Part shown: positions 1-64,000 of the stretch, piece after piece | Layout of the letters: every line of letters begins with the position of its first letter | How positions within the stretch are numbered: the stretch's first letter is position 1 | From: an uncultured Gammaproteobacteria bacterium | GTDB taxonomy: Bacteria > Pseudomonadota > Gammaproteobacteria > GCA-001735895 | Reading direction: 5' to 3' | Assembly: GCA_947260025.1 (NCBI GenBank) | Contig: CAMYON010000002.1 | Span: 3,714-67,713, forward strand | Length of the DNA stretch: 64,000 bases | Made by a program: the position numbers and the translations under genes | Notes under the pieces: model-generated | The model's input: the letters and a program-made list of their open reading frames with translations, nothing else | Databases searched by the model: none | What the model was told of the DNA's origin: nothing

Positions 1-306
1 AGAAATAGCATGATTCTCCTGGACAGCCCCCTGCCGCGATATTGCTCGAGCACGAACACCCGCTTGACCTCGGCGTAGACCCCGTCGTCCCGCATGATCT
101 TGGCGGCACCGCTGGCCACCAGTTTGCCATCGAGCCGACAGCCGATAAACAGCACGTCGGGGCGCTTGAGATCCGCGCTGCTTTCGAGATGGGTACTCTC
201 CGCAGGGTACAGACCGTCATAATACGCATCCGATGCGGCGATCAGCGCCTGCACCTCGGCAACATCCGGATCGAGATGCTCGATGTCGGCTTCAGGCGTT
301 GTCATT
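1..306 (-). CDS. GNAT family N-acetyltransferase. Only the N-terminal ~100 aa are in the window; the gene's 3' end runs off the window start.
   Basis: Minus-strand translation from the ATG at 306 gives MTTPEADIEHLDPDVAEVQALIAASDAYYDGLYPAE...VFVLEQYRGRGLSRRIM. The Q/RxxGxG/A acetyl-CoA motif (RGRGLSRRIM) is typical of GNAT. The plus-strand ORF 42..317 is its antisense shadow. Confidence 0.55.
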
Positions 307-723
307 ATCACCGTTGATGAACGAATACATCACAATCTCGGAACGTTCTATCCAGCCACGACCAGACCAGTAGTGACGCCCTGCTTCATTGTTTTTCAGA
401 ACATGCACGTGCGACTTCTCGATGCCCTGAGATTTTAGCGCGGACAGGCAGCGCAACACCAGTTCACCCGCCACCCCAATCCCGCGCGATTTCTCGCCAA
501 CGGCAAGGTGCTGGATATAACCGCGCTTGCCATCGTGCCCTGCCATGATCGAACCGACGATCCGCGCTCCATCCAGGGCCACGAAACTGAGTCCCGGATT
601 ACGCTCGAGATACCGCTCGATACCCTCTAACGAGTCCGCGTCGCGCAGGCTGAGCCCTTCACAGTCCTGCCACAGTTTCATTACGGCATCGTAATCGGAG
701 ATTTGCATACAGCGATAATTCAT
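292..723 (-). CDS. GNAT family N-acetyltransferase
   Basis: 143-aa ORF with the GNAT core ...IQHLAVGEKSRGIGVAGELVLRCL... It overlaps the downstream GNAT start by 15 bp. Confidence 0.7.
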   Translation of the reverse strand: MNYRCMQISDYDAVMKLWQDCEGLSLRDADSLEGIERYLERNPGLSFVALDGARIVGSIMAGHDGKRGYIQHLAVGEKSRGIGVAGELVLRCLSALKSQGIEKSHVHVLKNNEAGRHYWSGRGWIERSEIVMYSFINGDNDNA

Positions 724-858
724 GCACTTATTCCGGTGAGCGGCTCATGTTACTGATTTCTTGCGCCGAAGTAACCCGTTGCGCGTGCCGTTGCGAGGTA
801 TTTCAACAATTCGACAAAGCCAGACGGGGCCTCAACTTTCACAAGATCCAGCCAGGGC

Positions 859-1503
859 TCAAAAATCGACGCGTCCGCGCAATTCTTCGAAGGGCGTCAT
901 GACCGCATCGCGGTAAGCACCGCGGTTCGCCAGACGCTGGTACCACTGCATTACCGACGCCGGTTGCACCACCTCGAATCCCATTTCGAAATAGCGGTAC
1001 AGGCAGACGGCACAGGGAATATCGCCGATCGAGAAATCGTCACCGGCGAGGTACGGCTGCCGCCGCAGGTGCGCGTCGAGCAACTCGAAGTGTTGCTCAC
1101 AACGCCGGGCCGCGGCCTCGATCCGTGTCATGTTCCTGGACGCTTCCGGGGTACGGAAGTAGCCCCAGAACAGTTCGATAAAATCGGGTTGCAGCTTGCT
1201 GAGTTCCCAGTCCATCCAGCGCTCGGCAAGGGAGCGCTCGAGCGGATCCTGCGGCCACAGTTCCCCGGCGCTATAGCGTGCCGCGAGGTAACGCAGGATC
1301 GTATTCGATTCCCAGATCACGGCGCCGTCGTCGCGTATCATCGGAATACGCGCATGCGGATTCAAGGCCAGGAACTCGGGGGTTTCGAGGTCGCCGGTAT
1401 TACCGCCGACGTCATAGTGTCGATAATCGAGCGCCAGCTCGCCCAGCATCCACAACACTTTCTGTACGTTGTAGGCATTCTTGCGCCCCCATAGTTCGAT
1501 CAT
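859..1503 (-). CDS. Glutathione S-transferase (GstB-like)
   Basis: N-terminus MIELWGRKNAYNVQKVLWMLGELALDY... closely resembles E. coli GstB (MITLWGRNNSTNVKKV...). Start placed at the internal Met (1503) because the upstream 10 codons lack GST homology. Confidence 0.8.
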   Translation of the reverse strand: MIELWGRKNAYNVQKVLWMLGELALDYRHYDVGGNTGDLETPEFLALNPHARIPMIRDDGAVIWESNTILRYLAARYSAGELWPQDPLERSLAERWMDWELSKLQPDFIELFWGYFRTPEASRNMTRIEAAARRCEQHFELLDAHLRRQPYLAGDDFSIGDIPCAVCLYRYFEMGFEVVQPASVMQWYQRLANRGAYRDAVMTPFEELRGRVDF

Positions 1504-1516
1504 CGTAACCTCTCCA

Positions 1517-2359
1517 TCAGAGCATGACCTCACCTTCGATCAGGATATGGGTTTGCCCGCCTATTTTGACATTGTCTCGATCGAGCGGCTCGATTGCGAC
1601 GCGTCCGTGGCGCCCGATGCTGGTGCCCTGGGCGACCGTCACGGACCCCGGCAAACGGCCCTCGGCCTGCAGCCAGTGCGCCAGCGCGGAGTTGAGCGAA
1701 CCGGTGATCGGGTCCTCGCTCATCCCGCTCGAAGGCGCCAGGTGGCGCACTTCGTATTCACATTCACTCCCCGGCGGGTGCGCGCCGAGCACACCGATCG
1801 ACTTGAAGGCCGGCCAGCGTACGCGCGACGAATCGAGCGCCAGCACCGACTCGGCGGAATCCAGCTGCAGCACCTGGAATACCGGACCATTGTCGAGCTC
1901 CGCGCTATGCAGAACTTGCCCGGGCGCTATCTCCAGCGCAGCGCAAATGTCTCCCAGCGTTGCCTCCGGGATCGGCCGAATGCGGGTCGGCGGCGCGATA
2001 AAGGCCGGCAACTCAGGATTGCTGATATCTATCTCCACAATACCGATGCCGCACTCCTGCAGCACCCGGCCCGCCTGCCGCGGGGTACCGCCGCTGTGCA
2101 ACCAGGCGGCACAGCTACCCAGCGTCGGGTGGCCTGCGAACAACATTTCTCGCACCGGCGTGAATATTTTCAAGCGGTAGTCGGCCCGCGCGTCACGCGG
2201 CGGCAGAATGAAAGTGGTTTCGGCAAGATTGGTCCAGGCGGCAAATTGTTGCATCGCCTGCCCGGGCAATCCGTCACCATCGACCACGACCGCAAGCGCG
2301 TTGCCGAGCGTCGGCACGGGGGTGAAAACGTCACATTGGATAAAGCGGCGTGCCTGCAT
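1517..2359 (-). CDS. PhzF family phenazine-biosynthesis-like isomerase
   Basis: MQARRFIQCDVFT...GNALAVVVDGDGL...ETTFILPP... is the PhzF/YddE fold signature. Start at the ATG at 2359, preceded by a GGAGA ribosome-binding site. Confidence 0.75.
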   Translation of the reverse strand: MQARRFIQCDVFTPVPTLGNALAVVVDGDGLPGQAMQQFAAWTNLAETTFILPPRDARADYRLKIFTPVREMLFAGHPTLGSCAAWLHSGGTPRQAGRVLQECGIGIVEIDISNPELPAFIAPPTRIRPIPEATLGDICAALEIAPGQVLHSAELDNGPVFQVLQLDSAESVLALDSSRVRWPAFKSIGVLGAHPPGSECEYEVRHLAPSSGMSEDPITGSLNSALAHWLQAEGRLPGSVTVAQGTSIGRHGRVAIEPLDRDNVKIGGQTHILIEGEVML

Positions 2360-2464
2360 CTTTAATTCTCCGGTTCCTCTGCCGCAAGCGCCGCGTGATG
2401 GCGCTCTTACTCCGTCTAAACTTGTGCTTCGGATGCAGCAATCTTGCAGTTTACAAAGCCCCAC

Positions 2465-2829
2465 ACTAGCTCAGGCATGATCCATATACATCTATCAAGC
2501 GCATGATTCTAAGGACTTTTCGATCGCAATAGTTAAACCATTTTATTAAGTATGGTCAATAAACTACTGTATTTATTATATAAAATTCTTCCATAGATTC
2601 TGAATCTTCATTTTTCAATAAGACGTTCACGCGTTACGAGATTTTCTTCGGCCAGTAATCTCGGCGCAAGACTGGCGTGCCGCAGAGAGTCACGACGATC
2701 GAAAAAGGACCTTATAGCAAAAGCCTGCGCGGCAAAATCACTAACCGTTTTTCCATCCACCAGATCAGGCGTTCGATCCATTGTCGATCGACTTGTAGCC
2801 CGCGGTCCGCACCGCGGTATTAATCGAAC
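2465..2829. promoter_or_regulatory. AT-rich non-coding island between the soeC stop and the phzF-like start. Likely a terminator plus promoter region.
   Basis: 365 bp with no ORF, markedly AT-rich (e.g. ttattatataaaattcttccatagattctgaatcttcatttttcaataag) in a ~60% GC background. Imperfect hairpin cccgcggtccgcaccgcggt at 2800-2819 just downstream of the soeC stop. Confidence 0.4.
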
Positions 2830-3801
2830 CTAGGATATCATCTGGTAGTAGATGTTCTGCGGGTGCTCGGCTTCGATAAAAAAGTACCAGCGCTCGGCCA
2901 GTAATCCGAGATACTGCAGCGCAAAGGCCAAACCATAGAGCAGCCAGGTCTCGGTATCGCCGAACGACAGCAGCAGCAGCGGCAGGATAAAAGCCAGCAC
3001 GATAAAACCGCGGCGCACGAGGCGCAATACCGGCGCCCCGTAGGCATGCATGAAGGCGCGCGTGTTGAAGCTGCCGCCCATCGCGCCCTGGGCTATCTGG
3101 CGAATGGTGGGATGATGCACGCCGATGGCCGACTGCACGGTCGACGGGCTGCGCAGGTTGCGGTTACGCAACAGGCTGACGTAACGCGAGACCAGGGCGC
3201 CAGCGGTCAGGAACACCGCCATGCCGGCGAAATAAGCAAAGCGCTCGTCACCGGTAACGACGGCAAGGACTGTCGCCAGCGTGAACCCGGAAGCGCAACC
3301 CATCAAAAAGAAATTGAGCACGGTTAACGGGCTATACCATTGCCGTAAGAATTTCAGGCAGGCGTATATCATCGCGGTACAGATAAACAGGGCGCATACC
3401 GCCAGTACCGCGCCAAAACCGAGGATGGTAGCAATCGATATCGGAATACCGCCCAGGTTGAATACAACCAGATCGATCTCGGCCAGCTTAACCAGCGCGT
3501 AACTCAGGATCAGCACCATTGCGAGCGGCAATGCAATCACCTCGCGTGATAACCATGAAGTGCGCCACATGGCGGCGGCGCGCCAGGCCCGCTCCGGGTG
3601 TCCCAGGTGAAAGAAGGAGGCGAACAGTCCCGCTGCCAGTAACAGGAAACTCAAACCCGCCGCATAGCCAGCGTAGTCGACCGGTGTCGGTGCCAGCATC
3701 GACAGCATCACGAACCATTCGGCGCTGTACCAGGCCAGGAACAGGCCCTGTCCGGCGCCGATCAACGTCGTCAACAAAACAACCGATATCGCCGGCTTCA
3801 T
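2830..3801 (-). CDS. soeC: Molybdopterin oxidoreductase membrane anchor subunit (DmsC/SoeC family)
   Basis: 323-aa polytopic hydrophobic protein directly downstream of the Fe-S and catalytic subunits. DmsC-like anchor. Confidence 0.6.
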   Translation of the reverse strand: MKPAISVVLLTTLIGAGQGLFLAWYSAEWFVMLSMLAPTPVDYAGYAAGLSFLLLAAGLFASFFHLGHPERAWRAAAMWRTSWLSREVIALPLAMVLILSYALVKLAEIDLVVFNLGGIPISIATILGFGAVLAVCALFICTAMIYACLKFLRQWYSPLTVLNFFLMGCASGFTLATVLAVVTGDERFAYFAGMAVFLTAGALVSRYVSLLRNRNLRSPSTVQSAIGVHHPTIRQIAQGAMGGSFNTRAFMHAYGAPVLRLVRRGFIVLAFILPLLLLSFGDTETWLLYGLAFALQYLGLLAERWYFFIEAEHPQNIYYQMIS

Positions 3802-3814
3802 ATGCTATCTCCCG

Positions 3815-4462
3815 TTACCATGAAGTGGAATCGTCCAGCGTGGTGCGGCTGGTCGGCGCGCGTGGCCCCCGATCTTCCTTGCGCAACGGATTATCCGCGC
3901 GCTGCAGATCCTCCTCGTGCACCGTAATCTTGACCTTGCGTCGCGGCAGGTAGTGATTCGCCGGGTTGGTGCTCCATTCCGGCATCAGCTGGTATCCAGC
4001 GCTTTCGTTTATCGCGCGCGAGGCCTCCGATTCCGGGTCATGAATGTCGCCGTAGATACGCGCGCTGGTGGGACATGACAGCACGCACACCGGCTTGCGC
4101 TCCGCCTCGGGCAGAGTCTCGTCGTATATCCGGTCGACGCACAGCGTGCATTTCTTCATCACCTTCTGCTGCTCATCGATTTCACGCGCGCCGTAGGGGC
4201 AGGCCCAGGAGCAGTACTCGCAGCCGATACACTTGTCGTAGTCGACCAGCACGATGCCATCCTCGGGACGCTTGTAGCTCGCGCCGGTGGGACATACCGG
4301 CACGCAGGGCGGGTCTTCGCAATGCAGGCAGGACTTCGCGTAGGGATTGCGGTCCACCATCGGCCCCGCCTCACCTGAAGTATTCCATTCCTTGCAGCTG
4401 GTGACGCAGGCGTGACAACCGACGCAGGTGTTCAGATCTATAACCAGGGCGAGCTGCGTCAT
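3815..4462 (-). CDS. soeB: Molybdopterin oxidoreductase 4Fe-4S iron-sulfur subunit (DmsB/PsrB/SoeB-like)
   Basis: MTQLALVIDLNTCVGCHACVTSCKEWN... with four Cys clusters (CIGCEYCSWACPYGA, CTLCVDR...). The ATG overlaps the soeA stop (ATGA). No Tat signal. The ORF-track upstream extension overlaps soeA and is rejected. Confidence 0.65.
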   Translation of the reverse strand: MTQLALVIDLNTCVGCHACVTSCKEWNTSGEAGPMVDRNPYAKSCLHCEDPPCVPVCPTGASYKRPEDGIVLVDYDKCIGCEYCSWACPYGAREIDEQQKVMKKCTLCVDRIYDETLPEAERKPVCVLSCPTSARIYGDIHDPESEASRAINESAGYQLMPEWSTNPANHYLPRRKVKITVHEEDLQRADNPLRKEDRGPRAPTSRTTLDDSTSW

Positions 4463-7332
4463 TTGCCCAGCCCCCTGACAAAAGACTGCCAGCGGCCGCG
4501 CGCCGGCTCCATGCCGGGCACCCGCGGCTGGGTCGGAAACTGTGGCGACGTCTGCTTCGGTTCGTCGTCGTCCGCCTTGTAAACGCGCACGCGGACGTCG
4601 TACCAGGCGGCCTGGCCGGTGACCGGATCGGAATTGGAAAAGCGGTAGTCGCCCTGCCCCGACGGAATCTCTTCGCTGATCAGGTGGTTGAGCAGAAAAC
4701 CCTTTTGCGATTCGTTGGCCTGCTTGTCCAGACCCCAGGCGCCCGCCGCCTTGCCGATGGCGTTCCAGGTCCAGACGGTCCCCGGCTCCACCGCCTCGCT
4801 GAAGCGGCACATGCAACGCACGCGGCCGTGCTCCGATTCGACCCAGATCCAGTCGCCGTCGTCGAAGCCGTTCTGCGCGCCCACTTGCGGGCTGAGGAAC
4901 AGGTAGTTGTGCGCATGGATCTGCCTGAGCCAGGCGTTTTGCGAATCCCAGGAATGGTACATCGCCATCGGGCGCTGCGTAATCGCGTTCAGCGGATACT
5001 TGTTCTTGTCGATAGCCTGCGTTTCCAGCGGCTCGGCGTAAAACGGCAACGGATCGAAATGCGTGCGCACCCGCTCGCGCAGGTAATCAGGTGGTTGGCG
5101 GCCCGGACGCTTGCCCTCGGCGGCAAGGCGAAAACGCTGCAGCACTTCCGAGTAGAGATGCAGGTTAACCGGGTCGGTATAGCGGATCAGGCCATGATCC
5201 TGGGCCCAGTGCAGGTAACCGCGGTTCCAGTTGCGCATGTACTGATAAGACTTCGGCAACTCGTGCTGGTAGACGCAATTGTTTTTGGCGTACATCTCCC
5301 ACTGGTTGGGATTGGGTTCGCCGCGCATGAATTTCTCCCCGCCCTTGCCGCGCCAGCCGGCGAGAAACCCGATACCCGAGCCAGGTTCGGTTTCATAGTT
5401 GATCACCAGGTCCTTGTAATCCCTGAACTTGCGGCTGCCGTCGAGATTCAGGAAGCGCGGCAACTTGAGGCGGGTAGCCAGCTCCACCAGCACATCCTGG
5501 AACGGCCGGCATTCGCCCTTGGGCGGAACCACGGGTACACGCACCGAATCCACCGGCCCCTCGAATTCCGAAATCGGCCGGTCCAGCATCGACATCGCGT
5601 CGTAACGCTCGAGGTAAGACGTGTCTGGCAGCACGATATCGGCGAACGCGATGGTTTCCGAGTGATAGGCGTCACAAACCACGAGAAAAGGAATCTTGTA
5701 TTCACCGTCATCGTTCTTGTCGACCAGCATCTCGCGCACGCGCTCGGTGTTCATCGACGAATTCCAGGCCATGTTCGCCATGAACAGCAACAGCGTGTCG
5801 ATCGGGTAAGGATCGCCGCGCCAGGCGTTGGTGATGGCGTTATGCATCAGGCCGTGCACCGACAGCGGGTACTCCCAGGAAAAACCCTTGTCGAGACGCA
5901 CCGGTTCACCCTGCTCGTCTACGAATAAATCCTCGGGCGCTGCCGGGAAGCCGAGCGGCATGCCTTCCAGCGGCGCCCCGGGCTGAATCGCCTCGGGATC
6001 GTTCGGCGGCTTGGCACAGGGCGGAATCGGACGCGGGAATGGTGCCTTGTGGCGAAACCCGCCAGGCCGGTCGATCGTGCCCAGTATCGTCATCAGGATG
6101 CCGAGCGCCCGGATGGTCTGAAAGCCGTTGGAATGCGCGGCCAGTCCGCGCATCGCGTGGAATGAAACCGGGTTGCCGGTAATCGACTCGTGCTCCTTGC
6201 CCCAGGCGTCGGTCCACGGAAAAGGCAGCTCTATTTTCTCGTCGCGCGCGGTGATACCCATCTCGTGCGCCAGCCGCCGTATCGTCTCGGCATCGATGCC
6301 GGTGATACCCGCGGCCCACTCCGGCGTGTAGTCGGCGACGCGCTCCTTGAGCAGTTGAAACGCCGGCTTCACCCGAGCACCATCCTCGAGTTCGAACTCG
6401 CCCAGCAGGCGGGGGTCGGTATCCTCGGCATGCGCATGCACGGCCTGCTCGCGTTCGCGATCCCACCACATCTTGTTGGCCGGTTCGATGCAGGTTTCCT
6501 CGACCTCGATCTCCGAGCGCAGGAACAGGCCGAATTCATCACTCTCCAGGTCGACGTTTACCAGGTCCGGGGAATTGGTGTAACGCATCAGAAACTCGCG
6601 ATCGTAGAGTCCCTGCGCGATGATTTCGTGAATGATGGCCAGCAGCAGCGCACCGTCGGTACCGGGCTTGATCGGAACCCATTCGTCGGCGATTGCGGCG
6701 TAGCCGCTGCGCACCGGGTTTACCGCGATAAACTTGCCGCCGTTGCGCTTGAACTTTGCCAGCGCGATTTTCATCGGGTTGGAATGATGATCCTCGGCGG
6801 TGCCGAGCATGATGAACAGCCTCGAGCGATCCAGGTCCGGACCGCCGAATTCCCAAAACGAGCCGCCGATCGTGTAGATCAGGCCGGCGGCCATGTTGAC
6901 CGAGCAAAAGCCGCCGTGCGCGGCGTAATTGGGCGTGCCGAACTGCTTGGCAAACAGCCCGGTCAGCGCCTGCATCTGGTCGCGACCGGTGTAGAGCGCG
7001 AATTTCTTCGGATCGGTCTCACGGATATGGTGCAGACGTTCGCTGATCGTGGTGAGCGCTTCTTCCCAGGAGATTTCCTCGAACTCCGAACGCCCGCGTT
7101 CGGCACCCGGCTTGCGGCGCAGGGGCTTGGTCAGCCTCGCCGGGGAGTACTGTTTCATGATACCCGAGGCACCTTTGGCACAAAGCACGCCCTTGTTGAT
7201 CGGGTGCTCGGGATTTCCCTGGATGAAGCGCACCTCGCCATCCTCGACGGTGACGTTGATGCCGCAACGACAGGCACACATGTAGCAGGTAGTCGATTTG
7301 ACTTCACGTTGTCGTGCAGGATTCGCCGCCAT
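4459..7332 (-). CDS. soeA: Molybdopterin-guanine-dinucleotide oxidoreductase catalytic subunit, cytoplasm-facing (SoeA-like sulfite dehydrogenase (quinone))
   Basis: 957 aa. N-terminal Cys cluster CYMCACRCGINV (a 4Fe-4S site) and molybdopterin oxidoreductase domains throughout. No twin-arginine signal peptide, in contrast to periplasmic Psr/Phs/Ttr enzymes. Confidence 0.6.
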   Translation of the reverse strand: MAANPARQREVKSTTCYMCACRCGINVTVEDGEVRFIQGNPEHPINKGVLCAKGASGIMKQYSPARLTKPLRRKPGAERGRSEFEEISWEEALTTISERLHHIRETDPKKFALYTGRDQMQALTGLFAKQFGTPNYAAHGGFCSVNMAAGLIYTIGGSFWEFGGPDLDRSRLFIMLGTAEDHHSNPMKIALAKFKRNGGKFIAVNPVRSGYAAIADEWVPIKPGTDGALLLAIIHEIIAQGLYDREFLMRYTNSPDLVNVDLESDEFGLFLRSEIEVEETCIEPANKMWWDREREQAVHAHAEDTDPRLLGEFELEDGARVKPAFQLLKERVADYTPEWAAGITGIDAETIRRLAHEMGITARDEKIELPFPWTDAWGKEHESITGNPVSFHAMRGLAAHSNGFQTIRALGILMTILGTIDRPGGFRHKAPFPRPIPPCAKPPNDPEAIQPGAPLEGMPLGFPAAPEDLFVDEQGEPVRLDKGFSWEYPLSVHGLMHNAITNAWRGDPYPIDTLLLFMANMAWNSSMNTERVREMLVDKNDDGEYKIPFLVVCDAYHSETIAFADIVLPDTSYLERYDAMSMLDRPISEFEGPVDSVRVPVVPPKGECRPFQDVLVELATRLKLPRFLNLDGSRKFRDYKDLVINYETEPGSGIGFLAGWRGKGGEKFMRGEPNPNQWEMYAKNNCVYQHELPKSYQYMRNWNRGYLHWAQDHGLIRYTDPVNLHLYSEVLQRFRLAAEGKRPGRQPPDYLRERVRTHFDPLPFYAEPLETQAIDKNKYPLNAITQRPMAMYHSWDSQNAWLRQIHAHNYLFLSPQVGAQNGFDDGDWIWVESEHGRVRCMCRFSEAVEPGTVWTWNAIGKAAGAWGLDKQANESQKGFLLNHLISEEIPSGQGDYRFSNSDPVTGQAAWYDVRVRVYKADDDEPKQTSPQFPTQPRVPGMEPARGRWQSFVRGLGK

Positions 7333-7682
7333 AGATAGTCAACCTGGTAAGAATAATTAGCTGACCGATAGTGTGGTTAGTCGGGGTTGCCGATGCAAAA
7401 CAAATAAATTGATCACGTCAAAAGTAAAGCTAATAAGTAAATTTTATTTTTTACTTATCCTCATCAAATTAATTTATATCTAATTCATCCTCAAGGCGGG
7501 TCATCAGGCGATATTCAGAGGGTGCGGGGAGATTGATCTGGATAAGCTGACAGCGGATGCGAACCAGTCGAGTCCTATAAAATCCGGTCGAATTAACTGC
7601 AGATAATCCCCAGTCACTTGACCAACCGCAATTATGGGGACCCAAAACTGCGCTAGGCTGTCTTTTTCAGCGAAAAACGCCG
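7333..7682. promoter_or_regulatory. Divergent promoter region between soeA and ftsH-like
   Basis: 350 bp with no ORF, strongly AT-rich (taaattttattttttacttatcctcatcaaattaatttatatctaattcat). Sits between two divergently transcribed genes. Confidence 0.45.
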
Positions 7683-9608
7683 ATGCCGAACCACCTGCCG
7701 CCTAAACAGCCGAAACAGCCCTTCGACTGGCAGCAACCCCTGCCCTGGTGGCGCTACCTGTCGTGGTTCATCGTTTTGCTGATTTTTACCTGGTTCTTTT
7801 TGAACCCCACCAACGACGGCAAGCTGTCCGTGCCTTATAGCCAGTTCAAGTCCGAGGTAGCGGATGACCAGGTTACCTGGGTGGAGTTTCAGGGCGATCG
7901 AATTTCCGGGGAATACCATCAATCCCGGGCACATCCCGAGCTTGACGGGAAAAGAACCTACTCTCGATTTATCACGACCGCTCCCCCGTTGCAGGACCCG
8001 GAACTAATTACCCTGCTCGAACAGCACCAGGTCGAGATTCGCGTCGTCTCGACCGAGGCCAACTGGTTGTCGAAGGCCCTGATCGGGGTATTACCCTGGA
8101 TCCTGATCATCGGCCTGTTCTGGTATGGCACCTCGAGAATGCGCAAAGGCCTCGGCGGCATTGGCGGTGGCGACGGCATCTTCGACTTCGGAAAATCCCG
8201 CGCCAAGCGTTTTCGCCGCTCGGATTCGCAACTGACATTCGATGACGTGGCCGGCCTGGAAAACGCCAAGCGGGATATGCGTGAAATTGTCGGTTACCTG
8301 AAGGAACCGGAGCACTATCGCAAGCTCGGCGCCAAGATTCCGAAAGGAATCCTGCTGATGGGGCCGCCGGGCACCGGTAAGACCCTGATGGCCAAGGCGG
8401 TCGCCGGCGAGGCCAACGTGCCCTTCTTCAGCATCAGCGGCTCCGAGTTTATCGAAATGTTCGTCGGCGTCGGCGCTTCGAGGGTACGCGACATGTTCGC
8501 CAGCGCCCGCAAGGAAGCACCGTCGATCATCTTTATCGACGAAATCGATTCCGTGGGGCGAGCCAGGGGCACCGGCCTGGGTGGTGGACACGACGAACGC
8601 GAACAAACCCTGAACCAGATACTGGGCGAAATGGATGGCTTCGATCCACACGAAGCGGTAGTCGTGCTGGCTGCTACCAATCGCCCGGATGTGCTCGACG
8701 CCGCATTGATGCGGCCCGGGCGTTTCGATCGCAAGATAACCCTGGACCTGCCGGATAAGAAAGCCCGGCGGGCCATACTCGACATTCACAGCGCCGATGT
8801 ACCCTTGAGCGAAGATGCCGACCTGGATCGTATCGCGGCCCTGACCGTCGGCTTCTCGGGCGCGGACCTGGAAAACCTGGTGAACGAAGCCGCGTTATTA
8901 TGCGGCAGGGAAAACCGCGAAACCGTAAACATGGAATCCCTGCTCAATGCACGCGACAAGGTCGTGCTCGGCGGAAAACGCGAGTTGATTATCAGCGACG
9001 ACGAAAAAATCCTGGTTGCCTACCACGAGGCCGGGCATGCGCTGGTCGCGACTCAATTGCCGAGCGCCGATCCGCTCGACAAAGTCAGCATTATCCCGCG
9101 TGGGCGAGCGCTCGGCGTAACCGAACAGATCCCGGAGGAAGAACACTACAACCTGCGTAAAACCTACCTGCACGATCGCATCGGCGTGATGCTCGGCGGG
9201 CGGGCGGCGGAGCAAATGATGTTCGGCGAAGTGAGCTCCGGTGCCGAAGACGATCTCAAGCAGGCGACCAGGCTGGCGCGGCACATGGTAACGCACTGGG
9301 GGATGAGCGAAAAAATCGGGCCGGTAGCGTTTCGTCGCGGTGAAGAACACATATTTCTGGGGCGGGAAATGACCCAGCAACGCGATTTCAGCGAACATAC
9401 GGCGCAGGTTATCGACGATGAAATTGGTTCCCTGCTAAAGGGTATCGAGCAGGAGATCAAGACCCTGTTGCAACAGCATCGCAGCCAGCTGGAATCGCTG
9501 GCGCAGGCGCTACTGGAAAAAGAAACCCTGGCAGCAGATGAAATCCAGTCAATCCTGACATCATCAACCGGATTTACGAATGGGGAAATCGAAAATGAGG
9601 CAACTTAG
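7683..9608 (+). CDS. ftsH: ATP-dependent zinc metalloprotease FtsH (likely a paralogue, non-canonical context)
   Basis: Walker A GPPGTGKT, Walker [31 protein letters not shown], zinc site HEAGHAL. Two N-terminal transmembrane helices flank a periplasmic domain. Confidence 0.9.
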
Positions 9609-10329
9609 AAACCTGGCGCAGTTAAGTAAATTTCACCTGCAGGCGCGTGACGGCGAGATCGGCCGCCTGAAAGAAATTTTTTTCGATGACGAGCACTGGG
9701 CGGTACGGTACTTCGTCGTTCATACCGGCAACTGGCTGTTGGGCAGGGATGTCCTGATCCCGCCGTCGGCGATAACTGCCGTCGCCGAAGAGGAAGAATT
9801 ACTGCACGTGGATCTGACGCGGGAGCAAATCGAGAACTGCCCGGATGTCGATACTTCGCTGCCCATCTCGCGACATTACGAAAACGACTACTACGGCTAC
9901 TATGGGCTGCAGCCTTACTGGCTGCATAATCCATTGCCGGAAGACATCCCCGAACCGCGCCCGGCACCGCCGGAACTGCAGCCGCGCGAGCCGGATCAAC
10001 CGCATCTACGCAGTAGTGAAGCGGTTACCGGTTATCACATACATGCCCAGGATGGAGAGATCGGCCACGTCGAGGATTTCATCCTCGACGATGACGACTG
10101 GACGGTCCGTTACCTGGAGATCAACACCCACAAATGGCGGCCCGGCAAGCACGTGCTGGTTGCCCCCATCTGGATTCATTCGATCGACTGGCGCAGCAAA
10201 GAGGTAATCGTCAACCTGAACCGTCAGCCAATCGAATCTGCGCCGGTGTATGACAGGACAAGACTGATCAGCAAGGATTACGAGCTGTCGCTCTACAAAC
10301 ACTACGGCATGGCCACTAGCCCGAAGTAA
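9595..10329 (+). CDS. Tandem double PRC-barrel domain protein
   Basis: Two homologous ~75-aa units: HLQARDGEIGRLKEIFFDDEHWAVRYFVVHTGNWLLGRDVLIP and HIHAQDGEIGHVEDFILDDDDWTVRYLEINTHKWRPGKHVLVAP. The start overlaps the ftsH stop (ATG at 9595 or 9580), so the two genes are translationally coupled. Confidence 0.7.
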   Translation: MRQLRNLAQLSKFHLQARDGEIGRLKEIFFDDEHWAVRYFVVHTGNWLLGRDVLIPPSAITAVAEEEELLHVDLTREQIENCPDVDTSLPISRHYENDYYGYYGLQPYWLHNPLPEDIPEPRPAPPELQPREPDQPHLRSSEAVTGYHIHAQDGEIGHVEDFILDDDDWTVRYLEINTHKWRPGKHVLVAPIWIHSIDWRSKEVIVNLNRQPIESAPVYDRTRLISKDYELSLYKHYGMATSPK

Positions 10330-10348
10330 CGGACCAACAGGAAGACTA

Positions 10349-11011
10349 GTGGAGTTTGATCGCCAACGGCGCCAGATGATAGCCGATATCGAAGCGGGGG
10401 TGGCCTTTACCCGCAATCTGATTGGCAAGGACCGACTCGATAATCGAGTGATGACCGCGATGCGCCAGGTGCCGCGTGAAAAATTCGTGCCGCGTGACCT
10501 GCGCTACGCTGCCTTTCGGGACGGCGCCCTGCCGGTCGGCCACGGGCAAACCATTTCACAGCCCTACATTGTCGCCCTGATGACAGACATGCTGGAGCTG
10601 ACGGAAGACAGTATCGTGCTCGAAATCGGTACCGGAACCGGTTACCAGGCGGCGATTCTTGCCTGCCTGGCGAGCCAGGTTTACAGCATCGAGAGAATCG
10701 CGGCGTTGGCCGAGGCGGCGCGACAGCGGCTGGCGGATATGGGCTACGATAATATCGAAATTAGCTGTGGCAACGGCTATCAGGGCTGGCCGGAAAAGGC
10801 GCCCTTCGACGCCATCGTCGTGACCGCGGCCGCGCCGTCTATCCCGCCCGCCCTGCTCGAGCAGCTCAAACCCGGCGGTCGCATGATCATACCTATCGGC
10901 CTGCCCGCCCGGCACCAGGAATTGATGCTGGTAACCAGGGACAAGCTCGGCGAAACGCATACCAGCAGCCTGCTGGCGGTCGCATTTGTGCCCATGGTCG
11001 ACGACTACTAG
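10349..11011 (+). CDS. pcm: Protein-L-isoaspartate O-methyltransferase
   Basis: ...GQTISQPYIVALMTDMLEL...LEIGTGTGYQAAILA...FDAIVVTAAAP... matches E. coli Pcm along its length. Confidence 0.9.
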   Translation: MEFDRQRRQMIADIEAGVAFTRNLIGKDRLDNRVMTAMRQVPREKFVPRDLRYAAFRDGALPVGHGQTISQPYIVALMTDMLELTEDSIVLEIGTGTGYQAAILACLASQVYSIERIAALAEAARQRLADMGYDNIEISCGNGYQGWPEKAPFDAIVVTAAAPSIPPALLEQLKPGGRMIIPIGLPARHQELMLVTRDKLGETHTSSLLAVAFVPMVDDY

Positions 11012-11015
11012 GGTA

Positions 11016-12860
11016 TCAACCGCTCTCCCGCTCGAGGTTGCAACATCCGGCTTCCAGTTCGTTCATCGATTGCGCATCGCTGGTGGTGAGTATACTGCCG
11101 GTGACCTCGTTGGGACGAAAACTGGTACAACCTTTCAGGCCCAGGCGGTAAGCCTGCTGGTAAATATCCTTGAAAGCATCGAACTCGTAATCGACCGGCA
11201 CGTTGATAGTCTTGGAAATGGCGCTGTCGACATAGGGTTGCAGGGCCGCCTGCATTTCGAGGTGTTGCCGCGGCGTCAGTGCAGGCGCGGTCACGAAGTA
11301 TCCGGGCAGTGCTTCATCGGGGTGGGATTGTCGCCACAGTCGCCAGGCATAATCGCTGGCATCATGCAGCTGATATTCTCCATCCGCGCCGCGGACCCGG
11401 CGTTGCGACTGGAACGCGAATACCGGTTCGATACCGCTGGAAACGTTATTGGCGAACAGGCTAATCGTGCCCGCGGGTGCGATCGCGATCAGGTGGCTGT
11501 TCCGAATGCCGTGATCGAGTATGCCCTGCTGGATGTCCTGCGGCAGGCCTTGCACGTAACGCGATGCGGCAAAGGCATCGCGGTCGTAAAACGGAAAAGC
11601 GCCACTGGCCTTTGCCAGCGTCACCGATTCGCGGTAGGCGCTATCCCGCATCAAACGCATGACCTGCGCCGCCAGTTCGCGGGCGGGCTCATCGGCATAG
11701 TGCAGACCCAGCATGATCAGGGTATCCGCGAGTCCGGTAATACCGAGACCAATGCGGCGCGTGCCCCGCGCCTGTTCAGCCTGCGAATCGAGCGGAAAGC
11801 GCGACAAATCGATGATGTGATTGAGCATGCGCAGCGCTATGCGAACCGTCGATTCCAGCGCGGCAAAGTCCAGCCTGGACGCACTCGTAAACGGAGACTG
11901 CACCAGGCGCGTCAGGTTAACCGAACCCAGGTTACAGGCGCCATAGGGTGGCAACGGAATTTCACCGCAGGGATTGGTGGCGCTGATGTTTTCGCGGTAA
12001 TACAGATTATTTTGCTGGTTGATGCGGTCAACGAAAAGCACCCCGGGCTCGGCCATATCGTAGGTGGCCCGCATGATACGCTGCCACAGCACGCGCGCGC
12101 CGACTTCCCTGATCACCACGCAGGGCACCACTTCACGGCTGCCGGACCAGCGACGCTGAATAATCTCACGGCCATCGGACCGCGCCAAATCACCGAAGGC
12201 GCTCGCCGGAAACACCAGCGGCCAGGGTAAATCGTCCTGTACCGCCTGCATGAAGTCATCGGTAACCAACACCGACAGGTTGAAATTGCGCAGTTCGCGC
12301 GGGTCCCGCTTGGCGTCGACGAAATCTTCGATATCCGGGTGATCGCAGCGCAGGGTAGCCATCATCGCGCCTCGACGGTAGGCGCTGGATACCAGCGTGG
12401 CGCACATGCTGTCCCAGACCCGCATAAACGATACCGGACCCGATGCCATGCTGCCCACACGCCTGGCAACACTGCCGGCCGGCCGTAGCGTGGAAAAATC
12501 GTAACCCACGCCGCCGCCCTGCTGCATGGTCAGCGTACCTTCCTTGAGGCTGTCACAGATACCCTCCATGGAATCCTCGATCCGACCCATGACGAAACAA
12601 TTGAACAGGGTGACGTCAAAATCAGTCCCGGTACCCGCCAGAATGCGTCCGCCGGGAAGAAAACTGAAATCGCTTAGAATCGAGTAAAAGCGCTCTCGCC
12701 AGCCGGCCTGATCGCTTGCTTCCTGGTTCGCGAGTGCATGTGCTACCCGCTGCCAGCTATCTTCTACCGATTGATCGACCGGATACCCCGCTTTCAGGTA
12801 GCAATAGCGGCTATTCCAGATCTGGCGGGAGATTTCGATCTCGAAGGGATCGGTTTTCAT
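11016..12860 (-). CDS. nrdJ: Adenosylcobalamin-dependent ribonucleoside-diphosphate reductase (class II RNR, monomeric NrdJ type)
   Basis: MKTDPFEIEISRQIW..., PCGEIPLPPYGACNLGSVNL active-site region, C-terminal CC redox pair. Start placed at the internal Met (12860). The 30 upstream codons in the ORF track are Arg-rich and non-homologous. Confidence 0.85.
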   Translation of the reverse strand: MKTDPFEIEISRQIWNSRYCYLKAGYPVDQSVEDSWQRVAHALANQEASDQAGWRERFYSILSDFSFLPGGRILAGTGTDFDVTLFNCFVMGRIEDSMEGICDSLKEGTLTMQQGGGVGYDFSTLRPAGSVARRVGSMASGPVSFMRVWDSMCATLVSSAYRRGAMMATLRCDHPDIEDFVDAKRDPRELRNFNLSVLVTDDFMQAVQDDLPWPLVFPASAFGDLARSDGREIIQRRWSGSREVVPCVVIREVGARVLWQRIMRATYDMAEPGVLFVDRINQQNNLYYRENISATNPCGEIPLPPYGACNLGSVNLTRLVQSPFTSASRLDFAALESTVRIALRMLNHIIDLSRFPLDSQAEQARGTRRIGLGITGLADTLIMLGLHYADEPARELAAQVMRLMRDSAYRESVTLAKASGAFPFYDRDAFAASRYVQGLPQDIQQGILDHGIRNSHLIAIAPAGTISLFANNVSSGIEPVFAFQSQRRVRGADGEYQLHDASDYAWRLWRQSHPDEALPGYFVTAPALTPRQHLEMQAALQPYVDSAISKTINVPVDYEFDAFKDIYQQAYRLGLKGCTSFRPNEVTGSILTTSDAQSMNELEAGCCNLERESG

Positions 12861-13320
12861 GCCACTTCCGCGCAGCGATGCCGGCTCAGCCTGGCGTTTG
12901 CGGCGCCACCGCGGAGCTCGTCGGGAGTGGGAATCGTCCAAAGCCCGCAACCTGATTGTTGCGGCTGGTCGAGCCTGCCCCTCCGGCGTGACGACAGCGG
13001 GTTACAGCAGCCGCGCGAACCGAAATGTCCGCGCGAGTAGTCGTAATGCCAGCCAGGTGTGCCGCTACTATTCTTCATCGATCCGATACCTCGATCGAGA
13101 ATAGCAAGACCGGGGGTACAAAACTTGATACATATCAGCTCGGCGCCTGGATCACTGCCAGCACGGAAGGCTTACAGTCCAGGTTGGCAGCCGCCTGACG
13201 ACGCCGGGTATGAGCCATTGAATTTTTTCGCGTTTAAGCGCTGAATTCGCTAACATTGCAACGCCGGCACAAGGACAACGATTCGAATTTTGCATTTTCC
13301 GCTTCCCAGGCCCCTTATAA

Positions 13321-14100
13321 ATGATCCGCGCTGAAGACGTCTCCAAGCACTTTGGCGGCTTGAAGGCAGTCGATCATGTCTCGCTCGAAATTGCCGAGGG
13401 TTCCATCACCGGCCTGATCGGTCCCAACGGGGCTGGCAAAACCACCCTGTTCAACACCATCGCCGGACTCTACGCCCCGACCGGGGGCCGGATATTTCTC
13501 GATGACGAGGATATTACCGGGCTGAAGCCGCATCAGTTATTCAACAAGGGATTGCTGCGCACGTTTCAGATTGCGCACGAATTCACGCGCCTGTCGGTTG
13601 TCGAGAACCTGATGATGGTACCCGCCCAGCAATCCGGCGAAAACCTGGTCAACGCCTGGTTTCGCCGCGGCCAGGTGGCCGCGGAAGAAGCCAGAATTTA
13701 CCAACGCGCGCAGGAAGTCATCGCTTTTCTGAACATGGGTCACCTCGCCGACGAAATCGCCGGCAACCTGTCCGGCGGGCAAAAGAAACTGCTCGAGCTG
13801 GGGCGTACGATGATGGTGGACGCCAAGATCGTCTTCCTGGACGAGGTCGGTGCCGGCGTCAATCGCACACTGTTGCGCGAAATCGGTGATGCAATCATCA
13901 AGCTCAACCAGGAGAAAAACTATACCTTCTGCATGATCGAACACGACATGGATTTCATCGCACGCCTGTGTGACCCGGTTATTTGCATGGCCGAAGGCAA
14001 GGTGCTGGCGCAGGGCACCGCCGAGGAAGTCAAGAATAACGAGGAGGTGATCGAGGCTTACCTCGGGCGCGGCCTCAAGAACAAGGAGGCCGCGGTATGA
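13321..14100 (+). CDS. livG: Branched-chain amino acid ABC transporter ATP-binding protein (LivG-like)
   Basis: Walker A GPNGAGKTT, signature LSGGQKKLLELGR, Walker B IVFLDEVGAG. LivG-type C-terminal extension. Confidence 0.85.
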   Translation: MIRAEDVSKHFGGLKAVDHVSLEIAEGSITGLIGPNGAGKTTLFNTIAGLYAPTGGRIFLDDEDITGLKPHQLFNKGLLRTFQIAHEFTRLSVVENLMMVPAQQSGENLVNAWFRRGQVAAEEARIYQRAQEVIAFLNMGHLADEIAGNLSGGQKKLLELGRTMMVDAKIVFLDEVGAGVNRTLLREIGDAIIKLNQEKNYTFCMIEHDMDFIARLCDPVICMAEGKVLAQGTAEEVKNNEEVIEAYLGRGLKNKEAAV

Positions 14101-14801
14101 GTTTTCTCAGCGGCGTCGATATGATCGGCGGGTACGGCGGCGCCGATATCCTGCAAGGCTGCACCATCGAGGTCAACGAAGGCGAGATTGCGGTCATCGT
14201 CGGACCCAACGGCGCCGGCAAGTCGACCGCGATGAAGGCCCTGCTCGGCATGCTGGAGCTGAAACAGGGCGACATCAGGTTTCGCGGCAAGGATATTTCC
14301 GGGCTGACGCCGCAGGATCGCATCGCCGAGGGCATTGCCTTCGTGCCTCAAACCAACAATGTGTTTACCAGCATGACGGTTTACGAAAACCTCGAAATGG
14401 GGGCTTTCCTGCGTGACGATGATATCAGCACGACCGTCGAGCAAATCTACGAACTGTTTCCCATCCTGGCGGAGAAAAGGGATCAGCTCGCCGGTGAGCT
14501 CTCCGGCGGTCAGCGTCAGCAGGTCGCGGTTGCGCGTGCCCTGATGTCGCAGCCCGAGGTATTGATGCTGGACGAACCAACCGCGGGGGTTTCGCCGATC
14601 GTCATGGACGAGCTTTTCGATCGCATACTCGAGGTGCGCCAGACCGGCGTCGCGATTCTGATGGTCGAACAGAATGCCCGCCAGGCGCTGCATATCGCCG
14701 ACCGCGGCTTCGTGCTGGTAATCGGAGAAAACCGGCATACCGATACCGGGGCCGCGTTACTGGCGGATCCCGAAGTGCGACGCTCCTTCCTCGGTGGCTG
14801 A
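14097..14801 (+). CDS. livF: Branched-chain amino acid ABC transporter ATP-binding protein (LivF-like)
   Basis: GPNGAGKST, LSGGQRQQVAVARAL, LMLDEPTAG. Overlaps the livG stop. Confidence 0.85.
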   Translation: MSFLSGVDMIGGYGGADILQGCTIEVNEGEIAVIVGPNGAGKSTAMKALLGMLELKQGDIRFRGKDISGLTPQDRIAEGIAFVPQTNNVFTSMTVYENLEMGAFLRDDDISTTVEQIYELFPILAEKRDQLAGELSGGQRQQVAVARALMSQPEVLMLDEPTAGVSPIVMDELFDRILEVRQTGVAILMVEQNARQALHIADRGFVLVIGENRHTDTGAALLADPEVRRSFLGG

Positions 14802-15824
14802 ATGGAAGCGCTAACCGATCTTGTCAGCGCGCTGGTATTGATACTCAATTTCATCGTGGTTCCGGGGCTGTCTTACGGCTCGCAGCTGGCGCTGGGCGCG
14901 CTCGGCATTACCCTGGTGTTCGGCATCCTGCGTTTTGCCAACTTTGCGCACGGCGACACCATGGCCTTCGGTACGATGATTACCATCCTGGTGACCTGGT
15001 GGCTGCAGGCGCAGGGCGTTAGCCTCGGCCCCCTGCCTACCGCCCTGCTGGCCTTGCCGATCGGGATACTGTTTACCGTGCTGTTGCTGGTGATTACCGA
15101 TAAAACCGTGTATCGCTACTATCGTCATCACAAGGCGGTGCCGGTGACCTTCATGATCGCCTCGATGGGAGTCATGTTCATGACCAACGGTATCGTGCGC
15201 TTCGTCATCGGCCCCAACGACCAGCGCTTTCTCGACGGCGAGCGTTTTATCGTGCGAGCACGTGATTTCAAGGCCATGACCGGCCTCAGTGAGGGCCTCA
15301 GTATCAAGGTTTCGCAAGGGTTAACCATTGTTATCGCGATCGTACTGGTGGCGCTGCTGTTCTGGTTCCTGCAAAAAACGCGCACCGGCAAGGCGATGCG
15401 TGCCTATTCGGACAATGAAGATCTCGCGCTGTTGTCCGGGGTCGATCCCGACCGGGTGGTGCTGGTAACCTGGATTATTACCGCCATCCTGGCCACGATC
15501 GCCGGCACGCTTTACGGCCTGGACAAGAGCTTCAAGCCTTTCACCTACCTGCAACTGTTGCTACCCATGTTCGCAGCCGCGATCGTCGGCGGCATCGGCA
15601 ATCCGATCGGCGCAATCCTGGGGGGTTATGTCATCGCCTTCTCGGAAGTCATGGTGACCTACGCCTATAAAAAGGTCTTTATCTACCTGTTACCGCAAAG
15701 CCTCGAACCCGAGGGCCTGTTGCAACTGCTTTCCACCGATTACAAATTCGCGGTGTCCTTCGTCATCCTGGTGCTGGTGCTGCTGGTGAGGCCCACCGGG
15801 ATACTGCGGGGCAAGGTGTTATGA
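14802..15824 (+). CDS. livH: Branched-chain amino acid ABC transporter permease (LivH-like)
   Basis: 340-aa polytopic permease of the LivH family. Confidence 0.8.
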   Translation: MEALTDLVSALVLILNFIVVPGLSYGSQLALGALGITLVFGILRFANFAHGDTMAFGTMITILVTWWLQAQGVSLGPLPTALLALPIGILFTVLLLVITDKTVYRYYRHHKAVPVTFMIASMGVMFMTNGIVRFVIGPNDQRFLDGERFIVRARDFKAMTGLSEGLSIKVSQGLTIVIAIVLVALLFWFLQKTRTGKAMRAYSDNEDLALLSGVDPDRVVLVTWIITAILATIAGTLYGLDKSFKPFTYLQLLLPMFAAAIVGGIGNPIGAILGGYVIAFSEVMVTYAYKKVFIYLLPQSLEPEGLLQLLSTDYKFAVSFVILVLVLLVRPTGILRGKVL

Positions 15825-17188
15825 GCAATACGCGCAAGACCCAGCTTGCCTTTGCCACGATTGGCGTGCTGTTGTTGATCATCGGGTTCGCCCAGTCCTG
15901 GAACGTTTCGCTGGGCATCCTCAACCTGTGCCTGATCTCAGCGGTCATGGCGCTCGGCGTCAACATGCAATGGGGTTATGCCGGGCTGCTCAATGTTGGG
16001 GTCATGGGGTTCGCCGCGCTCGGCGGCGTGAGCGCGGTGCTGGTGTCGCAGGCGCCGGTGGTCGAAGCCTGGAACGCCAGCTGGGGGCGCATGCTGGTTG
16101 CAGCAATCTGTTTTGCCGGCACCGTTGCGGCAGCGGTTTTCACTTATCGCAAACTGGCGTCGGGGCGCAACCGTAACCTGGCACTGACGCTGGTCATCTT
16201 GGTCGGCCTTGCCCTGACCCGGATATTTCTCGATCCGGCTATTTCATCGATCGAAGCCATCGAGCCCGCCAAGACCGGCTTCCTCGGCGGTATGGGCCTG
16301 CCGATCATCCTGTCCTGGATCTTTGGCGGGGTCGTCGCCGCCGGCATCGCCTGGTGTATCGGCAAGGTAGCGCTGGGATTGCGCGCCGACTACCTCGCGA
16401 TTGCGACCCTCGGTATTTCGGAGATCATCATTGCCGTACTCAAGAATGAAGACTGGTTGACGCGCGGGGTCAAGAACGTAACCGGTTTATCACGCCCGGT
16501 ACCCTATGAAATCGATTTACAGACCAGCCCCTGGTTTATCGACTTGATGGGCTGGTGGCACGGCTCGGTGCTCGACGGGCTGGCAACCGACGCGCGACAG
16601 CAGGCGTTGAAACAGTTCGTCATCGACGGCTCGAGCATCTTCGTCAAGCTCTGCTACACCGGACTGTTCGCCGCGGTTCTGCTCATCGTCCTGTGGCTCA
16701 GCGTGCGGGCGCTGAACTCGCCCTGGGGGCGCATGATGCGCGCGATTCGCGACAACGAGGTCGCGGCTGGCGCGATGGGCAAGGACGTCACGCGGCGTCA
16801 TCTCGAGATCTTTGTTATCGGTTCCGCGGTCATCGGCGTCGCCGGCGCCATGCTGACCACGCTGGACGGGCAATTCACGCCGACGTCCTACCAGCCGCTG
16901 CGCTTCACTTTTCTGATCTGGGTGATGGTGATCGTCGGCGGTTCGGGTAACAACATGGGATCGGTACTGGGCGGCTTCCTGATCTGGCTGGTCTGGATCG
17001 AGGCCGAGCCGGTTGGGGTCTGGCTCATGGAAGTGGGTACCGGCTGGCTGGACGAAAGCAACGCGCTGCGCCTGCACCTGATCGAAAACGCCCAGCACAT
17101 GCGGCTGTTTTTCATGGGACTGGTGTTGCTGCTGGTACTGCGTTTCAGTCCGGGAGGTATCCTGCCCGAGGTCGTCAGGAAGCGATAA
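15821..17188 (+). CDS. livM: Branched-chain amino acid ABC transporter permease (LivM-like)
   Basis: 455-aa polytopic permease of the LivM family. Overlaps the livH stop. Confidence 0.8.
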   Translation: MSNTRKTQLAFATIGVLLLIIGFAQSWNVSLGILNLCLISAVMALGVNMQWGYAGLLNVGVMGFAALGGVSAVLVSQAPVVEAWNASWGRMLVAAICFAGTVAAAVFTYRKLASGRNRNLALTLVILVGLALTRIFLDPAISSIEAIEPAKTGFLGGMGLPIILSWIFGGVVAAGIAWCIGKVALGLRADYLAIATLGISEIIIAVLKNEDWLTRGVKNVTGLSRPVPYEIDLQTSPWFIDLMGWWHGSVLDGLATDARQQALKQFVIDGSSIFVKLCYTGLFAAVLLIVLWLSVRALNSPWGRMMRAIRDNEVAAGAMGKDVTRRHLEIFVIGSAVIGVAGAMLTTLDGQFTPTSYQPLRFTFLIWVMVIVGGSGNNMGSVLGGFLIWLVWIEAEPVGVWLMEVGTGWLDESNALRLHLIENAQHMRLFFMGLVLLLVLRFSPGGILPEVVRKR

Positions 17189-17224
17189 AATAAAGCCCGG
17201 CGTCGCAGTGACGCCGGGCCTTCT
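17187..17224. terminator. Bidirectional rho-independent terminator between the convergent livM and substrate-binding-protein genes
   Basis: Perfect 10-bp stem gcccggcgtc/gacgccgggc with a 5-nt loop. Flanked by aaaataaa on one side, which reads TTTATTTT after the hairpin on the minus strand. Confidence 0.7.
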
Positions 17225-17240
17225 AGCGAAATGTTTGCGC

Positions 17241-18419
17241 TTAGTGGATCTTGATCGTATTCCAGTTGCCGCTGCCGATTTCGAGCTCCTTGTAGGTACC
17301 GAAAACTTCGCCGACTTCGTTGAACTCGACGTTAGTGGCGCCTTCATAGTTCACGTCACCACCCGCGGCGATGATTTTAAGAGCCTTGCCAAGTTCGCCG
17401 GGTCCGACTTTCTTGCCCGGCGCATTCGCTACCATCATCATCTTCGACTGTATCGCCGCGCGATCTGCCGAACCGGCTGCCTGCATCGCCAATACAATCA
17501 ATGCCGCCGCATCGTAAGATTCCGGAACGAAAGGACCGTCCGGGGTAACACCGTTTGCCTTCGCATACTCGGTAAAGGCATCGGCGCCGGAGGCGCCACC
17601 CGGCAGGGTTGCGATCGAGCCGTCGAGGTCCGAACCGATAGCCGCAATCAGCGAATCACCGACCATACCGTCCGCCATCACGAAACTGTCGAAGGCATCG
17701 GCATCGATAGACGCCTGGATGATACCCTTGCCACCCTGGTCGACGTAACCGAATACCGCGAGGTGCTTCGAACCAGAGGCAGACAGCGCTCCGACCTCGG
17801 CTGAATAATCGGCCTTGCCGTCTTCATGCGCCGCGCTGATAGAAATCTTGCCGCCAGTCGTCTTGAAAGCCGCCGCGAAAGAGTCGGCCAGACCCTTGCC
17901 ATAATCATTATTGGTGTAGGTGACCGCGACCTCGCTAATACCCCTGCCCTGCAGCACATTGGCCAGCACCTGGCCCTGGCGCGCGTCGGACGGAGCGGTA
18001 CGATGGAAGAATCCCTTGTCGTTGATAGTCGATAGTGCCGGCGAGGTTGCCGAGGGCGATACCATGACCACGCCGTTGGGTATCGCGACGTTGTTGGCAA
18101 TGGCAGTGGTGACGCCGGAGCAGTCGGCGCCCATGATCGCGACAACACCATCGGCCGTGATCAGGCGCTCGGCGGCCGACGAGGCCGCGGCGGCATCGAT
18201 ACAGGTCGAGTCGGCGCGCACGCCCACAACCGTTTTACCGTCGAGTAAATTACCCGACTTGGAAGCTTCCGCCAGCGCCAGCTCGGCACCGGAAGCCATC
18301 GCCGGGGTCAGGGATTCGATCGGGCCGGTAAAGCCCAGGATAATGCCTATCTTGATGTCCTCAGCCATAACCGGAGCCGACAGGGCCAGCAGGGTTGAAG
18401 CAATTAGAATTTTTTTCAT
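17241..18419 (-). CDS. ABC transporter periplasmic substrate-binding protein (type I PBP, Leu/Ile/Val-binding family)
   Basis: Signal peptide [19 protein letters not shown] followed by [14 protein letters not shown]..., typical of LivJ/K-type binding proteins. Convergent with livGFHM. Confidence 0.75.
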
Positions 18420-18622
18420 GTGTCACTCTCTCAGATTTGTTTTGGTTTTATCTTGGATTGCGGAATTCAGAGGCTTCCCGCGGGTACCGCGCAATACTAT
18501 CACTGTTTTTCCGGGCATGCATATCGCCCTGGCGGCAGCTCGACCTAAAATGCATTGTTTTTACTGGCCTTTCTGCTCGATTTCAGGCATTTTGCAGAGT
18601 TTTCCGAAACCACCCGATACAG

Positions 18623-20008
18623 ATGCCGAGCGACACCCAATCCGCCAGCAACGTCCTGCCTTCGAGCTGGCGCAATTTCCCGATCAAACAGCAGCCGGAG
18701 TACCCGGATGCAGCTCATCTCGAACGGGTGGAACAGCAGCTCGCCGCCCTGCCGCCGCTGGTCTTCGCGCAGGAGATTCGAGATCTCAAACAGAACCTGG
18801 CGCAGGTTGCGGCCGGTAAAGGTTTCCTGCTGCAGGGAGGGGATTGCGCCGAGACCTTCGCGGAATTCAGCGCCAACAAGATCCGCGACACTTTCAAGGT
18901 GTTGTTGCAGATGGCCATCGTGCTGACCTTCGCCGGGCGTCGCCCGGTAACCAAGATTGCGCGCACCGCGGGCCAGTTTGCCAAGCCGCGTTCGGCCGAC
19001 TACGAAGAGATTGACGGCGTTTCGCTGCCCAGTTTCCGCGGCGACATCATTCACGCGGCGGACCCGAGCCCCGAGGCCAGGGTGCCGAACCCTGAACGCA
19101 TGCTGCAGGCCTATCACCAGAGCGCATCGACCCTGAACCTGTTGCGCGCCTTTGCCCAGGGGGGGTTGGCCGACCTGCACCAGGTCCATCGCTGGAACAT
19201 GAGCTTCGTCGAGGCCAGCCCGGTCAAGGAGCGCTACCTGAAGATGTCGAAGCGCATCGAGGACGCGCTGGCTTTCATGGAGGTCTGCGGTATCACCTCG
19301 GAAACCGCGCCCTCGATCCGCGAAACGCAATTGTTTACCTCGCACGAGGCGCTGTTACTGAATTACGAGCAGGCCCTGTCGCGTATCGATTCGTTTACCG
19401 GTAAATGCTACAACTGTTCGGCGCATTTCGTCTGGATCGGCGAACGCACGCGCCAGCTCGATCACGCGCATGTCGAATTCTTCAAACACATCGAAAACCC
19501 GGTCGGCGTCAAAATCGGGCCGACGATTAAAACCGACGAGTTGTTGCGCCTGATCGAAGCGCTCAACCCCGATAACGAGGCCGGGCGAATCACGCTGATT
19601 ACGCGCATGGGTGCCGATATGCTGCCGCAGGCGCTGCCGGAGCTGATTCGCGCGGTGCAGCGGCAGGGATTCGACGTGGTCTGGTCCTGCGATCCGATGC
19701 ACGGCAACACGGTCAAAACCAGTACCGGCTTCAAAACCCGCCAGTTCGACGCTATCCTGCGCGAGCTGCAGCAGTTTTTCGCGGTACACCAGGCGGAGGG
19801 CAGCTACCCCGGGGGGATCCACCTGGAGATGACCGGCGAGCACGTTACCGAATGCACCGGCGGCGCCTATGAGATATCGGAATCCGACCTGGCGACGCGC
19901 TACCTGACCAGTTGCGATCCACGGCTCAACGCCGACCAGGTGCTCGAACTCGCTTACCTGATCGCCGATGCTTTCAAACATGCCGGCCCCCTGCCCGACG
20001 ACCGATGA
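18623..20008 (+). CDS. Class II 3-deoxy-7-phosphoheptulonate (DAHP) synthase
   Basis: ~461 aa. ...[18 protein letters not shown]...[11 protein letters not shown]...VWIGERTRQ...HGN... are hallmarks of plant-like AroA(II). Start at the internal Met (18623). The upstream 76 codons in the ORF track lack homology. Confidence 0.85.
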
Positions 20009-20036
20009 TTACTCCGCAACAATCAGGAATCGAACA

Positions 20037-20957
20037 ATGACTCAATCTAAGCCCAGCAAACTAGCCCAGGTACTGGCGGACGGCCACTTCGCGATTACGG
20101 CGGAAACCTCGCCCCCCGACGCGGCCTCGACGCAGGCGGTGATCGACCGGGTGGCCTGCCTCGAGGGTTTGGCGGACGCGGTCAACGTAACCGACGGCGC
20201 CAGCGCTCGCGTGCATATGTCGGCCTTTGCCACCGCCACGATTATGGTGCAGCAAGGTATCGAACCGGTACTGCAAATGACCACCCGCGATCGGAACCGC
20301 CTGGCACTGCAGGGGGATGTGGTTGGCGCGTCGGCGCTCGGTATTCATAACTTCCTGTGCCTCACCGGCGACAAGATGGCGGCCGGCGACCAACCGGAGG
20401 CGGCAGAAGTCTTCGAGCTCGATAGCGGCGAGTTGATGCGCCAGATGCGCGATATGCGAGATTCCGGGACTTTCCCGTCGGGGCGCCAGATCGATCCGCC
20501 GCCGTCACTGTTTCTGGGCGCCGCTGAAATGCCGGCCGAACCGGGCGACAACTGGCCGGCGGCGAGACTGCAGGCCAAGATCGACAACGGTACCCAGTTC
20601 TTTCAGACCCAGTACTGTTTCGAACTCGACAAGGTGAAACGTTACTGCGCTGCCCTGGTCGATGGCGGCTTTACCGAGCAGGCATATTTCCTGATAGGCA
20701 TCGGACCGCTGGCGTCGGCAAAATCGGCGCGCTGGATGAACGAAAACCTGTTCGGCGTGCACGTGCCGGACGCTATTATCGAACGCCTCGAGGGCGCCGA
20801 GGATCAGCGTGCCGAGGGGCGCGCGATCTGCGCCGAGCTGCTGCAGGGCTTTTCCGAGATCGAGGGTTGCGCCGGTGCCCACTTGATGGCGCCGCATGGC
20901 GAGGCTTCCTGCGCGCAGGTCATCGCGGAATCGGGCTTGCTCGGACTCAGGTCCTGA
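20037..20957 (+). CDS. Methylenetetrahydrofolate reductase family protein (MetF-like, divergent)
   Basis: ...HFAITAETSPP..., then the TTRDRN block and a C-terminal barrel. Overall MTHFR (PF02219) topology. Start at the internal Met (20037). Confidence 0.6.
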   Translation: MTQSKPSKLAQVLADGHFAITAETSPPDAASTQAVIDRVACLEGLADAVNVTDGASARVHMSAFATATIMVQQGIEPVLQMTTRDRNRLALQGDVVGASALGIHNFLCLTGDKMAAGDQPEAAEVFELDSGELMRQMRDMRDSGTFPSGRQIDPPPSLFLGAAEMPAEPGDNWPAARLQAKIDNGTQFFQTQYCFELDKVKRYCAALVDGGFTEQAYFLIGIGPLASAKSARWMNENLFGVHVPDAIIERLEGAEDQRAEGRAICAELLQGFSEIEGCAGAHLMAPHGEASCAQVIAESGLLGLRS

Positions 20958-23166
20958 CCAGGTTCAGAATGCTTCCCGAATCGGTCGATTCGACCGCACG
21001 CGCAACGATCCGGGCCTGCGTATAGCCCCGGGCCCGCAGTTGCTGCAGGCAATCCTGCGCGACTTCCGGAGCGACGCTCGCCAGCAGGCCGCCGGCGGTT
21101 TGCGGATCGAATATCAACGGGTAATGGTCATGCGTCGCGAGGCCGTGCTGATCGCCGATGCCGTGACGGATGCGCACATTCTGCGGCTTTAACGAGCTTT
21201 CGATACCGCGCCGCGAGAGCTCCACGGCACCAGGGTAAAGCGGCAATTGCTGCAGCAGAATTTCCACCCCGCAGCCGGAAGCGCGCGCCATTTCGCACAG
21301 GTGGCCAGCGAGACCGAAACCGGTTACGTCGGTGCAGGCGCTGGCGCCGAAGCTCCGCAGACAGGAAGCCGCCGCGCGACTCGAAACCAGCATCTGCTCG
21401 AGTGCCGCATCGATCCAGGCGGAGCGTGCCTGACCGCGCATTTCTCCCGCGAACAGCACGCCGCTGCCGAGCGCTTTGGTCAGAATCAGTAAATCGCCAG
21501 GGCGCATTCCGGATTTCAGCAACAACTCCTCCGGCCTCGCGAAACCGTTTACGCTGAGGCCGCAACTCATCTGGCTGGACTCGCCACTGTGGCCGCCGAC
21601 CAGCATCGTATTATGCTGGGCCAGCGTCTCGGCCACGCCCGACATCAGTTGATACAGGTCCTGTGCCTGCCTGGCCTCGCTGGCGAACACCACGTTGGCG
21701 ATCACCAGGGCGCTATGCGGGTCGACGCCCATGGCGAACAGATCTCCCAGGGCATGGTTGGCCGCGATACGTCCGAACAGGTACGGGTCATCGATGAAAC
21801 TGCGAAAATGATCGATCGACTGCACCAGTTCCAACCCCGCCGGCACCCGAATCAGGGCCGCGTCGTCGGCATGCTCGAAACCCGAATCACGGGTGGCCGC
21901 GTAACGATTGCCTATCTCGGCCAGCACCTGGTCGAGTATTTCGCTGCCGACTTTCGAACCACAACCGCCGCAGCGCATCGGCGCCAGGTCCTCGACCTCG
22001 TCGGTGGCTGGCTGCATTGCCGGCAACTCGGTAAAACGCCGCACGAATTTGCGATCGATCCTGTCCTTTAACCACCAGCACCAATTGCCCTGTAATGCCC
22101 AGGGACCGCGGCTGGCGACGGCGAAACGATCGCCGGTGGAAATCAACGACAGAAACTGCCGCTGCGGTTTGAATGGCCTGAGTTCCCGCCCGCGCAACCA
22201 ACGCTCCAGGTTTCGCGCCAGCGGCAGGCCCTGGCGCACCGCGAATACGCCCGACTTGGGCCGAGGGAATTCATTGACCGAGGCGATGTCACCGGCGGCG
22301 AACAGGTTTTGATGGGAAACGCTTTGCAAACAAGGCGTAACCTCGATAAAACCCCGTTCGTCGAGCTTCAAACCCGTTTCACGCAGCCAGCCCGCCGGGC
22401 TGGCCTGGGTAACCCAGATTGCGGCATCGGTGGCGATCGTGGCCGCATGATTTGCGCGTAATAATCCATCCTCGAAACAATCAACGCCAAAGCCGTAATG
22501 CACCGGGATAGACCGCTGCTCGAGGATGCGGCTGAACATTCGCCGGACGCGAGCGTTATGGCCGGGCAACAGTTGGGAGCGGTCGGTAACGATGCGCAGT
22601 TTGAGCCTGGCGCACGGCGGTTGCAACTGGCGCGCGCGATAATCCAGCGACAGTGCCAGTTCGACGCCCCCGGCTCCGCCACCGATAATTGCCAGGTTAA
22701 AATCCTCCTCGCTCTCGCGCAGGCGCCGTTCCAGCCGATCCCAGGATTCGATAAATCGATCGACCGGCTTGACCGCGAACTGAAGACTGTCGGTTTGCGC
22801 TAGCGGCGGGCTCGTCGGCCTCGAACCGATGTTGATCGACAGCAAGTCATAGTCGAGCTCCGGCCGGTTAGCGAATTGCACCCGACCGCGCTCGGCATCG
22901 AGCCCGCTCACCTCGTCGTGTATCACCCGCGCACCGGCATAGCGTGCCAGCGGCAACAGGTCGATATGAGCATCGTCGAATTTATAATGCCCGGCGATGA
23001 AACCGGGCAGCATCCCGGAATACGGCGTATGCAGATCGCGGCTGACCAGGGTCAGGCGGACACCAGGCACCGGGTTCATTGCGAAATACTTGAGCACGAA
23101 CAAATGGCTGTGCCCGCCCCCGATCAACACCAGGTCGGAGGTGACCGCTACTTCATTCTGTTGCAT
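20947..23166 (-). CDS. selD: Fusion of an FAD/NAD(P)-binding pyridine nucleotide-disulfide oxidoreductase domain to selenide, water dikinase (SelD, Cys form)
   Basis: N-terminal Rossmann motifs LVLIGGGHSH and LAIIGGGAGGVE. The C-terminal ~340 aa align with E. coli SelD (MRCGGCGSKVGS vs GAGCGCKISP; FGRIAANHALGDLFAMG vs FGRIAATNAISDIFAMG). Cys, not Sec, at the active site. Confidence 0.85.
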   Translation of the reverse strand: MQQNEVAVTSDLVLIGGGHSHLFVLKYFAMNPVPGVRLTLVSRDLHTPYSGMLPGFIAGHYKFDDAHIDLLPLARYAGARVIHDEVSGLDAERGRVQFANRPELDYDLLSINIGSRPTSPPLAQTDSLQFAVKPVDRFIESWDRLERRLRESEEDFNLAIIGGGAGGVELALSLDYRARQLQPPCARLKLRIVTDRSQLLPGHNARVRRMFSRILEQRSIPVHYGFGVDCFEDGLLRANHAATIATDAAIWVTQASPAGWLRETGLKLDERGFIEVTPCLQSVSHQNLFAAGDIASVNEFPRPKSGVFAVRQGLPLARNLERWLRGRELRPFKPQRQFLSLISTGDRFAVASRGPWALQGNWCWWLKDRIDRKFVRRFTELPAMQPATDEVEDLAPMRCGGCGSKVGSEILDQVLAEIGNRYAATRDSGFEHADDAALIRVPAGLELVQSIDHFRSFIDDPYLFGRIAANHALGDLFAMGVDPHSALVIANVVFASEARQAQDLYQLMSGVAETLAQHNTMLVGGHSGESSQMSCGLSVNGFARPEELLLKSGMRPGDLLILTKALGSGVLFAGEMRGQARSAWIDAALEQMLVSSRAAASCLRSFGASACTDVTGFGLAGHLCEMARASGCGVEILLQQLPLYPGAVELSRRGIESSLKPQNVRIRHGIGDQHGLATHDHYPLIFDPQTAGGLLASVAPEVAQDCLQQLRARGYTQARIVARAVESTDSGSILNLVRT

Positions 23167-23250
23167 GGCACAATCGCGTCATCGAGAGCACTGCTTTTGG
23201 GATTGATTATGGCACTGGTATTATGCGTCCAGCTTTTGTACTGTAAAGCC

Positions 23251-24387
23251 ATGATTACATCATTCCGCGGTCTGGCTCGATTGACGAGTCTATTGATTTT
23301 CGGCCTGGCAGCAACGCCGCTGGCAGCAGTGCAGTTCCCCGAGGTCGATCAGGGCTACCCTGGCGTACGGGTCGAACAGCTATCGACAGGACTCGGCGTC
23401 CCCTGGGGCATGACCTTTTTAGCGCCGCGGCAACTGCTGATTACCGAACGCGGCGGCGGCGTCCGCCTGCTGGATATCGATAGCGGGAACCTTACCAAAC
23501 TGCAGGGAGCCCCCGAGGTCGACGCCAGGGGCCAGGGCGGTTTGATGGACGTCGCAGCCGGCCCTGATTATGCCAACGACGGCTGGATTTACTTCACCTT
23601 CAGCAAATCCGTCGATTCCGCGGCGGCGACAACGCTGGCGCGGGCGCGTTTGCGGGAAAATCGTCTGGACGACTGGCAGGAATTACTGGTGACCGATCCC
23701 GCTACCGACGGCGGGCGCCATTTCGGCAGTCGCATCGCCTTCGACGACCAGGGCCACGTATTCTTCGGCGTGGGTGACCGGGGCGAGCGCCCCATGGCGC
23801 AAGACCTCGGTAATCACATCGGCAGCATCATGCGGCTCAGGCTGGATGGCAGCATACCGCCCGACAATCCTTTCGTCGGCAAACCGCAGGCGCGCGACGA
23901 AATCTGGAGTTACGGCCACCGTAATCCCCAGGGATTGCTGTTCGACCAGGTCAGCCAGCGGTTATGGTCGATCGAGCACGGCCCCCGCGGCGGGGACGAG
24001 ATAAACCTGGTTATCAAAGGGCGTAACTACGGCTGGCCGGTGATCAGTCACGGCAAGGAGTACTGGGGCCCGTTATCGATTGGCGAAGGCACCAGCAAAC
24101 CCGGCATGGAACAACCGCGCAAGGTCTATATCCCGTCCATCGCCCCCGGCAGCCTGATACTGTATCGCGGCGAGGCTTTTCCCGCCTGGCGCGGCAGTCT
24201 TTTCGCGGGAGCGCTCAAGCTGCGCCATATTAATCGTGTGGCGCTGTCGGCAGACGGCGAGGTGCTAACCGAGGAACGCCTGCTGGAAGACCTGGGCGAG
24301 CGTATTCGCGCCCTGGTGCAGGGTCCGCAGGGCTGGATATACTTTTCCACCGACAGCGGTCGAATCCTGCGCATGCGACCCGATTGA
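23251..24387 (+). CDS. PQQ-dependent soluble sugar (aldose/sorbosone) dehydrogenase family protein, secreted
   Basis: Signal peptide MITSFRGLARLTSLLIFGLAATPLAAVQ, then ...GHRNPQGL...EHGPRGGDEINL...GRNYGWP... beta-propeller motifs of the YliI/sorbosone dehydrogenase family. An alternative start at 23209 is possible. Confidence 0.7.
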   Translation: MITSFRGLARLTSLLIFGLAATPLAAVQFPEVDQGYPGVRVEQLSTGLGVPWGMTFLAPRQLLITERGGGVRLLDIDSGNLTKLQGAPEVDARGQGGLMDVAAGPDYANDGWIYFTFSKSVDSAAATTLARARLRENRLDDWQELLVTDPATDGGRHFGSRIAFDDQGHVFFGVGDRGERPMAQDLGNHIGSIMRLRLDGSIPPDNPFVGKPQARDEIWSYGHRNPQGLLFDQVSQRLWSIEHGPRGGDEINLVIKGRNYGWPVISHGKEYWGPLSIGEGTSKPGMEQPRKVYIPSIAPGSLILYRGEAFPAWRGSLFAGALKLRHINRVALSADGEVLTEERLLEDLGERIRALVQGPQGWIYFSTDSGRILRMRPD

Positions 24388-24581
24388 TGCTCAACCAGCT
24401 GCTCGAAGTAAGCGTGCAATGCCCCTATTGCTGGGAGCGCTTCTCACTGTTGATAGACGCGTCGGTCGAATCGCAGGAATACGTCGAGGATTGCGAGGTC
24501 TGCTGTCGCCCGATCGATTTCGCGATCGAGATCGACGAGGAAAATCAGGCCGCGGTGCAGGCCCGGCTGCAGCATGAATAA
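24384..24581 (+). CDS. CPXCG-motif cysteine-rich small protein (zinc-ribbon)
   Basis: 65 aa with CPYCWE...CEVCCRP (CPxCG-type pairs). The ATG overlaps the stop of the upstream dehydrogenase (ATGA). Confidence 0.55.
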   Translation: MMLNQLLEVSVQCPYCWERFSLLIDASVESQEYVEDCEVCCRPIDFAIEIDEENQAAVQARLQHE

Positions 24582-24663
24582 AGCGACAACGATGCGCTGC
24601 CTGCTACTGAACCCGGCGCTCTTGCAACTCGCGTTGGCCAGGCCAGCCTGGATCGAACAGGCG

Positions 24664-24933
24664 CTAGCGAATAACGAATTCGGATTCGTCGGCACTTGCG
24701 TCGCTATCGGTCAAGGACAGGTCGTCAACGCGCGCGTGAGCCGGCCCGCTGCGAATCTGATCGATCATCCTGGCGACCGCATCGGGAGCGCCCTGTAACA
24801 GGAACTCGACCCTGCCGTCGGGCAGGTTGCGCACGTAACCGCGCAGGCCCAGCAAACGCGCCTGGCGCAGGACGAAGTATCGAAACCCGACACCCTGGAC
24901 CCGGCCCGAAACCAACCCCTTAACGCTGCGCAT
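24664..24933 (-). CDS. acyP: Acylphosphatase
   Basis: VSGRVQGVGFRYFV...GYVRNLPDGRVE... is the canonical acylphosphatase signature. 89 aa. Confidence 0.85.
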   Translation of the reverse strand: MRSVKGLVSGRVQGVGFRYFVLRQARLLGLRGYVRNLPDGRVEFLLQGAPDAVARMIDQIRSGPAHARVDDLSLTDSDASADESEFVIR

Positions 24934-24975
24934 CGCTCACATCCTGAATCTCGATGGAAGCTGCCGGGTCGGGCA

Positions 24976-25413
24976 TTAGCCCGGGTTCAGGCGGGCCTGA
25001 ATCGCGGCCTGCTCCGCCTGCCAGAACTCGGCCCAGCGCGACATTAACCTGAGGCCTTCACGCTGCTGCGCCTCGTCGCCGGCTTCGATACCGATACGGT
25101 AGTTTTCGACACCCTCGATAAAATAACGCTGATAATTCTTGCCCAGGCGCAGATCCAGCTGGTCCAGGAATTCGCGTTCGACCTGAAACGCGAGTTTCAG
25201 GCCCTGGTCGAGCATCGCCAGCGCCCCGGTTACCGCCTGCTGATCGAGCCCGGCCAGCTGCAGCTGCTTGCCGCCGGTCTCGACCTGCTTCAGCGACTCG
25301 AGGAAATAGTATTTCTGGCTGTCCGTGACCTGCTCATCATCGGAGCCCGAACAGCCCGCCAGCAGAATGCCGAGCAGGCCGATAAAAACGAGGCCGCGCA
25401 GGCTTGCCGTCAT
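24976..25413 (-). CDS. Hypothetical lipoprotein
   Basis: Lipobox LLAGCSG after a signal peptide. Helical, no recognisable domain. Overlaps the argG stop, so it lies in an argG-lipoprotein-acyP operon. Confidence 0.5.
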
Positions 25414-26621
25414 AGTTTGCCGGCGATTCGCATCCGCAACGCATTGAGCTTGATGAAGCCCTCGGCGTCCTTCTGGTCGTAGGCGCCCTGATCGTCCTCG
25501 AAGGTTACGATAGCCTCGTCAAACAGGCTGTTGCTGGCCGATTTGCGGCCCACCACGCTGACCGAGCCCTTGAACAGCTTGACCCGAACCTCGCCGTTGA
25601 CCGTTACCTGCGAGGCATCGATCATTTGCTGCAGCATCCTGCGCTCCGGGCTCCACCAGTAACCGTTGTAGATCAGGGTCGCATATTTCGGCATCAACTC
25701 GTCTTTCAGGTGTGCCACTTCGCGGTCCAGCGTGATCGATTCGATGCCGCGATGCGCCTTTAGCATGATGCTGCCGCCGGGAGTTTCGTAACAGCCCCTC
25801 GATTTCATGCCAACGTAGCGGTTTTCGACGATATCGAGTCGCCCGACCCCGTGGGCGCCACCCTCCTGGTTGAGGCGAGTCAGCACCTGGGCCGGCGTCA
25901 TGCGCTCGCCGTCTATCGAGACGATGTCGCCGTTTTCGAATCCGAGCTCGAGGTAGGTCGGCTGGTCCGGCGCGTTTTCAGGTGACACTGAACGCAACCA
26001 CATGTCGTCGTTCGCCTCGAACCAGGGATCTTCCAGTTCGCCGCCTTCGTAGGATATATGCAGCAAATTGGCGTCCATCGAATAAGGTGATTTTTCGCCA
26101 TGCTTCTTTTCGATCGCGATGTCGTGGGTCTCGGCGTAGGTCAGCAGGTTCTCGCGCGAATTCAGGTCCCACTCGCGCCAGGGCGCGATGACCCGAATGT
26201 CGGGATTCAGCGCATAGGCGCCGAGCTCGAAGCGCACCTGGTCGTTACCCTTGCCGGTAGCCCCGTGCGAAACCGCGTCCGCGCCGGTTTCGGCGGCAAT
26301 TTCGATCAGGCGCTTGGCGATCAGCGGGCGAGCGATCGACGTGCCAAGCAGGTATTCACCCTCGTAGACGGTATTGGCGCGAAACATCGGGTAAACGAAA
26401 TCACGTACGAATTCTTCCTGCAGGTCCTCGATGTAGATTTCCCTGACGCCGTATTTTTCCGCCTTGGCGCGTGCCGGCTCGACTTCCTCGCCCTGCCCTA
26501 TATCCGCGGTGAAAGTGACCACTTCGCAGTCATATTCATCCTCCAGCCACTTCAGGATTACCGAGGTATCGAGACCACCCGAGTAGGCCAGAACCACTTT
26601 GTTAACCGATGCTTTTGTCAT
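25410..26621 (-). CDS. argG: Argininosuccinate synthase
   Basis: [10 protein letters not shown]-loop-like motif plus full-length similarity to ArgG (403 aa). Confidence 0.93.
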
Positions 26622-26743
26622 GTCTTGTCCGTCGCGTTATTCCCGGGATCTCCGGGGATAAAAAAGGTGGGTATTGTCTTTAGAAACAACACAAAAATCC
26701 AGTACCAGCGTATAATGCGGCAATTAAACCCGGAGGAAGTAAC

Positions 26744-27460
26744 ATGTCAGATTCCGCTTTCAAGGTTCACGCGCTGGAACTGGGGCCGATGGAAAATTTC
26801 GTCTACCTGGTCGAGGATATAGCCAGCCGGCGCTGCGCGGTAGTCGACCCGGCCTGGGAAGTCGATCGAATCGTCGCCAGGGCCAGGGAACTCGATCTCA
26901 AGATCACCGACATCCTGCTGACTCACAGCCACCACGATCACATCAACGGCATCGAGGAACTGCTGAATCACGCCAACGCCGAGGTCCACCTGTTGAAGCC
27001 GGAATACGAGTTCTGGCAGCATGAGCTCGATAAACCCAGCCTGCATCATGGCGGCGACGAGCTCGAGCTTGGCGCAACCGCGATTAAAATTCTGCACACG
27101 CCGGGCCACACGCCAGGCTCGGCCTGCTATCAGCTCGGTAACGAGATCATTACCGGCGATACCCTGTTCGTGTTCGGTTGCGGGCGCTGCGATCTGAGCG
27201 GCGGCAGCCCGGAAGATATGTTCGTGACGCTAAAAAACATGAAGGAAAGACTGCCCCAGGACATGCTGATACATCCCGGGCATAATTACTCGGTCAAGCC
27301 CTGCAGTACGCTTGGCGAGCAGGTAGAGGGCAATCCCTTCATGCACTACGAAGACGAAGCCGCCTTTGTTAAATACCGCATGCACGTGCACGACAAAACT
27401 CGCGACGAGCCCTACGATGCGGTCAGCAGGCAGCAGCTCAAAATCGCTAACCTGCTTTAA
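26744..27460 (+). CDS. MBL-fold metallo-hydrolase (glyoxalase II-like)
   Basis: THSHHDHINGI metal-binding motif. HTPGHTPGS downstream. Confidence 0.75.
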   Translation: MSDSAFKVHALELGPMENFVYLVEDIASRRCAVVDPAWEVDRIVARARELDLKITDILLTHSHHDHINGIEELLNHANAEVHLLKPEYEFWQHELDKPSLHHGGDELELGATAIKILHTPGHTPGSACYQLGNEIITGDTLFVFGCGRCDLSGGSPEDMFVTLKNMKERLPQDMLIHPGHNYSVKPCSTLGEQVEGNPFMHYEDEAAFVKYRMHVHDKTRDEPYDAVSRQQLKIANLL

Positions 27461-27473
27461 CCGGGTGCCTCAT

Positions 27474-27908
27474 ATGAAAAACAGAACTTTTGCTGCGATC
27501 GTTTACCTGTCTCTATTAAGCCTGATCGCCGGCTGCGCCAGCAATGAAGGCGTGATCGCGCCCAATATCGAGGCCGGGAGCCCACTACAAGACGAATACA
27601 TGGTCGGCAAATGGTGTACCAACCGGGAGCTGACCTCTGACGCCAATTCCGAGGCCGGATTCAGTGCGTTGCTGAATATCTCCCCGGAATTCTGGAAACT
27701 CACGGATGACAAGAAATGGAAACGCGCGGAGAGCGGCTGGATTTTTGAAACCCTCGGCACATGGCAACTAGAGGGACGCGATACGCTAATTCTGACACGC
27801 GAACAGGGCAATAAGCTCAGCTACCAGGCGAGATTCGAGAATTCTGGCCTCGATTTGTATCTCGTGGACAACGAGGGCCAGTTCCTGGTGGTATCACGCT
27901 GCGAGTAA
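27474..27908 (+). CDS. Hypothetical lipoprotein
   Basis: Signal peptide plus lipobox LIAGCAS. No recognisable domain. Start at the internal ATG at 27474. Confidence 0.5.
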   Translation: MKNRTFAAIVYLSLLSLIAGCASNEGVIAPNIEAGSPLQDEYMVGKWCTNRELTSDANSEAGFSALLNISPEFWKLTDDKKWKRAESGWIFETLGTWQLEGRDTLILTREQGNKLSYQARFENSGLDLYLVDNEGQFLVVSRCE

Positions 27909-27932
27909 CCCCCAGGGTCACGACAGCCTGGT

Positions 27933-28157
27933 TTAAAGCTCTAGCGGGCGCCTTTCAACCATCTCGGACCTGAGTTGCTTCAGATCCTGCTCCAGGCGAC
28001 CGACAATAGCGTCGGCATGTTCCGCGATCGCTTCCCTGACCATGCCCTGCAGGGCCAGGAATTGATTTTCACCAACCGCATCCTGAACCTCGCTATCCAG
28101 CAGGGATTTAAACGAATCGGTCACCTCGCTTGCTAGTCGTTTTGGATCACTGGTCAT
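27933..28157 (-). CDS. Small hypothetical helical protein (~74 aa)
   Basis: MTSDPKRLASEVTDSFKSLLDSE... The ATG at 28157 is preceded by a GGGG ribosome-binding site. Divergent from the amino-acid dehydrogenase gene. Confidence 0.35.
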   Translation of the reverse strand: MTSDPKRLASEVTDSFKSLLDSEVQDAVGENQFLALQGMVREAIAEHADAIVGRLEQDLKQLRSEMVERRPLEL

Positions 28158-28289
28158 GGCATTCCCCTGTTTTATTCCCGGAATCACTATTAGCCAGGCA
28201 GATGCCTGCAACATTGATCGGGGTCAACGTTCCCGGATATATAAGGTAGAGAATGAAAACTGATTCAGCCTCATTGGGAGAATCTGGAA

Positions 28290-29402
28290 ATGAGTGACGT
28301 TTTTAATCTTGCTGACGATCTGGGCCCGTTGAAAGTGATCCATGTTCATGAACCCGGTATCGGCCTCAAGGGTGTGCTGGTTGTGGATAACGTTGCCTAC
28401 GGGCCTTCGATTGGGGGCGTTCGCATGGCGCCCGATGTCACCACCGAGGAATGCGCTCGCCTGGCGCGCGCGATGACCTTTAAAAACGCGGCGGCTGGAC
28501 TACGACACGGCGGAGGCAAATCGGTCCTGCTCGGCGACCCGAAAATGCCGAAAGCGCAGAAGGAAACCCTGATACGAGGATTCTGTTGTGCACTGCAGGA
28601 GGTTGAGCAGTATATTTTCGGCCCCGATATGGGTACCGACGAGGAATGCATGGGTTGGGTCAAGGATGAGATCGATCGCGCGGTCGGGCTGCCGCGTGAT
28701 CTTGGCGGCATACCGCTCGACGAGATCGGTGCCACCGGATACGGACTGAGCCACGCGGTGAATGTCGCAAGCGAGTACTGCCAGCTTGATATCGATGGGG
28801 CTCGCTTCGTCGTGCAGGGATTCGGCGCGGTCGGTAAACACGCTGCCAGGTTCCTGTCCTCGGCTGGCGCAATTCTGGTCGGCGTTTCCGACAGCGCCGG
28901 CGCCATCCAGAATCCCGATGGTTTCGACATCGATACGCTAATCGCGTTAAAAGCCGACGGCAAAAGCGTTATCGAGTATCCCGGAGCCGAGAAACTGGAT
29001 GGCGACCGGATTATCGATATCGAATGCGATATCTGGATCCCGGCGGCACGCCCCGACGTTATCCACGAAGGTAACGTGGATCGGCTCAACACCAGGCTGG
29101 TGGCGCAAGGCGCAAACATCCCGATTACCTACGCTGCGGAAAAAGTACTGCATGACAGGGGAATTCTGAACCTTCCCGACTTTATCGCCAATGCCGGTGG
29201 CGTCATTTGTGCGGCCGTCGAATACCAGGGAGCCGGCGAAACGGCCGCGTTAGCGGCGATCGAGGAAAAACTGCGGCGCAACACGCGAGAGGTTCTCGAA
29301 GCCTCACAGCGCGAGCAAATCCTGCCACGCGATGCCGCACTGGCGATGGCTCGCAAACGTGTCGAACAGGCGATGCGGTATCGCCGCTGGCATATCTTTT
29401 AG
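28290..29402 (+). CDS. Glu/Leu/Phe/Val dehydrogenase family, short-chain type (leucine/valine/phenylalanine dehydrogenase-like)
   Basis: Catalytic-lysine motif GLRHGGGKSVLLGDP and NAD Rossmann motif VQGFGAVGKHAA. 370 aa, shorter than typical bacterial GluDH. Confidence 0.8.
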   Translation: MSDVFNLADDLGPLKVIHVHEPGIGLKGVLVVDNVAYGPSIGGVRMAPDVTTEECARLARAMTFKNAAAGLRHGGGKSVLLGDPKMPKAQKETLIRGFCCALQEVEQYIFGPDMGTDEECMGWVKDEIDRAVGLPRDLGGIPLDEIGATGYGLSHAVNVASEYCQLDIDGARFVVQGFGAVGKHAARFLSSAGAILVGVSDSAGAIQNPDGFDIDTLIALKADGKSVIEYPGAEKLDGDRIIDIECDIWIPAARPDVIHEGNVDRLNTRLVAQGANIPITYAAEKVLHDRGILNLPDFIANAGGVICAAVEYQGAGETAALAAIEEKLRRNTREVLEASQREQILPRDAALAMARKRVEQAMRYRRWHIF

Positions 29403-29416
29403 GCGGGACCCGGATC

Positions 29417-30352
29417 ATGTTTCGCATTCGTTTTCATGGTCGCGGCGGTCAGGGCATGAAAACGGCCAGTCGCATTCTCGGCACCGCATTTTTTAACGCA
29501 GGCTACGAGGTACAGGATGCGCCGCGCTACGGTGCCGAGCGTCGTGGCGCACCTATCTTCGCCTACGTGCGTGCCGACAAGAGCGCCATCAACGAGCGCG
29601 GCGTTATCGATCGTCCCGACCTGGTCTGCGTCGCGGACGATACCCTGGTCGGCATGCCCGCGGCCGGCGTTGTCCAGGGGATGGATGCGCACACGGTGCT
29701 GCTGATCAATAGCCACGAGACCGCCGCAACCTGGCAGCAACGGCTTAATACCGAGGCCAGGGTTCTGATTCTAACGGCGACAGAAGACGTCGAGGATCGC
29801 GCCGAATTACCCTACATCGGCAGCCGCTGCGCGGCCGCGGCCGCGGCTCTGACGAATGTCATCGAGCGGGAAACCCTGGTCGCGGCACTGACCGAGGAAC
29901 TCGGCCACCTGCCCGCTGACGTTATTACACAAAACCGGGATATTGCGCTCAGGGCGTTCGACGACATGAAGCAGCATGCCGGACTGGTGACGCCGGGCAG
30001 CATGCCATCGGCGAGCGATTACGACAGGCCCGAGTGGATCGAGATGCCGTTCGATAACGCCGCGATTTCCAATCTCGCGATTCACGCCGGGGCCACCAGC
30101 GTCCTGGTACGTACCGGGCTGTGGCGCACCATGCGTCCCGTCATCAATTACCCGAAATGCAGCGGCTGTGCGTGGATCTGCAGCACTTACTGCCCCGATG
30201 GCGCGATCAACGTGCGCGCCGACGGGTACCCGGAGATCGACTACGATCATTGCAAGGGTTGCCTGGTCTGTGTCGCGCAATGTCCGCCACACGCAATCGA
30301 ATCGATCCCGGAACACGTCGCACGCGAACAGGAAGCGGAGGCAAGCGCATGA
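29417..30352 (+). CDS. 2-oxoacid:ferredoxin oxidoreductase, fused gamma and delta (2x[4Fe-4S] ferredoxin) subunits
   Basis: N-terminus MFRIRFHGRGGQGMKTASRILG is the PorG signature. C-terminal CSGCAWICSTYCP...CKGCLVCVAQCP are the two ferredoxin Cys clusters. Confidence 0.8.
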   Translation: MFRIRFHGRGGQGMKTASRILGTAFFNAGYEVQDAPRYGAERRGAPIFAYVRADKSAINERGVIDRPDLVCVADDTLVGMPAAGVVQGMDAHTVLLINSHETAATWQQRLNTEARVLILTATEDVEDRAELPYIGSRCAAAAAALTNVIERETLVAALTEELGHLPADVITQNRDIALRAFDDMKQHAGLVTPGSMPSASDYDRPEWIEMPFDNAAISNLAIHAGATSVLVRTGLWRTMRPVINYPKCSGCAWICSTYCPDGAINVRADGYPEIDYDHCKGCLVCVAQCPPHAIESIPEHVAREQEAEASA

Positions 30353-31590
30353 CCCGTAAACTACTGACCGGCAACAGCGCCGCCGCCTGGGGCGCGCGTC
30401 TCGCCGGCGTCGATTACATACCCGCGTTTCCGATTACGCCCCAAACCGAAATCATCGAGGACCTGGCCGCCTGGATAGACCGCGGTGAAATGGACGCGCG
30501 GCTGGTGACGCTGGAATCCGAACACTCGATGATTACCGCGGCCGGCAGCGCGGCCTCGTCCGGGGTACGCGCCTTTACCGCAACCTCGAGCCAGGGGCTG
30601 CTTTACGGCATGGAAATGGTTTATACCGTGGCCGGCTGGCGCACGCCCTTTGTCATGGTCAACGTCTCCCGCGGCCTCGCTTCCCCGATCACGCTGGAAT
30701 CGGATCACAACGACATCATGGCCGCGCGCGACAGCGGGTTTCTGCAGATTCACTGCGCCACCTGCCAGGAAATCGCCGACGGCGTCCTGATCGCCTATCG
30801 CCTGGCCGAACACCCGGAGGTACGCGTGCCCGCGATCGTCAACCTCGACGGCTTTTACCTGTCCTTTACCCGCGAACCGGTCGATCTGGCGGAGGCTTCC
30901 GAGGCAAGCGCGTTCGTGGGTGAGTACGATCCCGAAAACCTGCAGTTCAAGGGCAACTCGCCGCTGAGCCAGGCGATGGCCGTGCTGGGCGGCGGCCCTT
31001 ATTCGTATTTTCGCTACGAGGCGCACCTGGCGGTACAAAGAGCACTGTCGGTCTACGACGAAATCATCGACGAGTTCGAGGACAGGTTCGGCCGGCGTTA
31101 CGACATGATCGACAGTTACCGGATGCAGGACGCGGAGTATGTATTCGTCATGCTTGGATCGTTCTCCACCAAGGCGAGAGACGCGGTCGACAGCCTGCGC
31201 GCCGCGGGCTGGAAAGCGGGCCTGTTGCGACCGCGCGTGTTTCGCCCGTTCCCGCAGCAGCAAATCAGGCAGCTGCTGCGAGGTCGGCGCGCGGTTGCGG
31301 TCATCGATCAGAATATTTCGATGGGCATGGGGGGCGTATTGCACAGCGAGTTTGCGACCGCGCTATACGGCACGACGGATGCGCCATTGCTGGCGAGCTA
31401 TATCGGCGGCCTCGGCGGTCGCGACATCAGCCAGCAGGAATTTTTTGCGATGGCCGACGAGTTGCGCCAGGCCGACGAACGCGGCGAGGCGCCAGCCGCG
31501 CGCCTGCTTTACACCGAACATGAACTGACCGAAATGCGCAAGCTTCAGGCGATCGCGCAGGCGGAGCAAGCCGAAATTCAACAGCACTGA
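30349..31590 (+). CDS. 2-oxoacid:ferredoxin oxidoreductase alpha subunit
   Basis: MTRKLLTGNSAAAWGARLAGVDYIPAFPITPQTEI... is the PorA N-terminus. The ATG overlaps the upstream stop. Confidence 0.8.
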   Translation: MTRKLLTGNSAAAWGARLAGVDYIPAFPITPQTEIIEDLAAWIDRGEMDARLVTLESEHSMITAAGSAASSGVRAFTATSSQGLLYGMEMVYTVAGWRTPFVMVNVSRGLASPITLESDHNDIMAARDSGFLQIHCATCQEIADGVLIAYRLAEHPEVRVPAIVNLDGFYLSFTREPVDLAEASEASAFVGEYDPENLQFKGNSPLSQAMAVLGGGPYSYFRYEAHLAVQRALSVYDEIIDEFEDRFGRRYDMIDSYRMQDAEYVFVMLGSFSTKARDAVDSLRAAGWKAGLLRPRVFRPFPQQQIRQLLRGRRAVAVIDQNISMGMGGVLHSEFATALYGTTDAPLLASYIGGLGGRDISQQEFFAMADELRQADERGEAPAARLLYTEHELTEMRKLQAIAQAEQAEIQQH

Positions 31591-31600
31591 GACCGTCGTC

Positions 31601-32530
31601 ATGAGCAAGCAATCACCGCTGCATTTTCACCGCATGAAGGACATGCCTTCGACCCATCTGCTCGGCACCGGCACGCCGACCTGTGCGGGCTGTGGCGGTC
31701 TCGAAACCCTGCATACGATATACGATATCCTGGGTGAAAAAACCGTCTTCGTTAACGCCGCCGGCTGCATGACGCTGTTATCGGTATATCCCTTTACGCC
31801 GTTTCGCGGAGGTTGGCTCTACACCTCGATGGCTTCCGCTCCGGCAGGAGCCCAGGGCGTACGCGACGCTCTCGATATCCTGCTGCAAAAGAAAAAATTA
31901 TCGCCCGACGAAAACGTCGAGGTCGTGGTGATCACCGGGGATGGCGCCGCTTACGGCATGGGTATGTCCGCGACTTCGGGCGCAATGGATCGCAACCTTG
32001 ACTTCATTTACCTGTGTTACGACAACGAGGGTTACGGCAACACCGGCCAGCAGTATTCACCGGCAACGCCGCATGCGGCCAGGACATCGACCAGCCGCGG
32101 GTCCCATGGCTATCCGGGCTACAAGAAGGATCTGTTTGCCATCTGGGCGGCACATAATCCCGCCTACGTGGCCACGGTTATCGCCGCCGAACCGCTGGAC
32201 CTCGCGAAAAAGATCGAAAAAATTAAGGGCATGAGCGGGCCGCGCATGCTGATTTCGCTCGCGCCCTGCCCGACTGGTTGGGACTACGATCCACAGCTCA
32301 GCGTGGAAATCGGGCGCCTGGCGGTGCAGACCGGCGTCTGGCCTCTAAAGGAATACAGCGACGGCGAGGTGCGGCACACGAAAGTGCCTAAACGGCGCAA
32401 ACCGGTCGAAGAGTACCTGCAACTGCAGGGACGTTTTCGCCACCTGTTCGAACCGCAGCGCGACGCGGCGGGCATCGCCGAAATCCAGTCCCGGATCGAT
32501 GCCTACTGGGAGCGCGCTAAGGTCGGATGA
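31601..32530 (+). CDS. 2-oxoacid:ferredoxin oxidoreductase beta subunit (TPP-binding)
   Basis: ...CAGCGG... Cys motif and GDGAAYGMG TPP-binding motif. Confidence 0.8.
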   Translation: MSKQSPLHFHRMKDMPSTHLLGTGTPTCAGCGGLETLHTIYDILGEKTVFVNAAGCMTLLSVYPFTPFRGGWLYTSMASAPAGAQGVRDALDILLQKKKLSPDENVEVVVITGDGAAYGMGMSATSGAMDRNLDFIYLCYDNEGYGNTGQQYSPATPHAARTSTSRGSHGYPGYKKDLFAIWAAHNPAYVATVIAAEPLDLAKKIEKIKGMSGPRMLISLAPCPTGWDYDPQLSVEIGRLAVQTGVWPLKEYSDGEVRHTKVPKRRKPVEEYLQLQGRFRHLFEPQRDAAGIAEIQSRIDAYWERAKVG

Positions 32531-32651
32531 ATACGAAAGCGAGACCACGGTCTCCCGCCCGGGAAATCCGGAATTTCCTATTCGCCCGTCCCGGCATTCC
32601 ACGATATACCGGCAATGCTTTTTAACAACGAGACGATGGAGAAACGGACAA

Positions 32652-33119
32652 ATGCCTGCACAAAAACTGAAACAGATGCTGGATGATCGCAACATCAAGT
32701 ACATCAGCATTAACCACTCCCCGGCCTATACCGCGCGCGAAACCGCGGCTTCGACTTTCGTTCCGCGACGCGAATTCGCCAAAACCATTATCGTTGACCT
32801 GGACGGCGAAAAAGTCATGGCGGTGGTATCCGCATCGCGCCATGTCGATATTTCGAGTCTACGGAGCCTGGCCGGCGCCTCGGAGGCCCGCCTCGCCACC
32901 GAAGACGAGTTCAAGGCGCTGTTTCCGGACTGCGAACTCGGCGCAATGCCGCCGTTCGGATCGCTCTACGATATGCGGGTCTACGTCGACGAGATGGTAA
33001 CCGAGGTAGACGACCTGTGTTTCAACGCCGGTTCGCACGAACAGATCATGCGGATGAACTGTGCCGATTACCTCCAGTTCGAACAACCGGTCACGGGTAC
33101 GATTGCGGTCAAGGAATAG
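32652..33119 (+). CDS. YbaK/aminoacyl-tRNA deacylase (editing domain) family protein
   Basis: 155 aa. ...HSPAYTARE...KTIIVDLDGEKVMAVV... is the YbaK/ProX fold. Start at the internal Met, which has a GGAGA ribosome-binding site. Confidence 0.6.
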   Translation: MPAQKLKQMLDDRNIKYISINHSPAYTARETAASTFVPRREFAKTIIVDLDGEKVMAVVSASRHVDISSLRSLAGASEARLATEDEFKALFPDCELGAMPPFGSLYDMRVYVDEMVTEVDDLCFNAGSHEQIMRMNCADYLQFEQPVTGTIAVKE

Positions 33120-33142
33120 ATCGACCGGCGGCGGCCGCGATC

Positions 33143-33859
33143 CTAATCGAGGCTACCGAACACCCGGCGCAACAGTTGCGTGGTGCGCGCAGCCGGATTG
33201 GCACGGATGTTGGCTTCCTCTTCGGCAATCAACAGGAAAAGACCCTCGATCGCCTTGTCAGTAGCGTAAGACTCCAGGTCAGGGTCGACCTTGCTGACGA
33301 ACGGCAGCTGGTTATACTTTTTGACGATATCGCCATAGTATCGGGTCGCGCTGGTCTCGCCGAGCTTGTCGCTGACTATCGGCCGGAACTGCGCGCGCAA
33401 CTCGTTACCGGTAGTGCGCTCCAGGTAGCGGGTTGCGGCATCCGCCTCACCGTTCAGTATGTCGAACGCATCGCGAATCGTCATCGCGGTAATAGACTCG
33501 ATGAATATCGGCCTGGCCTTTGCCGCAGCCAGTTCCGCGCTGCGGTTGAGCTGCTTGACGAAACGATCGACCTCTTTACCGAGGCCGATTTTACGCAGCG
33601 CCTTTTCGACCTCGCTGACCTCGGCGGGAAACGGAATCCTGAGCTCCGAATTACCGTAATACCCGTTCCTGGTCGACGCGATGCGCGCGCCCTTGGAAAT
33701 ACCGCTGGACAACGAATCCTTCAGTGCCGCCACGACCTCGGACCGGGTCAGCGGGACTTCTGCGACACTCGAGTCGATAATCTCGATGGCCTGGCGCAAA
33801 TCCTTTTCCGAACAGCCCGCCAGCGCCAACAGCGCCAGCCCGATAAACAGTAGCTTCAT
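33143..33859 (-). CDS. DUF4197-like lipoprotein
   Basis: Signal peptide plus lipobox LALAGCSE. ~238-aa helical protein. The family assignment is from memory. Confidence 0.45.
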   Translation of the reverse strand: MKLLFIGLALLALAGCSEKDLRQAIEIIDSSVAEVPLTRSEVVAALKDSLSSGISKGARIASTRNGYYGNSELRIPFPAEVSEVEKALRKIGLGKEVDRFVKQLNRSAELAAAKARPIFIESITAMTIRDAFDILNGEADAATRYLERTTGNELRAQFRPIVSDKLGETSATRYYGDIVKKYNQLPFVSKVDPDLESYATDKAIEGLFLLIAEEEANIRANPAARTTQLLRRVFGSLD

Positions 33860-34470
33860 TTCGATTCCTGCAGGTATTCGATTATTTCGCCGAGACCTTC
33901 GACCCTGATATCGGTGTATTCCGACCAGTCCACGTCACCGCGGGTATCGACATGTATCGTTGCCACGCCGGCGCCCTTGCCGGCCTCCAGGTCGTAGAGA
34001 TAGTCACCTACCATGACGGTATCGTCGGCATCGGCACACCAGAATTCGAGCAAGTGCCTGATGCCATCGGGTGAAGGCTTGGGGATACAGGCATCGCGGT
34101 CGAGAATATGTTCCACCGGAAAAAAATGGTGGAGCCGGCAGGCCTCCAGGGTTTGCTGCACCACGGGCATGGTATTGCGCGTCAGGATTGCCAGCTGGCG
34201 CCCGTCGTCGTGCAGTTTCTGCAGCAACTCGGTCGCGCCCTGCATCACCGAGGACTTGCCAGCGTAGTAAAACTCCAGCTCGTTGAGCTGCTCCCACAGC
34301 GGTGCCGCCTCGGCTTCGGGCATTGCATGCAGGGCTTCGAGAATCGGCGTTTCCGGTGCCAGTCCGAGTTCACGGCGGATATGTTCGAAATCGTGCGCGC
34401 TCACGGTCAGTGTACCGTCGAGGTCGAATATCCAGTGGTTGCGTCGCTTTATCAAGTTCGGGTCCGGCAT
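33856..34470 (-). CDS. HAD family hydrolase
   Basis: Motif I FDLDGTL and motif IV GDYLYD. 204 aa. Confidence 0.75.
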   Translation of the reverse strand: MPDPNLIKRRNHWIFDLDGTLTVSAHDFEHIRRELGLAPETPILEALHAMPEAEAAPLWEQLNELEFYYAGKSSVMQGATELLQKLHDDGRQLAILTRNTMPVVQQTLEACRLHHFFPVEHILDRDACIPKPSPDGIRHLLEFWCADADDTVMVGDYLYDLEAGKGAGVATIHVDTRGDVDWSEYTDIRVEGLGEIIEYLQESK

Positions 34471-34545
34471 AGTAGGTAAAACGTTGGGAAATCGCCCATT
34501 TCGATGTAGTATCTGCGGCTCGAAAAAAATCTCAGGAAACCCGAT

Positions 34546-35028
34546 ATGACAATCCAGGCTGGCGACAAATTACCCTCAATCGATGTGCAATACAAGACCG
34601 ATGGAGAGGTAAAAACAATTAATACCGACGAACTGTTCGCCGGCAAGAAAGTCGTGGTCTTCGCCCTTCCAGGCGCTTTCACACCGACCTGCTCGGCTTC
34701 GCATGTTCCTGGCTACGTGGTCAACTCGGACAAGCTTTTCGACAAGGGTGTCGACCGCATCGTCTGCCTGTCGGTCAACGATGCACACGTCATGCAGGCC
34801 TGGGGCGAAGACCAGAACGTCGAAGACCGGGTGATGATGATTGCCGACGGCAACGCCGACTTCAGTCGCGCCGTGGGGCTGGAAGTCGACCTCAGCGCGG
34901 GTGGCATGGGAGTACGTTCGCAGCGTTATGCCATGGTGGTCAACGATGGTGTAGTCGAACTACTCAATGTCGAGGCGCCGCGCGAATTCAAGGTCAGCGA
35001 CGCCGAAACTATTCTCAACAGCCTCTAA
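34546..35028 (+). CDS. Peroxiredoxin, Prx5 subfamily (glutathione/thioredoxin-dependent)
   Basis: ...VVFALPGAFTPTCS... contains the peroxidatic Cys in the PGAFTPTC motif. 160 aa. Confidence 0.85.
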   Translation: MTIQAGDKLPSIDVQYKTDGEVKTINTDELFAGKKVVVFALPGAFTPTCSASHVPGYVVNSDKLFDKGVDRIVCLSVNDAHVMQAWGEDQNVEDRVMMIADGNADFSRAVGLEVDLSAGGMGVRSQRYAMVVNDGVVELLNVEAPREFKVSDAETILNSL

Positions 35029-35040
35029 GCGGAGCTTTTC

Positions 35041-35676
35041 ATGCCTGAAACCAGGGGTCCCAGCGAATTCGTCGATGCGGCCTACAACCTGGAAGACGAA
35101 GCCAGCATGATCGAGTTTTACCGTAAATGGGCGGAAGACTACGATCACCAGATGCTGGAGGAACTGGGTTACACCTCGCCAACGACCATTTCACGGCTGC
35201 TGAGCGAGCATCTGGCGGACACCCGGTCCTCGATATTCGATATCGGTTGCGGTACCGGATTGACCTGCGTTTACCTGGCCGAGAAAGGCTACGAAAATCT
35301 CGATGGCATCGACCTGTCGCCCGATATGGTGCGGGTCGCCGGGCAACGCGGAATTTACCGTGAGCTGCTGGTCGGCGACATTAACCAGCCGCTGGAGCGC
35401 GACGACGAAATCTACGACGGTGTCATATCTTCGGGTACATTCACCCACGGGCATGTCGGCCCGCAGCCGCTGGACGAGATATTTCGCATACTCAGGCCCG
35501 GCGGTATTCTTGCCTGCACCGTGCATGACGACCTGTGGGAATCGATGGGTTTCAGGGCCAGGCTGGAATCACTTGCCGAAGGCGGTGTCGCGCGATGTCT
35601 GAGCCAGGAGAAGGACAGCTACTACCGGGACAGCCCGCCAGAGGGCTGGTTTTGTGTCTATCAGAAACGCGCCTGA
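35041..35676 (+). CDS. Class I SAM-dependent methyltransferase
   Basis: Motif I DIGCGTG. 211 aa. Confidence 0.7.
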   Translation: MPETRGPSEFVDAAYNLEDEASMIEFYRKWAEDYDHQMLEELGYTSPTTISRLLSEHLADTRSSIFDIGCGTGLTCVYLAEKGYENLDGIDLSPDMVRVAGQRGIYRELLVGDINQPLERDDEIYDGVISSGTFTHGHVGPQPLDEIFRILRPGGILACTVHDDLWESMGFRARLESLAEGGVARCLSQEKDSYYRDSPPEGWFCVYQKRA

Positions 35677-36695
35677 TCAGGCTCGGTTACGCTGATGAAA
35701 TGATCCAGCAGGCTGGTCAGGTAGCTGCCCGCGGGCAGCCGCAGCTCCAGTTGCAGCGATTTTCCCGCCGCGTCCAGTTCGTATTGCAGGTCCTCGACCA
35801 CGACCCTGAGCGGCCGCATCTGTAGCTTGACGTCCTGATTGTCGAGACAGCTGGTGATTTCGCCATGCTCGCTGTGCACCTGCTGCTCTATCTGCAAAGC
35901 CGGTCCCGAGAGTTGATTCTGACCGCTGCCGTAGAGACTGGCGGTGCTGGCAATGTCCAGGCTCGCATGACGCTGCAACAAGGTTGCGTCGAGCGCTTCG
36001 CTGAAAATCGAATGACTACCGCGCAGCATGAATACATCGCCCTCGAGCGGGTCTGACCAGTGCCCCTGCGAGATGCGCCGCGATAACACCTGGTTAAACA
36101 GGTGGCTGCGCAGCGCAGACAGCAGCATGCCGCGGCGCGTGCGCTTGAGACGGGACCCGGCAAGCTGCGCTAGCGCCTGCTCGACGTTGTCCTGGCGACG
36201 ACCAAAACGCTGCGACCCGAAGTAATTCGCCATGCCCCGGCTCGCGATGGCCTCCAGCTGTTCACGAGTGGTCACGGGCAGGTCATCGACCGCCCGGATA
36301 CAGACGCGAAAGAAATTAGACTTGTGGCTGCCGCGCCGCAGCTTGCTGCGGTTACGCAACGCCCGCAGCACGCGGTAACCGTCGCCGGAGGAGACTTTCG
36401 GTTCTGTTTTTTGTCCGGGCAGATGCAGGCTCAGCCACTGCGTCGTCAGCGCATTTTTATCCTTCATGCCGCTAAAGCCGATGTGGCGCGGATGAATCGA
36501 GTAATCCCCGGAAATTTTTGCGATTAGTTCCGGTGTACTGAGGCCCGACTTTTCCACCTGCAGGAACAGGTGCTCCCCCTCTCCTGAAGGTTCGAACCCG
36601 AGCTCCTCGAGCACAATAAAATCCTGCGGCCGCGATTTGATTACGCCGCTGATGAGAGTATCCCCGTAAGGAAAAACCAGCGCCGACTGTTTCAA
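35661..36695 (-). CDS. truD: tRNA pseudouridine(13) synthase
   Basis: Catalytic-Asp region ...FSGMKDKNALTTQW... 344 aa. Confidence 0.85.
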   Translation of the reverse strand: MKQSALVFPYGDTLISGVIKSRPQDFIVLEELGFEPSGEGEHLFLQVEKSGLSTPELIAKISGDYSIHPRHIGFSGMKDKNALTTQWLSLHLPGQKTEPKVSSGDGYRVLRALRNRSKLRRGSHKSNFFRVCIRAVDDLPVTTREQLEAIASRGMANYFGSQRFGRRQDNVEQALAQLAGSRLKRTRRGMLLSALRSHLFNQVLSRRISQGHWSDPLEGDVFMLRGSHSIFSEALDATLLQRHASLDIASTASLYGSGQNQLSGPALQIEQQVHSEHGEITSCLDNQDVKLQMRPLRVVVEDLQYELDAAGKSLQLELRLPAGSYLTSLLDHFISVTEPDQARF

Positions 36696-37357
36696 GTGCT
36701 CTTTTTCTCGGCAACCCGGTTACGGAGGTAATTGATGCCGGCCGAACTGGCGTCAACCCCATGATTGGCGACTGCCGCCGCCGCGGCCAGCTGCAGCATC
36801 GATCTGGCGTCTGGCAGTAACTCTGCCTCGACGCTAAAGTCGGCCGCTGCGCGTAGTTCGTCGACCCAACCGTGCCCGAGGCCATAATCGACGCCGGCAT
36901 CGATTTCGATCTCCGCGACCGGACTCAGGCGTTCGCTACCCGACAGCCGGGCTCGGCCCTGCTCGTCGTGCTCGTAAATCGCCCAGTAAATCTCCTGCAT
37001 CCGTGCATCGAGCGCAACCAGCGGTCGCCTGCAATCGAAACGGTCGAAGCCCGTCTGCGCCAGTAACGCCAGTGTGGATATCGGTAACAAAGGGATCCCC
37101 AGTGCGATACCGATCCCCTGCGCCTGCGCGGCAGCGATCCTTATCCCGGTAAAAGCTCCGGGTCCATTGGCAAAGGCGCAATGTGTAATGGAAGTCCTGG
37201 CGATACCCGAGGCGGCCAGCACCTGGTCCATCATGCGCGGTAACAGGCGGGTGTGCTGGCGTGGGGCAACTTCAAACTCACTGAATATCTCGCCGTCTTC
37301 ACGCAGCAGCGCCGCGGAACAGGCTTCGGTAGAGGTATCGATGGCGAGGATATTCAC
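36692..37357 (-). CDS. tsaB: tRNA threonylcarbamoyladenosine biosynthesis protein TsaB
   Basis: MNILAIDTSTEACSAAL... is the YeaZ/TsaB N-terminus. 221 aa. Confidence 0.85.
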   Translation of the reverse strand: MNILAIDTSTEACSAALLREDGEIFSEFEVAPRQHTRLLPRMMDQVLAASGIARTSITHCAFANGPGAFTGIRIAAAQAQGIGIALGIPLLPISTLALLAQTGFDRFDCRRPLVALDARMQEIYWAIYEHDEQGRARLSGSERLSPVAEIEIDAGVDYGLGHGWVDELRAAADFSVEAELLPDARSMLQLAAAAAVANHGVDASSAGINYLRNRVAEKKST

Positions 37358-37421
37358 GCCGCTATGATAGGCTACAGTTTACCAACCTGGCCAGCCAAAC
37401 TACAAAACTGCAGCCGTTTTG

Positions 37422-37973
37422 TTAACTTAATTTCTGGATTATCTTGCGGGCATCGCCAACCAGCGGGTGTCTGGGATTTTCCGCGATAAATTTGCGGATC
37501 GTAATCAACGATTGCTCGGTTTGACCGATCGCCGCAAGACTGATGCTCTTGCCGAAAAGTGCGTTGGGACACAGCGAGCTTTGCTCGAACTCCTGCAGAA
37601 ACTCGTCGAACGCCTCGACCGCGGCCACAAGTTCACCCCGATCCATTTTTACCTGTGCCTGGCTGAATTTCTGTAACTCCGCCTGAAACTGCCGATCCTG
37701 CGACAAATCGTTCTTCCAGTAGGGCTGTAGCAGGGTATCGGTGGCTTCAGCACCCCGAATTCCGGCGGTATAGACCGCTTCCGATTTGGCTGACTCTTTT
37801 TGCGATGGATTGAATGATTTGAGATTCGCCCATACCGAACGGAAAAACCCGGTTAAAACGCTACTCGAACTGGTTTCGACAAAGCTGCTGGTATCCTGGG
37901 CACCAACCATCGGTGCAAACCCTAATGCGATTACGCACTGGGTGATAATTAAAAACTTCTTCATATCGAACAT
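37422..37973 (-). CDS. Small secreted hypothetical protein, translationally coupled to the giant NHL/TPR/transglutaminase gene
   Basis: Signal peptide MKKFLIITQCVIALGFAPMVGAQD. ~180 aa, helical, no known domain. Its ATG abuts the upstream TAG (TAGATG). Confidence 0.5.
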   Translation of the reverse strand: MFDMKKFLIITQCVIALGFAPMVGAQDTSSFVETSSSSVLTGFFRSVWANLKSFNPSQKESAKSEAVYTAGIRGAEATDTLLQPYWKNDLSQDRQFQAELQKFSQAQVKMDRGELVAAVEAFDEFLQEFEQSSLCPNALFGKSISLAAIGQTEQSLITIRKFIAENPRHPLVGDARKIIQKLS

Positions 37974-40900
37974 CTACTGGTTTAAAAGTTTGCTGTACGC
38001 ATCATATTCCTTTTTCAGGCTGTTATCCATTTTTAAGGCCTGTTCATAGCTGCTCCTGGCCGCCTGCAGATCGCCTGCACTATAGTGCGCCATAGACAGA
38101 TTTATCCATATTCTGCCATCCTCGGGGTCGAGTTCGGCGGCCCGCGCATAGTTTTCGATTGCCCGCGCGTAATCTTTCTGCAAAAAGTACAGGTTACCGC
38201 GATTGCTCTTGACCGCACTGTCCTGGGGCGCCAGTTCATCCAGTGCATCGAAGGCCAGCTCCGCCTTTTCATACAGCCCATAACGTGCATAAAGAATACC
38301 TATTTGCAGCCGTGCGGCGATATTACTCGGATTATTGTCCACCATGGCCCGATAAGGCAGAATCAGGCGATCGATACTCTTCTGCAGCAGCAGGCCCTGC
38401 GCCTGTCGGACAAGACTCTCGGTGCGTCGCACCTCCGGCAATTCAATCGAATAGCTCGCCTTGCGCAGCGTTACCGGCTGGTAGGCTTGCCACGCCTGGT
38501 CCAGGCTGATTATCCCGAGTTCGCCAGTCTCGAGTGCGGCCTGATACTTGCGCGCGCCCTCGGCCCAGGCCTCGTTGAAATTCGTATTAACCATGGTAGC
38601 TTCCAGCGGTATCCACACCTTGCCATCGTTTATCACCAGCAGACTGTTGTCCTGGCTGATTAGATCAGCCTCCTGCTCGGCGAGGCCGGTATCGAACATC
38701 AGGAAAAGATGCCCCGGAACTTCAATGAAGGCGGTATTGATACCCAGGTTCTCGAGCCCGGCACTGATTAATACCGACAAATCATCGCAATCCCCGCTTT
38801 TGAGCCGCAGGGTTTCGCGTGGAAACTGCACGTAGTCGACCTGGTCATCGCGTAACTCGTTAAACGGGGTATTGGGATCAACAATGTAATTAATGCCGGA
38901 GGCGGTGAGACTGCTGAAGTACGCCATCGCCGCAACCAGCTTTTCGTTCAGCGGCCCAGGATCTGGTTGAAAGGCATTGACCACCTGGCGCACGTAATCC
39001 CTGAGCGTGTCATCTTTCGGCGTCACGAACGAACCGATCATTTCCGCGTCACCCCAAACGATCGCATTCTTACCGTAAACCGTCATCGGCTGGGTCAAGG
39101 TAATGTCATCCTTTTGCCCATCACGCTGATAGGTCAACCTGACTTCGACCTGAACCCCCGTGTCTTCGTCGACCTCGAGAATTCGGTTGTTGAAAGTGGC
39201 GTTTATCGGGATTTCCCGGGTTTCCTTACCCTCGATTACGGCAATATCGACCGCCGTTGGAAAGTCCATAAACTCCTTGATCTGGAAGGATAGTTTCAGG
39301 TTACCGTAGTCGGTGGCGCTGACGTTACGCAAGTTGACGCTGCCGATTGGCCGGTCCTGGTACTTTTTGTAAGCGGCCGAAAAAACCGTGTCCAGATTCA
39401 GGTCGGAAAGCAACAACTGGGGAGCGTTGTTCTTGAATTCGAGCGATTTCTTGCGTTCCGCGAAAGCAACGTTCAGGATCGCGCGATTCTGCTCCGAAGG
39501 ATCGAGTTCTACCGCTTGCTCGAACTCCGCAACCGCGGCGTCGAACATACGCCGCTTGGCATAAAGGTTTCCGAGCGCAACATGCGGTTCCGCCCATTGC
39601 GGCCGAATCGCGGCCGCCCGCTCCAGGTGATCGCTAGACGCATCGAACAGGTTTGCATCCTGATAGACGCGCCCGATTCGATACTGCAAATCGGCAGAAG
39701 TGGAATCGACACTGATCGCCGTCTTGAGAAACTCGATCGCGGAGCCAACCTTGCCCTGTTGATTGGCAATATCTGCCTGTAGCACCAGTACGTCGATATC
39801 CTCGGGGGCGATCCTGGAGGCCGCCTCGGCATGAATCGAGGCAGAACGGTAGTTGCGGGTGGCAAACAGGCTACGAGCGTAGCGCTTGCGTTCATTCAGC
39901 GATTGCGGCTGCAGTGTAACGGCCGTCTCGAGATAGACGTTGGCGTCTCGGTAGCTTTCGCGCTCGAGTTCAATCTTGCCCGCGAGCGCATACAGCTCGA
40001 ATGCATCGGGATTTTGTTGAATGCCCTGGGCCAGCGATTTTACAGCTTCGGCGGGCTGTTTCATTTCAACGAAGGAGCGCGCCAGGGACAGCCATGCGTC
40101 GATCACTTCGGGACTATCCTTGACAACTCGCGTCAGACGCAAGACCGCCTCTTTGTGCCTGCCCTGCTTGGCGGCAATTTTACCGAGCAGGTAGTAGCCT
40201 TCGCTCCGGGTTTCCTTGCCACCGGACAACTCGACCGCTACCGACCTGGCCTCCTCGTCGCGGTTAAGATGCAGCAGCGAGCGTGCCTTTCCGACCGCGG
40301 CGGCGCCCAAATCCGGCCGCATTCCGGAGACCGCCGCATAGTGCCCCAACGCCTCCTCGTAATTACCCATGTTGTATAGATCCTGTGCAATCCTGAGCCT
40401 GATCCTGAAATCATCGGGATGGCGCTCGACTATCGCCTGGTAAGTAAGCAGACCGTCGTCGACGATACCTGCTTCGATATAGGCCCTACCCAGCAGGTAT
40501 CGCAGTTCGACATTTTCCGGGTACGCGACGAGACCATCCTCGGCGCAGGTAACCGCTCCGAGAGCATCCGCCAGGTTTAAACTCGACCGGGCACAGATCA
40601 AAAACGGCTCCACTTCGGACGGCTCCTGTTCCAGCACTTCATCGATTAGCGCTCGAGCCTCGAGAAATTGCCCCAGCTCATAATGCGCCCGCACCTGATA
40701 AAGAATCGCCTTGTCATGATATATCTCCGAATCCGCAAGTCGCCTGAACTCGCCGAGCGCTCGCGTATAATTTTTTAACTGGTAGAGACTCATGCCCAGT
40801 AAATCGCGCACATCGGCGTTGTCCGGTTCGAGTCGAAGCATCTTGTCAGCCAGGTTGACCACGTCGGCGAATTCATTGCTTTCGTAAAGTCCGGTAATCG

Positions 40901-42953
40901 TCTGAAAATGGTTCTGCTTCGGCAGCGATGGTGCAGCACGCAGTCCGTGAGCGCTCACCGATACGACTCTGAACCACCTGTACTCGCCGGCGTCATCGAC
41001 CGACAGCGTCTGCCCCAGCGACGAGCTCGTGGAAATGGTCTCGAACGGGCCATCCCTGTTCCTGGCAGCCTCGACTTCATACTTTTCGATAAGCGGAGAT
41101 TTACTGCTGCTCCATGCCAGGTTGATCTGATCTCTGTTGGCAGAGATATTCAGGCCAAACGCTGAATCCGGATACTCCAGCAGGTCGAAACGAAAATACT
41201 TCTGACGTTCGCTGTCGTTGACATAAATACTGTTCTTTGCGCCGGAAGATACCGAAATCGATGTCGCTTTTTCGAGATACGCCAGGGTTCCATTCTTACC
41301 CGCGGAGCCGAAGGCGCGGTAAGGTTCGAAATTGCTGAACACCTGAACCCAGTAATCGTTGAAATCCGAGGCTGCCAATACATAGAGCCGGTCCTGCAGA
41401 TCAATATCCAGTCCGTAGAAACGGGTGAACTCATGCAGTGATTTTCCCTTGATACCGATGGCAGCGATTTTTTTGCGATCCTTGTTGATCACCTGAATCA
41501 CTCCGCCCGCGCCCCGGTCTGCAATGTAAAGATTCTCTTCGCTATCCAGGGCGATGGGCCCTACTTCGACGAATAGTTGTTCGCCGTCTCGTTGTTGATT
41601 GATCTCTTCCAGAAACTGCCCATCACTCGAAAAAACCTGGATCCTGTTATTACCCTTGTCGGTAACATAATATTTGCCATGACTTACGAAAACATCGCTG
41701 GGATTCTGAAATCCGGCGGCAGAAGTTCCATAGCGGCCTATCGTAAAAAGCTTGCTACCGTCGAGGGAAAAAGCATGTAACCTGTTTTTGTCGAGTATTG
41801 CCACCGATTGCGCGCCAACGTGAATCGCCTGCGGCTTTTTCGCCTCCTCGGCGAACCTGCCGGTCTCTTTGCCGTCGGCTCCGAGTATGACAATTCCCTG
41901 GTTGTCAGGTCTTATGCAAAGGACCCGGCCTTCGGTAAAAACGGTCATCGCCACGCAGGGTGCATCGTAAGCAGCACCGAATTCAAGCAAATCGATCGCC
42001 ACGGGAGTGGCAAAACCGGTCTGGTCCAGCTGTAAAACCTCTACCTTCTTGTTCCTGGTATCCAGAATCGCTAGCTGGCCGTTGGTATTGACAGACAATT
42101 GGCTAATATCGAGAAAACGCGTGCGCGATTGCCCCAACCCGCCAAACTCTCCAAACACCTGTCGCGTTCGCCAGTCGAAAAACACGACCCGTTTGCTGAC
42201 AGCATCGCCAAGGTAAAGATTTCCGTCCAGATCGGTGGTCAGTGCGCTGAACTCCGGCGTTTCGCCAAAGAACTCCGTTAATTCTTGCGCCGTAACACGC
42301 TCGATCAGATTCCCCTGCCGGTTAAAAACGGATATACGGGTCGGGCCCTCGAGCACATAAATATTCTCGTCGGCATCGATACTGATATGGGTGGGCTTGA
42401 GGAGATCCGTTTTTCTGTTGCCATTCCTGCCAATACTGCGCAAAAAAAGCCCCTGGTAATTAAATACGCTGATCTGCTTGTTATTGACGTCGCCCAGGTA
42501 AATCTTTCTGTTGGACGAGACCGCAACCGCTTTCGGATCATTGAGTTCGCCCGGAGAGCTTCCGGATTGCGAAAACCGTGTCACCAGCTCTAACGCCGGA
42601 TCCAGTATCACAACCTCTCCGGAGCCTTCGTTTACGACGACCAGGTTACCGTTGGGTAGTATATCGACACCGCCGAGACTGGAGTCATCGAAAATGGAGG
42701 GTAACAGACTGATTGCTTCGATACTGCCGTCGACGATTCTTAACAGCGTACCCTGTTCTTCGCTGGTGACATAAACCACGCCATCGTCGCTTATTTTTAT
42801 ACCGCTGGCGTCCTCCATGATCCGGGCATAGTCACCAGCCTCGATAAATTGAAGAATTTCGATCGCCCGCGCCTGGGCCGACAAGCCTGTTAGAACAAGG
42901 ACGATTAATATCCGGAGACAATACTTTTGCGCTTTCATGACCTCGTTCCGCAA
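37974..42953 (-). CDS. Giant secreted multidomain protein: signal peptide, NHL-repeat beta-propellers, FN3 domain, ~10 TPR repeats, transglutaminase-like cysteine protease core, C-terminal TPRs
   Basis: 1,659 aa. N-terminal signal peptide. Repeated NHL-like blades (YVTDKGNNRIQVFSSDGQF, LYIADRGAGGVIQVINKD, LAILDTRNKKVEVL). Transglutaminase-like catalytic region SGDCDDLSVLISAGLENLGINTAFIEVPGHLFLMFD, with Cys, His and Asp spaced as in TGase/BTLCP cores. Long TPR arrays before and after. By eye, the gene has lower GC (~50-53%) than its flanks. Confidence 0.7.
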   Translation of the reverse strand: MRNEVMKAQKYCLRILIVLVLTGLSAQARAIEILQFIEAGDYARIMEDASGIKISDDGVVYVTSEEQGTLLRIVDGSIEAISLLPSIFDDSSLGGVDILPNGNLVVVNEGSGEVVILDPALELVTRFSQSGSSPGELNDPKAVAVSSNRKIYLGDVNNKQISVFNYQGLFLRSIGRNGNRKTDLLKPTHISIDADENIYVLEGPTRISVFNRQGNLIERVTAQELTEFFGETPEFSALTTDLDGNLYLGDAVSKRVVFFDWRTRQVFGEFGGLGQSRTRFLDISQLSVNTNGQLAILDTRNKKVEVLQLDQTGFATPVAIDLLEFGAAYDAPCVAMTVFTEGRVLCIRPDNQGIVILGADGKETGRFAEEAKKPQAIHVGAQSVAILDKNRLHAFSLDGSKLFTIGRYGTSAAGFQNPSDVFVSHGKYYVTDKGNNRIQVFSSDGQFLEEINQQRDGEQLFVEVGPIALDSEENLYIADRGAGGVIQVINKDRKKIAAIGIKGKSLHEFTRFYGLDIDLQDRLYVLAASDFNDYWVQVFSNFEPYRAFGSAGKNGTLAYLEKATSISVSSGAKNSIYVNDSERQKYFRFDLLEYPDSAFGLNISANRDQINLAWSSSKSPLIEKYEVEAARNRDGPFETISTSSSLGQTLSVDDAGEYRWFRVVSVSAHGLRAAPSLPKQNHFQTITGLYESNEFADVVNLADKMLRLEPDNADVRDLLGMSLYQLKNYTRALGEFRRLADSEIYHDKAILYQVRAHYELGQFLEARALIDEVLEQEPSEVEPFLICARSSLNLADALGAVTCAEDGLVAYPENVELRYLLGRAYIEAGIVDDGLLTYQAIVERHPDDFRIRLRIAQDLYNMGNYEEALGHYAAVSGMRPDLGAAAVGKARSLLHLNRDEEARSVAVELSGGKETRSEGYYLLGKIAAKQGRHKEAVLRLTRVVKDSPEVIDAWLSLARSFVEMKQPAEAVKSLAQGIQQNPDAFELYALAGKIELERESYRDANVYLETAVTLQPQSLNERKRYARSLFATRNYRSASIHAEAASRIAPEDIDVLVLQADIANQQGKVGSAIEFLKTAISVDSTSADLQYRIGRVYQDANLFDASSDHLERAAAIRPQWAEPHVALGNLYAKRRMFDAAVAEFEQAVELDPSEQNRAILNVAFAERKKSLEFKNNAPQLLLSDLNLDTVFSAAYKKYQDRPIGSVNLRNVSATDYGNLKLSFQIKEFMDFPTAVDIAVIEGKETREIPINATFNNRILEVDEDTGVQVEVRLTYQRDGQKDDITLTQPMTVYGKNAIVWGDAEMIGSFVTPKDDTLRDYVRQVVNAFQPDPGPLNEKLVAAMAYFSSLTASGINYIVDPNTPFNELRDDQVDYVQFPRETLRLKSGDCDDLSVLISAGLENLGINTAFIEVPGHLFLMFDTGLAEQEADLISQDNSLLVINDGKVWIPLEATMVNTNFNEAWAEGARKYQAALETGELGIISLDQAWQAYQPVTLRKASYSIELPEVRRTESLVRQAQGLLLQKSIDRLILPYRAMVDNNPSNIAARLQIGILYARYGLYEKAELAFDALDELAPQDSAVKSNRGNLYFLQKDYARAIENYARAAELDPEDGRIWINLSMAHYSAGDLQAARSSYEQALKMDNSLKKEYDAYSKLLNQ

Positions 42954-43008
42954 GCAGTCCTCGCGGCTAGCGTCGAGCCTCGGTGCCAGGAACTGATCCT
43001 AAAGCTCG

Positions 43009-43779
43009 CTAAGTGGCTATCCCCCTTTTACTGTTTCTGACGAAATCGACAAACTCTTCCACCTCCGGGTATTCTTCACACAAAGCTTCGAGATTCGCGA
43101 AAGCGTCCTGTTTCGACCCCCTGGATTTTAAAAGTTCACGAAAAGATTTGTGCAAAGCACGTATCACTTCAGGAGAAAATCCCTTGCGCTTTAAACCTTC
43201 CTTGTTGATTCCGATGACCCGGGCGCGATTTCCAGCGGCGGTGGAAAACGGCGGTATATCCTGGGTGACGACCGAGCCCAGGCCGCAAAACGCCCTGCTT
43301 CCGATCTGGGTAAACTGGTGTACCGACGTGAAGCCGCCGAGCGTCGCATAGTCGCCGACTTCGACATGCCCCGATAGCGAGGCCGCATTGGCAAATATCG
43401 TATGGCTACCAACGATACAGTCATGCGCGACATGGCTATAGGCCATGAACAGGTTGTCGCTGCCAATCACCGTTTTACCGTGACCATCATCAGTGCCGCG
43501 GTTGAGGGTCACATACTCGCGAATCACGTTGCGATCGCCGAGTTCCAGCAGGGTTGGTTCTCCCTGGTACTTTTTGTCCTGGGGCGCGTCACCGATCGAC
43601 GAAAACTGGAATATCCGGTTATCGCGGCCGATCCTGCTGGGGCCCATAATCACGACATGCGGTCCGATAACAGTACCGGCGCCAATTTCGACCCCCGCCC
43701 CGATCACGCTATAAGCCCCGATTTCGACGTCATCCGCTACGCGAGCGCTGGCGTCGACAATAGCGGTTTCATGGATCAT
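43009..43779 (-). CDS. lpxA: Acyl-ACP--UDP-N-acetylglucosamine O-acyltransferase
   Basis: [33 protein letters not shown]... hexapeptide repeats with an LpxA C-terminal helical domain. Confidence 0.9.
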
Positions 43780-44225
43780 TGTTGGCGCTCCTGGGCAGAG
43801 CACATCATTTCGGCTTCGGCAACTACCTCGCCATCGACCGTTGCCTTGCACTGGTACATGCCGATACCGCGCATGTTGCGCTTCAGGCTAATATTCAGCG
43901 ACAGCTGATCGCCGGGAACCACCTGCCCCCTGAAACGGGATTTATCGATACCAACCAGCATGTAGAGCTTGGTTTCATGCCCATCCCCCATGTCGGAAAA
44001 CGCCAGTAATCCGGTAGCCTGCGCCATTGCTTCGAGAATCAGTACGCCCGGCATGATCGGCTGATTCGGAAAATGCCCCTGAAAAAAAGGCTCGTTAATG
44101 GTTACATTCTTGATTGCAGACAGGCTCTTGCCCTGCTCGATCTCGACCACGCGATCGATTAACAAAAACGGATAACGGTGGGGTAAAAGCTCCATCACCT
44201 TGCTGATATCAAGTTCCAATTTCAA
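43776..44225 (-). CDS. fabZ: 3-hydroxyacyl-ACP dehydratase
   Basis: ...[13 protein letters not shown]...[16 protein letters not shown]... is the canonical FabZ signature. Confidence 0.93.
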
Positions 44226-44257
44226 TCCTCGTTTACTGGTAAGCGCCGCTACGGCGT

Positions 44258-45277
44258 TTACTTCCTGGTTTTCTCTAGTCTGGCAACGCTTTGCGCTAAC
44301 TTGTCCAGAGACTTGTAACGCGCGTTATTGCGATGCCAGAGGCTGTTCTCCATCAACGGCGTTCCGGAAGAATAAACCCCCGGCTGCTTGATGTCCTTGG
44401 TTACCAGTGACATTGCGGTAATGATGACATTATCGGCCACGCTCAAATGGCCAAGCACTACCGCCGCACCCGAAATCTTGCAGTTACGTCCGATGACCGC
44501 ACTACCCGCGATGCCGACACAGGCCGCAATCGCGGTATGGGCACCGATACGCACGTTATGCGCTACCTGTATCTGGTTATCGAGCTTGCATCCCGTTTCG
44601 ATGACCGTGTCATCGAGCGCTCCACGATCGATCGTGGTATTGGCACCTACTTCCACATCAGCCTCGATGATGACGCCACCCAGCTGCGGGATCTTATGCC
44701 ACTGCTGTTGGTGCATGACCACGCCGAAACCGTCTGCTCCGATCACTACGCCGGGATGCAGTATACACCTGTCGCCGATAGTTACCGCCTGTTCCAGCGA
44801 AACCCGGTCATGGATCTGACACTGCTCGCCGATGCGCACGCCTTGAGCTACGATAACGCCCGAGCCGATCTCACTGCTGGCGCCAATTTCGACGTTATCC
44901 CCAATCACCGTCAGCGCACCAATACTGACATCACTGCCAATGCGAGCACTTTCGGCGATCTGCGCCGATGGGTGAATAGTACCTGCCGACGGCTGTCTTC
45001 CGAGCCCGAGCGAGGCAATCGCCTGCACAAAACTGTATTGTGGATTATCGGATATCAGTATTGTCCTGTCGCCGACAAGCGTGCTCAGTTCGGGTGTCAG
45101 GATCACCGCAGCACATTGACTGGCAGCAATATCCCCCAGGTATTTTCGGTGCTGGACAAAACAGAGATCCTGGGGCGTCGCGGATTTTAGCGAGGCAACG
45201 CCGCTTATCGTTAACCCGGGCTCGCCATGGAACTCCAGTTGCAGTGCGGCGGCCAGTTGTTGCAGATTAAGACTCAT
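44258..45277 (-). CDS. lpxD: UDP-3-O-(3-hydroxyacyl)glucosamine N-acyltransferase
   Basis: Left-handed beta-helix hexapeptide repeats. Position between skp and fabZ. Confidence 0.9.
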
Positions 45278-45325
45278 GCGCGCTCGGGTTATCTGCCGGA
45301 AAGTACAGGAACAGAAGACCCTGTT

Positions 45326-45856
45326 CTACTGAGATTCCTCGCTCGATTCGGGGAGTTGTTTCAGCATTTCGATGGTTTGCGTGGTAATGTCGATCTGGTC
45401 AGAGACGTAGCTGACGCCCTCGGTCAGAATAAGATCGAATTCACCCGCATCGCCCTGCATTTCAAGCACGTTGGAAATGACTTGCTGCAACTCGCGAATT
45501 TCCTCGTTACGACGCAGGTTCTGGTCTTCGCGAAACTCCTGCTCGAGAAACTTCAGCTGGCTGACCTTGAGCCTGATTTCACGCTCCAGCTTGCGCCGTG
45601 CATTCGAAGTCAGGCCGCTGCTTGATTTCAGCTCGCCCTCCATCGCCAGGATTTCCTGCCGTTTTTCCTTGAGCTGCGCTTCACGCGGACCAAACTCCGC
45701 CTTCAGGCGCTCCTCCACCTTGCGCGCCTGTGGCGCTTCTTTCAATATCCTGGCGGTGTTGACAAACCCTATCTTCAAATCCGCCGCCTGGACGGATAGG
45801 GTCGACAGCGTTGCAACCACCAGCAGTGCCAAAAATGAGTGAATATATCTTTTCAA
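45326..45856 (-). CDS. skp: Periplasmic chaperone Skp (OmpH)
   Basis: Signal peptide. ~176-aa coiled-coil protein between bamA and lpxD. Confidence 0.8.
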   Translation of the reverse strand: MKRYIHSFLALLVVATLSTLSVQAADLKIGFVNTARILKEAPQARKVEERLKAEFGPREAQLKEKRQEILAMEGELKSSSGLTSNARRKLEREIRLKVSQLKFLEQEFREDQNLRRNEEIRELQQVISNVLEMQGDAGEFDLILTEGVSYVSDQIDITTQTIEMLKQLPESSEESQ

Positions 45857-45864
45857 TTTGTTCT

Positions 45865-48174
45865 CTAAAAGGACGCTCCGAGCGCGAACTGGAAATTTTC
45901 GACATCGTCACCGGATTCGTCGTTCAACGGCACCGCGTAGCTGAATTCAATCGGGCCAATAAATGAAAACCACTTGGCTGAGAGTCCCACGGACTGGCGC
46001 AGCTCATCGGATTCAAAATCCTCGGTATCTGCAAATACGTTACCGGCATCGAAGTATACCCCAAGCCTGAAGGTTTCTGAACTGCCCAGCGCCTCGATTG
46101 GAAACAACACTTCGGTGGTGGTAATCACCTGCAGATTACCACCAAGCGGATCGCCTTCACTATCTCGAGGACCGAGGCTGTTAAACTCGTACCCCCTGAT
46201 CGAGCGCACGCCACCGGCGGTAAGCTTTTCATAGATCGGCAAGTCTTCGGCATCACCATAGCCATCCCCGACACCGATTCGGCCTCTGAAGTTAAAGGTG
46301 AAGGTTTCCGACAGGGCGTAAGCGGTCTGGTGCCGGTATCTCACCTTGTAAAAATCGAGGTCGCCGCTATGAAACTCGAGTCCGATGCTGTTGAGATGCC
46401 CTGAACTGGCAAATATTCTGCGGTTACGCGTGTCCTTAGACAGGTTGATACCGCTGAACACGGTCTCGTATTCATCCCCATCTACCTCCGAGTTCGGCGT
46501 CGACTCGTCATACTCGTCGCTGTTATCGCGAACAAAGTCGAAAACTTCCTGGGAGGAGCCGCTAGTAGTTCTAAAATCGTCTTGCTGGACACCGATCTCG
46601 AGCCTGAGCCGATTGTATTCAGATAGCGGAATTCCGTAATTCACCGACACACGGATCCGGTCGATCAGAAAATTACTGGTGTTGTTCTCCGAGGCATCCG
46701 TTTCCGAGTATCTGAAATTGAAACCGCGGCTGACGCCGTCGGGCGTATAGTAAGGGTTCGTATAAGACAGCGAGTAGCGTTCCGAGGCAGCGGAGTTATC
46801 GAAGTTAAACTTTAACGAGTTGCCGCCACCAAATATATTCTCGTGGGCAAATCCGAGATTGACAATGACGCCCTGCACCTGCGAATAGCCAAGGCCCAAC
46901 TGCAGATTCCCGGAAAATCGTTCGGTTACATCGACCTCCAGATCCACCTGGTCGTCCACATCCGGCACCGTTACCAGCCTGATGTTTGCCGAGGCAATAT
47001 AATTAAGTCGTTGCAGCCGAACGCGCGAACGGTCGACCTTCGAGCGCCGGTACATTTCACCCTCGAACTGGCGCATCTCACGGCGTAATACGAGATCCTG
47101 TGTCTTTTCGTTACCGACGAACTTGATGTAGCGCACGCGCATCGCCTTGCCTGGTATAACGACAAATTGCAGCATGACGGTTTGCTCTTCCTCGTTTACG
47201 TCGCTCACAACCCGGATATCCGCGTAGGCGTAACCATCCTCGCCGAGACGCTTTTGCATCGCAGTCACTATATTGTTTATCCGCTTGCGGGAAACGATAT
47301 CGCCTTCGCGCAGGCTGACCAACGCCTGCAGTTCGACTTCATCGACCACCATTTCTCCGGTAATCTTGGTGCCGCCCACCCGGAACTGATTGCCTTCGCT
47401 GACGTTGATGCTAATCGTAATATCCTTGCGGTCGGGACTGATCGTGACCTGCTGGGATTCCACCTGGAACTGCACGTAGCCCTGATCGAGGTAAAACGAC
47501 TTCAACGACTCCAGGTCAGCCGTCAGCTTTGTGCTTGAATACTCGTCGTCGGCAAACCATCCGGACTCGCTGGTTTCGAGCTGGAATAATTCGAGCAATT
47601 CCTCTTCCGGGAAATCCTGGTTACCGGTGATGTTGATAGACTTGATAGTCGCTGAAATACCCTCGGAAATCGTGATATCGATAGCGATTCTGTCCTCATC
47701 TATTTTGCGCCAGTCGGCGTCGATACGGGCCGCGTATTTTCCAAGCGAGTAGTAGACCTGTTGTAACTCAAGCTCGAGCTTTTCAAGTTTGTTTTGATCG
47801 AAGATGCGCCCCTTCGACATGCCTACCTGTTCCAGGGCCTGATCCAGCGCTTCGTCCTCGATATCGTCATTGCCCTCGAAATTAACTTCTGCGATAGAAG
47901 GCCTCTCTACTACCTTGATGACGAGGACATTGTCGCGTCGCAGGAGCTCGATATCGTCGAAGAAGCCGGTTGAATAAAGTTCGCGGATAATTTCAGGAGT
48001 ACGCTCGGGATCCAGCGTTTCGCCCACGTTGATCGGCAGGTAGCTGAATACCGTCCCGATCGATATCTTCTTGACACCGATGACTTCGATATTCTCGACC
48101 TTGAAACTGTCAGCCTGTGCCCAACAGGAAGCCGAGAGTAGCAGCAGAGCGCTGAACCAGACGAAAATTCTCAA
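45865..48174 (-). CDS. bamA: Outer membrane protein assembly factor BamA
   Basis: 769 aa. Signal peptide, POTRA repeats and a C-terminal beta-barrel ending ...LGASF. Conserved position. Confidence 0.9.
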   Translation of the reverse strand: MRIFVWFSALLLLSASCWAQADSFKVENIEVIGVKKISIGTVFSYLPINVGETLDPERTPEIIRELYSTGFFDDIELLRRDNVLVIKVVERPSIAEVNFEGNDDIEDEALDQALEQVGMSKGRIFDQNKLEKLELELQQVYYSLGKYAARIDADWRKIDEDRIAIDITISEGISATIKSINITGNQDFPEEELLELFQLETSESGWFADDEYSSTKLTADLESLKSFYLDQGYVQFQVESQQVTISPDRKDITISINVSEGNQFRVGGTKITGEMVVDEVELQALVSLREGDIVSRKRINNIVTAMQKRLGEDGYAYADIRVVSDVNEEEQTVMLQFVVIPGKAMRVRYIKFVGNEKTQDLVLRREMRQFEGEMYRRSKVDRSRVRLQRLNYIASANIRLVTVPDVDDQVDLEVDVTERFSGNLQLGLGYSQVQGVIVNLGFAHENIFGGGNSLKFNFDNSAASERYSLSYTNPYYTPDGVSRGFNFRYSETDASENNTSNFLIDRIRVSVNYGIPLSEYNRLRLEIGVQQDDFRTTSGSSQEVFDFVRDNSDEYDESTPNSEVDGDEYETVFSGINLSKDTRNRRIFASSGHLNSIGLEFHSGDLDFYKVRYRHQTAYALSETFTFNFRGRIGVGDGYGDAEDLPIYEKLTAGGVRSIRGYEFNSLGPRDSEGDPLGGNLQVITTTEVLFPIEALGSSETFRLGVYFDAGNVFADTEDFESDELRQSVGLSAKWFSFIGPIEFSYAVPLNDESGDDVENFQFALGASF

Positions 48175-48176
48175 AC

Positions 48177-49556
48177 TTAGTCTACCAGGCGCAGTAAATC
48201 GTTATAAACGGCAATCGACATCAGGCAGAAGAGTAGCAGGATACCAATTTTCTGGCCGATAATTTCGGTTTGTTCTGACACCGGACTTCCCTTGACGACT
48301 TCGACTAAATAATAAAACAAATGCCCGCCATCCAGCATGGGAACCGGTAGCAGATTTAAAACACCAAGACTGATACTGATGATCGCGAGAAACCCGAGAA
48401 AAGGCTCGAGTCCAATACGTGCCGTTATCCCGGCATAGTGCGCAATCGTGATCGGGCCACTCAGATTCCTGACGCTGGCCTCGCCGGTAACGAGCTTACC
48501 CAATACGCGCAAGGTTAGCCAGGTCATTCGCCAGGTTTTATCCATGGCCTCGACCATCCCATCGACCGCTCCATAGCGTTCAGTGACTGACATTTCACGG
48601 CGTATCGAATCGGGGATCTCAACCCGGTTTCTGACGCCGATATAGCCATAGGTTTCGCCCGCTTCGCTGCGGCTTCGAGGGGTCAGGGTCAGCCTGGTTT
48701 CGACGCCATCGCGTAACACCTTTAGCGACATCGGCCTCTCGGGATTGTTCCGAATATCTCGAACCCACTGCTGGACATTTTCGATCGCAGTGCCGTCGAG
48801 CTCCAGAATTTTGTCACCCGCCTGCAGGCCCGCCTGTTGTGCGGCCCCGTCGGGCAGAACTTCGTCGATAATCGGCGGAATATCCGGTCGCCATGGAGAC
48901 AGGCCCAAATCCCGCATCAGGTCGATCTGGTCTCTTTGCAGCAGCTCGAGCCCGCGAATATCGATTACCTTGTCGCGAATCTGTAAATCCTCGCTTTGCA
49001 CCCGCAAAATAATCTGATCTGCGCCTACCGCCTCTTCCAGCATGGTGAATCGTGCCTTTTCCCAACTCGGAGTATCGATGCCGTTGACCGACAATATAAG
49101 GTCGCGTTGCTGAACCCCCGCTGTATAGGCAGGACCCGGGCTATTTACTTCACCGATTAGCGGCTTGACGCCGCCGACACCAACCACGAACATCAGGTAA
49201 TAAGCCAGAATTGCAAACAGGAAATTAAACGCGGGACCCGCGGCCACGATGGCCATACGACGCCAGACCGACTTGCGATTAAAGGCACGATCCAGGTCTT
49301 GTGGCGCAACATCGCCTTCACGCTCGTCGAGCATCTTGACGTAGCCGCCGAACGGAATACTGGCGATTACGTACTCGGTCTGGTCGGGGCCCGCCTGACG
49401 CATCCACAGCGGTTTGCCGAAGCCGACCGAAAAGCGCAGGACCTTGACGCCCATTTTACGCGCCACCCAGAAATGGCCGAATTCATGAATGGTGACCAAA
49501 ACGCCGATCGCGACGATAAAGGCCAGCAGACTGTAGACAAGTCCCAAAAAATCCAT
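48177..49556 (-). CDS. rseP: Sigma-E protease regulator RIP zinc metalloprotease RseP
   Basis: HEFGHFWVAR (HExxH) and PDZ domains. 459 aa. Confidence 0.9.
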   Translation of the reverse strand: MDFLGLVYSLLAFIVAIGVLVTIHEFGHFWVARKMGVKVLRFSVGFGKPLWMRQAGPDQTEYVIASIPFGGYVKMLDEREGDVAPQDLDRAFNRKSVWRRMAIVAAGPAFNFLFAILAYYLMFVVGVGGVKPLIGEVNSPGPAYTAGVQQRDLILSVNGIDTPSWEKARFTMLEEAVGADQIILRVQSEDLQIRDKVIDIRGLELLQRDQIDLMRDLGLSPWRPDIPPIIDEVLPDGAAQQAGLQAGDKILELDGTAIENVQQWVRDIRNNPERPMSLKVLRDGVETRLTLTPRSRSEAGETYGYIGVRNRVEIPDSIRREMSVTERYGAVDGMVEAMDKTWRMTWLTLRVLGKLVTGEASVRNLSGPITIAHYAGITARIGLEPFLGFLAIISISLGVLNLLPVPMLDGGHLFYYLVEVVKGSPVSEQTEIIGQKIGILLLFCLMSIAVYNDLLRLVD

Positions 49557-49557
49557 G

Positions 49558-50736
49558 CTAGTTAACTCCGGGCGCTACCAACGACAGCGCGAGTTCTCGT
49601 GCGCTGGCGTCAGCCTGTAAAATACTGTCCAGCCTGTCCGCCGGACCGGTTGATGTTTGCTCCATGACCTGGGTAATTAGTCTCGGAATTTCGATAAAAC
49701 TGATACTTCGCTGCAAAAATTGCTCCACCGCAACCTCGTTGGCCGCATTCAACACCGCCATACTGGTACCGCCCCTATGCCAGGCCTCGCGCGCCAGCGC
49801 AAGACAGGGATAACGCGACTCGTCCGCGAGTGTGAAGTCTAATTGACTGACCTGCAACAAATCCAATGGTTCGGCGCCACTTTCGATGCGTTCAGGCCAG
49901 GTCAGGGCGTTGGCGATCGGAGTTCTCATATCAGGATTTCCCAGTTGCGCAATTACCGAACCGTCCAGGTACGACACCATGGAATGAACGATGCTCTGCC
50001 GATGCAGCACGATGTCGATATCGGAGTGATCGACCGCAAACAACCAGCAGGCTTCGATCATTTCGAGTCCCTTGTTCATCATGGTTGCGGAATCGACCGA
50101 GATTTTAGGCCCCATGTCCCAGTTGGGATGCGCACAGGCCTGTTCCGGCGTCACGTTTTCCAGCTGCGCGATATCGATATCCCGGAAAGGCCCCCCGGAA
50201 CCGGTCAATATTATCCGGTGAACCCCCGACTCGAGCGCAGCCTGACCGATACTCCCGGGTGGCAGACACTGGAAGATGGCATTGTGTTCGCTGTCGACAG
50301 GCAACAGCTCGGCCTGGTGCTGGCGCACTTCATCCATAAACAGCGCGCCCGCCATGACCAGTGACTCCTTGTTGGCAAGCAGGACGCGCTTGCCGCCGCG
50401 AATTGCCGCTAACGTCGGTAACAGACCGGCTGCGCCAACAATGGCGGCAACCACGATGTCAACGCCGTCGTCGGCAGCAACCTGTGCCAGGCACGATTCT
50501 CCCGCCAGTACTTCGGTCGGTAAATCGGCAATTACCTCGCTCAGGCGCTGGGCGCTGTCGGGATCCGCCATCACCACGTATCGAGGCTCGAACTGCCGGC
50601 ACAGCTGGCGCATTTTCTGATCGTTGTCGTTCGCCGTCAGCGCATACAGTGCAAACCTGTCGCGGTGACGTGCGATGATGTCGAGTGTGGACTGACCGAC
50701 CGAACCGGTGGCCCCGAGAATCGTAACCTGCTTCAT
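49558..50736 (-). CDS. dxr: 1-deoxy-D-xylulose 5-phosphate reductoisomerase
   Basis: MKQVTILGATGSVGQSTLDII... is the canonical Dxr N-terminus. Confidence 0.93.
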   Translation of the reverse strand: MKQVTILGATGSVGQSTLDIIARHRDRFALYALTANDNDQKMRQLCRQFEPRYVVMADPDSAQRLSEVIADLPTEVLAGESCLAQVAADDGVDIVVAAIVGAAGLLPTLAAIRGGKRVLLANKESLVMAGALFMDEVRQHQAELLPVDSEHNAIFQCLPPGSIGQAALESGVHRIILTGSGGPFRDIDIAQLENVTPEQACAHPNWDMGPKISVDSATMMNKGLEMIEACWLFAVDHSDIDIVLHRQSIVHSMVSYLDGSVIAQLGNPDMRTPIANALTWPERIESGAEPLDLLQVSQLDFTLADESRYPCLALAREAWHRGGTSMAVLNAANEVAVEQFLQRSISFIEIPRLITQVMEQTSTGPADRLDSILQADASARELALSLVAPGVN

Positions 50737-51548
50737 GCCGATCCAGCTATCATCAAGCCGCCGACAAACACCGGGGTGGCGGCAATAACGCTATCGATTC
50801 GATCCAGAACTCCGCCGTGGCCCGGCAGCAAATGACCGCTGTCCTTGACGCCAGCCTCGCGCTTGATAACGCTTTCGAACAAATCGCCAACTATGGATAT
50901 CGACACTGTCGCTATTCCAATCAACACGAATGGCAGCAGACCGATACCCCAGCCCTGCGTCAGCCAGAAAACCAGCAAGATCCATATCAGGTTGACCAGG
51001 ACGCCGCCGTATACCCCTTCCCAGGTCTTGCCCGGACTGATCGATGGCGCGAGTTTTCGCTTGCCGAATTTACGGCCGCTGAAATAAGCGCCGATGTCGG
51101 CCAGCCACACCAGGGTGAGCATGTATAACAGTATTTCGCCGCCATAGGTCTGGTGCAGGTAAACCACGCCGTGCCCGCAAATCCATAGCAGGTCCAGGCC
51201 CAGTCCCAGCATGACCACGCGCGCCAGCAGCGGCCGGTTCTCCTGGTGCCGATAAAAATTAAACCCGATTGCGATCACCATCCATAACGCAATGCCCGCC
51301 AGCGACTGCGCGTAAACAAGCTCCGCGGTCGAGAACGCGAGCGACCACCAGTAAAGCGCGGCAAACAGGATTCCGACAACGATCGCAACCCAGGCCGCCG
51401 ATTTGAGCGTCAGCAACACGAATTCCCGCGCGGCGGCAAACAGGACCAGGGAAAACAACAGGCCGACCCAGCGCGTTTCGGCGAATAGTATGCTGCCGAT
51501 AACAATCACGGCCAGAATCACCGCGGTGATGATGCGCTGTTTCAGCAT
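50733..51548 (-). CDS. cdsA: Phosphatidate cytidylyltransferase
   Basis: Polytopic protein with a CdsA C-terminal motif (...GHGGVLDRIDS...). Confidence 0.88.
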   Translation of the reverse strand: MLKQRIITAVILAVIVIGSILFAETRWVGLLFSLVLFAAAREFVLLTLKSAAWVAIVVGILFAALYWWSLAFSTAELVYAQSLAGIALWMVIAIGFNFYRHQENRPLLARVVMLGLGLDLLWICGHGVVYLHQTYGGEILLYMLTLVWLADIGAYFSGRKFGKRKLAPSISPGKTWEGVYGGVLVNLIWILLVFWLTQGWGIGLLPFVLIGIATVSISIVGDLFESVIKREAGVKDSGHLLPGHGGVLDRIDSVIAATPVFVGGLMIAGSA

Positions 51549-52288
51549 TAACCGGGAACCTCGATCTGTTCACCGGTTTTTCCATAGCGGCGCTGGCGCC
51601 TGGAGTATTCTGCCAGCGCGTCGGCCATCTCGGCCTCGGAAAAATCCGGCCACAGCGTATCGCAAAAATAGAATTCGGTATAAGCCAGTTGCCACAGCAG
51701 GAAATTACTGATTCTTCGCTCGCCGCCGGTGCGTATGAAAAGGTCCGGATCCGGCGTGCCTGCCAGCGACAGCTGCGCGGCAAAGGCCTGGTCGTCGATC
51801 CGGTCTGCGTCGAGGGCGCCTTGCTGCACCTGCTGCACGATTGTGCGACAGGCATTGACGATATCCCATTGGCCGCCGTAGTTAGCCGCGATATTCAACA
51901 CCATCGACTTGTTGTCACCGGTCTCGGCCTCTGCGTGGTTTATCTGCTGCTGCAGATCCGTCGAAAACGAACTTCGCTCGCCAATAAATCGGATTCTTAT
52001 CTGCTGCTCGTGTAATTCCGGCGTATATTGCCGCAGCGACTCCATAAATAATTCCATCAAACTACTGACTTCTTCCGCGGGACGGTTCCAGTTTTCACTA
52101 CTAAAGGCGAACAGGGTCAGATGCCTGACGCCGACGCGCGCGAAATATTCCACCGCCAGGCGCGTGGTTTCGACACCCTTGCGATGGCCATAAGCGCGTG
52201 GCATCAGGCGTTTTTTTGCCCAGCGCCCGTTGCCATCCATGATTACGCAAACGTGCTCCGGGATTGATGCCTGGGATTGAGAAGTCAT
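51548..52288 (-). CDS. uppS: Ditrans,polycis-undecaprenyl-diphosphate synthase (isoprenyl transferase)
   Basis: HVCVIMDGNGRWAK... is the UppS signature. Confidence 0.92.
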   Translation of the reverse strand: MTSQSQASIPEHVCVIMDGNGRWAKKRLMPRAYGHRKGVETTRLAVEYFARVGVRHLTLFAFSSENWNRPAEEVSSLMELFMESLRQYTPELHEQQIRIRFIGERSSFSTDLQQQINHAEAETGDNKSMVLNIAANYGGQWDIVNACRTIVQQVQQGALDADRIDDQAFAAQLSLAGTPDPDLFIRTGGERRISNFLLWQLAYTEFYFCDTLWPDFSEAEMADALAEYSRRQRRYGKTGEQIEVPG

Positions 52289-52309
52289 GATCCCGTGATC
52301 CTGTCGCGA

Positions 52310-52867
52310 TCAAATTTCCATCAATTCCTTTTCCTTGGTCTGCAACAGCGATTCGATTTCATCGGTAGACTGGTTGGTAACCTGCTGCACGAGGTCCTGG
52401 CCGCGATGTTCGTCGTCTTCCGAAATATCCTTGTCCCTGGCCAGTGTTTTCAGATCATTGTTACCGTCGCGACGTATGTTCCTGATCGCAACGCGCGCAT
52501 TCTCCGCGAGTTCCCGCACCACCTTCACCAGTTCCTTGCGGCGCTCCTCGGTTAGCGGCGGCATGGGCACCCTGATCACCGTACCCGCGGTGGTCGGATT
52601 GAGACCGAGGTCCGAGGTCATGATGGCTTTTTCTATAATCGGCACCATGCTCTTGTCCCACGGTGCGACCGCCAGCGTGCGTGCATCCTCCACGGTAATA
52701 TTGGCGGCCTGCCCTATCGGAACCTCGCTGCCGTAAAAATCAACATTGATATGGTTGAGCAGACTCGGATGCGCGCGTCCGGTCCTGATCTTGCTGAGTT
52801 CCGCCTTGAAAGCCTCGATGCTCTTGTTCATACGATTACGCGCATCTTGCTGAACGTCTTCTATCAT
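52310..52867 (-). CDS. frr: Ribosome recycling factor
   Basis: [32 protein letters not shown]... Start at the internal Met abutting the pyrH stop. The ORF-track extension is non-homologous. Confidence 0.92.
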
Positions 52868-53595
52868 TGTTTTACCTCTTTTCGGGTTACCCGGGTGCCA
52901 ACCGATTTGCCCCGGGCCAGTTCGAGTAATGCGCCGGGTTGATTGATATCGCAAACCACCAGGTCAAGCGCATTATCATTACACAAAATCATTGCCGCGA
53001 CATCCATCACCGCGAGCCGCTGGTCGATTGCGAGATCGTAATCCAGGTCGCGGTAGCGCACGGCGTCGTCATGTTTAACGGGGTCCTTGTCGTAAATACC
53101 ATCGACCTTGGTAGCCTTGATCAGCAGATCGGCGCATATCTCGATTGCACGCAGGCTGGCGCCGGTGTCGGTGGTAAAATACGGGCTTCCGGTACCCGCC
53201 GCGAAAATCAGGATTTCACCTTGTGCAATGCGCCGGCGCGCATCCCGCTGGGTATAGGAGTCGCAGACCTGGGGCATCGCGAGGCCCGACATGACCACGG
53301 CGGTTTTACCCGCGCGCCGCAGGCCGTCCTGCAGGGCCAGCGCGTTCATTACGGTAGCCAGCATGCCCATGTGATCGCCGGTTACCCGGTCGAGCCCGGC
53401 GGCCGCCAGGCCGGCACCACGGAACAGGTTCCCACCGCCCACCACGATACCGATTTCTACCCCGGCATCATGCACTGCCACCAACTCGGCCGCCAGTTGG
53501 CCGATCATCTGCGGATCGATGCCGGAACCCTGTTTACCCATCAGTGCCTCGCCACTGAGTTTTACCAGGATACGCTTGTGTTTGATTGCCACCAT
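52864..53595 (-). CDS. pyrH: UMP kinase
   Basis: ...[11 protein letters not shown]... N-terminus and full-length PyrH similarity. Confidence 0.93.
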
Positions 53596-53744
53596 AGGAT
53601 TCAGGTCAGGTTTGTTTGGAAAAGCCCGGCTTCGGATTACTTGTCGAGACGGATCCCCGCAAATTTAACGCGGGCAGTTTATCGGCATTATGCAGGCATT
53701 TTAAGTGCATTATTGACAAACCATCACCCCTCGCGGGTTGGAAG

Positions 53745-53772
53745 CAAAAAAAAGGCCGCGAAGGTCGCGGCC
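53745..53772 (-). terminator. Rho-independent terminator downstream of tsf
   Basis: On the minus strand, GGCCGCGACCTTCGCGGCC followed by TTTTTTTTT. On the plus strand, aaaaaaaaaggccgcgaaggtcgcggcc. Confidence 0.7.
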
Positions 53773-53781
53773 CTGTGCTGC

Positions 53782-54654
53782 TCATGAATTTAATTGCGAT
53801 GCCACTTCGGCGGCGAAATCCTCGACTTTCTTTTCGATGCCTTCACCCACCTCGTAGCGCACGAAACGATTAACCCTGGCGCCGGCGGTAGACAGCAGCT
53901 TGCTTACGGTCTGCTCCTGGTCCTTGACAAAAGGCTGGCCCAGCAGCGTAACTTCGGCGAGAAACTTGTTGAGTCGGCCCTGAATCATTTTTTCGATGAT
54001 TTCCGGCGGCTTACCGCTGGATTCAGCCTGTGCAATGAGAATCCCCTTCTCCTTCTCGACAAACTCCGCAGGAACCGAATCCTGGTCGACAAACTGCGGG
54101 TTGACGGCGGCCACGTGCATCGCAATGTCGCGCGCCAGGTCCGGGTCCGCGTCGGAGTCGATCAGCACACCGATACGGTCGCCGTGCAGGTAGGATGCTA
54201 TCGACGCATCGGATTCGACGATTTCAAAACGACGCACCTGGATGTTTTCCCCGACCTTCGCAATCAGCGCCTGGCGCGCCTGTTCGACAGTCTGACCACT
54301 ACCCAGCGTCAGCGATGACAATTCTTCGACCGTGCCCGGCCTGTGCTCGGCAACTGCCGCCAGGACTTCTTCGGCGAATGCCTGGAAGTTATCGTCCTTG
54401 GCGACGAAGTCCGTTTCCGAGTTGATTTCGAGGATCACCGCTGACTTGCCGTCAGCGTTGACCAATACCTTGATTGCACCATCGGCGGCAACGCGGCCTG
54501 CCTTCTTATCCGCCTTGGCAGCACCCGATTTGCGCATCAGCTCTGCCGCTGCCTCGATATCGCCATCGGTTTCAACCAGGGCTTTCTTACATTCCATCAT
54601 GCCCGAACCGGTGCGTTCGCGCAGTTCTTTTACCAAAGATGCTGTTATAGCCAC
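53782..54654 (-). CDS. tsf: Elongation factor Ts
   Basis: [26 protein letters not shown]... is the canonical EF-Ts N-terminus. Confidence 0.95.
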
Positions 54655-54699
54655 TTCAATACCTCGTTAGTAAGCCTGCGGTACCTCGCAGGCGCTGAA

Positions 54700-55863
54700 T
54701 TAGTCCTTAGTAGCGTCCTTCTTGGTAGCGGCCTTCTTGGTCGCCGCCTTCTTGGTGGCTGCTTTCTTGGTCGCCGCCTTCTTGGTCGCTGCTTTCTTGG
54801 TCGCCGACTTCTTGGTAGCGGCCTTCTTGGTAGCGGCCTTCTTGGTCGCCGTCTTCTTGGTGGCTGCTTTCTTAGCTGCAGGCTCCTCCTCGGCCACGGG
54901 CTCTGCCGCTGCTGTAGAGTCATCCTTTGCACCTTCATCAACGTCAGCATCAGCCGCGGCTGGCGTAGCTGCCTCTTCGACCGCCGCACTCTGCGCAGGC
55001 GCTTCTGCAGGTGCTTCCTCTGCAGCTGCCGGCTCCTCTGCAGCCGCTGGTTCAGCTTCGGCTTGCGCCGCTGTTGCCGGTGTTTTCTTGGCGCTTACCT
55101 TGACCGCAGGCCTGGCTGCAACTGTTTCTGCATCCTCTTCGATTTCGATCAACTCGTCGTCGCTATCGGCCCCGGCAACGATACTTTGCTTACCTTCGAC
55201 AACGGCGTCGGCCACCAGCCGGGCATAAAGTTTAATAGCGCGCATCGAATCATCGTTGCCGGGTACGATGTACTCGACATTATCCGGGGAGTTGTTGGTG
55301 TCGACGATACCGACCACTGGAATGCCGAGCTTGGCGGCTTCCTGGACCGCGATCTTTTCGTATCCCACGTCGATTACGAACAGCACGTCAGGCAGACCAT
55401 TCATTTCCTTGATGCCGCCGAGTGTCTTCTCGAGCTTTTCCTGTTCGCGTGACAGCTGCAGTATTTCCTTTTTATTGATCTTTTCGTAGCTATTACTGGC
55501 GGCCATCTCTTCAAGCTCCTTGAGACGCTTGATCGACGCGCGTACGGTCCGAAAATTGGTCAGCATACCGCCCAGCCAACGGTGGTTGACAAACGGCATA
55601 CCGCAACGCTCGGCTTCCTCTTTGACCGCATCGCTAGCGGCACGCTTGGTGCCGACAAACATGATTTTGCCTTTCTTGGATGCGACCTTGCCGAGGTAAT
55701 TCACCGCGTCCTTGCACAGCGGCATGGTTTGCTCGAGGTTGATGATGTGGATCTTGTTGCGCTCGCCAAAAATGAAGGGCGCCATTTTAGGGTTCCAGAA
55801 ACGGGTTTGGTGACCGAAATGCACGCCCGCTTCCAACATTTCACGCATGGTGACGTTAGACAT
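54700..55863 (-). CDS. rpsB: 30S ribosomal protein S2 with a ~140-aa low-complexity C-terminal extension (acidic Ala/Glu/Pro block, then basic (AATKK)n repeats)
   Basis: The first ~245 aa are a canonical S2 ([27 protein letters not shown]...). The tail is ...[18 protein letters not shown]... then [22 protein letters not shown]... about 11 times. Start at the internal Met with a GGAGA ribosome-binding site. Confidence 0.9.
54705..54878. repeat. 15-bp tandem repeat (~11 units, consensus cttcttggtMgcSgc) encoding the (AATKK)n tail of rpsB
   Basis: Direct reading of 54705-54878: ...ccttcttggtagcggccttcttggtcgccgccttcttggtggctgctttcttggtcgccgcc... Confidence 0.85.
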
Positions 55864-56109
55864 AGTATCTCCAGATGTCTGTTGAACAGCCTGTTTGCGG
55901 CTATCCTGGGTTAAGCCTCCACATACCCGACGCTCACGACCTGCTGTCTCTGGTAAAACGCAGGCACCCATGAACGCGTTGCGGCATGTGTGTGTCGTTA
56001 GGGAACACCGAAAATTGCGATGCCCCGATTAATTTGCCCCTGCAGTTGCCGAGGGCGCGCGCTTTATACCATAATCCCGTATTCTCAACAACCAGCCAGC
56101 AGTAGTTTT

Positions 56110-56877
56110 ATGGGCGTCACGATCAAATCCCCCGAAGAAATAGAAAAAATGCGCGTTGCCGGGCGCCTGGCGGCCGATGTGCTGCGCATGATCGAACCCC
56201 ACGTAGAACCTGGCGTTACCACCCAGCAGCTCAACGATATCTGCCACGACTACATGGTCAACCAGCAATCGGTGGTGCCCGCACCGCTGAACTACCGGGG
56301 ATTTCCGCGCTCGATCTGCACCTCGGTGAATCATGTCGTCTGCCACGGCATTCCGGCCGAGAAGAAGTTGAAGAACGGCGATATCATCAATATCGACATT
56401 ACCGTGATCAAGGATGGTTACCACGGCGACACCAGCCGCATGTTCCAGGTCGGCAAGTCCACCATCCAGGGCCAGCGGATTTCACGGATCGCCTACGACT
56501 GCATGAAAATCGGCATCGAAATGATCAAGCCGGGGGTCCGCCTGGGCGATATCGGTCACGCGATTCAGCAATATGCAGAGAAGAATAACTGTAGCGTGGT
56601 GCGGGAGTATTGCGGCCACGGTATCGGCAGGGTGTTCCACGAGGATCCGCAGGTTCTGCATTACGGTAAACCGGGTACCGGTCTGATGCTCGAGCCAGGC
56701 ATGACCTTTACCGTGGAGCCAATGATCAACCTCGGCAAGCGATACGTGAAACTGCTACCCGATGAATGGACCGTGGTCACCAAGGACCATGCCCTGTCCG
56801 CACAGTGGGAACACACCAATCTGGTTACAGACTCCGGCTTCGAGGTCTTGACGCTGCATCCCGAATTCGGGTTCTGA
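56110..56877 (+). CDS. map: Type I methionine aminopeptidase
   Basis: MGVTIKSPEEIEKMRVAGRLAADVL... with metal ligands (DIxxD..., HG, E). 255 aa. Divergent from rpsB. Confidence 0.92.
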   Translation: MGVTIKSPEEIEKMRVAGRLAADVLRMIEPHVEPGVTTQQLNDICHDYMVNQQSVVPAPLNYRGFPRSICTSVNHVVCHGIPAEKKLKNGDIINIDITVIKDGYHGDTSRMFQVGKSTIQGQRISRIAYDCMKIGIEMIKPGVRLGDIGHAIQQYAEKNNCSVVREYCGHGIGRVFHEDPQVLHYGKPGTGLMLEPGMTFTVEPMINLGKRYVKLLPDEWTVVTKDHALSAQWEHTNLVTDSGFEVLTLHPEFGF

Positions 56878-56883
56878 GTTTTC

Positions 56884-59532
56884 GTGCTCGAAACACTCGA
56901 ACCATTTCTGAAGCAGGCCGCGGCCACAGGGACGCTGAAGCCCGCGGCCATCGCTGAAGGCCTGAAAACACTGCGCGAGCAAATTTACCAGGATTTCGAT
57001 CAGGGCACGCCGGCAGAGCAATTAATTCGCGATACATCGAGATTGATCGATCGCGTGCTCGAATTCTGTTTCCTGCATTTCATCGGAGCACAGGATAGCT
57101 GCAACTGTTGCCTGGTCGCTGTCGGCGGTTACGGCCGGTCCGAGCTGCTGCCTGGCTCGGATATCGACCTGATGCTGTTGCTGGAGAAAAAACCCGACAA
57201 GGCGCAACAGCAACAGATCTCGACGTTCCTGACGTTCCTGTGGGATATCGGGCTCGAGGTCGGCCATAGCGTGCGCACCGTCAGGGACTGTGTGCGCCAG
57301 GGCAAGGTCGACATCACCGTGATGACCAACATGATCGAGTCTCGACTGGTTTACGGCGACCTTAAGCTGTACGACAAGTATCAAAAGGCGATCGGCCCGC
57401 GCAAGATCTGGTCTTCGCGCAAGTTTTTCGAAGCCAAGCTCGAGGAGCAGCATGAACGGCATCTACGCTTTAACGACACCGCCTACAACCTGGAACCCAA
57501 CATAAAGGAAGGCCCCGGGGGCCTGCGCGATATCCAGATCATCGGCTGGGTGGCCAAACGGCATTTCGGAGACAAATCGTTCAAGGAGCTGGTTGAACAC
57601 GGCTTCCTGACGCAGGCGGAGTACGAAATACTCGACGCCGGGCAGCGACACCTGTGGCGGGTGCGGTTCGCGCTGCATCGCATCGCCGGCCGCCGCGAAG
57701 ACCGGCTGTTGTTTGATTACCAGAAAAAAATAGCGTCACACTTCGGCTTCAAGTCGGGCGAACATAATCTCGCCATCGAGCAATTCATGCAGCAGTATTA
57801 CCGCACCATTATGGAGCTCGAGCGCCTGAGTGAAATGCTGCTACAGATTTTCAAGGAAGAAATACTGCTCACCGCCTCGCAACGCAAGCTGAAACCGCTC
57901 AACGAGCGTTTCAATCTGCGCAACAATTTTATCGAGGTGGCGCATCCCGACGTATTCAAGGATTACCCGCCCGCACTGATCGAGTTGTTTTTGATTATTT
58001 CGCTGAATGATCGCTGCGAGGGCGTTACCGCCTCGACCATCCGCCTGGTGCGCGAACACCTCTACCTGGTCGACGACAAATTCCGCGGCGATGACACCGT
58101 TAACGACCTGTTCATGCAACTGATGAGCGCACCCAGCGGTCAAACGCACCAGATGCGGCGCATGAATTCCTACGGTTTCCTGGCGGCCTATATTCCGGCT
58201 TTCGCCAAGATTACCGGCCGCATGCAGTACGACCTGTTCCACGCCTACACTGTCGATCAGCACACGATTTTCGTAATCCGCAACCTGCGCCGCTTCGCGC
58301 TCAAGATACACGAGGACGAGTTCCCGTTCTGCAACCTGGTATACAGCGAGCTGGAGAATCCCTGCCTGCTTTACCTGGCGGCCCTGTTCCACGATATCGC
58401 CAAGGGCCGCGGCGGCGACCATTCGGTGCTCGGCGCCGAGGAAGCGACCAAGTTCTGCGTGCAGCACAAGCTCAACCGCAAGGACACCCGCATCGTATCG
58501 CAACTGGTGCGCGATCACCTGTTGATGTCGGTTACCGCGCAGCGCAAGGACATCAGCGATCCGGACGTGGTGCGCGAATTCGCGCAGCAGGTCGGCAGTA
58601 TGAACATGCTCAACTATCTCTACCTGCTCACGGTTGCCGATATCCGCAGCACCAACCCGAAACTGTGGAACAACTGGAAAGACGCCCTGCTCAAGCAATT
58701 GTATAACGCGACCAAGGCGGTCATCCGTCGTGGTATCGACCAGACGCCGGACATCGACGAAATCATCCAGGAAAACCGCGACGCGGCCTTCGAAGCCATG
58801 GCCGAGCTGCCGTTTAGCGCCGAGCAAATCAATTCGGTTTGCGACAGCGTGCCGGGCGATTATTTCCTGCGCCATCACCCGTTGGAAATCAAATGGCACG
58901 TCAACACGATACTTAGCCATCCGCAGGAGTCGCGGCTGGTCAGTATTCGCCAGTCGCCCAATACCAGTAACACCAAGGTTTTTGTTTACGGTGACGAGGT
59001 TGTGCACGCTTTCTCGCAGGTCACCGGAACCCTGGGGTCGCTGGGCCTGAGTATTCTAAACGCCGAAATCTTTACCACGCGCGACAAGAAGATCATGGAC
59101 ACGTTTATTATCCAGGACCATAACGGCCAGGCAGTGACCGATCCCGATATCATCAGGCGGATAGAACAACGCCTGCTAAAGGCATTAATGTCCGACTCTA
59201 TCTACACGGGGCAGAGCAATACCCGCAAGCCACGCCAGCTAAAGGCTTTCGATCACCCCACCGTAGTGCAGTTCGAGCAGGATTACCTGAACGGTCGAAC
59301 GGTAATGGAAATCAGTGCGCTGGACATGCCCGGACTGTTGTCGGTCATCGCCAATGTCATTGCCGAAATGGATATCGATATCACCCATGCCAAGATCTCG
59401 ACCCTCGGTGAAAAAATCGACGACATTTTTTACCTCACCACGCCGAACGGAAAAGCTATAACCGACCAGTCGATACTGGAGCAACTGGAGAAGAAGCTGG
59501 TGGCATCGCTGGAAGCCCGCAAGGCGGCATAG
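56884..59532 (+). CDS. glnD: Bifunctional uridylyltransferase/uridylyl-removing enzyme (PII uridylyltransferase)
   Basis: Nucleotidyltransferase motif GGYGRSELLPGSDIDL, HD domain (HDIAKG) and two C-terminal ACT domains. 882 aa. Probable GTG start. Confidence 0.9.
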   Translation: MLETLEPFLKQAAATGTLKPAAIAEGLKTLREQIYQDFDQGTPAEQLIRDTSRLIDRVLEFCFLHFIGAQDSCNCCLVAVGGYGRSELLPGSDIDLMLLLEKKPDKAQQQQISTFLTFLWDIGLEVGHSVRTVRDCVRQGKVDITVMTNMIESRLVYGDLKLYDKYQKAIGPRKIWSSRKFFEAKLEEQHERHLRFNDTAYNLEPNIKEGPGGLRDIQIIGWVAKRHFGDKSFKELVEHGFLTQAEYEILDAGQRHLWRVRFALHRIAGRREDRLLFDYQKKIASHFGFKSGEHNLAIEQFMQQYYRTIMELERLSEMLLQIFKEEILLTASQRKLKPLNERFNLRNNFIEVAHPDVFKDYPPALIELFLIISLNDRCEGVTASTIRLVREHLYLVDDKFRGDDTVNDLFMQLMSAPSGQTHQMRRMNSYGFLAAYIPAFAKITGRMQYDLFHAYTVDQHTIFVIRNLRRFALKIHEDEFPFCNLVYSELENPCLLYLAALFHDIAKGRGGDHSVLGAEEATKFCVQHKLNRKDTRIVSQLVRDHLLMSVTAQRKDISDPDVVREFAQQVGSMNMLNYLYLLTVADIRSTNPKLWNNWKDALLKQLYNATKAVIRRGIDQTPDIDEIIQENRDAAFEAMAELPFSAEQINSVCDSVPGDYFLRHHPLEIKWHVNTILSHPQESRLVSIRQSPNTSNTKVFVYGDEVVHAFSQVTGTLGSLGLSILNAEIFTTRDKKIMDTFIIQDHNGQAVTDPDIIRRIEQRLLKALMSDSIYTGQSNTRKPRQLKAFDHPTVVQFEQDYLNGRTVMEISALDMPGLLSVIANVIAEMDIDITHAKISTLGEKIDDIFYLTTPNGKAITDQSILEQLEKKLVASLEARKAA

Positions 59533-59540
59533 GAAATCGC

Positions 59541-61124
59541 ATGCCCTCTTCCCTGGGTAATCCATTCCAGCAGGCGCTGGACGGCGAAAACAACGCGATT
59601 CAGTTCGATGTCGCCTACCCGGTTCACGGCAGCCTGGCCAGCGCCGTGGCGGAATTGCGTCAAATCCATGGGCAGGATATCTACCTGTTGCCGATGTCCG
59701 GCACTTCCTGCGGCGGGGGCATATTCCAGGCGCCTGGTCCCAGCCATCCGCCAGGCACGGTAATCGGGCTCAGATTCGATCCGCCGGCGGTTCCGCGGGT
59801 CACGCTCGACACCGCGCCGAAGCTGGCCGACCTGGAGCTCGACCAAATCGTCATCGACCTGCAGACACAGCAGGTGGCAGCCGGTGCTGCCATCACGCTG
59901 GGACAGCTGAACCAGGCGCTGGCGCAGCAACTGGGACACAATTTCAAGGTCCCGGGTGCCGATCTGACCAGCTACCTGTATGCGGCGGTAGGGGCCACCT
60001 TCATGACTGGCGGTATGGGCCCGCAGCGTCGTTATTTTAGCGACAGCGTGGTCGGGGCCGCGATATTCGATGGCGATGCAGTCTGCAACATTATCGGCGA
60101 GGATCTGCAGGGCTACGCCGGCAGCTACGGCTGGAGCGGTATAGTCACCGCGGTGCGCTGTGCCTACTACCGCTTCCCGGATAATGAAGTGGCCTTCGCG
60201 CTGCCGGTCTCCAACCATCCCGACGATATTGCCCGGCTGCTGGACCGACTGTCGGCGTATTGCTATCTCGAGCTGGATCGAAACGGGGCCAGCTCCGCCG
60301 CCAATCAGGACGACCTGATTCTCGGGCTCGAGCATGTCAGCACCAGCTCGATGCGCCCGCTGCTGCGCGCCGTCGGTAAAAATCCGATGGCCGCACGGGC
60401 ACAGGACCTGCAACAAAAATGTGACGCTGCCAACGCCGACGGCCTGATCTTCGTCAACGGCTTCAGCCAGCGCTCGATCGACGAGTTTCTAACCGACATC
60501 TGCGACGAGCATCCGGCCGGCGAATTCACCATCGCGGGAGTTGCACTGGAACACGCCGAGGTTTTTACCGACCCGGAAGAAATGCGGGCGCTGCGCGAGG
60601 CCATACCCTACGAGGCCCGCATGCAAACACCCGGCGGCCGGCTGGTTTACAAAAACCACAGCGATGCAAACATTCGGATCGGCGCGGATGCGGTCTTTCG
60701 CAGCGTGCAGCAAATCTGGCATATCAACCGTGACTACGTTGACACGGTCGAAGGCTACTTCGACACCAACCCGGACATCGATGGCGAAATCCTGGTTTAC
60801 GGCCATCTCAATCCCTACGGCATCGACCCGCATAACCGGGTTACGATTAGCAGCGACGACGAGGCAGCGTTCGAGCGCGCCCGTGAATTCCTGCTAGAGC
60901 AGCGCGCGCGCTACTACCGGGGCCTCGAAACGCTGTGCCAAACCGGCGACGCGGTTTTCATCGGCGGTGAAAAAGCCGCCGATTCGGAAATTGCTATCTT
61001 CGAGGCGCTCGGCGGACCCCATCAATCACCGCCTGCCCTGTTTCGGCGATTCCAGCAGCAGCAGGCGACCATCGGCGCTGCGGCGCCAATGCTCAACTGG
61101 CGCGCGCTCCAGCCTTATCGCTGA
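59541..61124 (+). CDS. Hypothetical protein with a divergent FAD-binding PCMH-type (FAD-linked oxidase-like) N-terminal region
   Basis: PMSGTSCGGG...VTLDTAPKLADLELDQIVIDLQTQQVAAGAAITLGQLNQAL parallels the GlcD/FAD_binding_4 GGGTxxxGG...VTLGELNRAL blocks. The remainder has no recognisable family. Confidence 0.4.
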   Translation: MPSSLGNPFQQALDGENNAIQFDVAYPVHGSLASAVAELRQIHGQDIYLLPMSGTSCGGGIFQAPGPSHPPGTVIGLRFDPPAVPRVTLDTAPKLADLELDQIVIDLQTQQVAAGAAITLGQLNQALAQQLGHNFKVPGADLTSYLYAAVGATFMTGGMGPQRRYFSDSVVGAAIFDGDAVCNIIGEDLQGYAGSYGWSGIVTAVRCAYYRFPDNEVAFALPVSNHPDDIARLLDRLSAYCYLELDRNGASSAANQDDLILGLEHVSTSSMRPLLRAVGKNPMAARAQDLQQKCDAANADGLIFVNGFSQRSIDEFLTDICDEHPAGEFTIAGVALEHAEVFTDPEEMRALREAIPYEARMQTPGGRLVYKNHSDANIRIGADAVFRSVQQIWHINRDYVDTVEGYFDTNPDIDGEILVYGHLNPYGIDPHNRVTISSDDEAAFERAREFLLEQRARYYRGLETLCQTGDAVFIGGEKAADSEIAIFEALGGPHQSPPALFRRFQQQQATIGAAAPMLNWRALQPYR

Positions 61125-61182
61125 CAGGCCGGGTAATCGCGCACAGGTGGGTGGCGCAACGCGATCTGCGCCCGGCAGGCGA

Positions 61183-62934
61183 TCAGGATTTAAACTCCAG
61201 CAGCCGGGTCAAGGCCGGTAACGCCGCTGCGGGGTGCATGCCCAGGGCCTTGAGTTCGTCAAGCACGGGAACCGGCAGCGCCTGGGTCTCGATCTTCTGG
61301 TTCAAAACACCGCCCATAATCACCGGCACCGACAATTGCGCCTCGTCGAGCTGCCGTCTTAACTGCTGTGCGTACTCGAGCGCCATACCGTTATGGGTAC
61401 TGAGCAGCAGGACATCGGCGGGATTGTTGCGCAAGGCTGCAACCAGGTCGCCGGGATCCTGCTCGGCACCGAGGTAGACGACTTTCGCCTCGGTTTCCCC
61501 GAGCAGCTGTGCCAGGGCACCGGCCGCATGTTCATGCACGTCGCTGGAAGCGATCAAGAAACATTTATCCTTGACGCGGTCACGTAAACCCGGGGCGGCG
61601 AACAGCGGACGATGCTCGTCGATGACCTGCTGTGACATGTGGTAGATATCGGTACCGGTGGCGGCGTTGGCGTCGAGTTCCGATGCAAACAAGCGTTCGA
61701 AGCGCTGTGCGCCCATTTTCTTGAGCACGAATAGCATTTGTAACGGGTTGGCGGTATCGACGCCAACATCGCGCAAACCATCGAGCGCCCGGTGGTAGAT
61801 TTCGTTGCCCTGCCGGCAAACCTCGTCGGCGAAGCTCTGCGCCGCGGAGAAATCAACATGCGGGTAAAGCCGGCGCGCGCTTGCTTCCACCCGCCTCCCG
61901 AATAGCTGCGCCTCGATAATTTCCTCGGCAGAAGGAATCCGAATCGCCTCGGTGACCGGTAACGGCAACACCGCGTGACCGCTGGGCGCGTGCATCTGGA
62001 TCAGGATATCCCACAACAGGTACTCCGCGGTCAACGCCCGGTTCTGCTCGAATTCATGACCGAAAGAAATCGTATCCCCGTAGATCATCGAGCCCACCTG
62101 CTGGCCCTGGTGGATTCGATGCAGTGCCAGCACCCAGCCCGCTCGCTTCACCGGATCGCTGGTCAGTCCACCGATACAGTGGCTCAGGCGTGCACCGATC
62201 AACTCCTCTACGATGTAGCGTTCCAGCATCGCCCAGGCCGCGACGGTAGCGCAGTGTCGAAACAGGGCTCCATAGCCGTCTTCGAGGTAGGAATGCAGCA
62301 TCGTGCCACGGTCGCGTAATGCGCCCATTATCGCCATGGCCTGGTAAGTCTGCGCCGCGGTTTCCGCGGCATCGGACCAGCCCGGCGCCTCGAAAGTAAA
62401 ATACTGCGACAGGTTACCGATCGTGGTGCAGCCGATGCGCAGCGCCTGCAGGGTGTTGGCGACCGAAGCCGGCTGGCCGATCATGAAGTCGCCCAGGTGC
62501 GGCTGTATCGGCGCCGCTTGCGCCAGCGCGTCCCAGTCATACTGCCGCGTTAACATCGGCCCGGTCTCGGCCGCCGCCGCGGCTCGCCTGTCCGCCGGCA
62601 GACCCATGCGGCGATCGATTGCGAACCCGGCACGATCGAGGTAGTACTCCCGGTTGCCCAGCTCGTGATGAATCTTGCGCAGCGCGGCAGCGGTCGTATC
62701 GATGTCGTTCATGCCAATATGGGCGTGGTACATGATCCGGCCGTCTCGCATTGCCTGCCGCTTGTATTCCAGTTCTGACGCGATACCGAATTTATGCAGA
62801 AATGCAGATTGCCCGATGCTAACCTGTCCCGCCAGCTCGACGGCCTCGGCGCGTAGTTGATTGAAATCAGGTAACCGGGTTTGCAGCAGCGGCCGCAGCG
62901 ATTCGATAGTCTGCGACATCGCTTCAGCGGTCAA
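61183..62934 (-). CDS. Cobalamin (B12)-binding domain protein, mutase-like: large N-terminal domain fused to a C-terminal Rossmann-type B12-binding domain
   Basis: The C-terminal ~130 aa (KDKCFLIASSDVHEHAAGALAQLLG...VLLLSTHNGMA...VPVIMGGVL) resemble the DxHxxG B12-binding domains of MCM/GlmS with a one-residue insertion. The N-terminal ~430 aa are unassigned. Its start overlaps the upstream beta-CA by 11 bp. Confidence 0.5.
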   Translation of the reverse strand: MTAEAMSQTIESLRPLLQTRLPDFNQLRAEAVELAGQVSIGQSAFLHKFGIASELEYKRQAMRDGRIMYHAHIGMNDIDTTAAALRKIHHELGNREYYLDRAGFAIDRRMGLPADRRAAAAAETGPMLTRQYDWDALAQAAPIQPHLGDFMIGQPASVANTLQALRIGCTTIGNLSQYFTFEAPGWSDAAETAAQTYQAMAIMGALRDRGTMLHSYLEDGYGALFRHCATVAAWAMLERYIVEELIGARLSHCIGGLTSDPVKRAGWVLALHRIHQGQQVGSMIYGDTISFGHEFEQNRALTAEYLLWDILIQMHAPSGHAVLPLPVTEAIRIPSAEEIIEAQLFGRRVEASARRLYPHVDFSAAQSFADEVCRQGNEIYHRALDGLRDVGVDTANPLQMLFVLKKMGAQRFERLFASELDANAATGTDIYHMSQQVIDEHRPLFAAPGLRDRVKDKCFLIASSDVHEHAAGALAQLLGETEAKVVYLGAEQDPGDLVAALRNNPADVLLLSTHNGMALEYAQQLRRQLDEAQLSVPVIMGGVLNQKIETQALPVPVLDELKALGMHPAAALPALTRLLEFKS

Positions 62935-63544
62935 AATCGAAAAAGTCCACGCTGCCGGTTTCGAGCGAATACTCGGCGCCGACCACCCGCAACTGGTCCC
63001 TGGCGATCAGCTTTTCCAGAATTTCCGAGCCATGCCGTAACTGGTTGGCCGAGACCCGGATGTTGGCACGCACCGCCTGTTCCACCAGCTGTTCGGAATC
63101 GAGCTGCAGGCCGGCGTCGAGCAGGGACTGCACCGAGGGCCGAATGCGATCGACAATCGATCTCAGGTTCGGCGAACGGTTCTCGCTCGGGCGCTCCAGT
63201 TGTTCGAGGGTTGCCTGGATGGCGCCGCAGCCGGAGTGGCCCAGCACGACCACCAGCGGCGTGCCGAAGCGCTCGACCGCGAATTCGACGCTGCCAACCT
63301 GTGACGGCGCGATGATATTGCCGGCAACCCGGATCACGAACAGGTCGCCGAGACCCTGGTCGAAAACGATTTCAGCCGGCACCCGCGCATCGGAACAACC
63401 GATAATAATGGCGAACGGTTCCTGGCGCGGTACCAGGCGGTAGCGGCGCGCGGCTTCCGATTGCAGGGCCTGGTCCTGGACCTCGGCCACGAACCGGCGG
63501 TTACCCTCGAGCAAGGCGTCCAGCGCCTGTTGTGCAGTCCTCAC
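62924..63544 (-). CDS. Beta-class carbonic anhydrase
   Basis: Zinc ligands in IIGCSDARVP and GHSGCGA. 206 aa. Confidence 0.88.
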   Translation of the reverse strand: MRTAQQALDALLEGNRRFVAEVQDQALQSEAARRYRLVPRQEPFAIIIGCSDARVPAEIVFDQGLGDLFVIRVAGNIIAPSQVGSVEFAVERFGTPLVVVLGHSGCGAIQATLEQLERPSENRSPNLRSIVDRIRPSVQSLLDAGLQLDSEQLVEQAVRANIRVSANQLRHGSEILEKLIARDQLRVVGAEYSLETGSVDFFDFDR

Positions 63545-63584
63545 AATTTTCCTCCCCCTTTAGTTCTCGGCCTCAGGCACCGGG

Positions 63585-63944
63585 TCATTTCGATTTATCC
63601 GACCACACGGCGAACTCGTTGCCGCTGGGCTCGCAAAAATGGAACCGGCGCCCGCCCGGAAAAACAAATATCGGCTTCTCGATGCGTCCCCCGGCACGTT
63701 CTATTTTTAGCAGTGTGGCTTCCAGGTCCGCGCTGTAGAATACCAGCAGCGCGGAGCCGTTGCGCGTGCTCGAGTAGAGTTCGGAGCGATAGAAACCGCC
63801 ATCCAGACCCTGTTTCGAAAAGGCGCAGTAGTCAGGGCCAAATTCTTCGAAACTCCAGCCGAATACCTCGCTAAAAAATGCACGCGTGGTTTCGATGTTG
63901 GCAGCCGGGTACTCGACGTAATCCAGTTTTTCATGCTCGCTCAT
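63585..63944 (-). CDS. VOC family (glyoxalase/bleomycin-resistance fold) protein
   Basis: 119 aa, ...IETTRAFFSEVFGWSF...GGRIEKP... Two beta-alpha-beta-beta-beta modules typical of VOC proteins. Confidence 0.7.
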   Translation of the reverse strand: MSEHEKLDYVEYPAANIETTRAFFSEVFGWSFEEFGPDYCAFSKQGLDGGFYRSELYSSTRNGSALLVFYSADLEATLLKIERAGGRIEKPIFVFPGGRRFHFCEPSGNEFAVWSDKSK

Positions 63945-64000
63945 GTCGCTGCTCCTGCCTCGGGTTTGATCCAGACCGCGGTATCGTGAAAAATGGCGCC

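Follow-up and report, generated by a model that had tools for sequence, protein, structure and literature searches.

In an uncultured gammaproteobacterium from sediment, ftsH, a gene for a tandem PRC-barrel protein and pcm lie tightly packed and in one orientation at positions 7683-11011 of the window, the 64-kb stretch of DNA that was analysed. Among close relatives ftsH is the constant hub of this locus and pcm its usual downstream gene; genes for the PRC protein, DUF6763 and nrdJ are present at some loci and absent from others. Sequence comparisons indicate that the FtsH is probably an accessory, second-copy paralogue, and a conserved CRP/FNR-like box upstream of ftsH was newly found as a feature of the locus. 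We consider the chances about even that the genes form a conditionally expressed protein-maintenance operon around the accessory FtsH. A protein-maintenance module is a plausible description of the locus, which would then be a variant of accessory-FtsH operons without radical novelty. The positions of the three ORFs (Table 1) match exactly those given in an earlier sequence-only reading of this DNA.

Table 1. Features of the ftsH locus, with positions in the window.
Feature	Position	Strand	Remarks
CRP/FNR-family-like box TTGACCAACCGCAA (TTGAY-N4-CGCAA)	7618..7631	+	51 nt upstream of ftsH ATG
-10-like hexamer TAGGCT	7654..7659	+	exactly 22 nt past the box; no -35 element
ftsH (probable paralogue)	7683..9608	+	641 aa; two TM helices, AAA+ module, M41 zinc protease
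Tandem PRC-barrel protein	9595..10329	+	244 aa, cytoplasmic; barrels ~1-105 and ~135-240; disordered Pro-rich linker 111-134
pcm, protein-L-isoaspartate O-methyltransferase	10349..11011	+	220 aa; GTG start, preceded by AGGAAG
nrdJ, class II (B12-dependent) ribonucleotide reductase	11016..12860	-	convergent; variable operon neighbour

FtsH scored 782 bits against the family model TIGR01241 (cutoff 600) and contains the Pfam domains FtsH_ext, AAA, AAA_lid_3 and Peptidase_M41. When aligned with E. coli FtsH, Walker A (GPPGTGKT), the pore loop (MFVGVGA), Walker B (IIFIDEID), the SRH, HEAGH and the downstream acidic zinc ligands were all found to be kept, in agreement with the earlier claim that the protein has all catalytic motifs. 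The Pro/Gln-rich N-terminus noted at the same time is real and is conserved in relatives. The last 15 codons of ftsH are a private read-through extension; in relatives the C-terminus is 15 codons shorter (...EIQSILT) and is followed by a spacer of 20-35 nt with GGAGG. The overlap of the PRC gene with the ftsH stop codon, described previously, is present here and in L001, but the other relatives have the spacer instead.

The housekeeping ftsH of Gammaproteobacteria lies in an rlmE-ftsH-folP-glmM cluster. The FtsH studied here has the domain architecture and motifs in common with the housekeeping protein, but differs in its identity (46% to E. coli FtsH), in its score against the E. coli-type equivalog NF008004/PRK10733 (594 bits, cutoff 1008), in its neighbours and in its putative promoter type. 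For comparison, FtsH1 of Pseudomonas aeruginosa, a core copy, shares 76% identity with E. coli FtsH (PMC6629908). In tblastn searches with E. coli RlmE, FolP and GlmM, the corresponding genes were absent from the window and from 80 related FtsH loci, and the nearest FtsH relatives, including those of Desulfobulbaceae, are likewise without the canonical context. The non-canonical context proposed before was thus confirmed. Between syntenic loci FtsH is 78-87% identical, compared with 90-96% for SoeA and 85-97% for LivGFH, indicating that FtsH is evolving faster. It is the low identity, the equivalog score below the cutoff, the missing rlmE and folP and the fast evolution together that suggest an accessory paralogue.

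Additional copies of FtsH have been described in cyanobacteria, in organelles and on the mobile tLST island. To our knowledge, hardly any work has addressed accessory FtsHs encoded on the chromosomes of environmental Proteobacteria, or the partners of these proteins. The best match in the E. coli genome collection was the FtsH of plasmid tLST, which is 47% identical and stands on a separate branch; at this identity the two proteins are assigned to different clades. FtsH2 of tLST/TLPQC resembles the probable second copy studied here: it is additional to a core FtsH, to which it is ~45% identical, keeps all catalytic motifs, is encoded with other protein-homeostasis genes, and is expressed conditionally, in late stationary phase (PMC6629908). 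However, it belongs to a mobile island, whereas the present locus is part of the core chromosome, where synteny is kept and genes of mobile elements are absent. The tLST partners sHsp20, ClpK/G, YfdX, HtpX and DegP are absent as neighbours, which places the locus outside tLST/TLPQC; the partners here are Pcm, the tandem PRC protein and DUF6763, and, unlike for FtsH2, a CRP/FNR-type box is the putative control.

To describe conservation, 17 loci whose FtsH shares 77% identity or more were taken as close relatives. The architectures ftsH-PRC-(DUF6763)-pcm, ftsH-pcm and ftsH-PRC were observed, with pcm downstream of ftsH in 14 loci and the PRC gene in nine but not in the other eight. According to the tree, the PRC gene was lost at least three times with ftsH-pcm retained, which makes ftsH the hub and the PRC gene facultative. 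Adjacency of the PRC gene to ftsH therefore does occur in relatives, but the gene is not a constant partner. The order soe / ftsH-pcm / liv is stable over ~20% protein divergence, and the ftsH-PRC pair is kept both in the soe/liv context and between the different flanks of L005-7. Among related FtsH loci the ftsH-pcm pair was found only in this lineage. An apparent 850-aa FtsH-Pcm fusion in L081-083 was rejected as an ORF-extension artefact, since an in-frame stop separates the genes.

The locus is flanked by soeABC-like genes on one side and by the class II ribonucleotide reductase gene on the other. The upstream genes, named SoeABC in the sequence-only reading, do encode a three-subunit enzyme of the DMSO-reductase family with fitting subunit sizes, but no equivalog model confirmed the name. 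ftsH and the PRC gene overlap by 14 nt, the PRC gene and pcm are separated by 19 nt, and the PRC gene and pcm are each preceded by a Shine-Dalgarno sequence. A promoter and terminator scan of the plus strand gave no internal matches in the operon, and Rfam and tRNA scans gave none in the region. The idea of three co-oriented genes for protein quality control or repair therefore holds as an operon-like unit that is kept in relatives.

Pcm scored 241 bits against NF001453 (cutoff 188) and 217 against TIGR00080 (cutoff 159), which bears out its proposed identity, and shares 52% identity with the E. coli enzyme. The same enzyme is encoded in the surE-pcm-nlpD-rpoS cluster, but here pcm is located downstream of ftsH instead; surE, nlpD and rpoS could not be found in the 64-kb window, where truD is not followed by surE-pcm. 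Both this cluster and Pcm are tied to the survival of non-growing cells. A conserved ftsH-pcm operon would join ATP-dependent proteolysis to isoaspartyl repair, a pairing that is undescribed in the literature searched, in which co-mentions of isoaspartyl and FtsH were incidental.

The PRC ORF is open from 9580. Homologues are 244 aa long and begin with MRQLR, and GGGGA, a Shine-Dalgarno sequence, lies just before the ATG at 9595; the gene was therefore taken to start there. Matches to Pfam PRC-barrel (PF05239) and puhA on both halves of the protein, together with an AlphaFold (AF2) model with two barrels and a disordered Pro-rich linker (pLDDT 80.7), confirm the predicted tandem form. When compared with known FtsH modulators and adaptors (HflK/C, YccA, LapB, lambda CIII and SpoVM), the protein matched PRC and puhA models only. 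PRC barrels act as protein-docking modules in the RC-H subunit, in RimM and in archaeal CdpB1/CdpB2. The cytoplasmic domain of RC-H has the same fold and can be aligned with each half of the PRC protein (E = 4e-5), and the CdpB1/CdpB2 heterodimer 8qzo is the best structural match (Foldseek, E = 4e-9). The fold is also shared with RimM, but the RimM N-domain is missing here, and the protein has no TM anchor and only 10-25% identity to these proteins. The tandem PRC family is bacterial, associated with stress and very large (~2,900 clusters at 50% identity). PRC-barrel proteins receive no more than a passing mention in the CyanoTag and Sphingomonas GSR papers.

The box upstream of ftsH occurs once in the window. 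It is a 14-bp dyad (TTG..N..CAA) with the hybrid half-sites TTGAC and CGCAA, the right half of which departs from the FNR consensus and its TCAA core. The box was present with zero mismatches, 49-63 nt from the start, in each of the 11 members of two FtsH subclades that differ in their flanks, and one FtsH subclade was without it; 300 nt of upstream sequence would contain the motif by chance with a probability of ~6e-4. Most box-bearing relatives have a hexamer of the TAnnnT type 21-22 nt past the box (TAGGAT, TAGATT, TACGAT, TAAGAT or TATGAT), which is weaker in L171 and L172; TAGGCT was not called in a consensus sigma-70 scan. The distance between box and -10-like hexamer would correspond to the geometry of class II FNR/CRP promoters (-41.5). 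Like the putative promoter here, promoters of this class that depend on FNR, Dnr, NnrR or HcpR have a 14-bp dyad 22 nt before the -10 and no -35, but the hybrid TTGAC and CGCAA box is different. The half-sites fit the published motifs of HcpR/FNR (TTGAC) and NnrR (CGCAA) (PMC1274295). A canonical FNR box, TTGATCGGGGTCAA, is present in the same genome 62 nt upstream of a cluster for a dehydrogenase and a 2-oxoacid:ferredoxin oxidoreductase. The ftsH operon is apparently switched on via a putative site for an FNR-type regulator. Matches to the box with one mismatch were at chance level (13 found, 10.5 expected), and one such copy upstream of nrdJ (12959-12972) was discarded because it is not conserved in L163/L164. 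A sigma-32 reading of a CTTGAcc element was also rejected, as the would-be -10 is not conserved. The conserved box offers a way to find out by experiment when the operon is active.

Tight pairs of PRC and FtsH genes recur on at least three to four separate branches of the PRC tree, in both gene orders and with overlaps or gaps of at most 35 nt. Outside the clade, in Desulfobulbaceae (L023/L049) the PRC gene precedes ftsH with a gap of at most 5 nt, in Methylococcaceae (L028) a fragmentary ftsH precedes the PRC gene, and in L132 the PRC gene comes first and is separated from ftsH by one gene; the genes around the pairs in Desulfobulbaceae and L132 were little informative. Of 136 neighbour genes, chance alone would make ~0.1 a directly adjacent ftsH; the pairing exceeds this, and it gives a concrete lead on the large PRC family. 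All paired FtsHs belong to one non-canonical group. These observations, the retention of the pair under changed flanks and the docking role of PRC barrels in RC-H and CdpB1/B2 are in favor of the mechanism proposed in the sequence-only reading, in which the PRC protein binds the FtsH paralogue directly, as its dedicated adaptor, modulator or assembly partner. We regard this as possible, though doubtful, because the PRC gene is missing from almost half of the close ftsH loci and no FtsH was found within 8 kb at 70 of the 80 best PRC-family loci (~87%). Tandem-PRC genes elsewhere are mostly stand-alone in unrelated contexts with heterogeneous immediate neighbours, and the nearest homologues outside the clade, at 65-67% identity, adjoin archease-RtcB, HPF, Usp or GST instead of FtsH; upstream of stand-alone PRC genes FNR-like boxes did not exceed the control. 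The PRC fusion partners found were CBS, YflT, PEBP and HEAT, with none to FtsH or other protease parts. No paper in the literature searched pairs FtsH with PRC-barrel proteins or with Pcm, and both FtsH and PRC are absent from what the Burkholderia lxa paper lists. Since the PRC gene is inconstant and elsewhere mostly stands alone, the case for an adaptor or modulator comes down to a recurrent minority gene linkage.

It could also be argued that this is the sole housekeeping FtsH of the lineage, relocated and diverged, and that PRC and pcm are passengers without a shared function. The stable synteny on the core chromosome, the richness of the window in housekeeping genes, the intact catalytic motifs and the lack of a second ftsH within the 64-kb window would agree with this, and truD without surE-pcm after it suggests that pcm may have moved too. 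Nevertheless, we find it unlikely: 46% identity to E. coli FtsH resembles known xenologues (43-45%) and not core copies, the nearest relatives lack the canonical context as well, FtsH evolves faster than the adjacent genes, and essential genes do not usually have a promoter like the putative one here, of the activator type and lacking a -35. An anti-phage or conflict system built from an AAA ATPase-protease and accessory genes is hardly credible. It was brought up by PADLOC matches of IetA to the AAA module (1e-37) and of mad2 to the methyltransferase domain, but these cover generic AAA and SAM-methyltransferase cores only, FtsH and Pcm have full-length fits to their own equivalog or family models, PRC and DUF6763 gave no PADLOC match, and mobile-element genes are absent from the syntenic surroundings. 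With the full protein set of Iet or another PADLOC system missing, this reading is effectively refuted.

In the favored reading, a conditionally expressed protein-maintenance operon, a CRP/FNR-family activator would turn the operon on, with low oxygen, NO or a similar signal as the probable trigger. The extra FtsH would then degrade damaged or surplus membrane and cytosolic proteins, and Pcm would repair the isoaspartyl damage that accumulates in slow- or non-growing cells. The PRC protein, which would be co-expressed, may bind to FtsH and modulate it or serve it as an adaptor without being indispensable, though we hold a direct FtsH-PRC interaction to be less likely than not. The stress-survival module proposed previously is supported in part: the FtsH is non-canonical and the operon-like unit is kept in relatives, but the PRC gene is facultative and mostly unlinked elsewhere. 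A bolder version, which we think quite unlikely, is a damage triage in which the accessory FtsH is physically associated with Pcm and PRC (and DUF6763) under FNR-type control, so that isoaspartyl proteins are either repaired or degraded, with the PRC protein providing the docking. If true, bacteria would have an equivalent of the PIMT-domain ubiquitin-ligase adaptors of eukaryotes, and the PRC family would gain its first function.

nrdJ adjoins the operon in five of the 17 related loci. It is a variable neighbour rather than an established member of the operon; in L086 it lies downstream of ftsH in the same direction.

The FtsH encoded in the window shares 46% identity with FtsH of E. coli K-12 and 47% with the tLST FtsH carried on a plasmid; for comparison, identity to E. 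coli FtsH reaches 76% for the core FtsH1 of P. aeruginosa and 43-45% for its FtsH2, which was acquired horizontally (PMC6629908). It scored 594 with the E. coli-type FtsH equivalog model (cutoff 1008), and rlmE, folP and glmM were found near ftsH neither in the window nor in any of 80 related metagenome FtsH loci. This bears out the proposal of the sequence-only reading that the FtsH is non-canonical. Between the syntenic loci compared, FtsH was 78-87% identical, versus 90-96% for SoeA and 85-97% for LivG/F/H, a divergence unlike that of a typical essential FtsH. Combining the low E. coli identity, the failed equivalog model, the absence of rlmE, folP and glmM and the faster divergence, an accessory paralogue is favoured and considered likely; that the protein would instead be the sole FtsH of the genome, relocated, seems improbable. 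In an alignment to E. coli FtsH, Walker A, the MFVG pore loop, Walker B, SRH, HEAGH and the acidic zinc ligands were all kept.

The best-supported reading of the cluster is an activator-dependent maintenance operon, which would be centred on the accessory FtsH and usually include Pcm, with the tandem PRC-barrel protein (PRC) as a putative co-expressed, dispensable companion of FtsH. The closest known analogue is FtsH2 of tLST/TLPQC, also an extra FtsH of ~45% identity among proteostasis genes, but this protein is mobile and has other partners. The literature searched contained no link between FtsH and either PRC-barrel proteins or Pcm. Next to the maintenance operon, a defence system is a highly improbable explanation of the cluster.

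All open reading frames named in the sequence-only reading were present where it had placed them.

Coordinates of features in the window
Feature	Position	Strand	Remarks
AT-rich block	7393-7470		GATGCAAAACAAA...ATAAGTA...TTTATTT; soeA-ftsH intergenic region
CRP/FNR-like box, TTGAY-N4-CGCAA	7618-7631	+	TTGACCAACCGCAA
-10-like hexamer TAGGCT	7654-7659	+	22 nt 3' of the box
ftsH	7683-9608	+	full FtsH; TIGR01241 782 bits (cutoff 600); Pfam FtsH_ext, AAA, AAA_lid_3, Peptidase_M41
FtsH C-terminal extension	9561-9608		15 codons, private to the window
tandem PRC-barrel gene	9595-10329	+	ATG at 9595
pcm	GTG start 10349	+	19 nt past the PRC stop, behind AGGAAG; above the cutoffs of two Pcm equivalog models
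class II (B12) ribonucleotide reductase	11016-12860	-	convergent with pcm, 4-nt gap; start at 12860 probable
canonical FNR/Dnr-type box	28214-28227	+	TTGATCGGGGTCAA; 0.13 expected by chance
Glu/Leu/Phe/Val-dehydrogenase gene	28290-29402		62 nt downstream of the FNR/Dnr-type box
2-oxoacid:ferredoxin oxidoreductase genes	29207-32530
truD	35661-36695	-
1,659-aa protein	37974-42953	-	NHL/beta-propeller and many TPR repeats
t44 RNA (rpsB leader)	55910-56012	-	sole Rfam match in the window

Since PRC homologues have 244 aa and begin with MRQLR, and a GGGGA Shine-Dalgarno precedes the ATG, the PRC gene overlaps ftsH by 14 nt. This overlap is recent. FtsH of the relatives ends with ...EIQSILT and is followed by a spacer of 20-35 nt with GGAGG before PRC; in the window, the stop codon of the 96-97% identical relatives (...EIQSILT*) is lost and the C-terminal extension produces the overlap. 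Within the operon, neither promoters nor terminators were detected on the + strand.

Conservation was studied in 17 loci with FtsH at least 77% identical, collected as genome loci via the PRC protein, as metagenome loci via FtsH and by contig look-ups. The order ftsH-PRC-pcm is found in the window and L001, ftsH-PRC-DUF6763-pcm in L002, L004 and L163/164, ftsH-DUF6763-pcm in L172 and ftsH-pcm in L081-083, L165, L171, L173 and L174, while L005-007 carry ftsH-PRC without pcm in another flank context. Downstream of ftsH, Pcm is thus present in 14/17 loci and PRC in 9/17, and in the FtsH tree the presence of PRC is ancestral with at least three losses. Therefore, ftsH is the hub, pcm usually accompanies it where the chromosomal context is soe/liv, and PRC, DUF6763 and nrdJ are facultative. 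The earlier interpretation as a stress-survival module is partly supported: the grouping of the genes holds, but the role of PRC as key partner is weakened by these counts and losses. At FtsH loci of 60-72% identity, neither PRC nor pcm was adjacent. The DUF6763 gene (115 aa; L163:12666-13013, also L002, L003, L004 and L172) lies between PRC, or ftsH, and pcm, has no copy in the window and was seen in this clade only. A class II ribonucleotide reductase adjoins the operon in 5/17 relatives, and in L086 (3195-3704) one lies directly 3' of an FtsH of 62% identity, in the same orientation.

The PRC profile search resulted in 2,929 clusters at 50% identity (E <=1e-30), with matches in 432 species genomes. 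FtsH was located within 8 kb in 10 of the best 80 PRC genome loci, seven of which belong to the window's own clade. Direct neighbours were mixed (Na+/H+ exchangers in 4 loci, FtsH in 2-3, then YflT, rubrerythrin and MerR), and homologues at 65-67% identity adjoin archease-RtcB, a hibernation factor, Usp and GST. Tandem PRC-barrel proteins are also fused to CBS pairs, the YflT heat-stress domain, a PEBP domain or HEAT repeats (P0252, P0260, P0287, P0361, P0381). In Betaproteobacteria, Alphaproteobacteria and others (L030, L042-044, L054 and L067-074 among them), the flanks often contain acetate kinase, phosphoketolase, alcohol dehydrogenase and P-type ATPase, and also PEP synthase, trehalose-synthesis genes and FixJ/NarL-type regulators, which recalls the hypoxia/dormancy loci Burkholderia lxa (compare PMC3721108) and mycobacterial DosR. 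The family looks like a general stress-associated protein and not a dedicated protease subunit.

Outside the window's clade, PRC-FtsH pairs were identified in Desulfobulbaceae (L023/L049; PRC then FtsH, gap <=5 nt), Methylococcaceae (L028; fragmentary FtsH then PRC) and L132 (PRC, one gene, FtsH). Because these pairs occupy different branches of the PRC tree and chance alone would place ~0.1 FtsH genes among the 136 direct PRC neighbours examined, the linkage is real, but concerns a minority of the family. In the L028 MAG (6400-7970), residues 1-211 of FtsH are missing and the remainder is spread across several reading frames, so that the gene is a pseudogene or was misassembled. In the alphaproteobacterial Arenibaculum MAG L064 (8103-10400), a Pcm-like sequence (51% identity) lies ~1 kb 3' of a tandem PRC gene and has the same orientation; this candidate gene model on a high-GC contig may represent an independent PRC-Pcm linkage.

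The AlphaFold model of the PRC protein (pLDDT 80.7) predicts two PRC barrels with a disordered Pro-rich linker between them. Its best structural match was the PRC-barrel heterodimer CdpB1/CdpB2 of archaea, and reaction-centre H subunits came next. Both are protein-docking modules whose fold the PRC protein is predicted to share, and this structure would permit docking on FtsH. Modulation of FtsH by PRC, as suggested previously, is a tentative proposal.

Alignment of ftsH upstream regions identified a CRP/FNR-like box that the sequence-only reading had not mentioned. It was perfect in 11/11 members of two FtsH subclades, at a distance of 49-63 nt to the start codon, is retained in either flank context and with or without PRC, and is absent from a third, ftsH-pcm subclade. 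In most of these 11 members a TAnnnT hexamer follows 21-22 nt 3' of the box, the -10-like element being weaker in L171 and L172. A distance of 22 nt from box to -10 element corresponds to class II (-41.5) geometry. The half-sites agree with the published motifs of the CRP/FNR family members HcpR (TTGAC..GTCAA) and NnrR (TTGCG..CGCAA) (PMC1274295). As there is a single copy of the box in the window, its evidence is conservation and not occurrence. The FNR/Dnr-type box before the dehydrogenase and oxidoreductase genes, a cluster that looks like an oxygen-responsive regulon member, indicates that the organism probably uses CRP/FNR-type regulators. The AT-rich block is kept in all relatives with soeA, including those without PRC, and is probably a soeABC regulatory region.

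Upstream of ftsH, a DMSO-reductase-family enzyme is encoded divergently; its three subunits resemble SoeABC in size. For the ribonucleotide reductase, the TTG start at 12950 from the ORF finder is ~30 codons too far upstream. Unlike in E. coli, truD is not followed by surE-pcm-nlpD, and homologues of surE, nlpD and rpoS were not found in the window, which would fit a relocation of pcm into the ftsH operon. No tRNAs were found in the window; its remainder has the usual genes of a core chromosome (rpsB, dxr, rseP, bamA, glnD, argG, truD), and the 1,659-aa protein adjoins the lpx/bamA cluster.

Follow-up and report, generated by a model that had tools for sequence, protein, structure and literature searches.

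A large propeller/TPR protein with a transglutaminase-fold unit and a small partner, syntenic with lpxA in an uncultured gammaproteobacterial lineage

What is a giant gene of unfamiliar architecture doing directly behind lpxA, and did it come there recently from elsewhere? The question is raised by the window, a 64,000-nucleotide stretch of DNA from an uncultured Gammaproteobacteria bacterium (GCA_947260025.1, CAMYON010000002.1:3714-67713), in which a preliminary description had noticed a large secreted protein coupled to a small one and had taken the pair for an accessory insertion. Here, we show that the large gene, referred to as BIG, and its partner are real genes that make up a real, yet uncharacterised, two-gene unit, and we weigh what this unit may do.

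Architecture of the large gene and its small partner

BIG is an uninterrupted open reading frame on the minus strand (37974..42953), listed with 1,659 aa when begun at a TTG. The most likely start is the ATG at 42938 instead, because this codon has a GAGG upstream and yields 1,654 aa, as in most homologs; the full-length homologs fall into more than 110 clusters of about that length, with identities of 89-26%. The gene, its scaffold domains and the partner are laid out as follows.

37974..42938, minus strand: BIG, 1,654 aa and a TAG stop (1,659 aa from the alternative TTG at 42953)
42864..42938, minus strand: predicted signal peptide, aa 1-25, MKAQKYCLRILIVLVLTGLSAQARA before IE, read from the sequence and from the hydrophobic N-terminus of homologs
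42012..42863, minus strand: NHL-type beta-propeller region 1, aa 26-309 (Pfam NHL 45.7 bits, DUF5128 33.6 bits)
41172..42011, minus strand: NHL-type beta-propeller region 2, aa 310-589 (Pfam NHL 37.8 bits, DUF5128 31.6 bits)
40899..41171, minus strand: tentative FN3-like linker domain, aa 590-680 (weak BLAST matches)
39447..40898, minus strand: long TPR array A, aa 681-1164 (scores well over threshold for many TPR families)
37977..38438, minus strand: short C-terminal TPR array B, aa 1501-1654 (TPR_1, TPR_2, TPR_8, TPR_16)
37422..37964, minus strand: small partner, predicted to be exported, 180 aa, with a signal peptide, the motif AGIRGAE..L.PYWK and a C-terminal TPR like that of CpoB/YbgF or BamD

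The multidomain exported architecture that the preliminary description had given BIG largely holds. The N-terminus reads as a signal peptide ending in AQA-RA/IE, and 25 of 26 full-length homologs begin with a comparable hydrophobic, signal-peptide-like segment, in line with the signal peptide noted before. At least two NHL-type propellers had also been named; when the two N-terminal halves were scanned separately, each passed the Pfam cut-offs both for NHL (20) and for the 6-bladed propeller DUF5128 (22.9), the blade count being that of the profiles. The proposed FN3 module fared worse, as the segment has no Pfam fn3 match at E≤10. Its BLAST matches to a relative (P0394) that scores 83.7 bits on Pfam fn3, above threshold, are weak (E 0.006, 0.016 and lower in significance); of these, the weakest piece (E 0.21, residues 775-807) was compared with the fn3 stretches of that relative and overlaps the one at 777-858. 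An FN3 domain in BIG is thus tentative. The TPR arrays are strongly supported, with matches in array A at 689-767, 813-842, 923-988 and 1120-1152 and with the best stretches of four families in array B at 1576-1639, but the second array, which had been called long, is short (~150 aa).

Giant TPR/propeller proteins without an assigned function are common. As the preliminary description had stated, no described system is known to have the architecture of BIG: the source records label it only 'tetratricopeptide repeat protein', and in the literature on ProA and on transglutaminase/TPR/NHL combinations we found neither a description of the protein nor a named family. BIG shares NHL propellers and long TPR arrays with the PrsT-type PEP-CTERM TPR proteins and the ScyF-type NHL proteins, but its scores on TIGR02917 (167.6 bits, cut-off 312) and NF035926 (138.1 bits, cut-off 350) are far below both cut-offs, both families lack the catalytic unit described below, and no PEP-CTERM or exosortase genes were seen near BIG.

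The partner lies directly 3' of BIG on the same strand in 71 of 71 species-level loci, counting those in which the DNA runs on for >300 nt past the BIG stop, and because of this the two genes form a fixed module, as the operon-type coupling proposed earlier would have it. Adjacency and orientation are kept across divergent genomes; a partner is found near the BIG homolog even in an outlier of 26% identity, and 9-12 nt separate the two genes in the window and in close relatives. The TAG of BIG had been reported to abut the ATG of a 180-aa protein. The length stands, but the abutting ATG would give 183 aa, and the start probably lies 9 nt beyond it, since the homologs (n=314) are nearly all 180 aa. 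A signal-peptide-like N-terminus is present in 45 of 45 partner homologs; judged by the signal peptides read from sequence, both proteins of the pair are exported.

How close is the partner to known envelope proteins? Like CpoB (YbgF) and BamD it is small, predicted to be exported and C-terminally TPR-bearing, with an envelope-biogenesis neighbourhood, and many of its homologs carry the JGI label 'TolA-binding protein'. Its C-terminal ~75 residues match TIGR02795 YbgF at E=1.4e-5 and BamD at E=8e-4, in neither case reaching the cut-off, and because the scores (25.6 bits against a cut-off of 90.1, and 18.9 bits against 81.4, respectively) fall so far short, it belongs to neither family. Unlike CpoB/YbgF, it neighbours BIG and tsaB and not the tol-pal operon; unlike BamD, it has no lipobox; and unlike both, it carries its own N-terminal motif, AGIRGAE..L.PYWK, which the conservation pattern marks as invariant.

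The Ig-like and transglutaminase-fold unit

Between the two TPR arrays lies a unit in which the Ig-like domain always stands ahead of the core.

39078..39446, minus strand: Ig-like beta-sandwich domain, aa 1165-1287, packed before the catalytic domain
38439..39077, minus strand: transglutaminase-fold (papain-like) domain, aa 1288-1500
38787..38789, minus strand: codon of Cys1384 in GDCDD, predicted nucleophile, invariant in 23 divergent sequences (codon checked)
38709..38711, minus strand: codon of His1410 in VPGHL, predicted general base, invariant (codon checked)
38601..38603, minus strand: codon of Glu1446 in WIPLEAT, predicted third triad residue, invariant

The domain has the papain-like alpha/beta fold of the transglutaminase core, and all three residues are invariant across 23 sequences that reach down to 31% identity and belong to different architectures. 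Of the Cys-His-Asp core in the preliminary description, the core itself, the Cys and the His are upheld, but the third catalytic residue is probably Glu1446 rather than an Asp, because Glu1446 is invariant. By sequence pattern it is assigned to the W..xDPT-like position of the transglutaminase core, ~36 residues after the His and past an inserted helix-hairpin. The Asp of LFLMFD was considered for this role and dropped because many homologs have Asn there. A Glu for Asp in such a triad is unusual.

By profile score, the BIG domain stays below the Pfam thresholds both for PF01841 (13.1 bits, threshold 23) and for DUF553 (16.1 bits, threshold 20.5). Among its distant relatives PF01841 is the top family in 8 of 8, and 3 of these 8 score above threshold (25.4-27.2 bits); since BIG itself falls short while these relatives pass, its membership in the transglutaminase-like superfamily is supported in a transitive manner only. 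Compared with the papain-like Cys-His-Asp enzymes of PF01841, BIG stands apart by its predicted Glu, its below-threshold score, the Ig-like domain always in front and the inserted helix-hairpin before the Glu. The superfamily includes members with non-canonical third residues (PMC4866520).

The two domains of this unit are the most conserved part of BIG, with a mean identity to the protein of the window of 72-74% compared with 47-58% for the other mature domains, and with 40-61% compared with 15-42% in the most distant homologs. The unit also forms a large family of its own, with 1,652 clusters (defined at 50% identity) at E≤1e-30 and several architectures, including a variant in which the same module is fused to an outer-membrane beta-barrel domain, a fusion that speaks for export. 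In this barrel variant (L090) the downstream and neighbouring ORFs have no significant match to the small partner, and the ORF downstream of a short variant (L091) does not match it at E≤10. A profile search of PDB sequences matched nothing meaningful, and tblastn against plasmids gave one weak archaeal match only.

A functional comparison is offered by LapG, a Cys-His-Asp protease of the periplasm that has the transglutaminase fold and Ca2+ near its active site (PMC4359373). LapG/BTLCP (PDB 4fgo) is a single domain of ~200 aa that works under the c-di-GMP receptor LapD and cuts a giant adhesin. The BIG domain, in contrast, is embedded in a propeller/TPR protein of 1,654 aa, its sequence similarity to LapG is undetectable, and no LapD- or LapA-like gene adjoins the pair. 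That the GDCDD of BIG might bind Ca2+ is a matter of speculation.

Locus, base composition and the insertion question

BIG directly follows lpxA at the end of the order map-rpsB-...-bamA-skp-lpxD-fabZ-lpxA as read in the window, just as the preliminary description had placed it. Two neighbours are given for context.

43009..43851, minus strand: lpxA, upstream neighbour (Pfam Acetyltransf_11 and Hexapep)
36692..37357, minus strand: tsaB-like gene, downstream neighbour (Pfam TsaD family)

The lpxA-BIG gap measures ~70 nt if BIG starts at the ATG (42938) and 55 nt if it starts at the TTG (42953), and the partner-tsaB gap is 64 nt. Neither gap contains a terminator-like site, and promoter-like matches in the region do not exceed the shuffle expectation.

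Was the pair then acquired horizontally, as an accessory insertion into the conserved slot between lpxA and lpxB? The idea is a tempting one: the pair does take the place of lpxB-rnhB after lpxA, lpxB was not found among the window ORFs scanned, the module sits in unrelated contexts in more distant clades, and the pair had been described as lower in GC than its flanks. The last point stands for the downstream side only. The GC of BIG (0.539) and of the partner (0.506) is below that of tsaB (0.612) and truD (0.597), but not below that of the upstream genes, lpxA (0.552), fabZ (0.521), lpxD (0.559), skp (0.538), bamA (0.523) and rseP (0.547), so that the pair equals the rseP-bamA-lpxA block in composition and does not differ from both flanks. 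No tRNA was found in the window, and no integrase, transposase or other mobile-element domain in the window ORFs scanned. The order lpxD-fabZ-lpxA-pair-tsaB-truD is repeated in 30 species-level loci, with tsaB-truD downstream of the pair in 2 more that lack room upstream, and also in a 62%-identical relative (L001) on an 843-kb contig; the lpxA-pair-tsaB position is found in ~33 species-level genomes, that of the Olavius Gamma 3 symbiont among them, and the divergence of the BIG protein tracks that of its neighbours. Presence is not patchy either, with one possible loss, in the related complete genome record CP070646.1, where most of the large gene is apparently gone; if this loss is real, BIG is dispensable there.

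Because the lpxA-pair-tsaB order recurs and the GC matches the upstream flank, the locus is ancestral within the clade, which is the outcome that the preliminary description had itself named as speaking against an accessory origin. The pair has long been fixed beside outer-membrane biogenesis genes in this lineage and is no recent foreign insertion; a recent event is largely refuted, and horizontal acquisition into the slot is altogether very improbable. The reading as a foreign island is thereby put right. In more distant clades the module has other genomic surroundings, and it follows that it was relocated at some older time.

Proposed function and its rivals

What might the module do? Our best reading, to which we assign a probability of roughly 0.4, is that BIG works in the periplasm as a cysteine hydrolase or transamidase of the transglutaminase fold, carried on a propeller/TPR scaffold, served by a CpoB-like adaptor and acting on envelope substrates. 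Both products would reach the periplasm, rather than the extracellular space, via cleavable signal peptides. There the scaffold, consisting of two NHL propellers, a small beta domain and the long TPR array, would present a single enzymatic unit, the Ig-like domain packed on the transglutaminase-fold domain with its predicted triad Cys1384-His1410-Glu1446, followed by a short TPR tail. The propellers and TPRs may pick the substrate, and the 180-aa partner, with a C-terminus like the TPR of CpoB/YbgF and BamD, could contact BIG as an adaptor or regulator. The likeliest chemistry would be thiol-dependent: a peptide or isopeptide bond, either within an envelope protein or in a protein-peptidoglycan link, would be cleaved or transferred, comparable to what LapG and other periplasmic enzymes of this fold do. 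In this lineage, where it has long been fixed, the module probably shares a transcript with bamA-skp-lpxD-fabZ-lpxA. Of the roles suggested earlier, a crosslinking or proteolytic envelope scaffold stays plausible, but a predation-related factor finds no support. A bolder form of the proposal, which we regard as quite unlikely, sees an undescribed envelope-remodelling machine: a periplasmic isopeptidase or transpeptidase for outer-membrane protein-peptidoglycan links or for clients of the BAM/LPS pathway, guided by propellers and TPRs, gated by the CpoB-like adaptor and, in one large uncultured lineage of Gammaproteobacteria, taken up into the core bamA-lpxA operon.

Catalysis itself could be questioned, as the transglutaminase-fold domain may serve for binding, like its counterparts in Rad4/XPC, erythrocyte protein 4.2 and axonemal DRC7, with BIG as a periplasmic TPR/propeller organiser and the small protein as one of its clients. 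The invariance of Cys, His and Glu across architectures argues against such a scaffold, as does the superior conservation of the catalytic domain within BIG, and whereas inactive transglutaminase-fold homologs usually lose the Cys, BIG retains it; we consider this reading unlikely. Similarly doubtful is a true transglutaminase or matrix-building role tied to a chemolithoautotrophic lifestyle, in which the enzyme would crosslink or process extracellular or outer-surface proteins (sheaths, stalks, globule envelopes, electron-transfer complexes) of sulfur- and iron-oxidising bacteria. The carriers are indeed, by record title, largely such oxidisers or their relatives (Olavius Gamma 3 symbiont, Thiohalomonas, Acidiferrobacterales, Zetaproteobacteria/Ghiorsea/Mariprofundaceae, Gallionellaceae), although this taxon list may mirror sediment sampling. 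Genes for glycosyltransferase, YfhO and acyltransferase surround the most distant full-length homolog, but no cytochrome, secretion or matrix gene consistently adjoins the module. NHL-domain proteins also occur in extracellular electron-uptake clusters (10.1101/2022.05.06.490989), yet those of the Tenderiales cluster are different proteins, and the data fit transferase and hydrolase chemistry alike.

A role in defence, with BIG as a surface sensor or effector, is suggested by homology of the catalytic unit to the N-terminus of the 'anti-phage protein ProA' (NCBIfam NF058533), of which positions 11-321 of 1903 align with BIG aa 1197-1498 (E=2.7e-11). The alignment is confined to the first ~320 residues of ProA, whose ~1,580 further residues are unmatched by BIG, and because it scores 41.6 bits against a cut-off of 1500, the two proteins share one module only. 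Neither the catalytic unit nor the small partner has a PADLOC match, the pair is inherited vertically in a syntenic housekeeping setting with no defence genes adjoining, and in the literature on ProA we found nothing from which to judge a mechanism. We hold a defence role to be highly improbable.

If the preferred reading, a periplasmic cysteine hydrolase or transamidase, holds, a widespread exported transglutaminase-fold family would join the short list of periplasmic cysteine enzymes, with a sub-family that has an obligate small partner and sits within an outer-membrane biogenesis operon in a whole lineage of uncultured relatives of sulfur oxidisers, an animal symbiont among them. No long-standing question is answered by this; the value lies in a well-delimited candidate rather than in surprise, with Cys1384 as predicted catalytic residue and the partner as co-expression candidate for concrete handles.

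Genomic context bears on the envelope role from two sides. Outside this clade the gene neighbourhood is not envelope-specific, and in one clade the module is linked to a CHASE2 cyclase, which weighs against such a role; within the clade the module lies inside the bamA-lpxA cluster in ~33 species, with boundaries free of terminator-like sites, which speaks in its favour.

An exported protein and its partner

The pair downstream of lpxA is real and well delimited, an uncharacterised variant inside the known transglutaminase-like superfamily; what is unusual about it is the size of the large protein, the fixed partner and the notable operon position. Our analysis supports an exported two-protein unit: a transglutaminase-fold domain, its predicted Cys-His-acid triad intact, forms the conserved core and is carried on a large interaction scaffold. 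Its parts are located as follows:

37974–42953, minus strand: large gene, uninterrupted in the ORF list
37422–37973, minus strand: small ORF, 183 aa as listed, directly after the large ORF
~aa 681–1164 of the large protein: TPR array A
~aa 1501–1654 of the large protein: TPR array B

The most probable start of the large gene is the ATG at 42938, since GAGG lies a few bases 5' of it and the resulting 1,654-aa product has the length of most homologs. For the partner, the preliminary description had the ATG abutting the TAG stop of the large gene. The small ORF does lie right behind it, but because partner homologs are nearly all 180 aa long, the start is probably the second ATG (37964), 9 nt past the TAG. 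Both proteins carry an N-terminal signal-peptide-like segment, as had been described for the large one, and the N-terminus is hydrophobic in 25 of 26 full-length large-protein homologs and in 45 of 45 partner homologs.

The pairing was counted in the best 80 loci from a scan with one genome per species, 71 of which have >300 nt past the large-gene stop, while the other nine end too early. In all 71 the next gene downstream, on the same strand, is a partner homolog, which bears out the proposed coupling; at a 26%-identity outlier, the partner is 1.5 kb upstream on the opposite strand. We found 314 partner homologs, and the N-terminal motif AGIRGAE..L.PYWK is invariant, Zetaproteobacteria relatives included. 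The C-terminal ~75 residues resemble the TPRs of YbgF/CpoB (E=1.4e-5) and BamD (E=8e-4), in both cases far below the family cut-off. Two contigs of one Ghiorsea MAG (isolate Faavne_M6_B18; L082 and L084) each carry the large gene followed by the partner gene, so a single genome may contain paralogous modules; in the L082 copy the open frame is shorter, at 1,052 aa.

Scaffold and predicted catalytic domain

The domain calls made from the sequence alone mostly held. TPR families (many) and NHL repeats score far above threshold in Pfam. Scanned separately, aa 26–309 and aa 310–589 give 45.7 and 37.8 bits on NHL (cut-off 20) and each passes DUF5128, a 6-bladed propeller family; two propeller regions are therefore supported, in line with the at least two proposed. 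The proposed FN3 module (aa 590–680) is tentative: it has no Pfam match at E<=10, but BLAST links it weakly (E 0.006, 0.016 and poorer) to the relative P0394, which scores 83.7 bits on Pfam fn3.

Direct Pfam scans of the catalytic core are weak (DUF553, E=0.0077; PF01841, E=0.12). In a predicted model of aa 1165–1510 (pLDDT 84), an alpha/beta domain follows a beta-sandwich. Ig-like matches dominated the fold searches made with this two-domain model, and we therefore modelled aa 1288–1504 alone, from 23 divergent sequences (pLDDT 92.3, pTM 0.91). The figures listed under this model are 8.9 for PNGase and for a Cytophaga cysteine protease, 8.8 for LapG, 8.6 for TglA, 8.2 for TG2 and TG3, 7.7 for PeiW and 6.9 for TgpA. 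PF01841 is the best family in eight of eight distant relatives of the domain, above threshold in three. The proposed transglutaminase-like Cys-His-Asp core stands as regards the fold and the first two residues: Cys1384 and His1410 are invariant in 23/23 sequences, as is Glu1446. The Asp of LFLMFD is weakened as third catalytic residue, since many homologs have Asn there, and Glu1446 (in WIPLEAT) is the better candidate; non-canonical third residues are known in the superfamily (PMC4866520).

Conservation in the large protein is highest in the Ig-like and transglutaminase-fold domains, whose mean identity to the window protein is 72–74%, against 47–58% for the remaining mature domains; among the most distant homologs the corresponding values are 40–61% and 15–42%.

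What might such a unit do? By analogy with periplasmic enzymes of the same fold (LapG, a Cys-His-Asp protease that depends on Ca2+, PMC4359373; PeiW and PeiP, which are cell-wall isopeptidases), the domain would most likely act on a peptide or isopeptide bond in an envelope component, by cleavage or transfer that depends on a thiol, with the TPR partner as adaptor or regulator. We put this reading as a whole, a thiol-dependent envelope enzyme on a scaffold with a TPR adaptor or regulator, at 0.4. More speculatively, Ca2+ might be bound by the acidic GDCDD motif in which the predicted nucleophile lies. That the large protein is a non-catalytic scaffold seems unlikely to us. We regard as similarly doubtful a matrix or crosslinking role linked to a sulfur- or iron-oxidising lifestyle, which is suggested by the many carriers that are sulfur and iron oxidisers. 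A role in defence is highly improbable. It is suggested by a match of aa 1197–1498 (window 38445–39350), at E=2.7e-11, to the opening ~320 positions of the NCBIfam model NF058533 ('anti-phage protein ProA'); the module is common to the N-terminus of that 1,903-position model, but the large protein scores 41.6 bits against a cut-off of 1500. Our literature search on ProA found no describing paper.

Genomic position

The window order is map-rpsB-tsf-pyrH-frr-uppS-cdsA-dxr-rseP-bamA-skp-lpxD-fabZ-lpxA, then the pair, then tsaB-truD. With the pair placed immediately behind lpxA, and lpxB absent from the window ORFs scanned, the observation that it occupies the slot normally held by lpxB is right. 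It had further been taken for a foreign insertion of lower GC than the flanking housekeeping genes. The GC of the large gene (0.539) and partner (0.506) is indeed below that of downstream tsaB (0.612) and truD (0.597), the only higher values in the comparison, but the contrast fails against upstream rseP to lpxA (0.52–0.56). The pair and rseP, bamA, skp, lpxD, fabZ and lpxA form a contiguous lower-GC block (37400–49600; gene GC 0.51–0.56, GC3 0.60–0.68), most other window genes being at 0.58–0.63. The window contains no tRNA, and none of the scanned ORFs shows a mobility domain. The order lpxA-pair-tsaB-truD is kept on an 843-kb contig whose homolog is 62% identical, and recurs in 30 species-level loci; two more loci, which lack upstream room, have tsaB-truD downstream of the pair. 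The Olavius algarvensis Gamma 3 endosymbiont is represented among these loci. A recent accessory insertion is very improbable.

All but three loci at >= ~70% domain identity have this order and no more distant locus does; the place after lpxA is therefore old and stable inside one clade. In distant clades the pair stands in unrelated gene contexts, and the module has relocated over deeper time. No terminator-like site lies between lpxA and the large gene or between the partner and tsaB, and the pair is possibly co-transcribed with the bamA-lpxA cluster.

In CP070646.1 (L009:9144–10543; a 3.72-Mb genome record), partner, tsaB and truD are intact and only the last 243 aa of the large protein are left (80% identical; from aa 1412, just past the catalytic His), next to an ABC permease that is itself truncated; the cause is either a genuine deletion or a join made in assembly.

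Relatives and other observations

The full-length protein forms >110 clusters at 90% identity, nearly all of ~1,650–1,690 aa, at 89% down to 26% identity and solely labelled 'tetratricopeptide repeat protein'. The catalytic module alone is a much larger family: clustered at 50% identity it comprises 1,652 clusters with E<=1e-30, rising to 6,594 when the limit is E<=1e-3, and the recurrent protein sizes are ~1,650, ~1,240 and ~700–850 aa. In one variant, two NHL regions are combined with two clear fn3 domains and a long TPR array is missing; in another, the module is joined to an outer-membrane beta-barrel domain:

P0352, P0355, P0357, P0359; L090:6001–7611: 536–569 aa, N-terminal outer-membrane beta-barrel, Ig-like and transglutaminase-fold unit, no TPR
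e.g. L056:4189–6471, minus strand: CHASE2 and adenylate/guanylate cyclase gene, ~730 aa, directly upstream of a large gene and divergent

At L090 the barrel variant is followed by a 237-aa exported protein (FecR-like/TPR-like by eye) and an ECF sigma factor. The adjoining genes include no detectable partner homolog. The cyclase (at L056, CHASE2 203 bits and Guanylate_cyc 88 bits in Pfam) is a neighbour in 13 species-level loci of other clades (L044, L049, L050, L051, L056, L058, L060, L069, L071, L074, L080, L081, L087; Acidiferrobacterales, Ca. Muproteobacteria, Burkholderiales-labelled MAGs), which may point to regulation through cyclic-nucleotide signalling. In a further clade (L047, L054, L055, L057, L062, L064, L065, L067), GspA/ExeA-like (AAA ATPase) and GspB-like ORFs, by eye, recur a few kb downstream of the pair on the opposite strand, probably as plain synteny. 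The MAG titles of L030, L044, L063, L071, L081 and L087 (Acidimicrobiia, Nitrospira, Haliangium, Enterobacteriaceae) probably reflect mis-binning or mislabelling rather than true hosts; these loci are syntenic with, or close kin of, gammaproteobacterial ones.

Elsewhere in the window, a 527-aa ORF (59541–61124, plus) has no Pfam family at E<=1e-6. A 739-aa ORF (20947–23166, minus) joins an N-terminal pyridine nucleotide-disulphide oxidoreductase to a C-terminal AIRS/AIRS_C of selenophosphate-synthetase or PurM type. The ribosomal protein S2 ORF (54700–55971, minus; 423 aa as listed) has its Pfam S2 domain at residues 45–260 only, which points to a long extension at the C-terminus or to a start set wrongly.

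What the first reader, a model, noticed from the sequence alone, without database searches (positions are those of the whole stretch)
54700..55200. Ribosomal protein S2 with a histone-H1-like (AATKK)n C-terminal tail encoded by a 15-bp tandem DNA repeat
After a canonical S2 core of ~245 aa, the protein continues for ~140 aa. First comes an acidic Ala/Glu/Pro-rich spacer, then about 11 tandem AATKK pentapeptides. These are encoded by a near-perfect 15-bp tandem repeat (cttcttggtMgcSgc on the plus strand). Lys/Ala-rich tails of this type occur in AlgP/histone-like proteins and in some ribosomal proteins. They can bind nucleic acid or polyphosphate. The repeat is also a potential site of copy-number variation by slipped-strand mispairing. 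Whether the tail is expressed and whether it affects ribosome function is unknown.
Basis: seen in the sequence. Interest (0 to 1): 0.55.

Follow-up and report, generated by a model that had tools for sequence, protein, structure and literature searches.

The report
Ribosomal protein S2 with histone-like tail
The gene for ribosomal protein S2 in this uncultured gammaproteobacterium really does encode an extra 160-residue floppy tail, an acidic stretch followed by eleven lysine-rich AATKK-type repeats; the tail is shared by the whole lineage, so it is an uncharacterised example of a familiar kind of add-on, not a one-off oddity.

Summary
rpsB (window 54700-55863, minus strand) is one intact 387-aa ORF. 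It has a canonical uS2 core (about residues 1-228), a conserved linker (229-262), an acidic Ala/Glu/Pro block (263-327, net -18) and a basic block (328-387, net +21). The basic block holds 11 xAxKK pentapeptides plus DATKD. It is encoded by a 15-bp array (TRF 54713-54873, 10.7 copies), the only strong tandem repeat in the window. At DNA level the array is 83% matched, not near-perfect.

The tail is not an assembly error or a strain novelty. 119 of the 120 best database clusters have the same architecture, as do all six complete species representatives with at least 79% core identity. Repeat number varies among them. Of the 80 nearest species, 58 carry some S2 tail of at least 25 aa (K-rich, R-rich or acidic).

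AlphaFold predicts the tail to be disordered. It fails the cut-off of every curated family tested (HC2, Burkholderia H1-like, the S2 'sunset' variant, PRK12311). Similar xATKK blocks sit on many unrelated proteins.

Best reading: a translated, selectively maintained, charge-segregated disordered tail that binds polyanions, most likely RNA, beside the bS1/mRNA-binding platform of the 30S subunit. The function is inferred, not shown. Interest is modest.

The parts
54700..55863 (-). rpsB coding sequence (387 codons plus TAA stop) for ribosomal protein uS2 with a C-terminal extension
   Evidence: TIGR01011 scores 343.9 bits against a cut-off of 76.3, and Pfam PF00318 gives E 8.6e-98. The start at ATG 55863 is supported by GGAG 8-11 nt upstream and by homologues that all begin [10 protein letters not shown].
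55180..55863 (-). Canonical uS2 core, residues 1-228
   Evidence: The Pfam domain covers residues 9-224. E. coli and Pseudomonas S2 chains in the PDB align to residues 1-240. AlphaFold gives the alpha/beta core moderate to high confidence.
55078..55179 (-). Conserved linker, residues 229-262 ([34 protein letters not shown]), with an acidic ELIEIE motif followed by a small basic PAVKVSAKK motif
   Evidence: The EL[IV]E[IV] motif is present in 112 of 127 family members, and a xVK[VI][ST]x[KR][KR] motif in 93 of 127. E237 and E240 are invariant in alignment A1. Against the closest relative there are only 2 non-synonymous and 4 synonymous changes and no gaps.
54883..55077 (-). Acidic Ala/Glu/Pro-rich block, residues 263-327, net charge -18
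   Evidence: This is the fastest-evolving segment: 14 non-synonymous and 8 synonymous differences plus 15 gapped columns against the closest relative. Its length is highly variable in the family; the part of the tail before the basic block spans 62-198 aa.
54703..54882 (-). Basic block, residues 328-387: 11 pentapeptides ending in KK (7 of them AATKK) plus the terminal DATKD, net charge +21
   Evidence: AATKK is the dominant unit in the family (675 of about 1150 units counted). The run of KK units is 9.3 +/- 1.8 and the block charge is +18 +/- 3.7 across 125 homologues.
54713..54873 (.). 15-bp tandem DNA array (plus-strand consensus GCGGCCTTCTTGGTC), 10.7 copies, 83% matches, no indels
   Evidence: It is the only array in the 64-kb window that scores above 54.
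55910..56012 (-). rpsB 5' leader (Rfam t44, RF00127), the operator element for uS2 autoregulation in Gammaproteobacteria
   Evidence: 54.7 bits against a gathering score of 44, E 2.6e-09, full-length match 1-95/95. The role of the leader is taken from PMC10931766.
53782..54654 (-). [quoted passage not shown]
   Evidence: TIGR00116 scores 357.8 bits against a cut-off of 104.

Best explanation
This is a genuine, translated, lineage-conserved C-terminal extension of ribosomal protein uS2.

Anatomy (shown): an intrinsically disordered 'diblock polyampholyte'. A short conserved linker leaves the uS2 core. About 65 acidic Ala/Glu/Pro residues (net -18) follow and act as a flexible spacer. The tail ends in about 60 residues of (A-A-T-K-K)n (net +21) of the histone-H1/Hc2-like low-complexity type.

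Mechanism (inferred): uS2 sits on the solvent side of the 30S subunit. It is the docking platform for bS1, and together with S1, S18 and S21 it encloses the mRNA-binding region near the 3' end of 16S rRNA. The lysine block would therefore act as a tethered, sequence-unspecific polyanion-binding arm. It most likely contacts RNA, either mRNA 5' regions or exposed rRNA, and raises the local affinity of the 30S platform for mRNA. This would be a covalently attached counterpart of the KPAA-repeat disordered region of Pseudomonas PhaF. [quoted passage not shown] The acidic block keeps the net tail charge near zero and may shield the basic block until a better polyanion competes.

The 15-bp DNA repeat is how the block was built and how its length drifts (in-frame unit gains and losses). 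In this genome the units are old and diverged, not a hot contingency locus.

My estimates: real, translated and under selection, about 0.95. Binds some polyanion electrostatically, about 0.6. Specifically aids mRNA or rRNA interactions at the ribosome, about 0.3-0.4. The confidence value given for this explanation refers to the full mechanistic reading.
For: Real and in frame:
- The ORF is intact.
- The same core + linker + acidic + (xATKK)n + AASKD-type end is found in 119 of the 120 best 90%-identity clusters (358-490 aa). It is also found in all 6 complete GTDB species representatives with at least 79% core identity.
- All 8 orthologous CDSs examined are single uninterrupted ORFs.

Under selection:
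- Differences between units are mostly synonymous (86 versus 37).
- Repeat number and block charge stay in a narrow range (9.3 +/- 1.8 units, +18 +/- 3.7) despite frequent indels.
- The linker is conserved.
- The rpsB leader for autoregulation is intact, so this is the functional housekeeping copy in the normal map/glnD | rpsB-tsf-pyrH-frr context.

Disordered and charge-segregated:
- AlphaFold pLDDT is below 50 with no secondary structure from residue 234 onward.
- The kappa-like segregation measure is about 0.41 and exceeds all 2000 shuffles. The fraction of charged residues is 0.36 and the net charge per residue is -0.01.

Nucleic-acid-binding character:
- The tail's weak best matches are histone H1-like DNA-binding protein (NF038053) and Hc2.
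- 62 of 118 proteins that share the block are Pfam HC2.

Position on the ribosome:
- In PDB 4TOI, S1's N-terminal segment is fused after S2 residues 4-236 of one chain and binds S2 (PMC4288201).
- S1, S2, S18 and S21 enclose the mRNA-binding region (PMC5655137).
- uS2 is implicated in the Shine-Dalgarno helix chamber (PMC10931766).

Precedent: the PhaF KPAA disordered region binds mRNA and activates translation, with a 30S-bridging model (PMC12818456).
Against: - No experiment or proteomic datum shows that the tail is made or binds anything.
- The tail fails every curated family threshold, so the 'H1-like' label rests on composition.
- Acidic and basic charges are uncorrelated across the family (r = -0.06), which argues against fine-tuned intramolecular neutralisation.
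- The acidic block evolves almost freely.
- The same xATKK block occurs on dozens of unrelated proteins. Sister lineages have R-rich tails, acidic-only tails or none. The function may therefore be generic, or weak.
- The solved S2 structures do not show where a long C-terminal tail would go. No PDB S2 chain exceeds 294 aa.
Confidence: 0.4

Rival explanations
1. Tolerated low-complexity growth. The tail is a slippage-generated, essentially function-less disordered appendage on a solvent-exposed terminus. It is kept only because it does no harm, and its composition reflects mutational and compositional drift rather than a role.
For: - Length and sequence turn over rapidly. Against a relative with 98% core identity, the acidic block has 14 non-synonymous and 8 synonymous changes and 15 gap columns.
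- Acidic and basic charge are not correlated.
- Tail chemistry differs or the tail is absent in neighbouring lineages.
- The same block is scattered over many unrelated proteins.
Against: - uS2 is one of the most abundant cell proteins, and a 40% length increase is costly. Yet the tail is retained in 119 of 120 clusters and all 6 complete species representatives.
- Unit number and charge stay in a narrow band.
- Within the basic block, synonymous differences outnumber non-synonymous ones.
- Charged tails arose on S2 in several lineages with different repeat units, which suggests recurrent selection.
Confidence: 0.25
2. Extraribosomal or localisation role. The basic block anchors uS2 or whole ribosomes to the nucleoid (DNA) or to polyphosphate granules, in the way AlgP-type histone-H1-like proteins associate with polyP granules. 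It thereby organises ribosome position or stores ribosomes during starvation.
For: - The composition resembles H1-like, HC2 and Burkholderia H1-like DNA-binding proteins.
- AlgP, a Lys/Ala/Pro-repeat protein, associates with polyphosphate granules and affects their spacing (PMC9239181; PMC12818456).
Against: - There is no genomic link to ppk or nucleoid genes near rpsB.
- Permanent tethering of every 30S subunit to DNA or polyP would seem harmful for translation.
- The acidic block and near-zero net charge suggest weak, competable binding.
Confidence: 0.15
3. Ribosome-ribosome association. The segregated acidic and basic blocks act as complementary 'stickers' between neighbouring 30S subunits, or between the tail and rRNA of another ribosome. 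This would promote polysome packing, hibernating dimers or condensate-like clustering.
For: The tail has strong charge segregation (kappa about 0.41, above all 2000 shuffles) at near-zero net charge. From general polymer physics (my own knowledge, not tested here), this is the sequence pattern that favours intermolecular complex coacervation. uS2 lies on the exposed back of the 30S subunit (PMC10931766).
Against: The evidence is purely compositional. The block charges show no co-variation. Other lineages place basic and acidic blocks in other orders or lack one of them.
Confidence: 0.1
4. Artefact. A frameshift or mis-assembly in the repeat hides a normal stop near residue 250, so the tail is not real.
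For: None was found. One database homologue (P0073, 302 aa) does look frameshifted inside the acidic block, which shows that such errors occur in this region.
Against: - The ORF is intact, and there is no stop in frame between residue 228 and the TAA at 54700.
- The same frame and architecture appear in more than 120 independent assemblies from NCBI, JGI, ENA and Logan.
- Indels relative to the closest relative are multiples of 3 (13 and 10 codons).
Confidence: 0.01

Closest known systems
Bacterial ribosomal protein uS2 (RpsB; TIGR01011 / PF00318), first gene of the autoregulated rpsB-tsf operon
   Same: The full-length core passes both curated thresholds by a wide margin. The operon partner tsf and the t44 leader are present. 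Core identity to Pseudomonas and E. coli S2 is high (E about 1e-100).
   Different: The protein is 387 aa, against 241 aa in E. coli. No solved S2 chain exceeds 294 aa. About 160 aa of the protein lie outside the family model.
Curated long uS2 variants in NCBIfam: '30S ribosomal protein S2, sunset domain variant' (NF051451, 382-position profile) and PRK12311 (NF008966, 334 positions)
   Same: These show that uS2 with a long C-terminal addition is a recognised phenomenon. The overall length is similar.
   Different: The window protein scores 306 bits against a cut-off of 710, and 315 against 526. Ten other long gammaproteobacterial S2s score 282-305 and 301-320. The score comes from the core. 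The tail here is a different, uncurated one.
Histone H1-like Lys/Ala-repeat proteins of bacteria: Chlamydia Hc2 (Pfam HC2 PF07382), the Burkholderiales H1-like DNA-binding protein (NF038053), and Pseudomonas AlgP/PhaF KPAA repeats
   Same: All have short tandem Lys/Ala-rich peptide repeats, predicted disorder and variable copy number among relatives. They bind polyanions: DNA, RNA or polyP (PMC12818456, PMC9239181). 62 of 118 proteins that share the xATKK block are HC2 matches.
   Different: The window tail itself scores 12.3 bits against 40 for HC2 and 19-22 against 80 for NF038053. Its unit is AATKK, with Thr and no Pro, rather than KPAA. It is preceded by a long acidic block and fused to a ribosomal protein instead of being a free-standing nucleoid or granule protein.
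[quoted passage not shown]
   Same: A ribosomal protein carries a terminal H1-like Lys/Ala-rich low-complexity tail that is lineage-specific and evolved independently (PMC548281; PMC11764897).
   Different: Those are eukaryotic and sit on different ribosomal proteins. I know of no acidic spacer block in them, and their function is also unknown.

Membership tests
uS2 / RpsB (TIGR01011 rpsB_bact; Pfam PF00318) | The whole-protein score is above the curated cut-off and the match covers the full domain | tested here: met
   TIGR01011 scores 343.9 bits against 76.3, profile positions 2-224 of 225. PF00318 scores 326.3 bits against 26.1, positions 1-216 of 216.
uS2 / RpsB (TIGR01011 rpsB_bact; Pfam PF00318) | Gammaproteobacterial genomic context: rpsB-tsf operon with the conserved 5' leader | tested here: met
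   tsf lies 45 nt downstream, followed by pyrH and frr, with map and glnD divergent upstream. Rfam t44 scores 54.7 bits against 44 at 55910-56012.
30S ribosomal protein S2, sunset domain variant (NCBIfam NF051451) | The whole-protein score reaches the curated cut-off of 710 bits, which requires a match to the C-terminal 'sunset' part of the 382-position profile | tested here: not met
   The score is 306.2 bits and only profile positions 1-311 are matched. Ten other long gammaproteobacterial S2s score 282-305 bits.
PRK12311 long-form S2 (NCBIfam NF008966) | The score reaches 526 bits over the 334-position profile | tested here: not met
   The score is 315.3 bits and only profile positions 4-228 are matched.
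Histone H1-like nucleoprotein HC2 (Pfam PF07382) | The score reaches the 40-bit gathering threshold | tested here: not met
   The tail alone scores 12.3 bits, E 0.18. About 20 of the 120 family members do carry a precomputed PF07382 hit, and 62 of 118 proteins sharing the block match HC2. The resemblance is real but this sequence is not a member.
Histone H1-like DNA-binding protein, Burkholderiales type (NCBIfam NF038053) | The score reaches 80 bits | tested here: not met
   The score is 19.4 bits for the whole protein and 22 bits for the tail alone.
Histone H1-like / AlgP-PhaF type polyanion-binding repeat tails (functional class, not a curated family) | Tandem short Lys/Ala-rich peptide repeats in a predicted disordered region | tested here: met
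   There are 11 xAxKK units. pLDDT is below 50 with no secondary structure from residue 234 onward.
Histone H1-like / AlgP-PhaF type polyanion-binding repeat tails (functional class, not a curated family) | Demonstrated binding to DNA, RNA or polyphosphate | not testable with these tools
   This needs EMSA or filter binding with a recombinant tail, or CLIP in a cultured relative.

The most novel reading that the evidence does not exclude
Charged disordered tails on uS2 (K-repeat, R-rich or acidic) have arisen repeatedly across several gammaproteobacterial orders. They act as a built-in mRNA-capture or translation-activator arm at the bS1/Shine-Dalgarno platform. In effect this is a PhaF-like RNA-binding disordered region made a permanent part of the ribosome, changing how these (mostly uncultured, sediment and wastewater) bacteria recruit mRNA or couple to RNA polymerase.
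Probability: 0.15. Interest if true: 0.65.

Novelty: new member of a known kind. Interest (0 to 1): 0.3.

Why it matters
If the tail does bind RNA at the mRNA-binding platform of the 30S subunit, a large uncultured gammaproteobacterial clade has ribosomes with an extra mRNA-handling appendage. Convergent tails in neighbouring orders suggest others may too. This would be a bacterial example of ribosome specialisation through a disordered extension of a ribosomal protein. It would also be a natural, covalent test of the 'bridge mRNA to the 30S' model proposed for PhaF.

On the practical side, these long S2s (324-490 aa) are named plain '30S ribosomal protein S2' by current models. Their repeat region is a place where short-read assemblies can frameshift, as P0073 appears to have done.

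If the tail is merely tolerated low-complexity sequence, the finding is ordinary.

Tried and rejected
1. A homology search with the basic block alone (67 aa) returned nothing because of low-complexity filtering. A full-library phmmer search with the 159-aa tail replaced it.
2. I tested whether the Lys codons of the tail avoid AAA, to prevent poly-A slippage. The AAG:AAA ratio is the same in tail and core over 8 orthologues (OR 0.96, p 0.91). Rejected.
3. I tested whether acidic and basic block charges compensate each other across the family. No correlation (r = -0.06, p 0.51). Rejected as a fine-tuned constraint.
4. I tested for recent concerted evolution or an active slippage hotspot. Unit identity within the gene (0.81) equals that between genes (0.80-0.82), and only one adjacent pair is identical. 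Not supported for this genome, although copy number clearly changes over longer times.
5. The terminator-like hits on the plus strand at 54738-54866 are by-products of the repeat read antisense.
6. The alternative ORFs over the repeat are frame shadows of the repeat with no independent support. These are the plus-strand 54722-55228 'VAAFL' repeat and the minus-strand 54645-54989 Arg/Pro-rich ORF.
7. The rpsB-tsf intergenic hairpin folds no better than shuffles (z = -0.85).
8. An exact-sequence look-up of the window protein found no record, so source and habitat remain unknown.
9. Literature searches for 'sunset domain' and for bacterial S2 C-terminal extensions found no description of this tail. 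This negative covers only open-access PMC and bioRxiv.
10. I could not name the lineage below 'Gammaproteobacteria'.
Full report
**1. What is in the sequence**

On the minus strand, ATG 55863 opens a 387-codon ORF that ends at TAA 54700-54702. A longer ORF call from ATG 55971 overlaps the leader RNA. It is not supported, because all homologues begin [10 protein letters not shown] and GGAG lies 8-11 nt upstream of 55863.

Residues 9-224 match Pfam Ribosomal_S2 end to end (326 bits). The protein passes the NCBIfam equivalog TIGR01011 (344 bits against a cut-off of 76). Solved bacterial S2 chains align to residues 1-240 and none is longer than 294 aa.

Beyond the core the protein continues in three parts:
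- a linker, residues 229-262: [34 protein letters not shown];
- an acidic Ala/Glu/Pro block, residues 263-327, net -18;
- a basic block, residues 328-387, net +21, made of [20 protein letters not shown] x2, [10 protein letters not shown] x5 and a terminal DATKD.

Tandem Repeats Finder reports a period-15 array at 54713-54873 with 10.7 copies, 83% matches, no indels and score 196. It is the only substantial tandem repeat in the 64 kb; the next best scores 54. The repeat is near-perfect as peptide but only 83% matched as DNA. Adjacent units share 9-15 of 15 bases. Differences between units are mainly synonymous (86 synonymous against 37 non-synonymous codon-pair differences).

**2. Context**

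The gene sits in the standard gammaproteobacterial housekeeping arrangement. map and glnD are divergent upstream. tsf (45 nt downstream), pyrH, frr, uppS, cdsA, dxr, rseP and bamA follow on the same strand. The rpsB 5' leader (Rfam t44) is present at 55910-56012 above the gathering score. This leader is the operator through which uS2 represses its own operon (PMC10931766). This is therefore the cell's working rpsB, not a paralogue. No other real reading frame in the window encodes a Lys/Ala-periodic stretch.

**3. Not an artefact and not a strain novelty**

A protein search returned 8000 S2 relatives. The best 120 clusters at 90% identity (71-98% identity) come from NCBI, JGI, ENA and Logan assemblies, and nearly all are 358-463 aa long. 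Inspection shows the same architecture in 119 of them:
- the core;
- an ELIE[IV]E acidic motif;
- a PAVKV(S/T)AKK basic motif;
- a variable acidic A/E/P/T/V block;
- an (xATKK)n block, usually ending in AASKD.

The single exception, P0073 (302 aa), changes to a Gly/Arg-rich sequence inside the acidic block and looks frameshifted.

Among one-genome-per-species representatives, every complete rpsB with at least 79% core identity has the pentapeptide lysine tail (L001-L006, 324-490 aa). All eight orthologous CDSs that I extracted are single uninterrupted ORFs.

The exact protein is not on record.

**4. How the tail evolves**

I compared each segment with the closest relative, P0001/L081, which is 98% identical in the core:

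| Segment | Synonymous | Non-synonymous | Gapped columns |
|---|---|---|---|
| Core | 27 | 5 | 0 |
| Linker | 4 | 2 | 0 |
| Acidic block | 8 | 14 | 15 (includes a 13-codon indel) |
| Basic block | 9 | 7 | 8 |

The alignment also contains a 10-codon indel, exactly two repeat units, at the junction of the acidic and basic blocks.

Across 125 homologues:
- the KK run is 9.3 +/- 1.8 units (range 3-15);
- the basic-block charge is +18 +/- 3.7;
- the charge of the preceding part is -21 +/- 6;
- the net tail charge is -2.7 +/- 6.8;
- AATKK is by far the commonest unit.

In this genome the units are as different from each other (identity 0.81) as they are from units in other species (0.80-0.82). I therefore see no recent homogenisation and no active contingency-locus behaviour. 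Acidic and basic charges do not co-vary (r = -0.06). Lys codon choice in the tail does not differ from the core.

**5. Physical nature**

AlphaFold2, run on a 118-sequence alignment, models the core. From residue 234 onward it gives pLDDT below 50 and no secondary structure. The tail has 36% charged residues and a net charge per residue of -0.01. Its charges are strongly segregated: the kappa-like measure is about 0.41 and exceeds all 2000 shuffles. It is a disordered diblock polyampholyte.

**6. Relation to known families**

The tail reaches no curated threshold:

| Family | Score (bits) | Cut-off (bits) |
|---|---|---|
| Pfam HC2 | 12.3 | 40 |
| NCBIfam Burkholderiales histone H1-like protein | 19-22 | 80 |
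| NCBIfam S2 'sunset domain variant' | 306 | 710 |
| NCBIfam PRK12311 | 315 | 526 |

Ten other long gammaproteobacterial S2s also fail the last two models.

A filter-free phmmer search with the 159-aa tail against 1.84 billion representatives gave only 118 hits at E <= 1e-3, and none at E <= 1e-30. Of these, 62 match Pfam HC2. The rest carry the block on many unrelated domains, including adenylate kinase, WGR, trigger factor, relaxase, DEAD helicase and a PHA synthase subunit. Only three are S2. The (xATKK)n block is therefore a promiscuous histone-H1/Hc2-like low-complexity module, here attached to uS2.

H1-like tails on ribosomal proteins are documented in mosquitoes, on RpS6 and RpL23a (PMC548281; PMC11764897). 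I found no paper describing such a tail on bacterial uS2. That search covers open-access literature only.

**7. Wider pattern**

Of the 80 nearest species representatives, 58 have at least 25 residues beyond the core:
- 17 are K-rich. Some have other repeat units, such as KKKAA-type in a Woeseiaceae MAG and in MAGs labelled Ectothiorhodospiraceae.
- 32 are R-rich, many of them Steroidobacteraceae.
- 9 are acidic or other.

The remaining 22 are short. The order of the blocks and the repeat units differ between groups. This suggests repeated independent elaboration of a charged tail on the same terminus.

**8. Mechanism**

Shown: the anatomy, the conservation and the predicted disorder described above.

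From established knowledge:
- uS2 is required for bS1 binding.
- It has been implicated in the chamber that holds the Shine-Dalgarno helix (PMC10931766).
- S1, S2, S18 and S21 enclose the mRNA-binding region near the 3' end of 16S rRNA, where RNA polymerase can also dock (PMC5655137).
- In PDB 4TOI, the S1 N-terminal segment is fused after S2 residues 4-236 in one chain and binds S2. The S2 C-terminus is therefore within reach of the S1 site (PMC4288201).

Precedent: the KPAA-repeat disordered region of PhaF binds mRNAs upstream of the SD and activates translation. Its authors propose that it bridges mRNA to the 30S subunit (PMC12818456). AlgP, with similar repeats, associates with polyphosphate granules (PMC9239181).

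Inference: the lysine block is a tethered, unspecific polyanion-binding arm held on an acidic spacer next to the mRNA platform. It most likely contacts mRNA leaders or exposed rRNA. I give about 0.95 that the tail is real and maintained by selection, about 0.6 that it binds some polyanion, and 0.3-0.4 that the relevant partner is RNA at the ribosome.

Rivals are listed separately with their tests: tolerated low-complexity growth, nucleoid or polyP tethering, ribosome-ribosome association, and artefact.

**9. Verdict**

The feature is a lineage-wide, uncharacterised member of a known kind: a histone-H1-like disordered extension on a housekeeping or ribosomal protein. Interest is modest (0.3). 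It would rise if the recurrent S2 tails prove to alter mRNA recruitment.

Noticed in passing
window 55910-56012 (-): The rpsB 5' leader RNA (Rfam t44, RF00127) is present full length (54.7 bits against a gathering score of 44). The uS2 autoregulatory operator is therefore conserved in this uncultured lineage despite the long tail on the repressor protein.
   Followed up: partly
loci L007-L080 (rpsB at about 3001-4200 in each): Long charged S2 tails of other chemistries are common in neighbouring Gammaproteobacteria. Of the 80 nearest species, 32 are Arg-rich (many Steroidobacteraceae, about 330 aa), 17 are Lys-rich and 9 are acidic or other. Some Lys-rich tails use different repeat units, for example KKKAA-type in a Woeseiaceae MAG and in MAGs labelled Ectothiorhodospiraceae. 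None of those tested passes NCBIfam's long-S2 models.
   Followed up: partly
L014:3001-4227: In this MAG the S2 ORF (408 aa) reads on into sequence that is clearly the N-terminus of EF-Ts (…[26 protein letters not shown]…) before stopping. This is either an S2-EF-Ts fusion or, more likely, a frameshift or assembly error at the rpsB-tsf junction.
   Followed up: no
proteins P0121-P0238: The same xATKK block occurs on 118 otherwise unrelated proteins. 62 match Pfam HC2. Others are fused to adenylate kinase, WGR, trigger factor, MobA/MobL relaxase, a DEAD helicase or PHA synthase subunit E, at either the N- or the C-terminus. Their taxonomy is unknown.
   Followed up: partly
protein P0073 (302 aa, 95% identical to the window S2): This homologue switches to a Gly/Arg-rich sequence inside the acidic block and ends early. 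It is probably a frameshift error in a short-read contig, and shows that this region is error-prone in assemblies.
   Followed up: no
window 54722-55228 (+) and 54645-54989 (-): The ORF list shows a 168-aa antisense ORF ('[10 protein letters not shown]…') and a 114-aa out-of-frame Arg/Pro-rich ORF over the repeat. The plus strand also gives eight terminator-like hits, against 2.3 expected. All are by-products of the repeat's codon pattern.
   Followed up: yes
window 54655-54699 (-), rpsB-tsf spacer: A 7-bp stem (GCCUGCG…CGCAGGC) lies between the rpsB stop and the tsf GTG. It folds no better than shuffled sequence (z = -0.85), so no claim is made.
   Followed up: yes
window 37974-42953 (-): A 1659-aa ORF with many TPR repeats and an N-terminal NHL/PEP-CTERM-like stretch. 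It is below the threshold of every NCBIfam model, so its function is unassigned.
   Followed up: no
window 20947-23166 (-); 4459-7332 (-); 59541-61124 (+); 61183-62934 (-): An oxidoreductase-SelD fusion-type protein scores 490 bits against TIGR04369's cut-off of 700. A 957-aa molybdopterin oxidoreductase is of unassigned specificity (its best match, PhsA-like, is below the cut-off). Two large ORFs (527 and 583 aa) have no NCBIfam match at E <= 1e-10.
   Followed up: no
L008 (JBATHL010000039.1): The closest species representative (96% S2 identity over residues 1-185) has its contig end inside rpsB, before the tail, so its tail could not be compared.
   Followed up: no

Follow-up and report, generated by a model that had tools for sequence, protein, structure and literature searches.

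A predicted single-chain AdoCbl-dependent isomerase of a new family, and the carbonic anhydrase gene beside it

We analysed a stretch of 64,000 nucleotides (hereafter the window) from an uncultured gammaproteobacterium. The operon at its far end lies on the minus strand and has the order molybdopterin oxidoreductase, VOC protein, beta-carbonic anhydrase (beta-CA) and, last, the B12 enzyme. The B12 gene (61183..62919, stop codon at 61183-61185) encodes a mutase-like single-chain protein of 578 aa, its extent being set by the open reading frame, the length of homologs and a start conserved in orthologs. Upstream of it lie the gene for the 206-aa beta-CA (62924..63544) and that for a 119-aa VOC/glyoxalase-fold protein (63585..63944; PF00903, E=2e-9), the constant upstream neighbour of the B12 gene in the gammaproteobacterial clade to which the window belongs (25 of 38 clade loci). 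At the head of the operon stands the gene for a molybdopterin oxidoreductase of ~700 aa, the last 19 codons and stop of which fall within the window (63941..64000). It was recognized by its translated end, GAIFHDTAVWIKPEAGAAT followed by the stop, which is identical to the C terminus of the molybdoenzyme at locus L011, and its TGA overlaps the ATG of the VOC gene (ATGA). The Pfam models Molybdopterin and Molydop_binding were matched by the corresponding proteins of L001, L002 and L004, and no NCBIfam equivalog cutoff was reached by the molybdoenzyme.

A convergent gene on the plus strand (59541..61124) encodes a divergent VAO/PCMH-fold flavoprotein of 527 aa, with a weak PF01565 match and a likeness to D-2-hydroxyacid dehydrogenases. 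The top Foldseek matches of its AF2 model (pLDDT 87.6) were D-2-hydroxyglutarate and D-lactate dehydrogenases (E about 1e-16). It belongs to a family of 336 proteins, every one from Gammaproteobacteria MAGs, and is a clade-restricted constant neighbour that adjoins the B12 gene in 25 of the 38 clade loci; its flavoprotein fold ruled out the idea that it is a hidden GlmL-type reactivase. The nrdJ gene that a first-pass annotation of this DNA had placed in the window was confirmed at 11016-12950 on the minus strand (TIGR02504, 563 bits against a cutoff of 400). A check for a cobalamin riboswitch, which the same annotation had proposed, found none within the 64-kb window; ProC, GlmL and GGCT genes were likewise absent from it, and no accessory protein or adenosyltransferase gene was found near the B12 gene in this genome.

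The assignment of the upstream gene as a beta-CA holds: the protein matched Pro_CA with E=1.2e-40, and its zinc site is intact, comprising C50-S-D-A-R54 (CSDAR, 63383-63397, minus strand) and H103-S-G-C106 (HSGC, 63227-63238, minus strand). It is a genuine and probably active enzyme. Its gene begins with GTG, preceded by a GGGGGAGG Shine-Dalgarno sequence, and ends with TGA at 62924-62926. The B12 gene had been described as overlapping this gene by 11 bp. The apparent overlap arises because the longest-ORF rule takes an upstream TTG (62932..62934, minus strand) as the start, which gives a product of 583 aa (61183..62934, minus strand); almost every homolog has 578 aa. In the two closest CA-bearing orthologs, L011 (93% identity) and L029 (94%), the position of the TTG is occupied by TAC, and therefore only the ATG equivalent to 62919 can start translation there. 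The TTG is thus probably not used; the ATG at 62917-62919 (minus strand) is kept in orthologs, and the junction is most likely TGA-agcg-ATG, with a gap of 4 nt. The TTG site is positionally equivalent to the real ATG start in L002 and L003, where the genes do overlap by 11 nt; other junctions read GTGA (L004 and L024) or TGAATG (L038). The overlap was thus most likely an artefact of start choice in this genome, but the tight coupling that it had suggested stands, the spacing being -11 to +4 nt in every CA-bearing ortholog, and from this arrangement the beta-CA and the B12 enzyme are predicted to be co-transcribed and translationally coupled here.

The C-terminal part of the 578-aa protein (aa 451-578; 61186..61569, minus strand) is a Rossmann-type B12-binding domain, as had been read from the sequence by eye. 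PF02310 (B12-binding) scored 40.7 bits against a gathering cutoff of 32.1 over aa 459-539 and was matched in 32 of 32 diverse family members, and the family profile aligned to PDB entry 2yxb with E=8e-17 and also to the B12 domains of GlmS, MetH, IcmF and MCM. The base-off/His-on motif, earlier described as a near-canonical DxHxxG, is DVHEHA (61525..61542, minus strand), in which D460 and H462 (578-aa numbering) do not vary in alignment A2 and reach at least 90% conservation in the most diverse alignment, A1. In place of the canonical Gly, this protein and its close relatives have Ala; the wider family, for which the consensus is STDxHExG, keeps the Gly. The SxL motif reads S-T-H in the window protein, and the downstream GG motif (G536-G537) is invariant.

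The N-terminal domain (aa 1-385; 61765..62919, minus strand) was delimited on an AF2 model of the whole protein (pLDDT 92.1, pTM 0.92), in which a short helical lead-in is followed by alternating beta/alpha elements that form a predicted TIM-barrel-type domain of the AdoCbl-isomerase kind. It is joined to the B12 domain by a predicted helical linker (aa 386-450; 61570..61764, minus strand) with helices at 392-402, 404-411, 424-441 and 443-449. In a Foldseek search against the PDB, the whole chain matched the closed form of MCM (4req_A, E=2.7e-11, TMq 0.59), whereas TMq was only 0.36 to 8gju, an MMUT structure with a displaced B12 domain. The best single-domain match was GlmE (1cb7_B; 405 columns, rmsd 5.1 A, TMt 0.56), and OraE (3kow) and KamD (1xrs_A), of ornithine and lysine aminomutases, were also found. 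These AdoCbl isomerase matches have identities of 10-14% and TMq of 0.5-0.59.

The sequence of this domain had matched none of the families recognized at first reading, and our searches agree. The window protein's N-terminal domain hit no Pfam or NCBIfam family and, with phmmer and hmmsearch, no PDB sequence family, and no Pfam family covered the barrel in the 32 diverse members at E<=10. FIST_N, considered as a candidate, gave a weak score of 19.8 bits, below its cutoff, in 2 of the 32 members and was rejected. GlmE (Met_asp_mut_E) was not matched in any of the 32 at E<=10, a PDB sequence search returned no match to 1cb7_B, and hhalign of alignment A1 against GlmE of E. coli O157:H7 gave a probability of 0.8%. 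PF01642 (MM_CoA_mutase) was not matched either, and the PDB sequence matches to MCM cover the B12 domain only (profile positions 441-582); the aminomutase barrel families (OAM and 5,6-LAM) had no Pfam match in the 32 members. The earlier description as a cobalamin-binding mutase-like protein of unassigned family is therefore borne out by the PF02310 match and by a predicted fold that is that of AdoCbl isomerases. On this model, the 578-aa protein is placed in a new family within the AdoCbl-isomerase superfamily.

The family comprises 377 clusters at 50% identity and occurs in 316 GTDB species representatives from many phyla; it is abundant in aerobic marine Proteobacteria and in Desulfobacterales, and its barrel holds many residues that are polar and invariant across phyla. 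Among the residues that do not vary are R112, D144, D214, D222, E233, T283, N293, E324 and E408. Public sources give it no name beyond 'cobalamin-dependent protein', 'methylmalonyl-CoA mutase cobalamin-binding subunit' or 'hypothetical', with the one exception of a member that JGI calls 'methanogenic corrinoid protein MtbC1', and literature searches returned no description of the family.

Genome loci of relatives were gathered with alignment A2; the 80 genome loci are the best 80 of 316 by score and are thus biased towards closer relatives. Among the mid-distance loci (45-60% identity), a ProC gene is no more than 400 bp away in 34 of 48, and these ProC neighbours pass TIGR00112. The recurrent partners outside the window clade further include GlmL/hydantoinase-A-type proteins, AIG2-like proteins and amino-acid transport and catabolic genes; AIG2/GGACT, GntR-FCD, Dpp-type ABC, M20, Aminotran_3 and OKR_DC_1 neighbours were all seen in relatives. 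A GlmL-family gene adjoins the B12 gene in L006 and L007 (TIGR01319, 278 bits against a cutoff of 204; 31% identity to E. coli GlmL, E=1e-53), a hydantoinase-A/MutL-like gene directly follows the B12 gene in L068, L069, L081, L086 and L094, and two proteins, P0144 and P0215, are fusions of the family protein with MutL and Hydant_A_N domains. GlmL/MutL is described as a chaperone that reactivates glutamate mutase (PMC4682846). In the most divergent, Clostridia-type branch, the loci lie among aminotransferases and a decarboxylase. ProC, GlmL and GGCT neighbours are missing from the window clade, and the inference from gene context is therefore carried over from homologs that are at most 50-57% identical.

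We propose, with a probability of roughly 70%, that the 578-aa protein is a single-chain AdoCbl-dependent isomerase (mutase or eliminase) that would act on an amino-acid-derived substrate, the CA being incidental. In the AF2 model, the predicted barrel and its packing against the B12 domain resemble those of methylmalonyl-CoA mutase and glutamate mutase. By this scheme, the barrel would cap the corrin on its upper face, binding of the substrate would set off Co-C homolysis, and the 5'-deoxyadenosyl radical would take a hydrogen from the substrate, which would then undergo a 1,2-shift, or a shift followed by elimination, before the hydrogen is given back. The GlmL-/hydantoinase-A-type ATPase-fold accessory protein, adjacent or fused in some lineages, probably repairs or reloads the cofactor. 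We infer that the substrate is a small amino-acid-derived molecule rather than a CoA ester because the barrel is GlmE-sized and because of the recurrent neighbours, namely ProC, class-III aminotransferases, AIG2/GGCT-like proteins, an M20 amidohydrolase, amino-acid/peptide transporters and GntR/FCD regulators.

Like glutamate mutase (GlmE plus GlmS), a non-CoA small-molecule AdoCbl mutase, the family combines a TIM barrel (~400-480 aa) with a DxHxxG Rossmann domain, for which GlmS is the best NCBIfam match in the window protein, and has GlmL-family genes adjacent or fused in some members; unlike glutamate mutase, it holds the barrel and the B12 domain in one chain, and no methylaspartate ammonia-lyase or mesaconase context was seen for it. 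MCM, ICM, IcmF and HCM likewise carry the barrel ahead of the B12 domain in a single chain, and the MCM family provides the best whole-chain Foldseek matches, closed catalytic conformers fitting better than the open one. However, the MCM substrate domain and linker together exceed the barrel by about 150-200 aa, identity is the 10-14% given above, and neither a MeaB-type G-protein chaperone nor acyl-CoA metabolism genes recur near the family. The PLP- and AdoCbl-dependent OraSE and KamDE resemble it both in fold (3kow and 1xrs) and in a context of amino-acid/omega-amine catabolism, and a GlmL-related accessory family, 'Or-4', exists in ornithine degradation. The PLP lysine of OAM, which we take to lie ~11 residues after the B12-ligand His, has no conserved counterpart at that distance in the family consensus STDxHExGxxxxxxxL, unlike in OAM, although PLP could bind elsewhere.

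What the isomerase would catalyse can be proposed more tentatively. It is possible, though we consider it unlikely as a specific proposal, that the family reaction is an undescribed AdoCbl rearrangement or elimination of an amino-acid-derived substrate that in most lineages yields a P5C-type cyclic imine, which the adjacent ProC would reduce. The gene for HypD, the glycyl-radical trans-4-hydroxy-L-proline dehydratase, lies beside proC (P5C reductase). The placement of a radical enzyme gene immediately beside proC may serve as a functional analogy for the ProC-linked majority of the family, and as a lead only; fold and cofactor are entirely different, and the window clade has no ProC neighbour. 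Candidate reactions are an oxygen-tolerant B12 counterpart of the glycyl-radical 4-hydroxyproline dehydratase and a new omega-amino-acid mutase.

An alternative is that the protein is a corrinoid methyltransferase, in which one protein unites a substrate-binding TIM barrel with a corrinoid domain, by the logic of MetH or MtaB-MtaC, with Co(I)/methyl-Co(III) cycling and no radical isomerization. The profile does align to MetH, MtaC, MtmC and other corrinoid proteins (E 1e-12 to 1e-7), beginning at the helix that leads into the Rossmann fold, Foldseek matches folate-plus-cobalamin modules of MetH (9cbq, TMq 0.42), and the JGI label MtbC1 points the same way. The AdoCbl isomerases nevertheless match the whole chain better, and the B12-binding_2 cap (PF02607) is absent from 32 of 32 members at E<=10, the 65-aa helical linker being shorter than the cap. 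In addition, the accessory proteins are of the GlmL/hydantoinase-A type and not reductive activases of the RamA/RACo type, and no partner methyltransferase or folate-related gene recurs in the loci of relatives. We consider this reading improbable.

The chance that the family is already characterized, as 2-methyleneglutarate mutase or a fused glutamate mutase, seems slim. The structurally unsolved 2-methyleneglutarate mutase (Mgm) of Eubacterium barkeri comprises ~614 aa in one chain, its B12 domain at the C-terminal end, and has a MutL-like protein encoded beside it; it shares the length class and the barrel-plus-B12 architecture of the family. GlmE is also the best single-domain structural match, and GlmL homologs lie beside some members. 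Against this, sequence similarity to GlmE was not detected in the Pfam and hhalign searches, and genes of nicotinate fermentation, the context of Mgm, and of methylaspartate ammonia-lyase are absent near all ~95 loci. The aminotransferase and decarboxylase setting of the Clostridia-type branch and the abundance of the family in aerobic marine Proteobacteria and Desulfobacterales argue in the same direction, and no source gives any member the name 2-methyleneglutarate mutase.

The first-pass annotation had suggested a functional pair in which a B12 rearrangement that depends on bicarbonate or is linked to carboxylation is fed with bicarbonate or CO2 by the CA. In favour of this are the translational coupling in all CA-bearing loci, the intact zinc site of the CA and the similar divergence of the two proteins across the clade (67-96% identity for the CA versus 68-94% for the B12 protein), which suggests long vertical co-inheritance. 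However, when CA loci were counted by tblastn, with alternative-frame ORFs over the VOC gene left out, the CA adjoined the B12 gene in only 8 of 93 de-duplicated loci, all 8 within the one gammaproteobacterial clade (8/38) and none among the 55 loci outside it. These 8 include a truncated deletion remnant in L015 (211 nt, E=8e-52) and a frame-split copy in L002. On the B12-protein tree, the CA is patchy: the window and L011, which have it, are sister to L012 and L013, which do not, and it is missing from sister species whose B12 proteins are 82-83% identical. In L019 and L030, the slot is filled by an unrelated small membrane protein. The CA therefore sits in a variable slot and was lost by deletion repeatedly in sister lineages, indicating that the B12 enzyme can do without it. 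No carboxylase, biotin or ATP-grasp gene was found nearby, and we know of no AdoCbl isomerase that uses bicarbonate. We also considered that the CA serves the Fdh-like molybdoenzyme and not the B12 enzyme; the molybdoenzyme is also present in CA-less loci. The adjacency is thus sporadic, an outcome that the first-pass annotation had itself named as counting against its reading, and confined to a few close relatives. Nothing supports bicarbonate-linked B12 chemistry, and the proposed coupling, which we regard as very unlikely, is not supported; the CA beside the B12 gene is a dispensable passenger whose position reflects chance gene order within a single clade. Finally, a non-catalytic B12-binding protein (a sensor, a storage protein or a decayed enzyme), which the Ala for Gly in the motif and the lack of an accessory protein or adenosyltransferase gene nearby in this genome might suggest, is hardly credible given the strong cross-phylum conservation with many invariant polar barrel residues, the placement of the family in catabolic operons and the absence of DNA-binding or signalling domains by Pfam in the 32 members.

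To our knowledge, only about a dozen AdoCbl isomerases and eliminases are known, and their substrate barrels fall into few sequence families. The predicted isomerase described here belongs to a large, well-conserved, multi-phylum family whose barrel no curated model recognizes. Its hosts include the cultured Sulfitobacter sp. F26204, Maritalea porphyrae and Rhizobium setariae, and, with partners as clear as ProC, the GlmL-type and AIG2-like proteins and the peptide-type ABC transporters, its function is directly testable. If the reading as an undescribed rearrangement is true, this would be the first new AdoCbl isomerase barrel family in many years, spread over marine Proteobacteria, Desulfobacterales, Synergistota and Chloroflexota. 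With this family, amino-acid catabolism in marine and anaerobic settings would gain a step that requires B12, which would in turn bear on estimates of environmental cobalamin demand.

The 583-aa protein encoded at 61183..62934 (-), read from TTG, is, as the first-pass annotation had it, a mutase-like B12 enzyme of unassigned family. Its C-terminal B12-binding domain scored above the Pfam threshold (PF02310, 40.7 versus 32.1 bits) and carries the motif DVHEHA, in which the Asp and His are conserved family-wide and Ala takes the place of Gly here and in the closer relatives. The family profile aligned this domain to those of PDB 2yxb, GlmS, MetH, IcmF and methylmalonyl-CoA mutase (MCM) (E values from 8e-17 to 1e-6). 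The N-terminal ~430 residues, already placed outside recognised families, had no match in Pfam, NCBIfam or the PDB sequence set. An AlphaFold2 model built from 35 sequences was confident (pLDDT 92.1, pTM 0.92) and displayed an alternating beta/alpha N-terminal domain, then a helical linker and a Rossmann domain. When this model was compared with the PDB using Foldseek, adenosylcobalamin (AdoCbl) isomerases ranked top, all at 10-14% identity: MCM alpha (4req_A) matched over the whole chain (E=2.7e-11, TMq 0.59), glutamate mutase epsilon (1cb7_B) matched over 405 columns (rmsd 5.1 A), and ornithine 4,5-aminomutase and lysine 5,6-aminomutase alpha were also among the top matches. The fit to closed MCM conformers (TMq 0.5-0.59) was better than that to MMUT with a displaced B12 domain (0.36), which suggests that the model's domains are in a catalytic-type arrangement. 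However, the likeness to MCM and glutamate mutase is one of fold, as 32 diverse members gave no Pfam match, even weak, to a mutase barrel or the B12-binding_2 cap (E<=10), and a profile comparison with the genuine GlmE of E. coli O157:H7 was null (probability 0.8%). Judged by these comparisons, the barrel falls outside the MCM, OAM, GlmE and lysine aminomutase sequence families, and the protein represents a new family (variant) within a known superfamily.

When the N-terminal domain alone was used as the query, an exhaustive search gave a family of 377 clusters at 50% identity, with full-length members of 580-600 aa reaching down to ~23% identity. Relatives are encoded in 316 GTDB species representatives, and the hosts include Gammaproteobacteria, Desulfobacterales, Alphaproteobacteria isolates, Synergistota, Chloroflexota, Aminicenantes, KSB3, Actinobacteria and Clostridia. 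No public name of a member goes further than the B12 domain, and our literature searches returned no description of the family.

The neighbouring ORF at 62924..63544 (-), 206 aa from GTG with GGGGGAGG just before the start, encodes a beta-carbonic anhydrase (CA), as annotated, with a Pro_CA match (E=1.2e-40) and a complete zinc site (C50-S-D-A-R54 and H103-S-G-C106). The reported 11-bp overlap between the two genes (junction ...cgcTGAagcgATGtcg...) arises from the longest-ORF rule. Homologs of the B12 protein are nearly all 578 aa, and the window's TTG position is TAC in L011 and L029, the loci with the closest CA-bearing orthologs (93-94% identity), so that the ATG equivalent to 62919 is the sole possible start there and a 4-nt gap is likely in the window. 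The tight coupling itself is nevertheless real in all CA-bearing loci: L002 and L003 have an ATG start and a true 11-nt overlap, and the junction is GTGA in L004 and L024 and TGAATG in L038. A gene for a glyoxalase-fold (VOC) protein lies 40 nt upstream of the CA gene, and the final 60 nt of the window (63941-64000 (-)) are the 3' end, the last 19 codons, of a gene for a molybdopterin oxidoreductase of ~700 aa, the stop of which overlaps the VOC start as ATGA. These spacings and overlaps define a predicted operon in the order molybdopterin oxidoreductase, VOC, CA and B12. The molybdoenzyme at its head did not reach the NCBIfam equivalog cutoff, and neither did a second, different molybdopterin oxidoreductase (957 aa, PhsA/Fdh-like) at 4459-7332 (-).

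We then compared 93 de-duplicated loci, of which 38 belong to the window's gammaproteobacterial clade (>=60% identity) and 55 lie outside it. The 80 genome loci used are the best-scoring of the 316, with closer relatives favoured. Of the 38 clade loci, 8 have CA between the VOC and B12 genes, a count that includes a copy split across two frames in L002 and a 211-nt 5' remnant in L015 (80% identity, E=8e-52). None of the 55 others has a CA. In L015 (1107-1319), the first 71 CA codons are kept at 80% nucleotide identity within a 264-nt spacer, and L039 (~7967-7984) perhaps keeps ~18 nt from the 3' end of CA immediately before the B12 start (a weak match, E=0.002); both traces look like footprints of independent deletions. 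In ~17 clade species VOC is directly upstream of the B12 gene with a 20-125-nt spacer, and in L019 (7305-8001) and L030 (7297-7956) the place of CA is taken by an unrelated predicted membrane protein of ~200 aa (YWFYRHW), so this position acts as a slot with variable cargo. CA presence was patchy on a neighbour-joining tree of the B12 proteins, with the window and L011 (CA present) sister to L012 and L013 (CA absent), and L002 and L003 (present) clustering with L039 (absent). The simplest history is that CA was present in the clade ancestor and then deleted repeatedly. Judging from these loci, the B12 gene clearly works without CA; therefore, the functional coupling and bicarbonate-dependent chemistry proposed in the first-pass annotation are not supported, and the adjacency is sporadic rather than a conserved pairing.

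Elsewhere in the window, the annotated nrdJ at 11016-12950 (-) was confirmed as encoding a class II (adenosylcobalamin-dependent) ribonucleotide reductase (TIGR02504, 563 versus a cutoff of 400 bits), a second AdoCbl client in this genome. A search for B12 riboswitches had also been proposed, and none was found anywhere in the 64-kb window. A 739-aa SelD fusion (20947-23166 (-)), joining a pyridine-nucleotide-disulfide oxidoreductase domain to selenophosphate synthetase (TIGR03169 and TIGR00476, both passing cutoffs), implies selenium use. The longest ORF for ribosomal protein S2 (54700-55971 (-), 423 aa) has a long C-terminal Ala/Glu/Pro/Lys-rich tail, the last part of which consists of about ten KKAATKK-type repeats; since the t44 RNA (rpsB leader, RF00127; 55910-56012 (-), 54.7 bits) overlaps its 5' end, translation of rpsB probably starts downstream of the ATG that opens this longest ORF. 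At 37974-42953 (-), a 1659-aa protein has NHL/beta-propeller repeats and, after them, a very long TPR array.

The family is linked in genomes to GlmL-type accessory proteins and amino-acid catabolic genes. Within the clade the constant neighbours are VOC (25/38 loci), the molybdoenzyme and a 527-aa gene (25/38) whose orientation is always convergent with the B12 gene, but this linkage is weakly informative because all these loci are syntenic with glnD-map-rpsB-tsf. The 527-aa protein (59541-61124 (+) in the window) had no passing Pfam match and belongs to a family of 336 proteins found in uncultured Gammaproteobacteria only; its AlphaFold2 model has a VAO/PCMH fold nearest to D-2-hydroxyglutarate and D-lactate dehydrogenases (13-15% identity), by which we show a predicted divergent VAO/PCMH flavoprotein akin to D-2-hydroxyacid dehydrogenases. 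At 45-60% identity, across phyla, the main partner is a ProC-type P5C reductase, found no more than 400 bp away in 34 of 48 loci and a bona fide ProC by TIGR00112 (202 versus 196.75 bits); an AIG2/GGACT-like protein is another recurrent neighbour (13 loci). The operon of Alphaproteobacteria isolates and Oceanospirillales comprises Dpp-type ABC permeases/ATPases, an M20 amidohydrolase, ProC, the AIG2-like gene and the B12 gene, with a divergently oriented GntR/FCD regulator. In Synergistaceae and in a Clostridia branch, a hydantoinase-A/MutL-like gene (670-680 aa) is directly 3' of the B12 gene, and members at 36-38% identity adjoin a true GlmL homolog (TIGR01319, 278 versus 204 bits; 31% identity to E. 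coli GlmL, E=1e-53). GlmL/MutL has been described as a reactivation chaperone for glutamate mutase (PMC4682846). Two homologs are apparent fusions, P0144 (857 aa) with a C-terminal MutL/GlmL domain and P0215 (608 aa) with an N-terminal hydantoinase-A region (Hydant_A_N); either may be a real fusion or a read-through in gene calling. Class-III aminotransferases, Orn/Lys/Arg decarboxylase, enolase-superfamily and DHDPS-family genes, SDRs, amino-acid transporters and a 2-oxoacid dehydrogenase complex also recur near the family.

Sequence and model together establish the domain composition, predicted fold and His-on motif of the B12 protein. We propose that AdoCbl would be bound base-off/His-on beneath a substrate-binding barrel, where a radical 1,2-rearrangement or elimination would act on a small, non-CoA, amino-acid-derived substrate. 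The main alternative is a corrinoid methyltransferase-type enzyme, given that the B12 domain aligns well to MetH/MtaC-type domains; however, the B12-binding_2 cap is missing, the isomerase fold matches better and the partners are GlmL-type. A less probable alternative is orthology to 2-methyleneglutarate mutase, and no locus shows a nicotinate-fermentation context. For the AdoCbl isomerase-type reaction, the product in ProC-linked lineages could, speculatively, be a P5C-type cyclic imine. HypD is a glycyl-radical enzyme paired with ProC, and on that model a B12-dependent dehydration of 4-hydroxyproline is one speculative candidate. Equally speculative are a new omega-amino-acid mutase and, in the window's clade, where the D-2-hydroxyacid-dehydrogenase-like gene is adjacent, a hydroxy- or amino-dicarboxylate mutase.

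In the Clostridia contig L094 (and also in L095), one cluster holds two family paralogs (1238-2992 and 6903-8660; 584 and 585 aa) together with two class-III aminotransferases, a hydantoinase-A/MutL-like gene, an Orn/Lys/Arg decarboxylase, an aldehyde dehydrogenase, a Na+/solute symporter and a sigma-54 activator. The B12-protein family is of moderate interest, being large, uncharacterised and experimentally tractable, and this Clostridia cluster is a promising system for finding its substrate.
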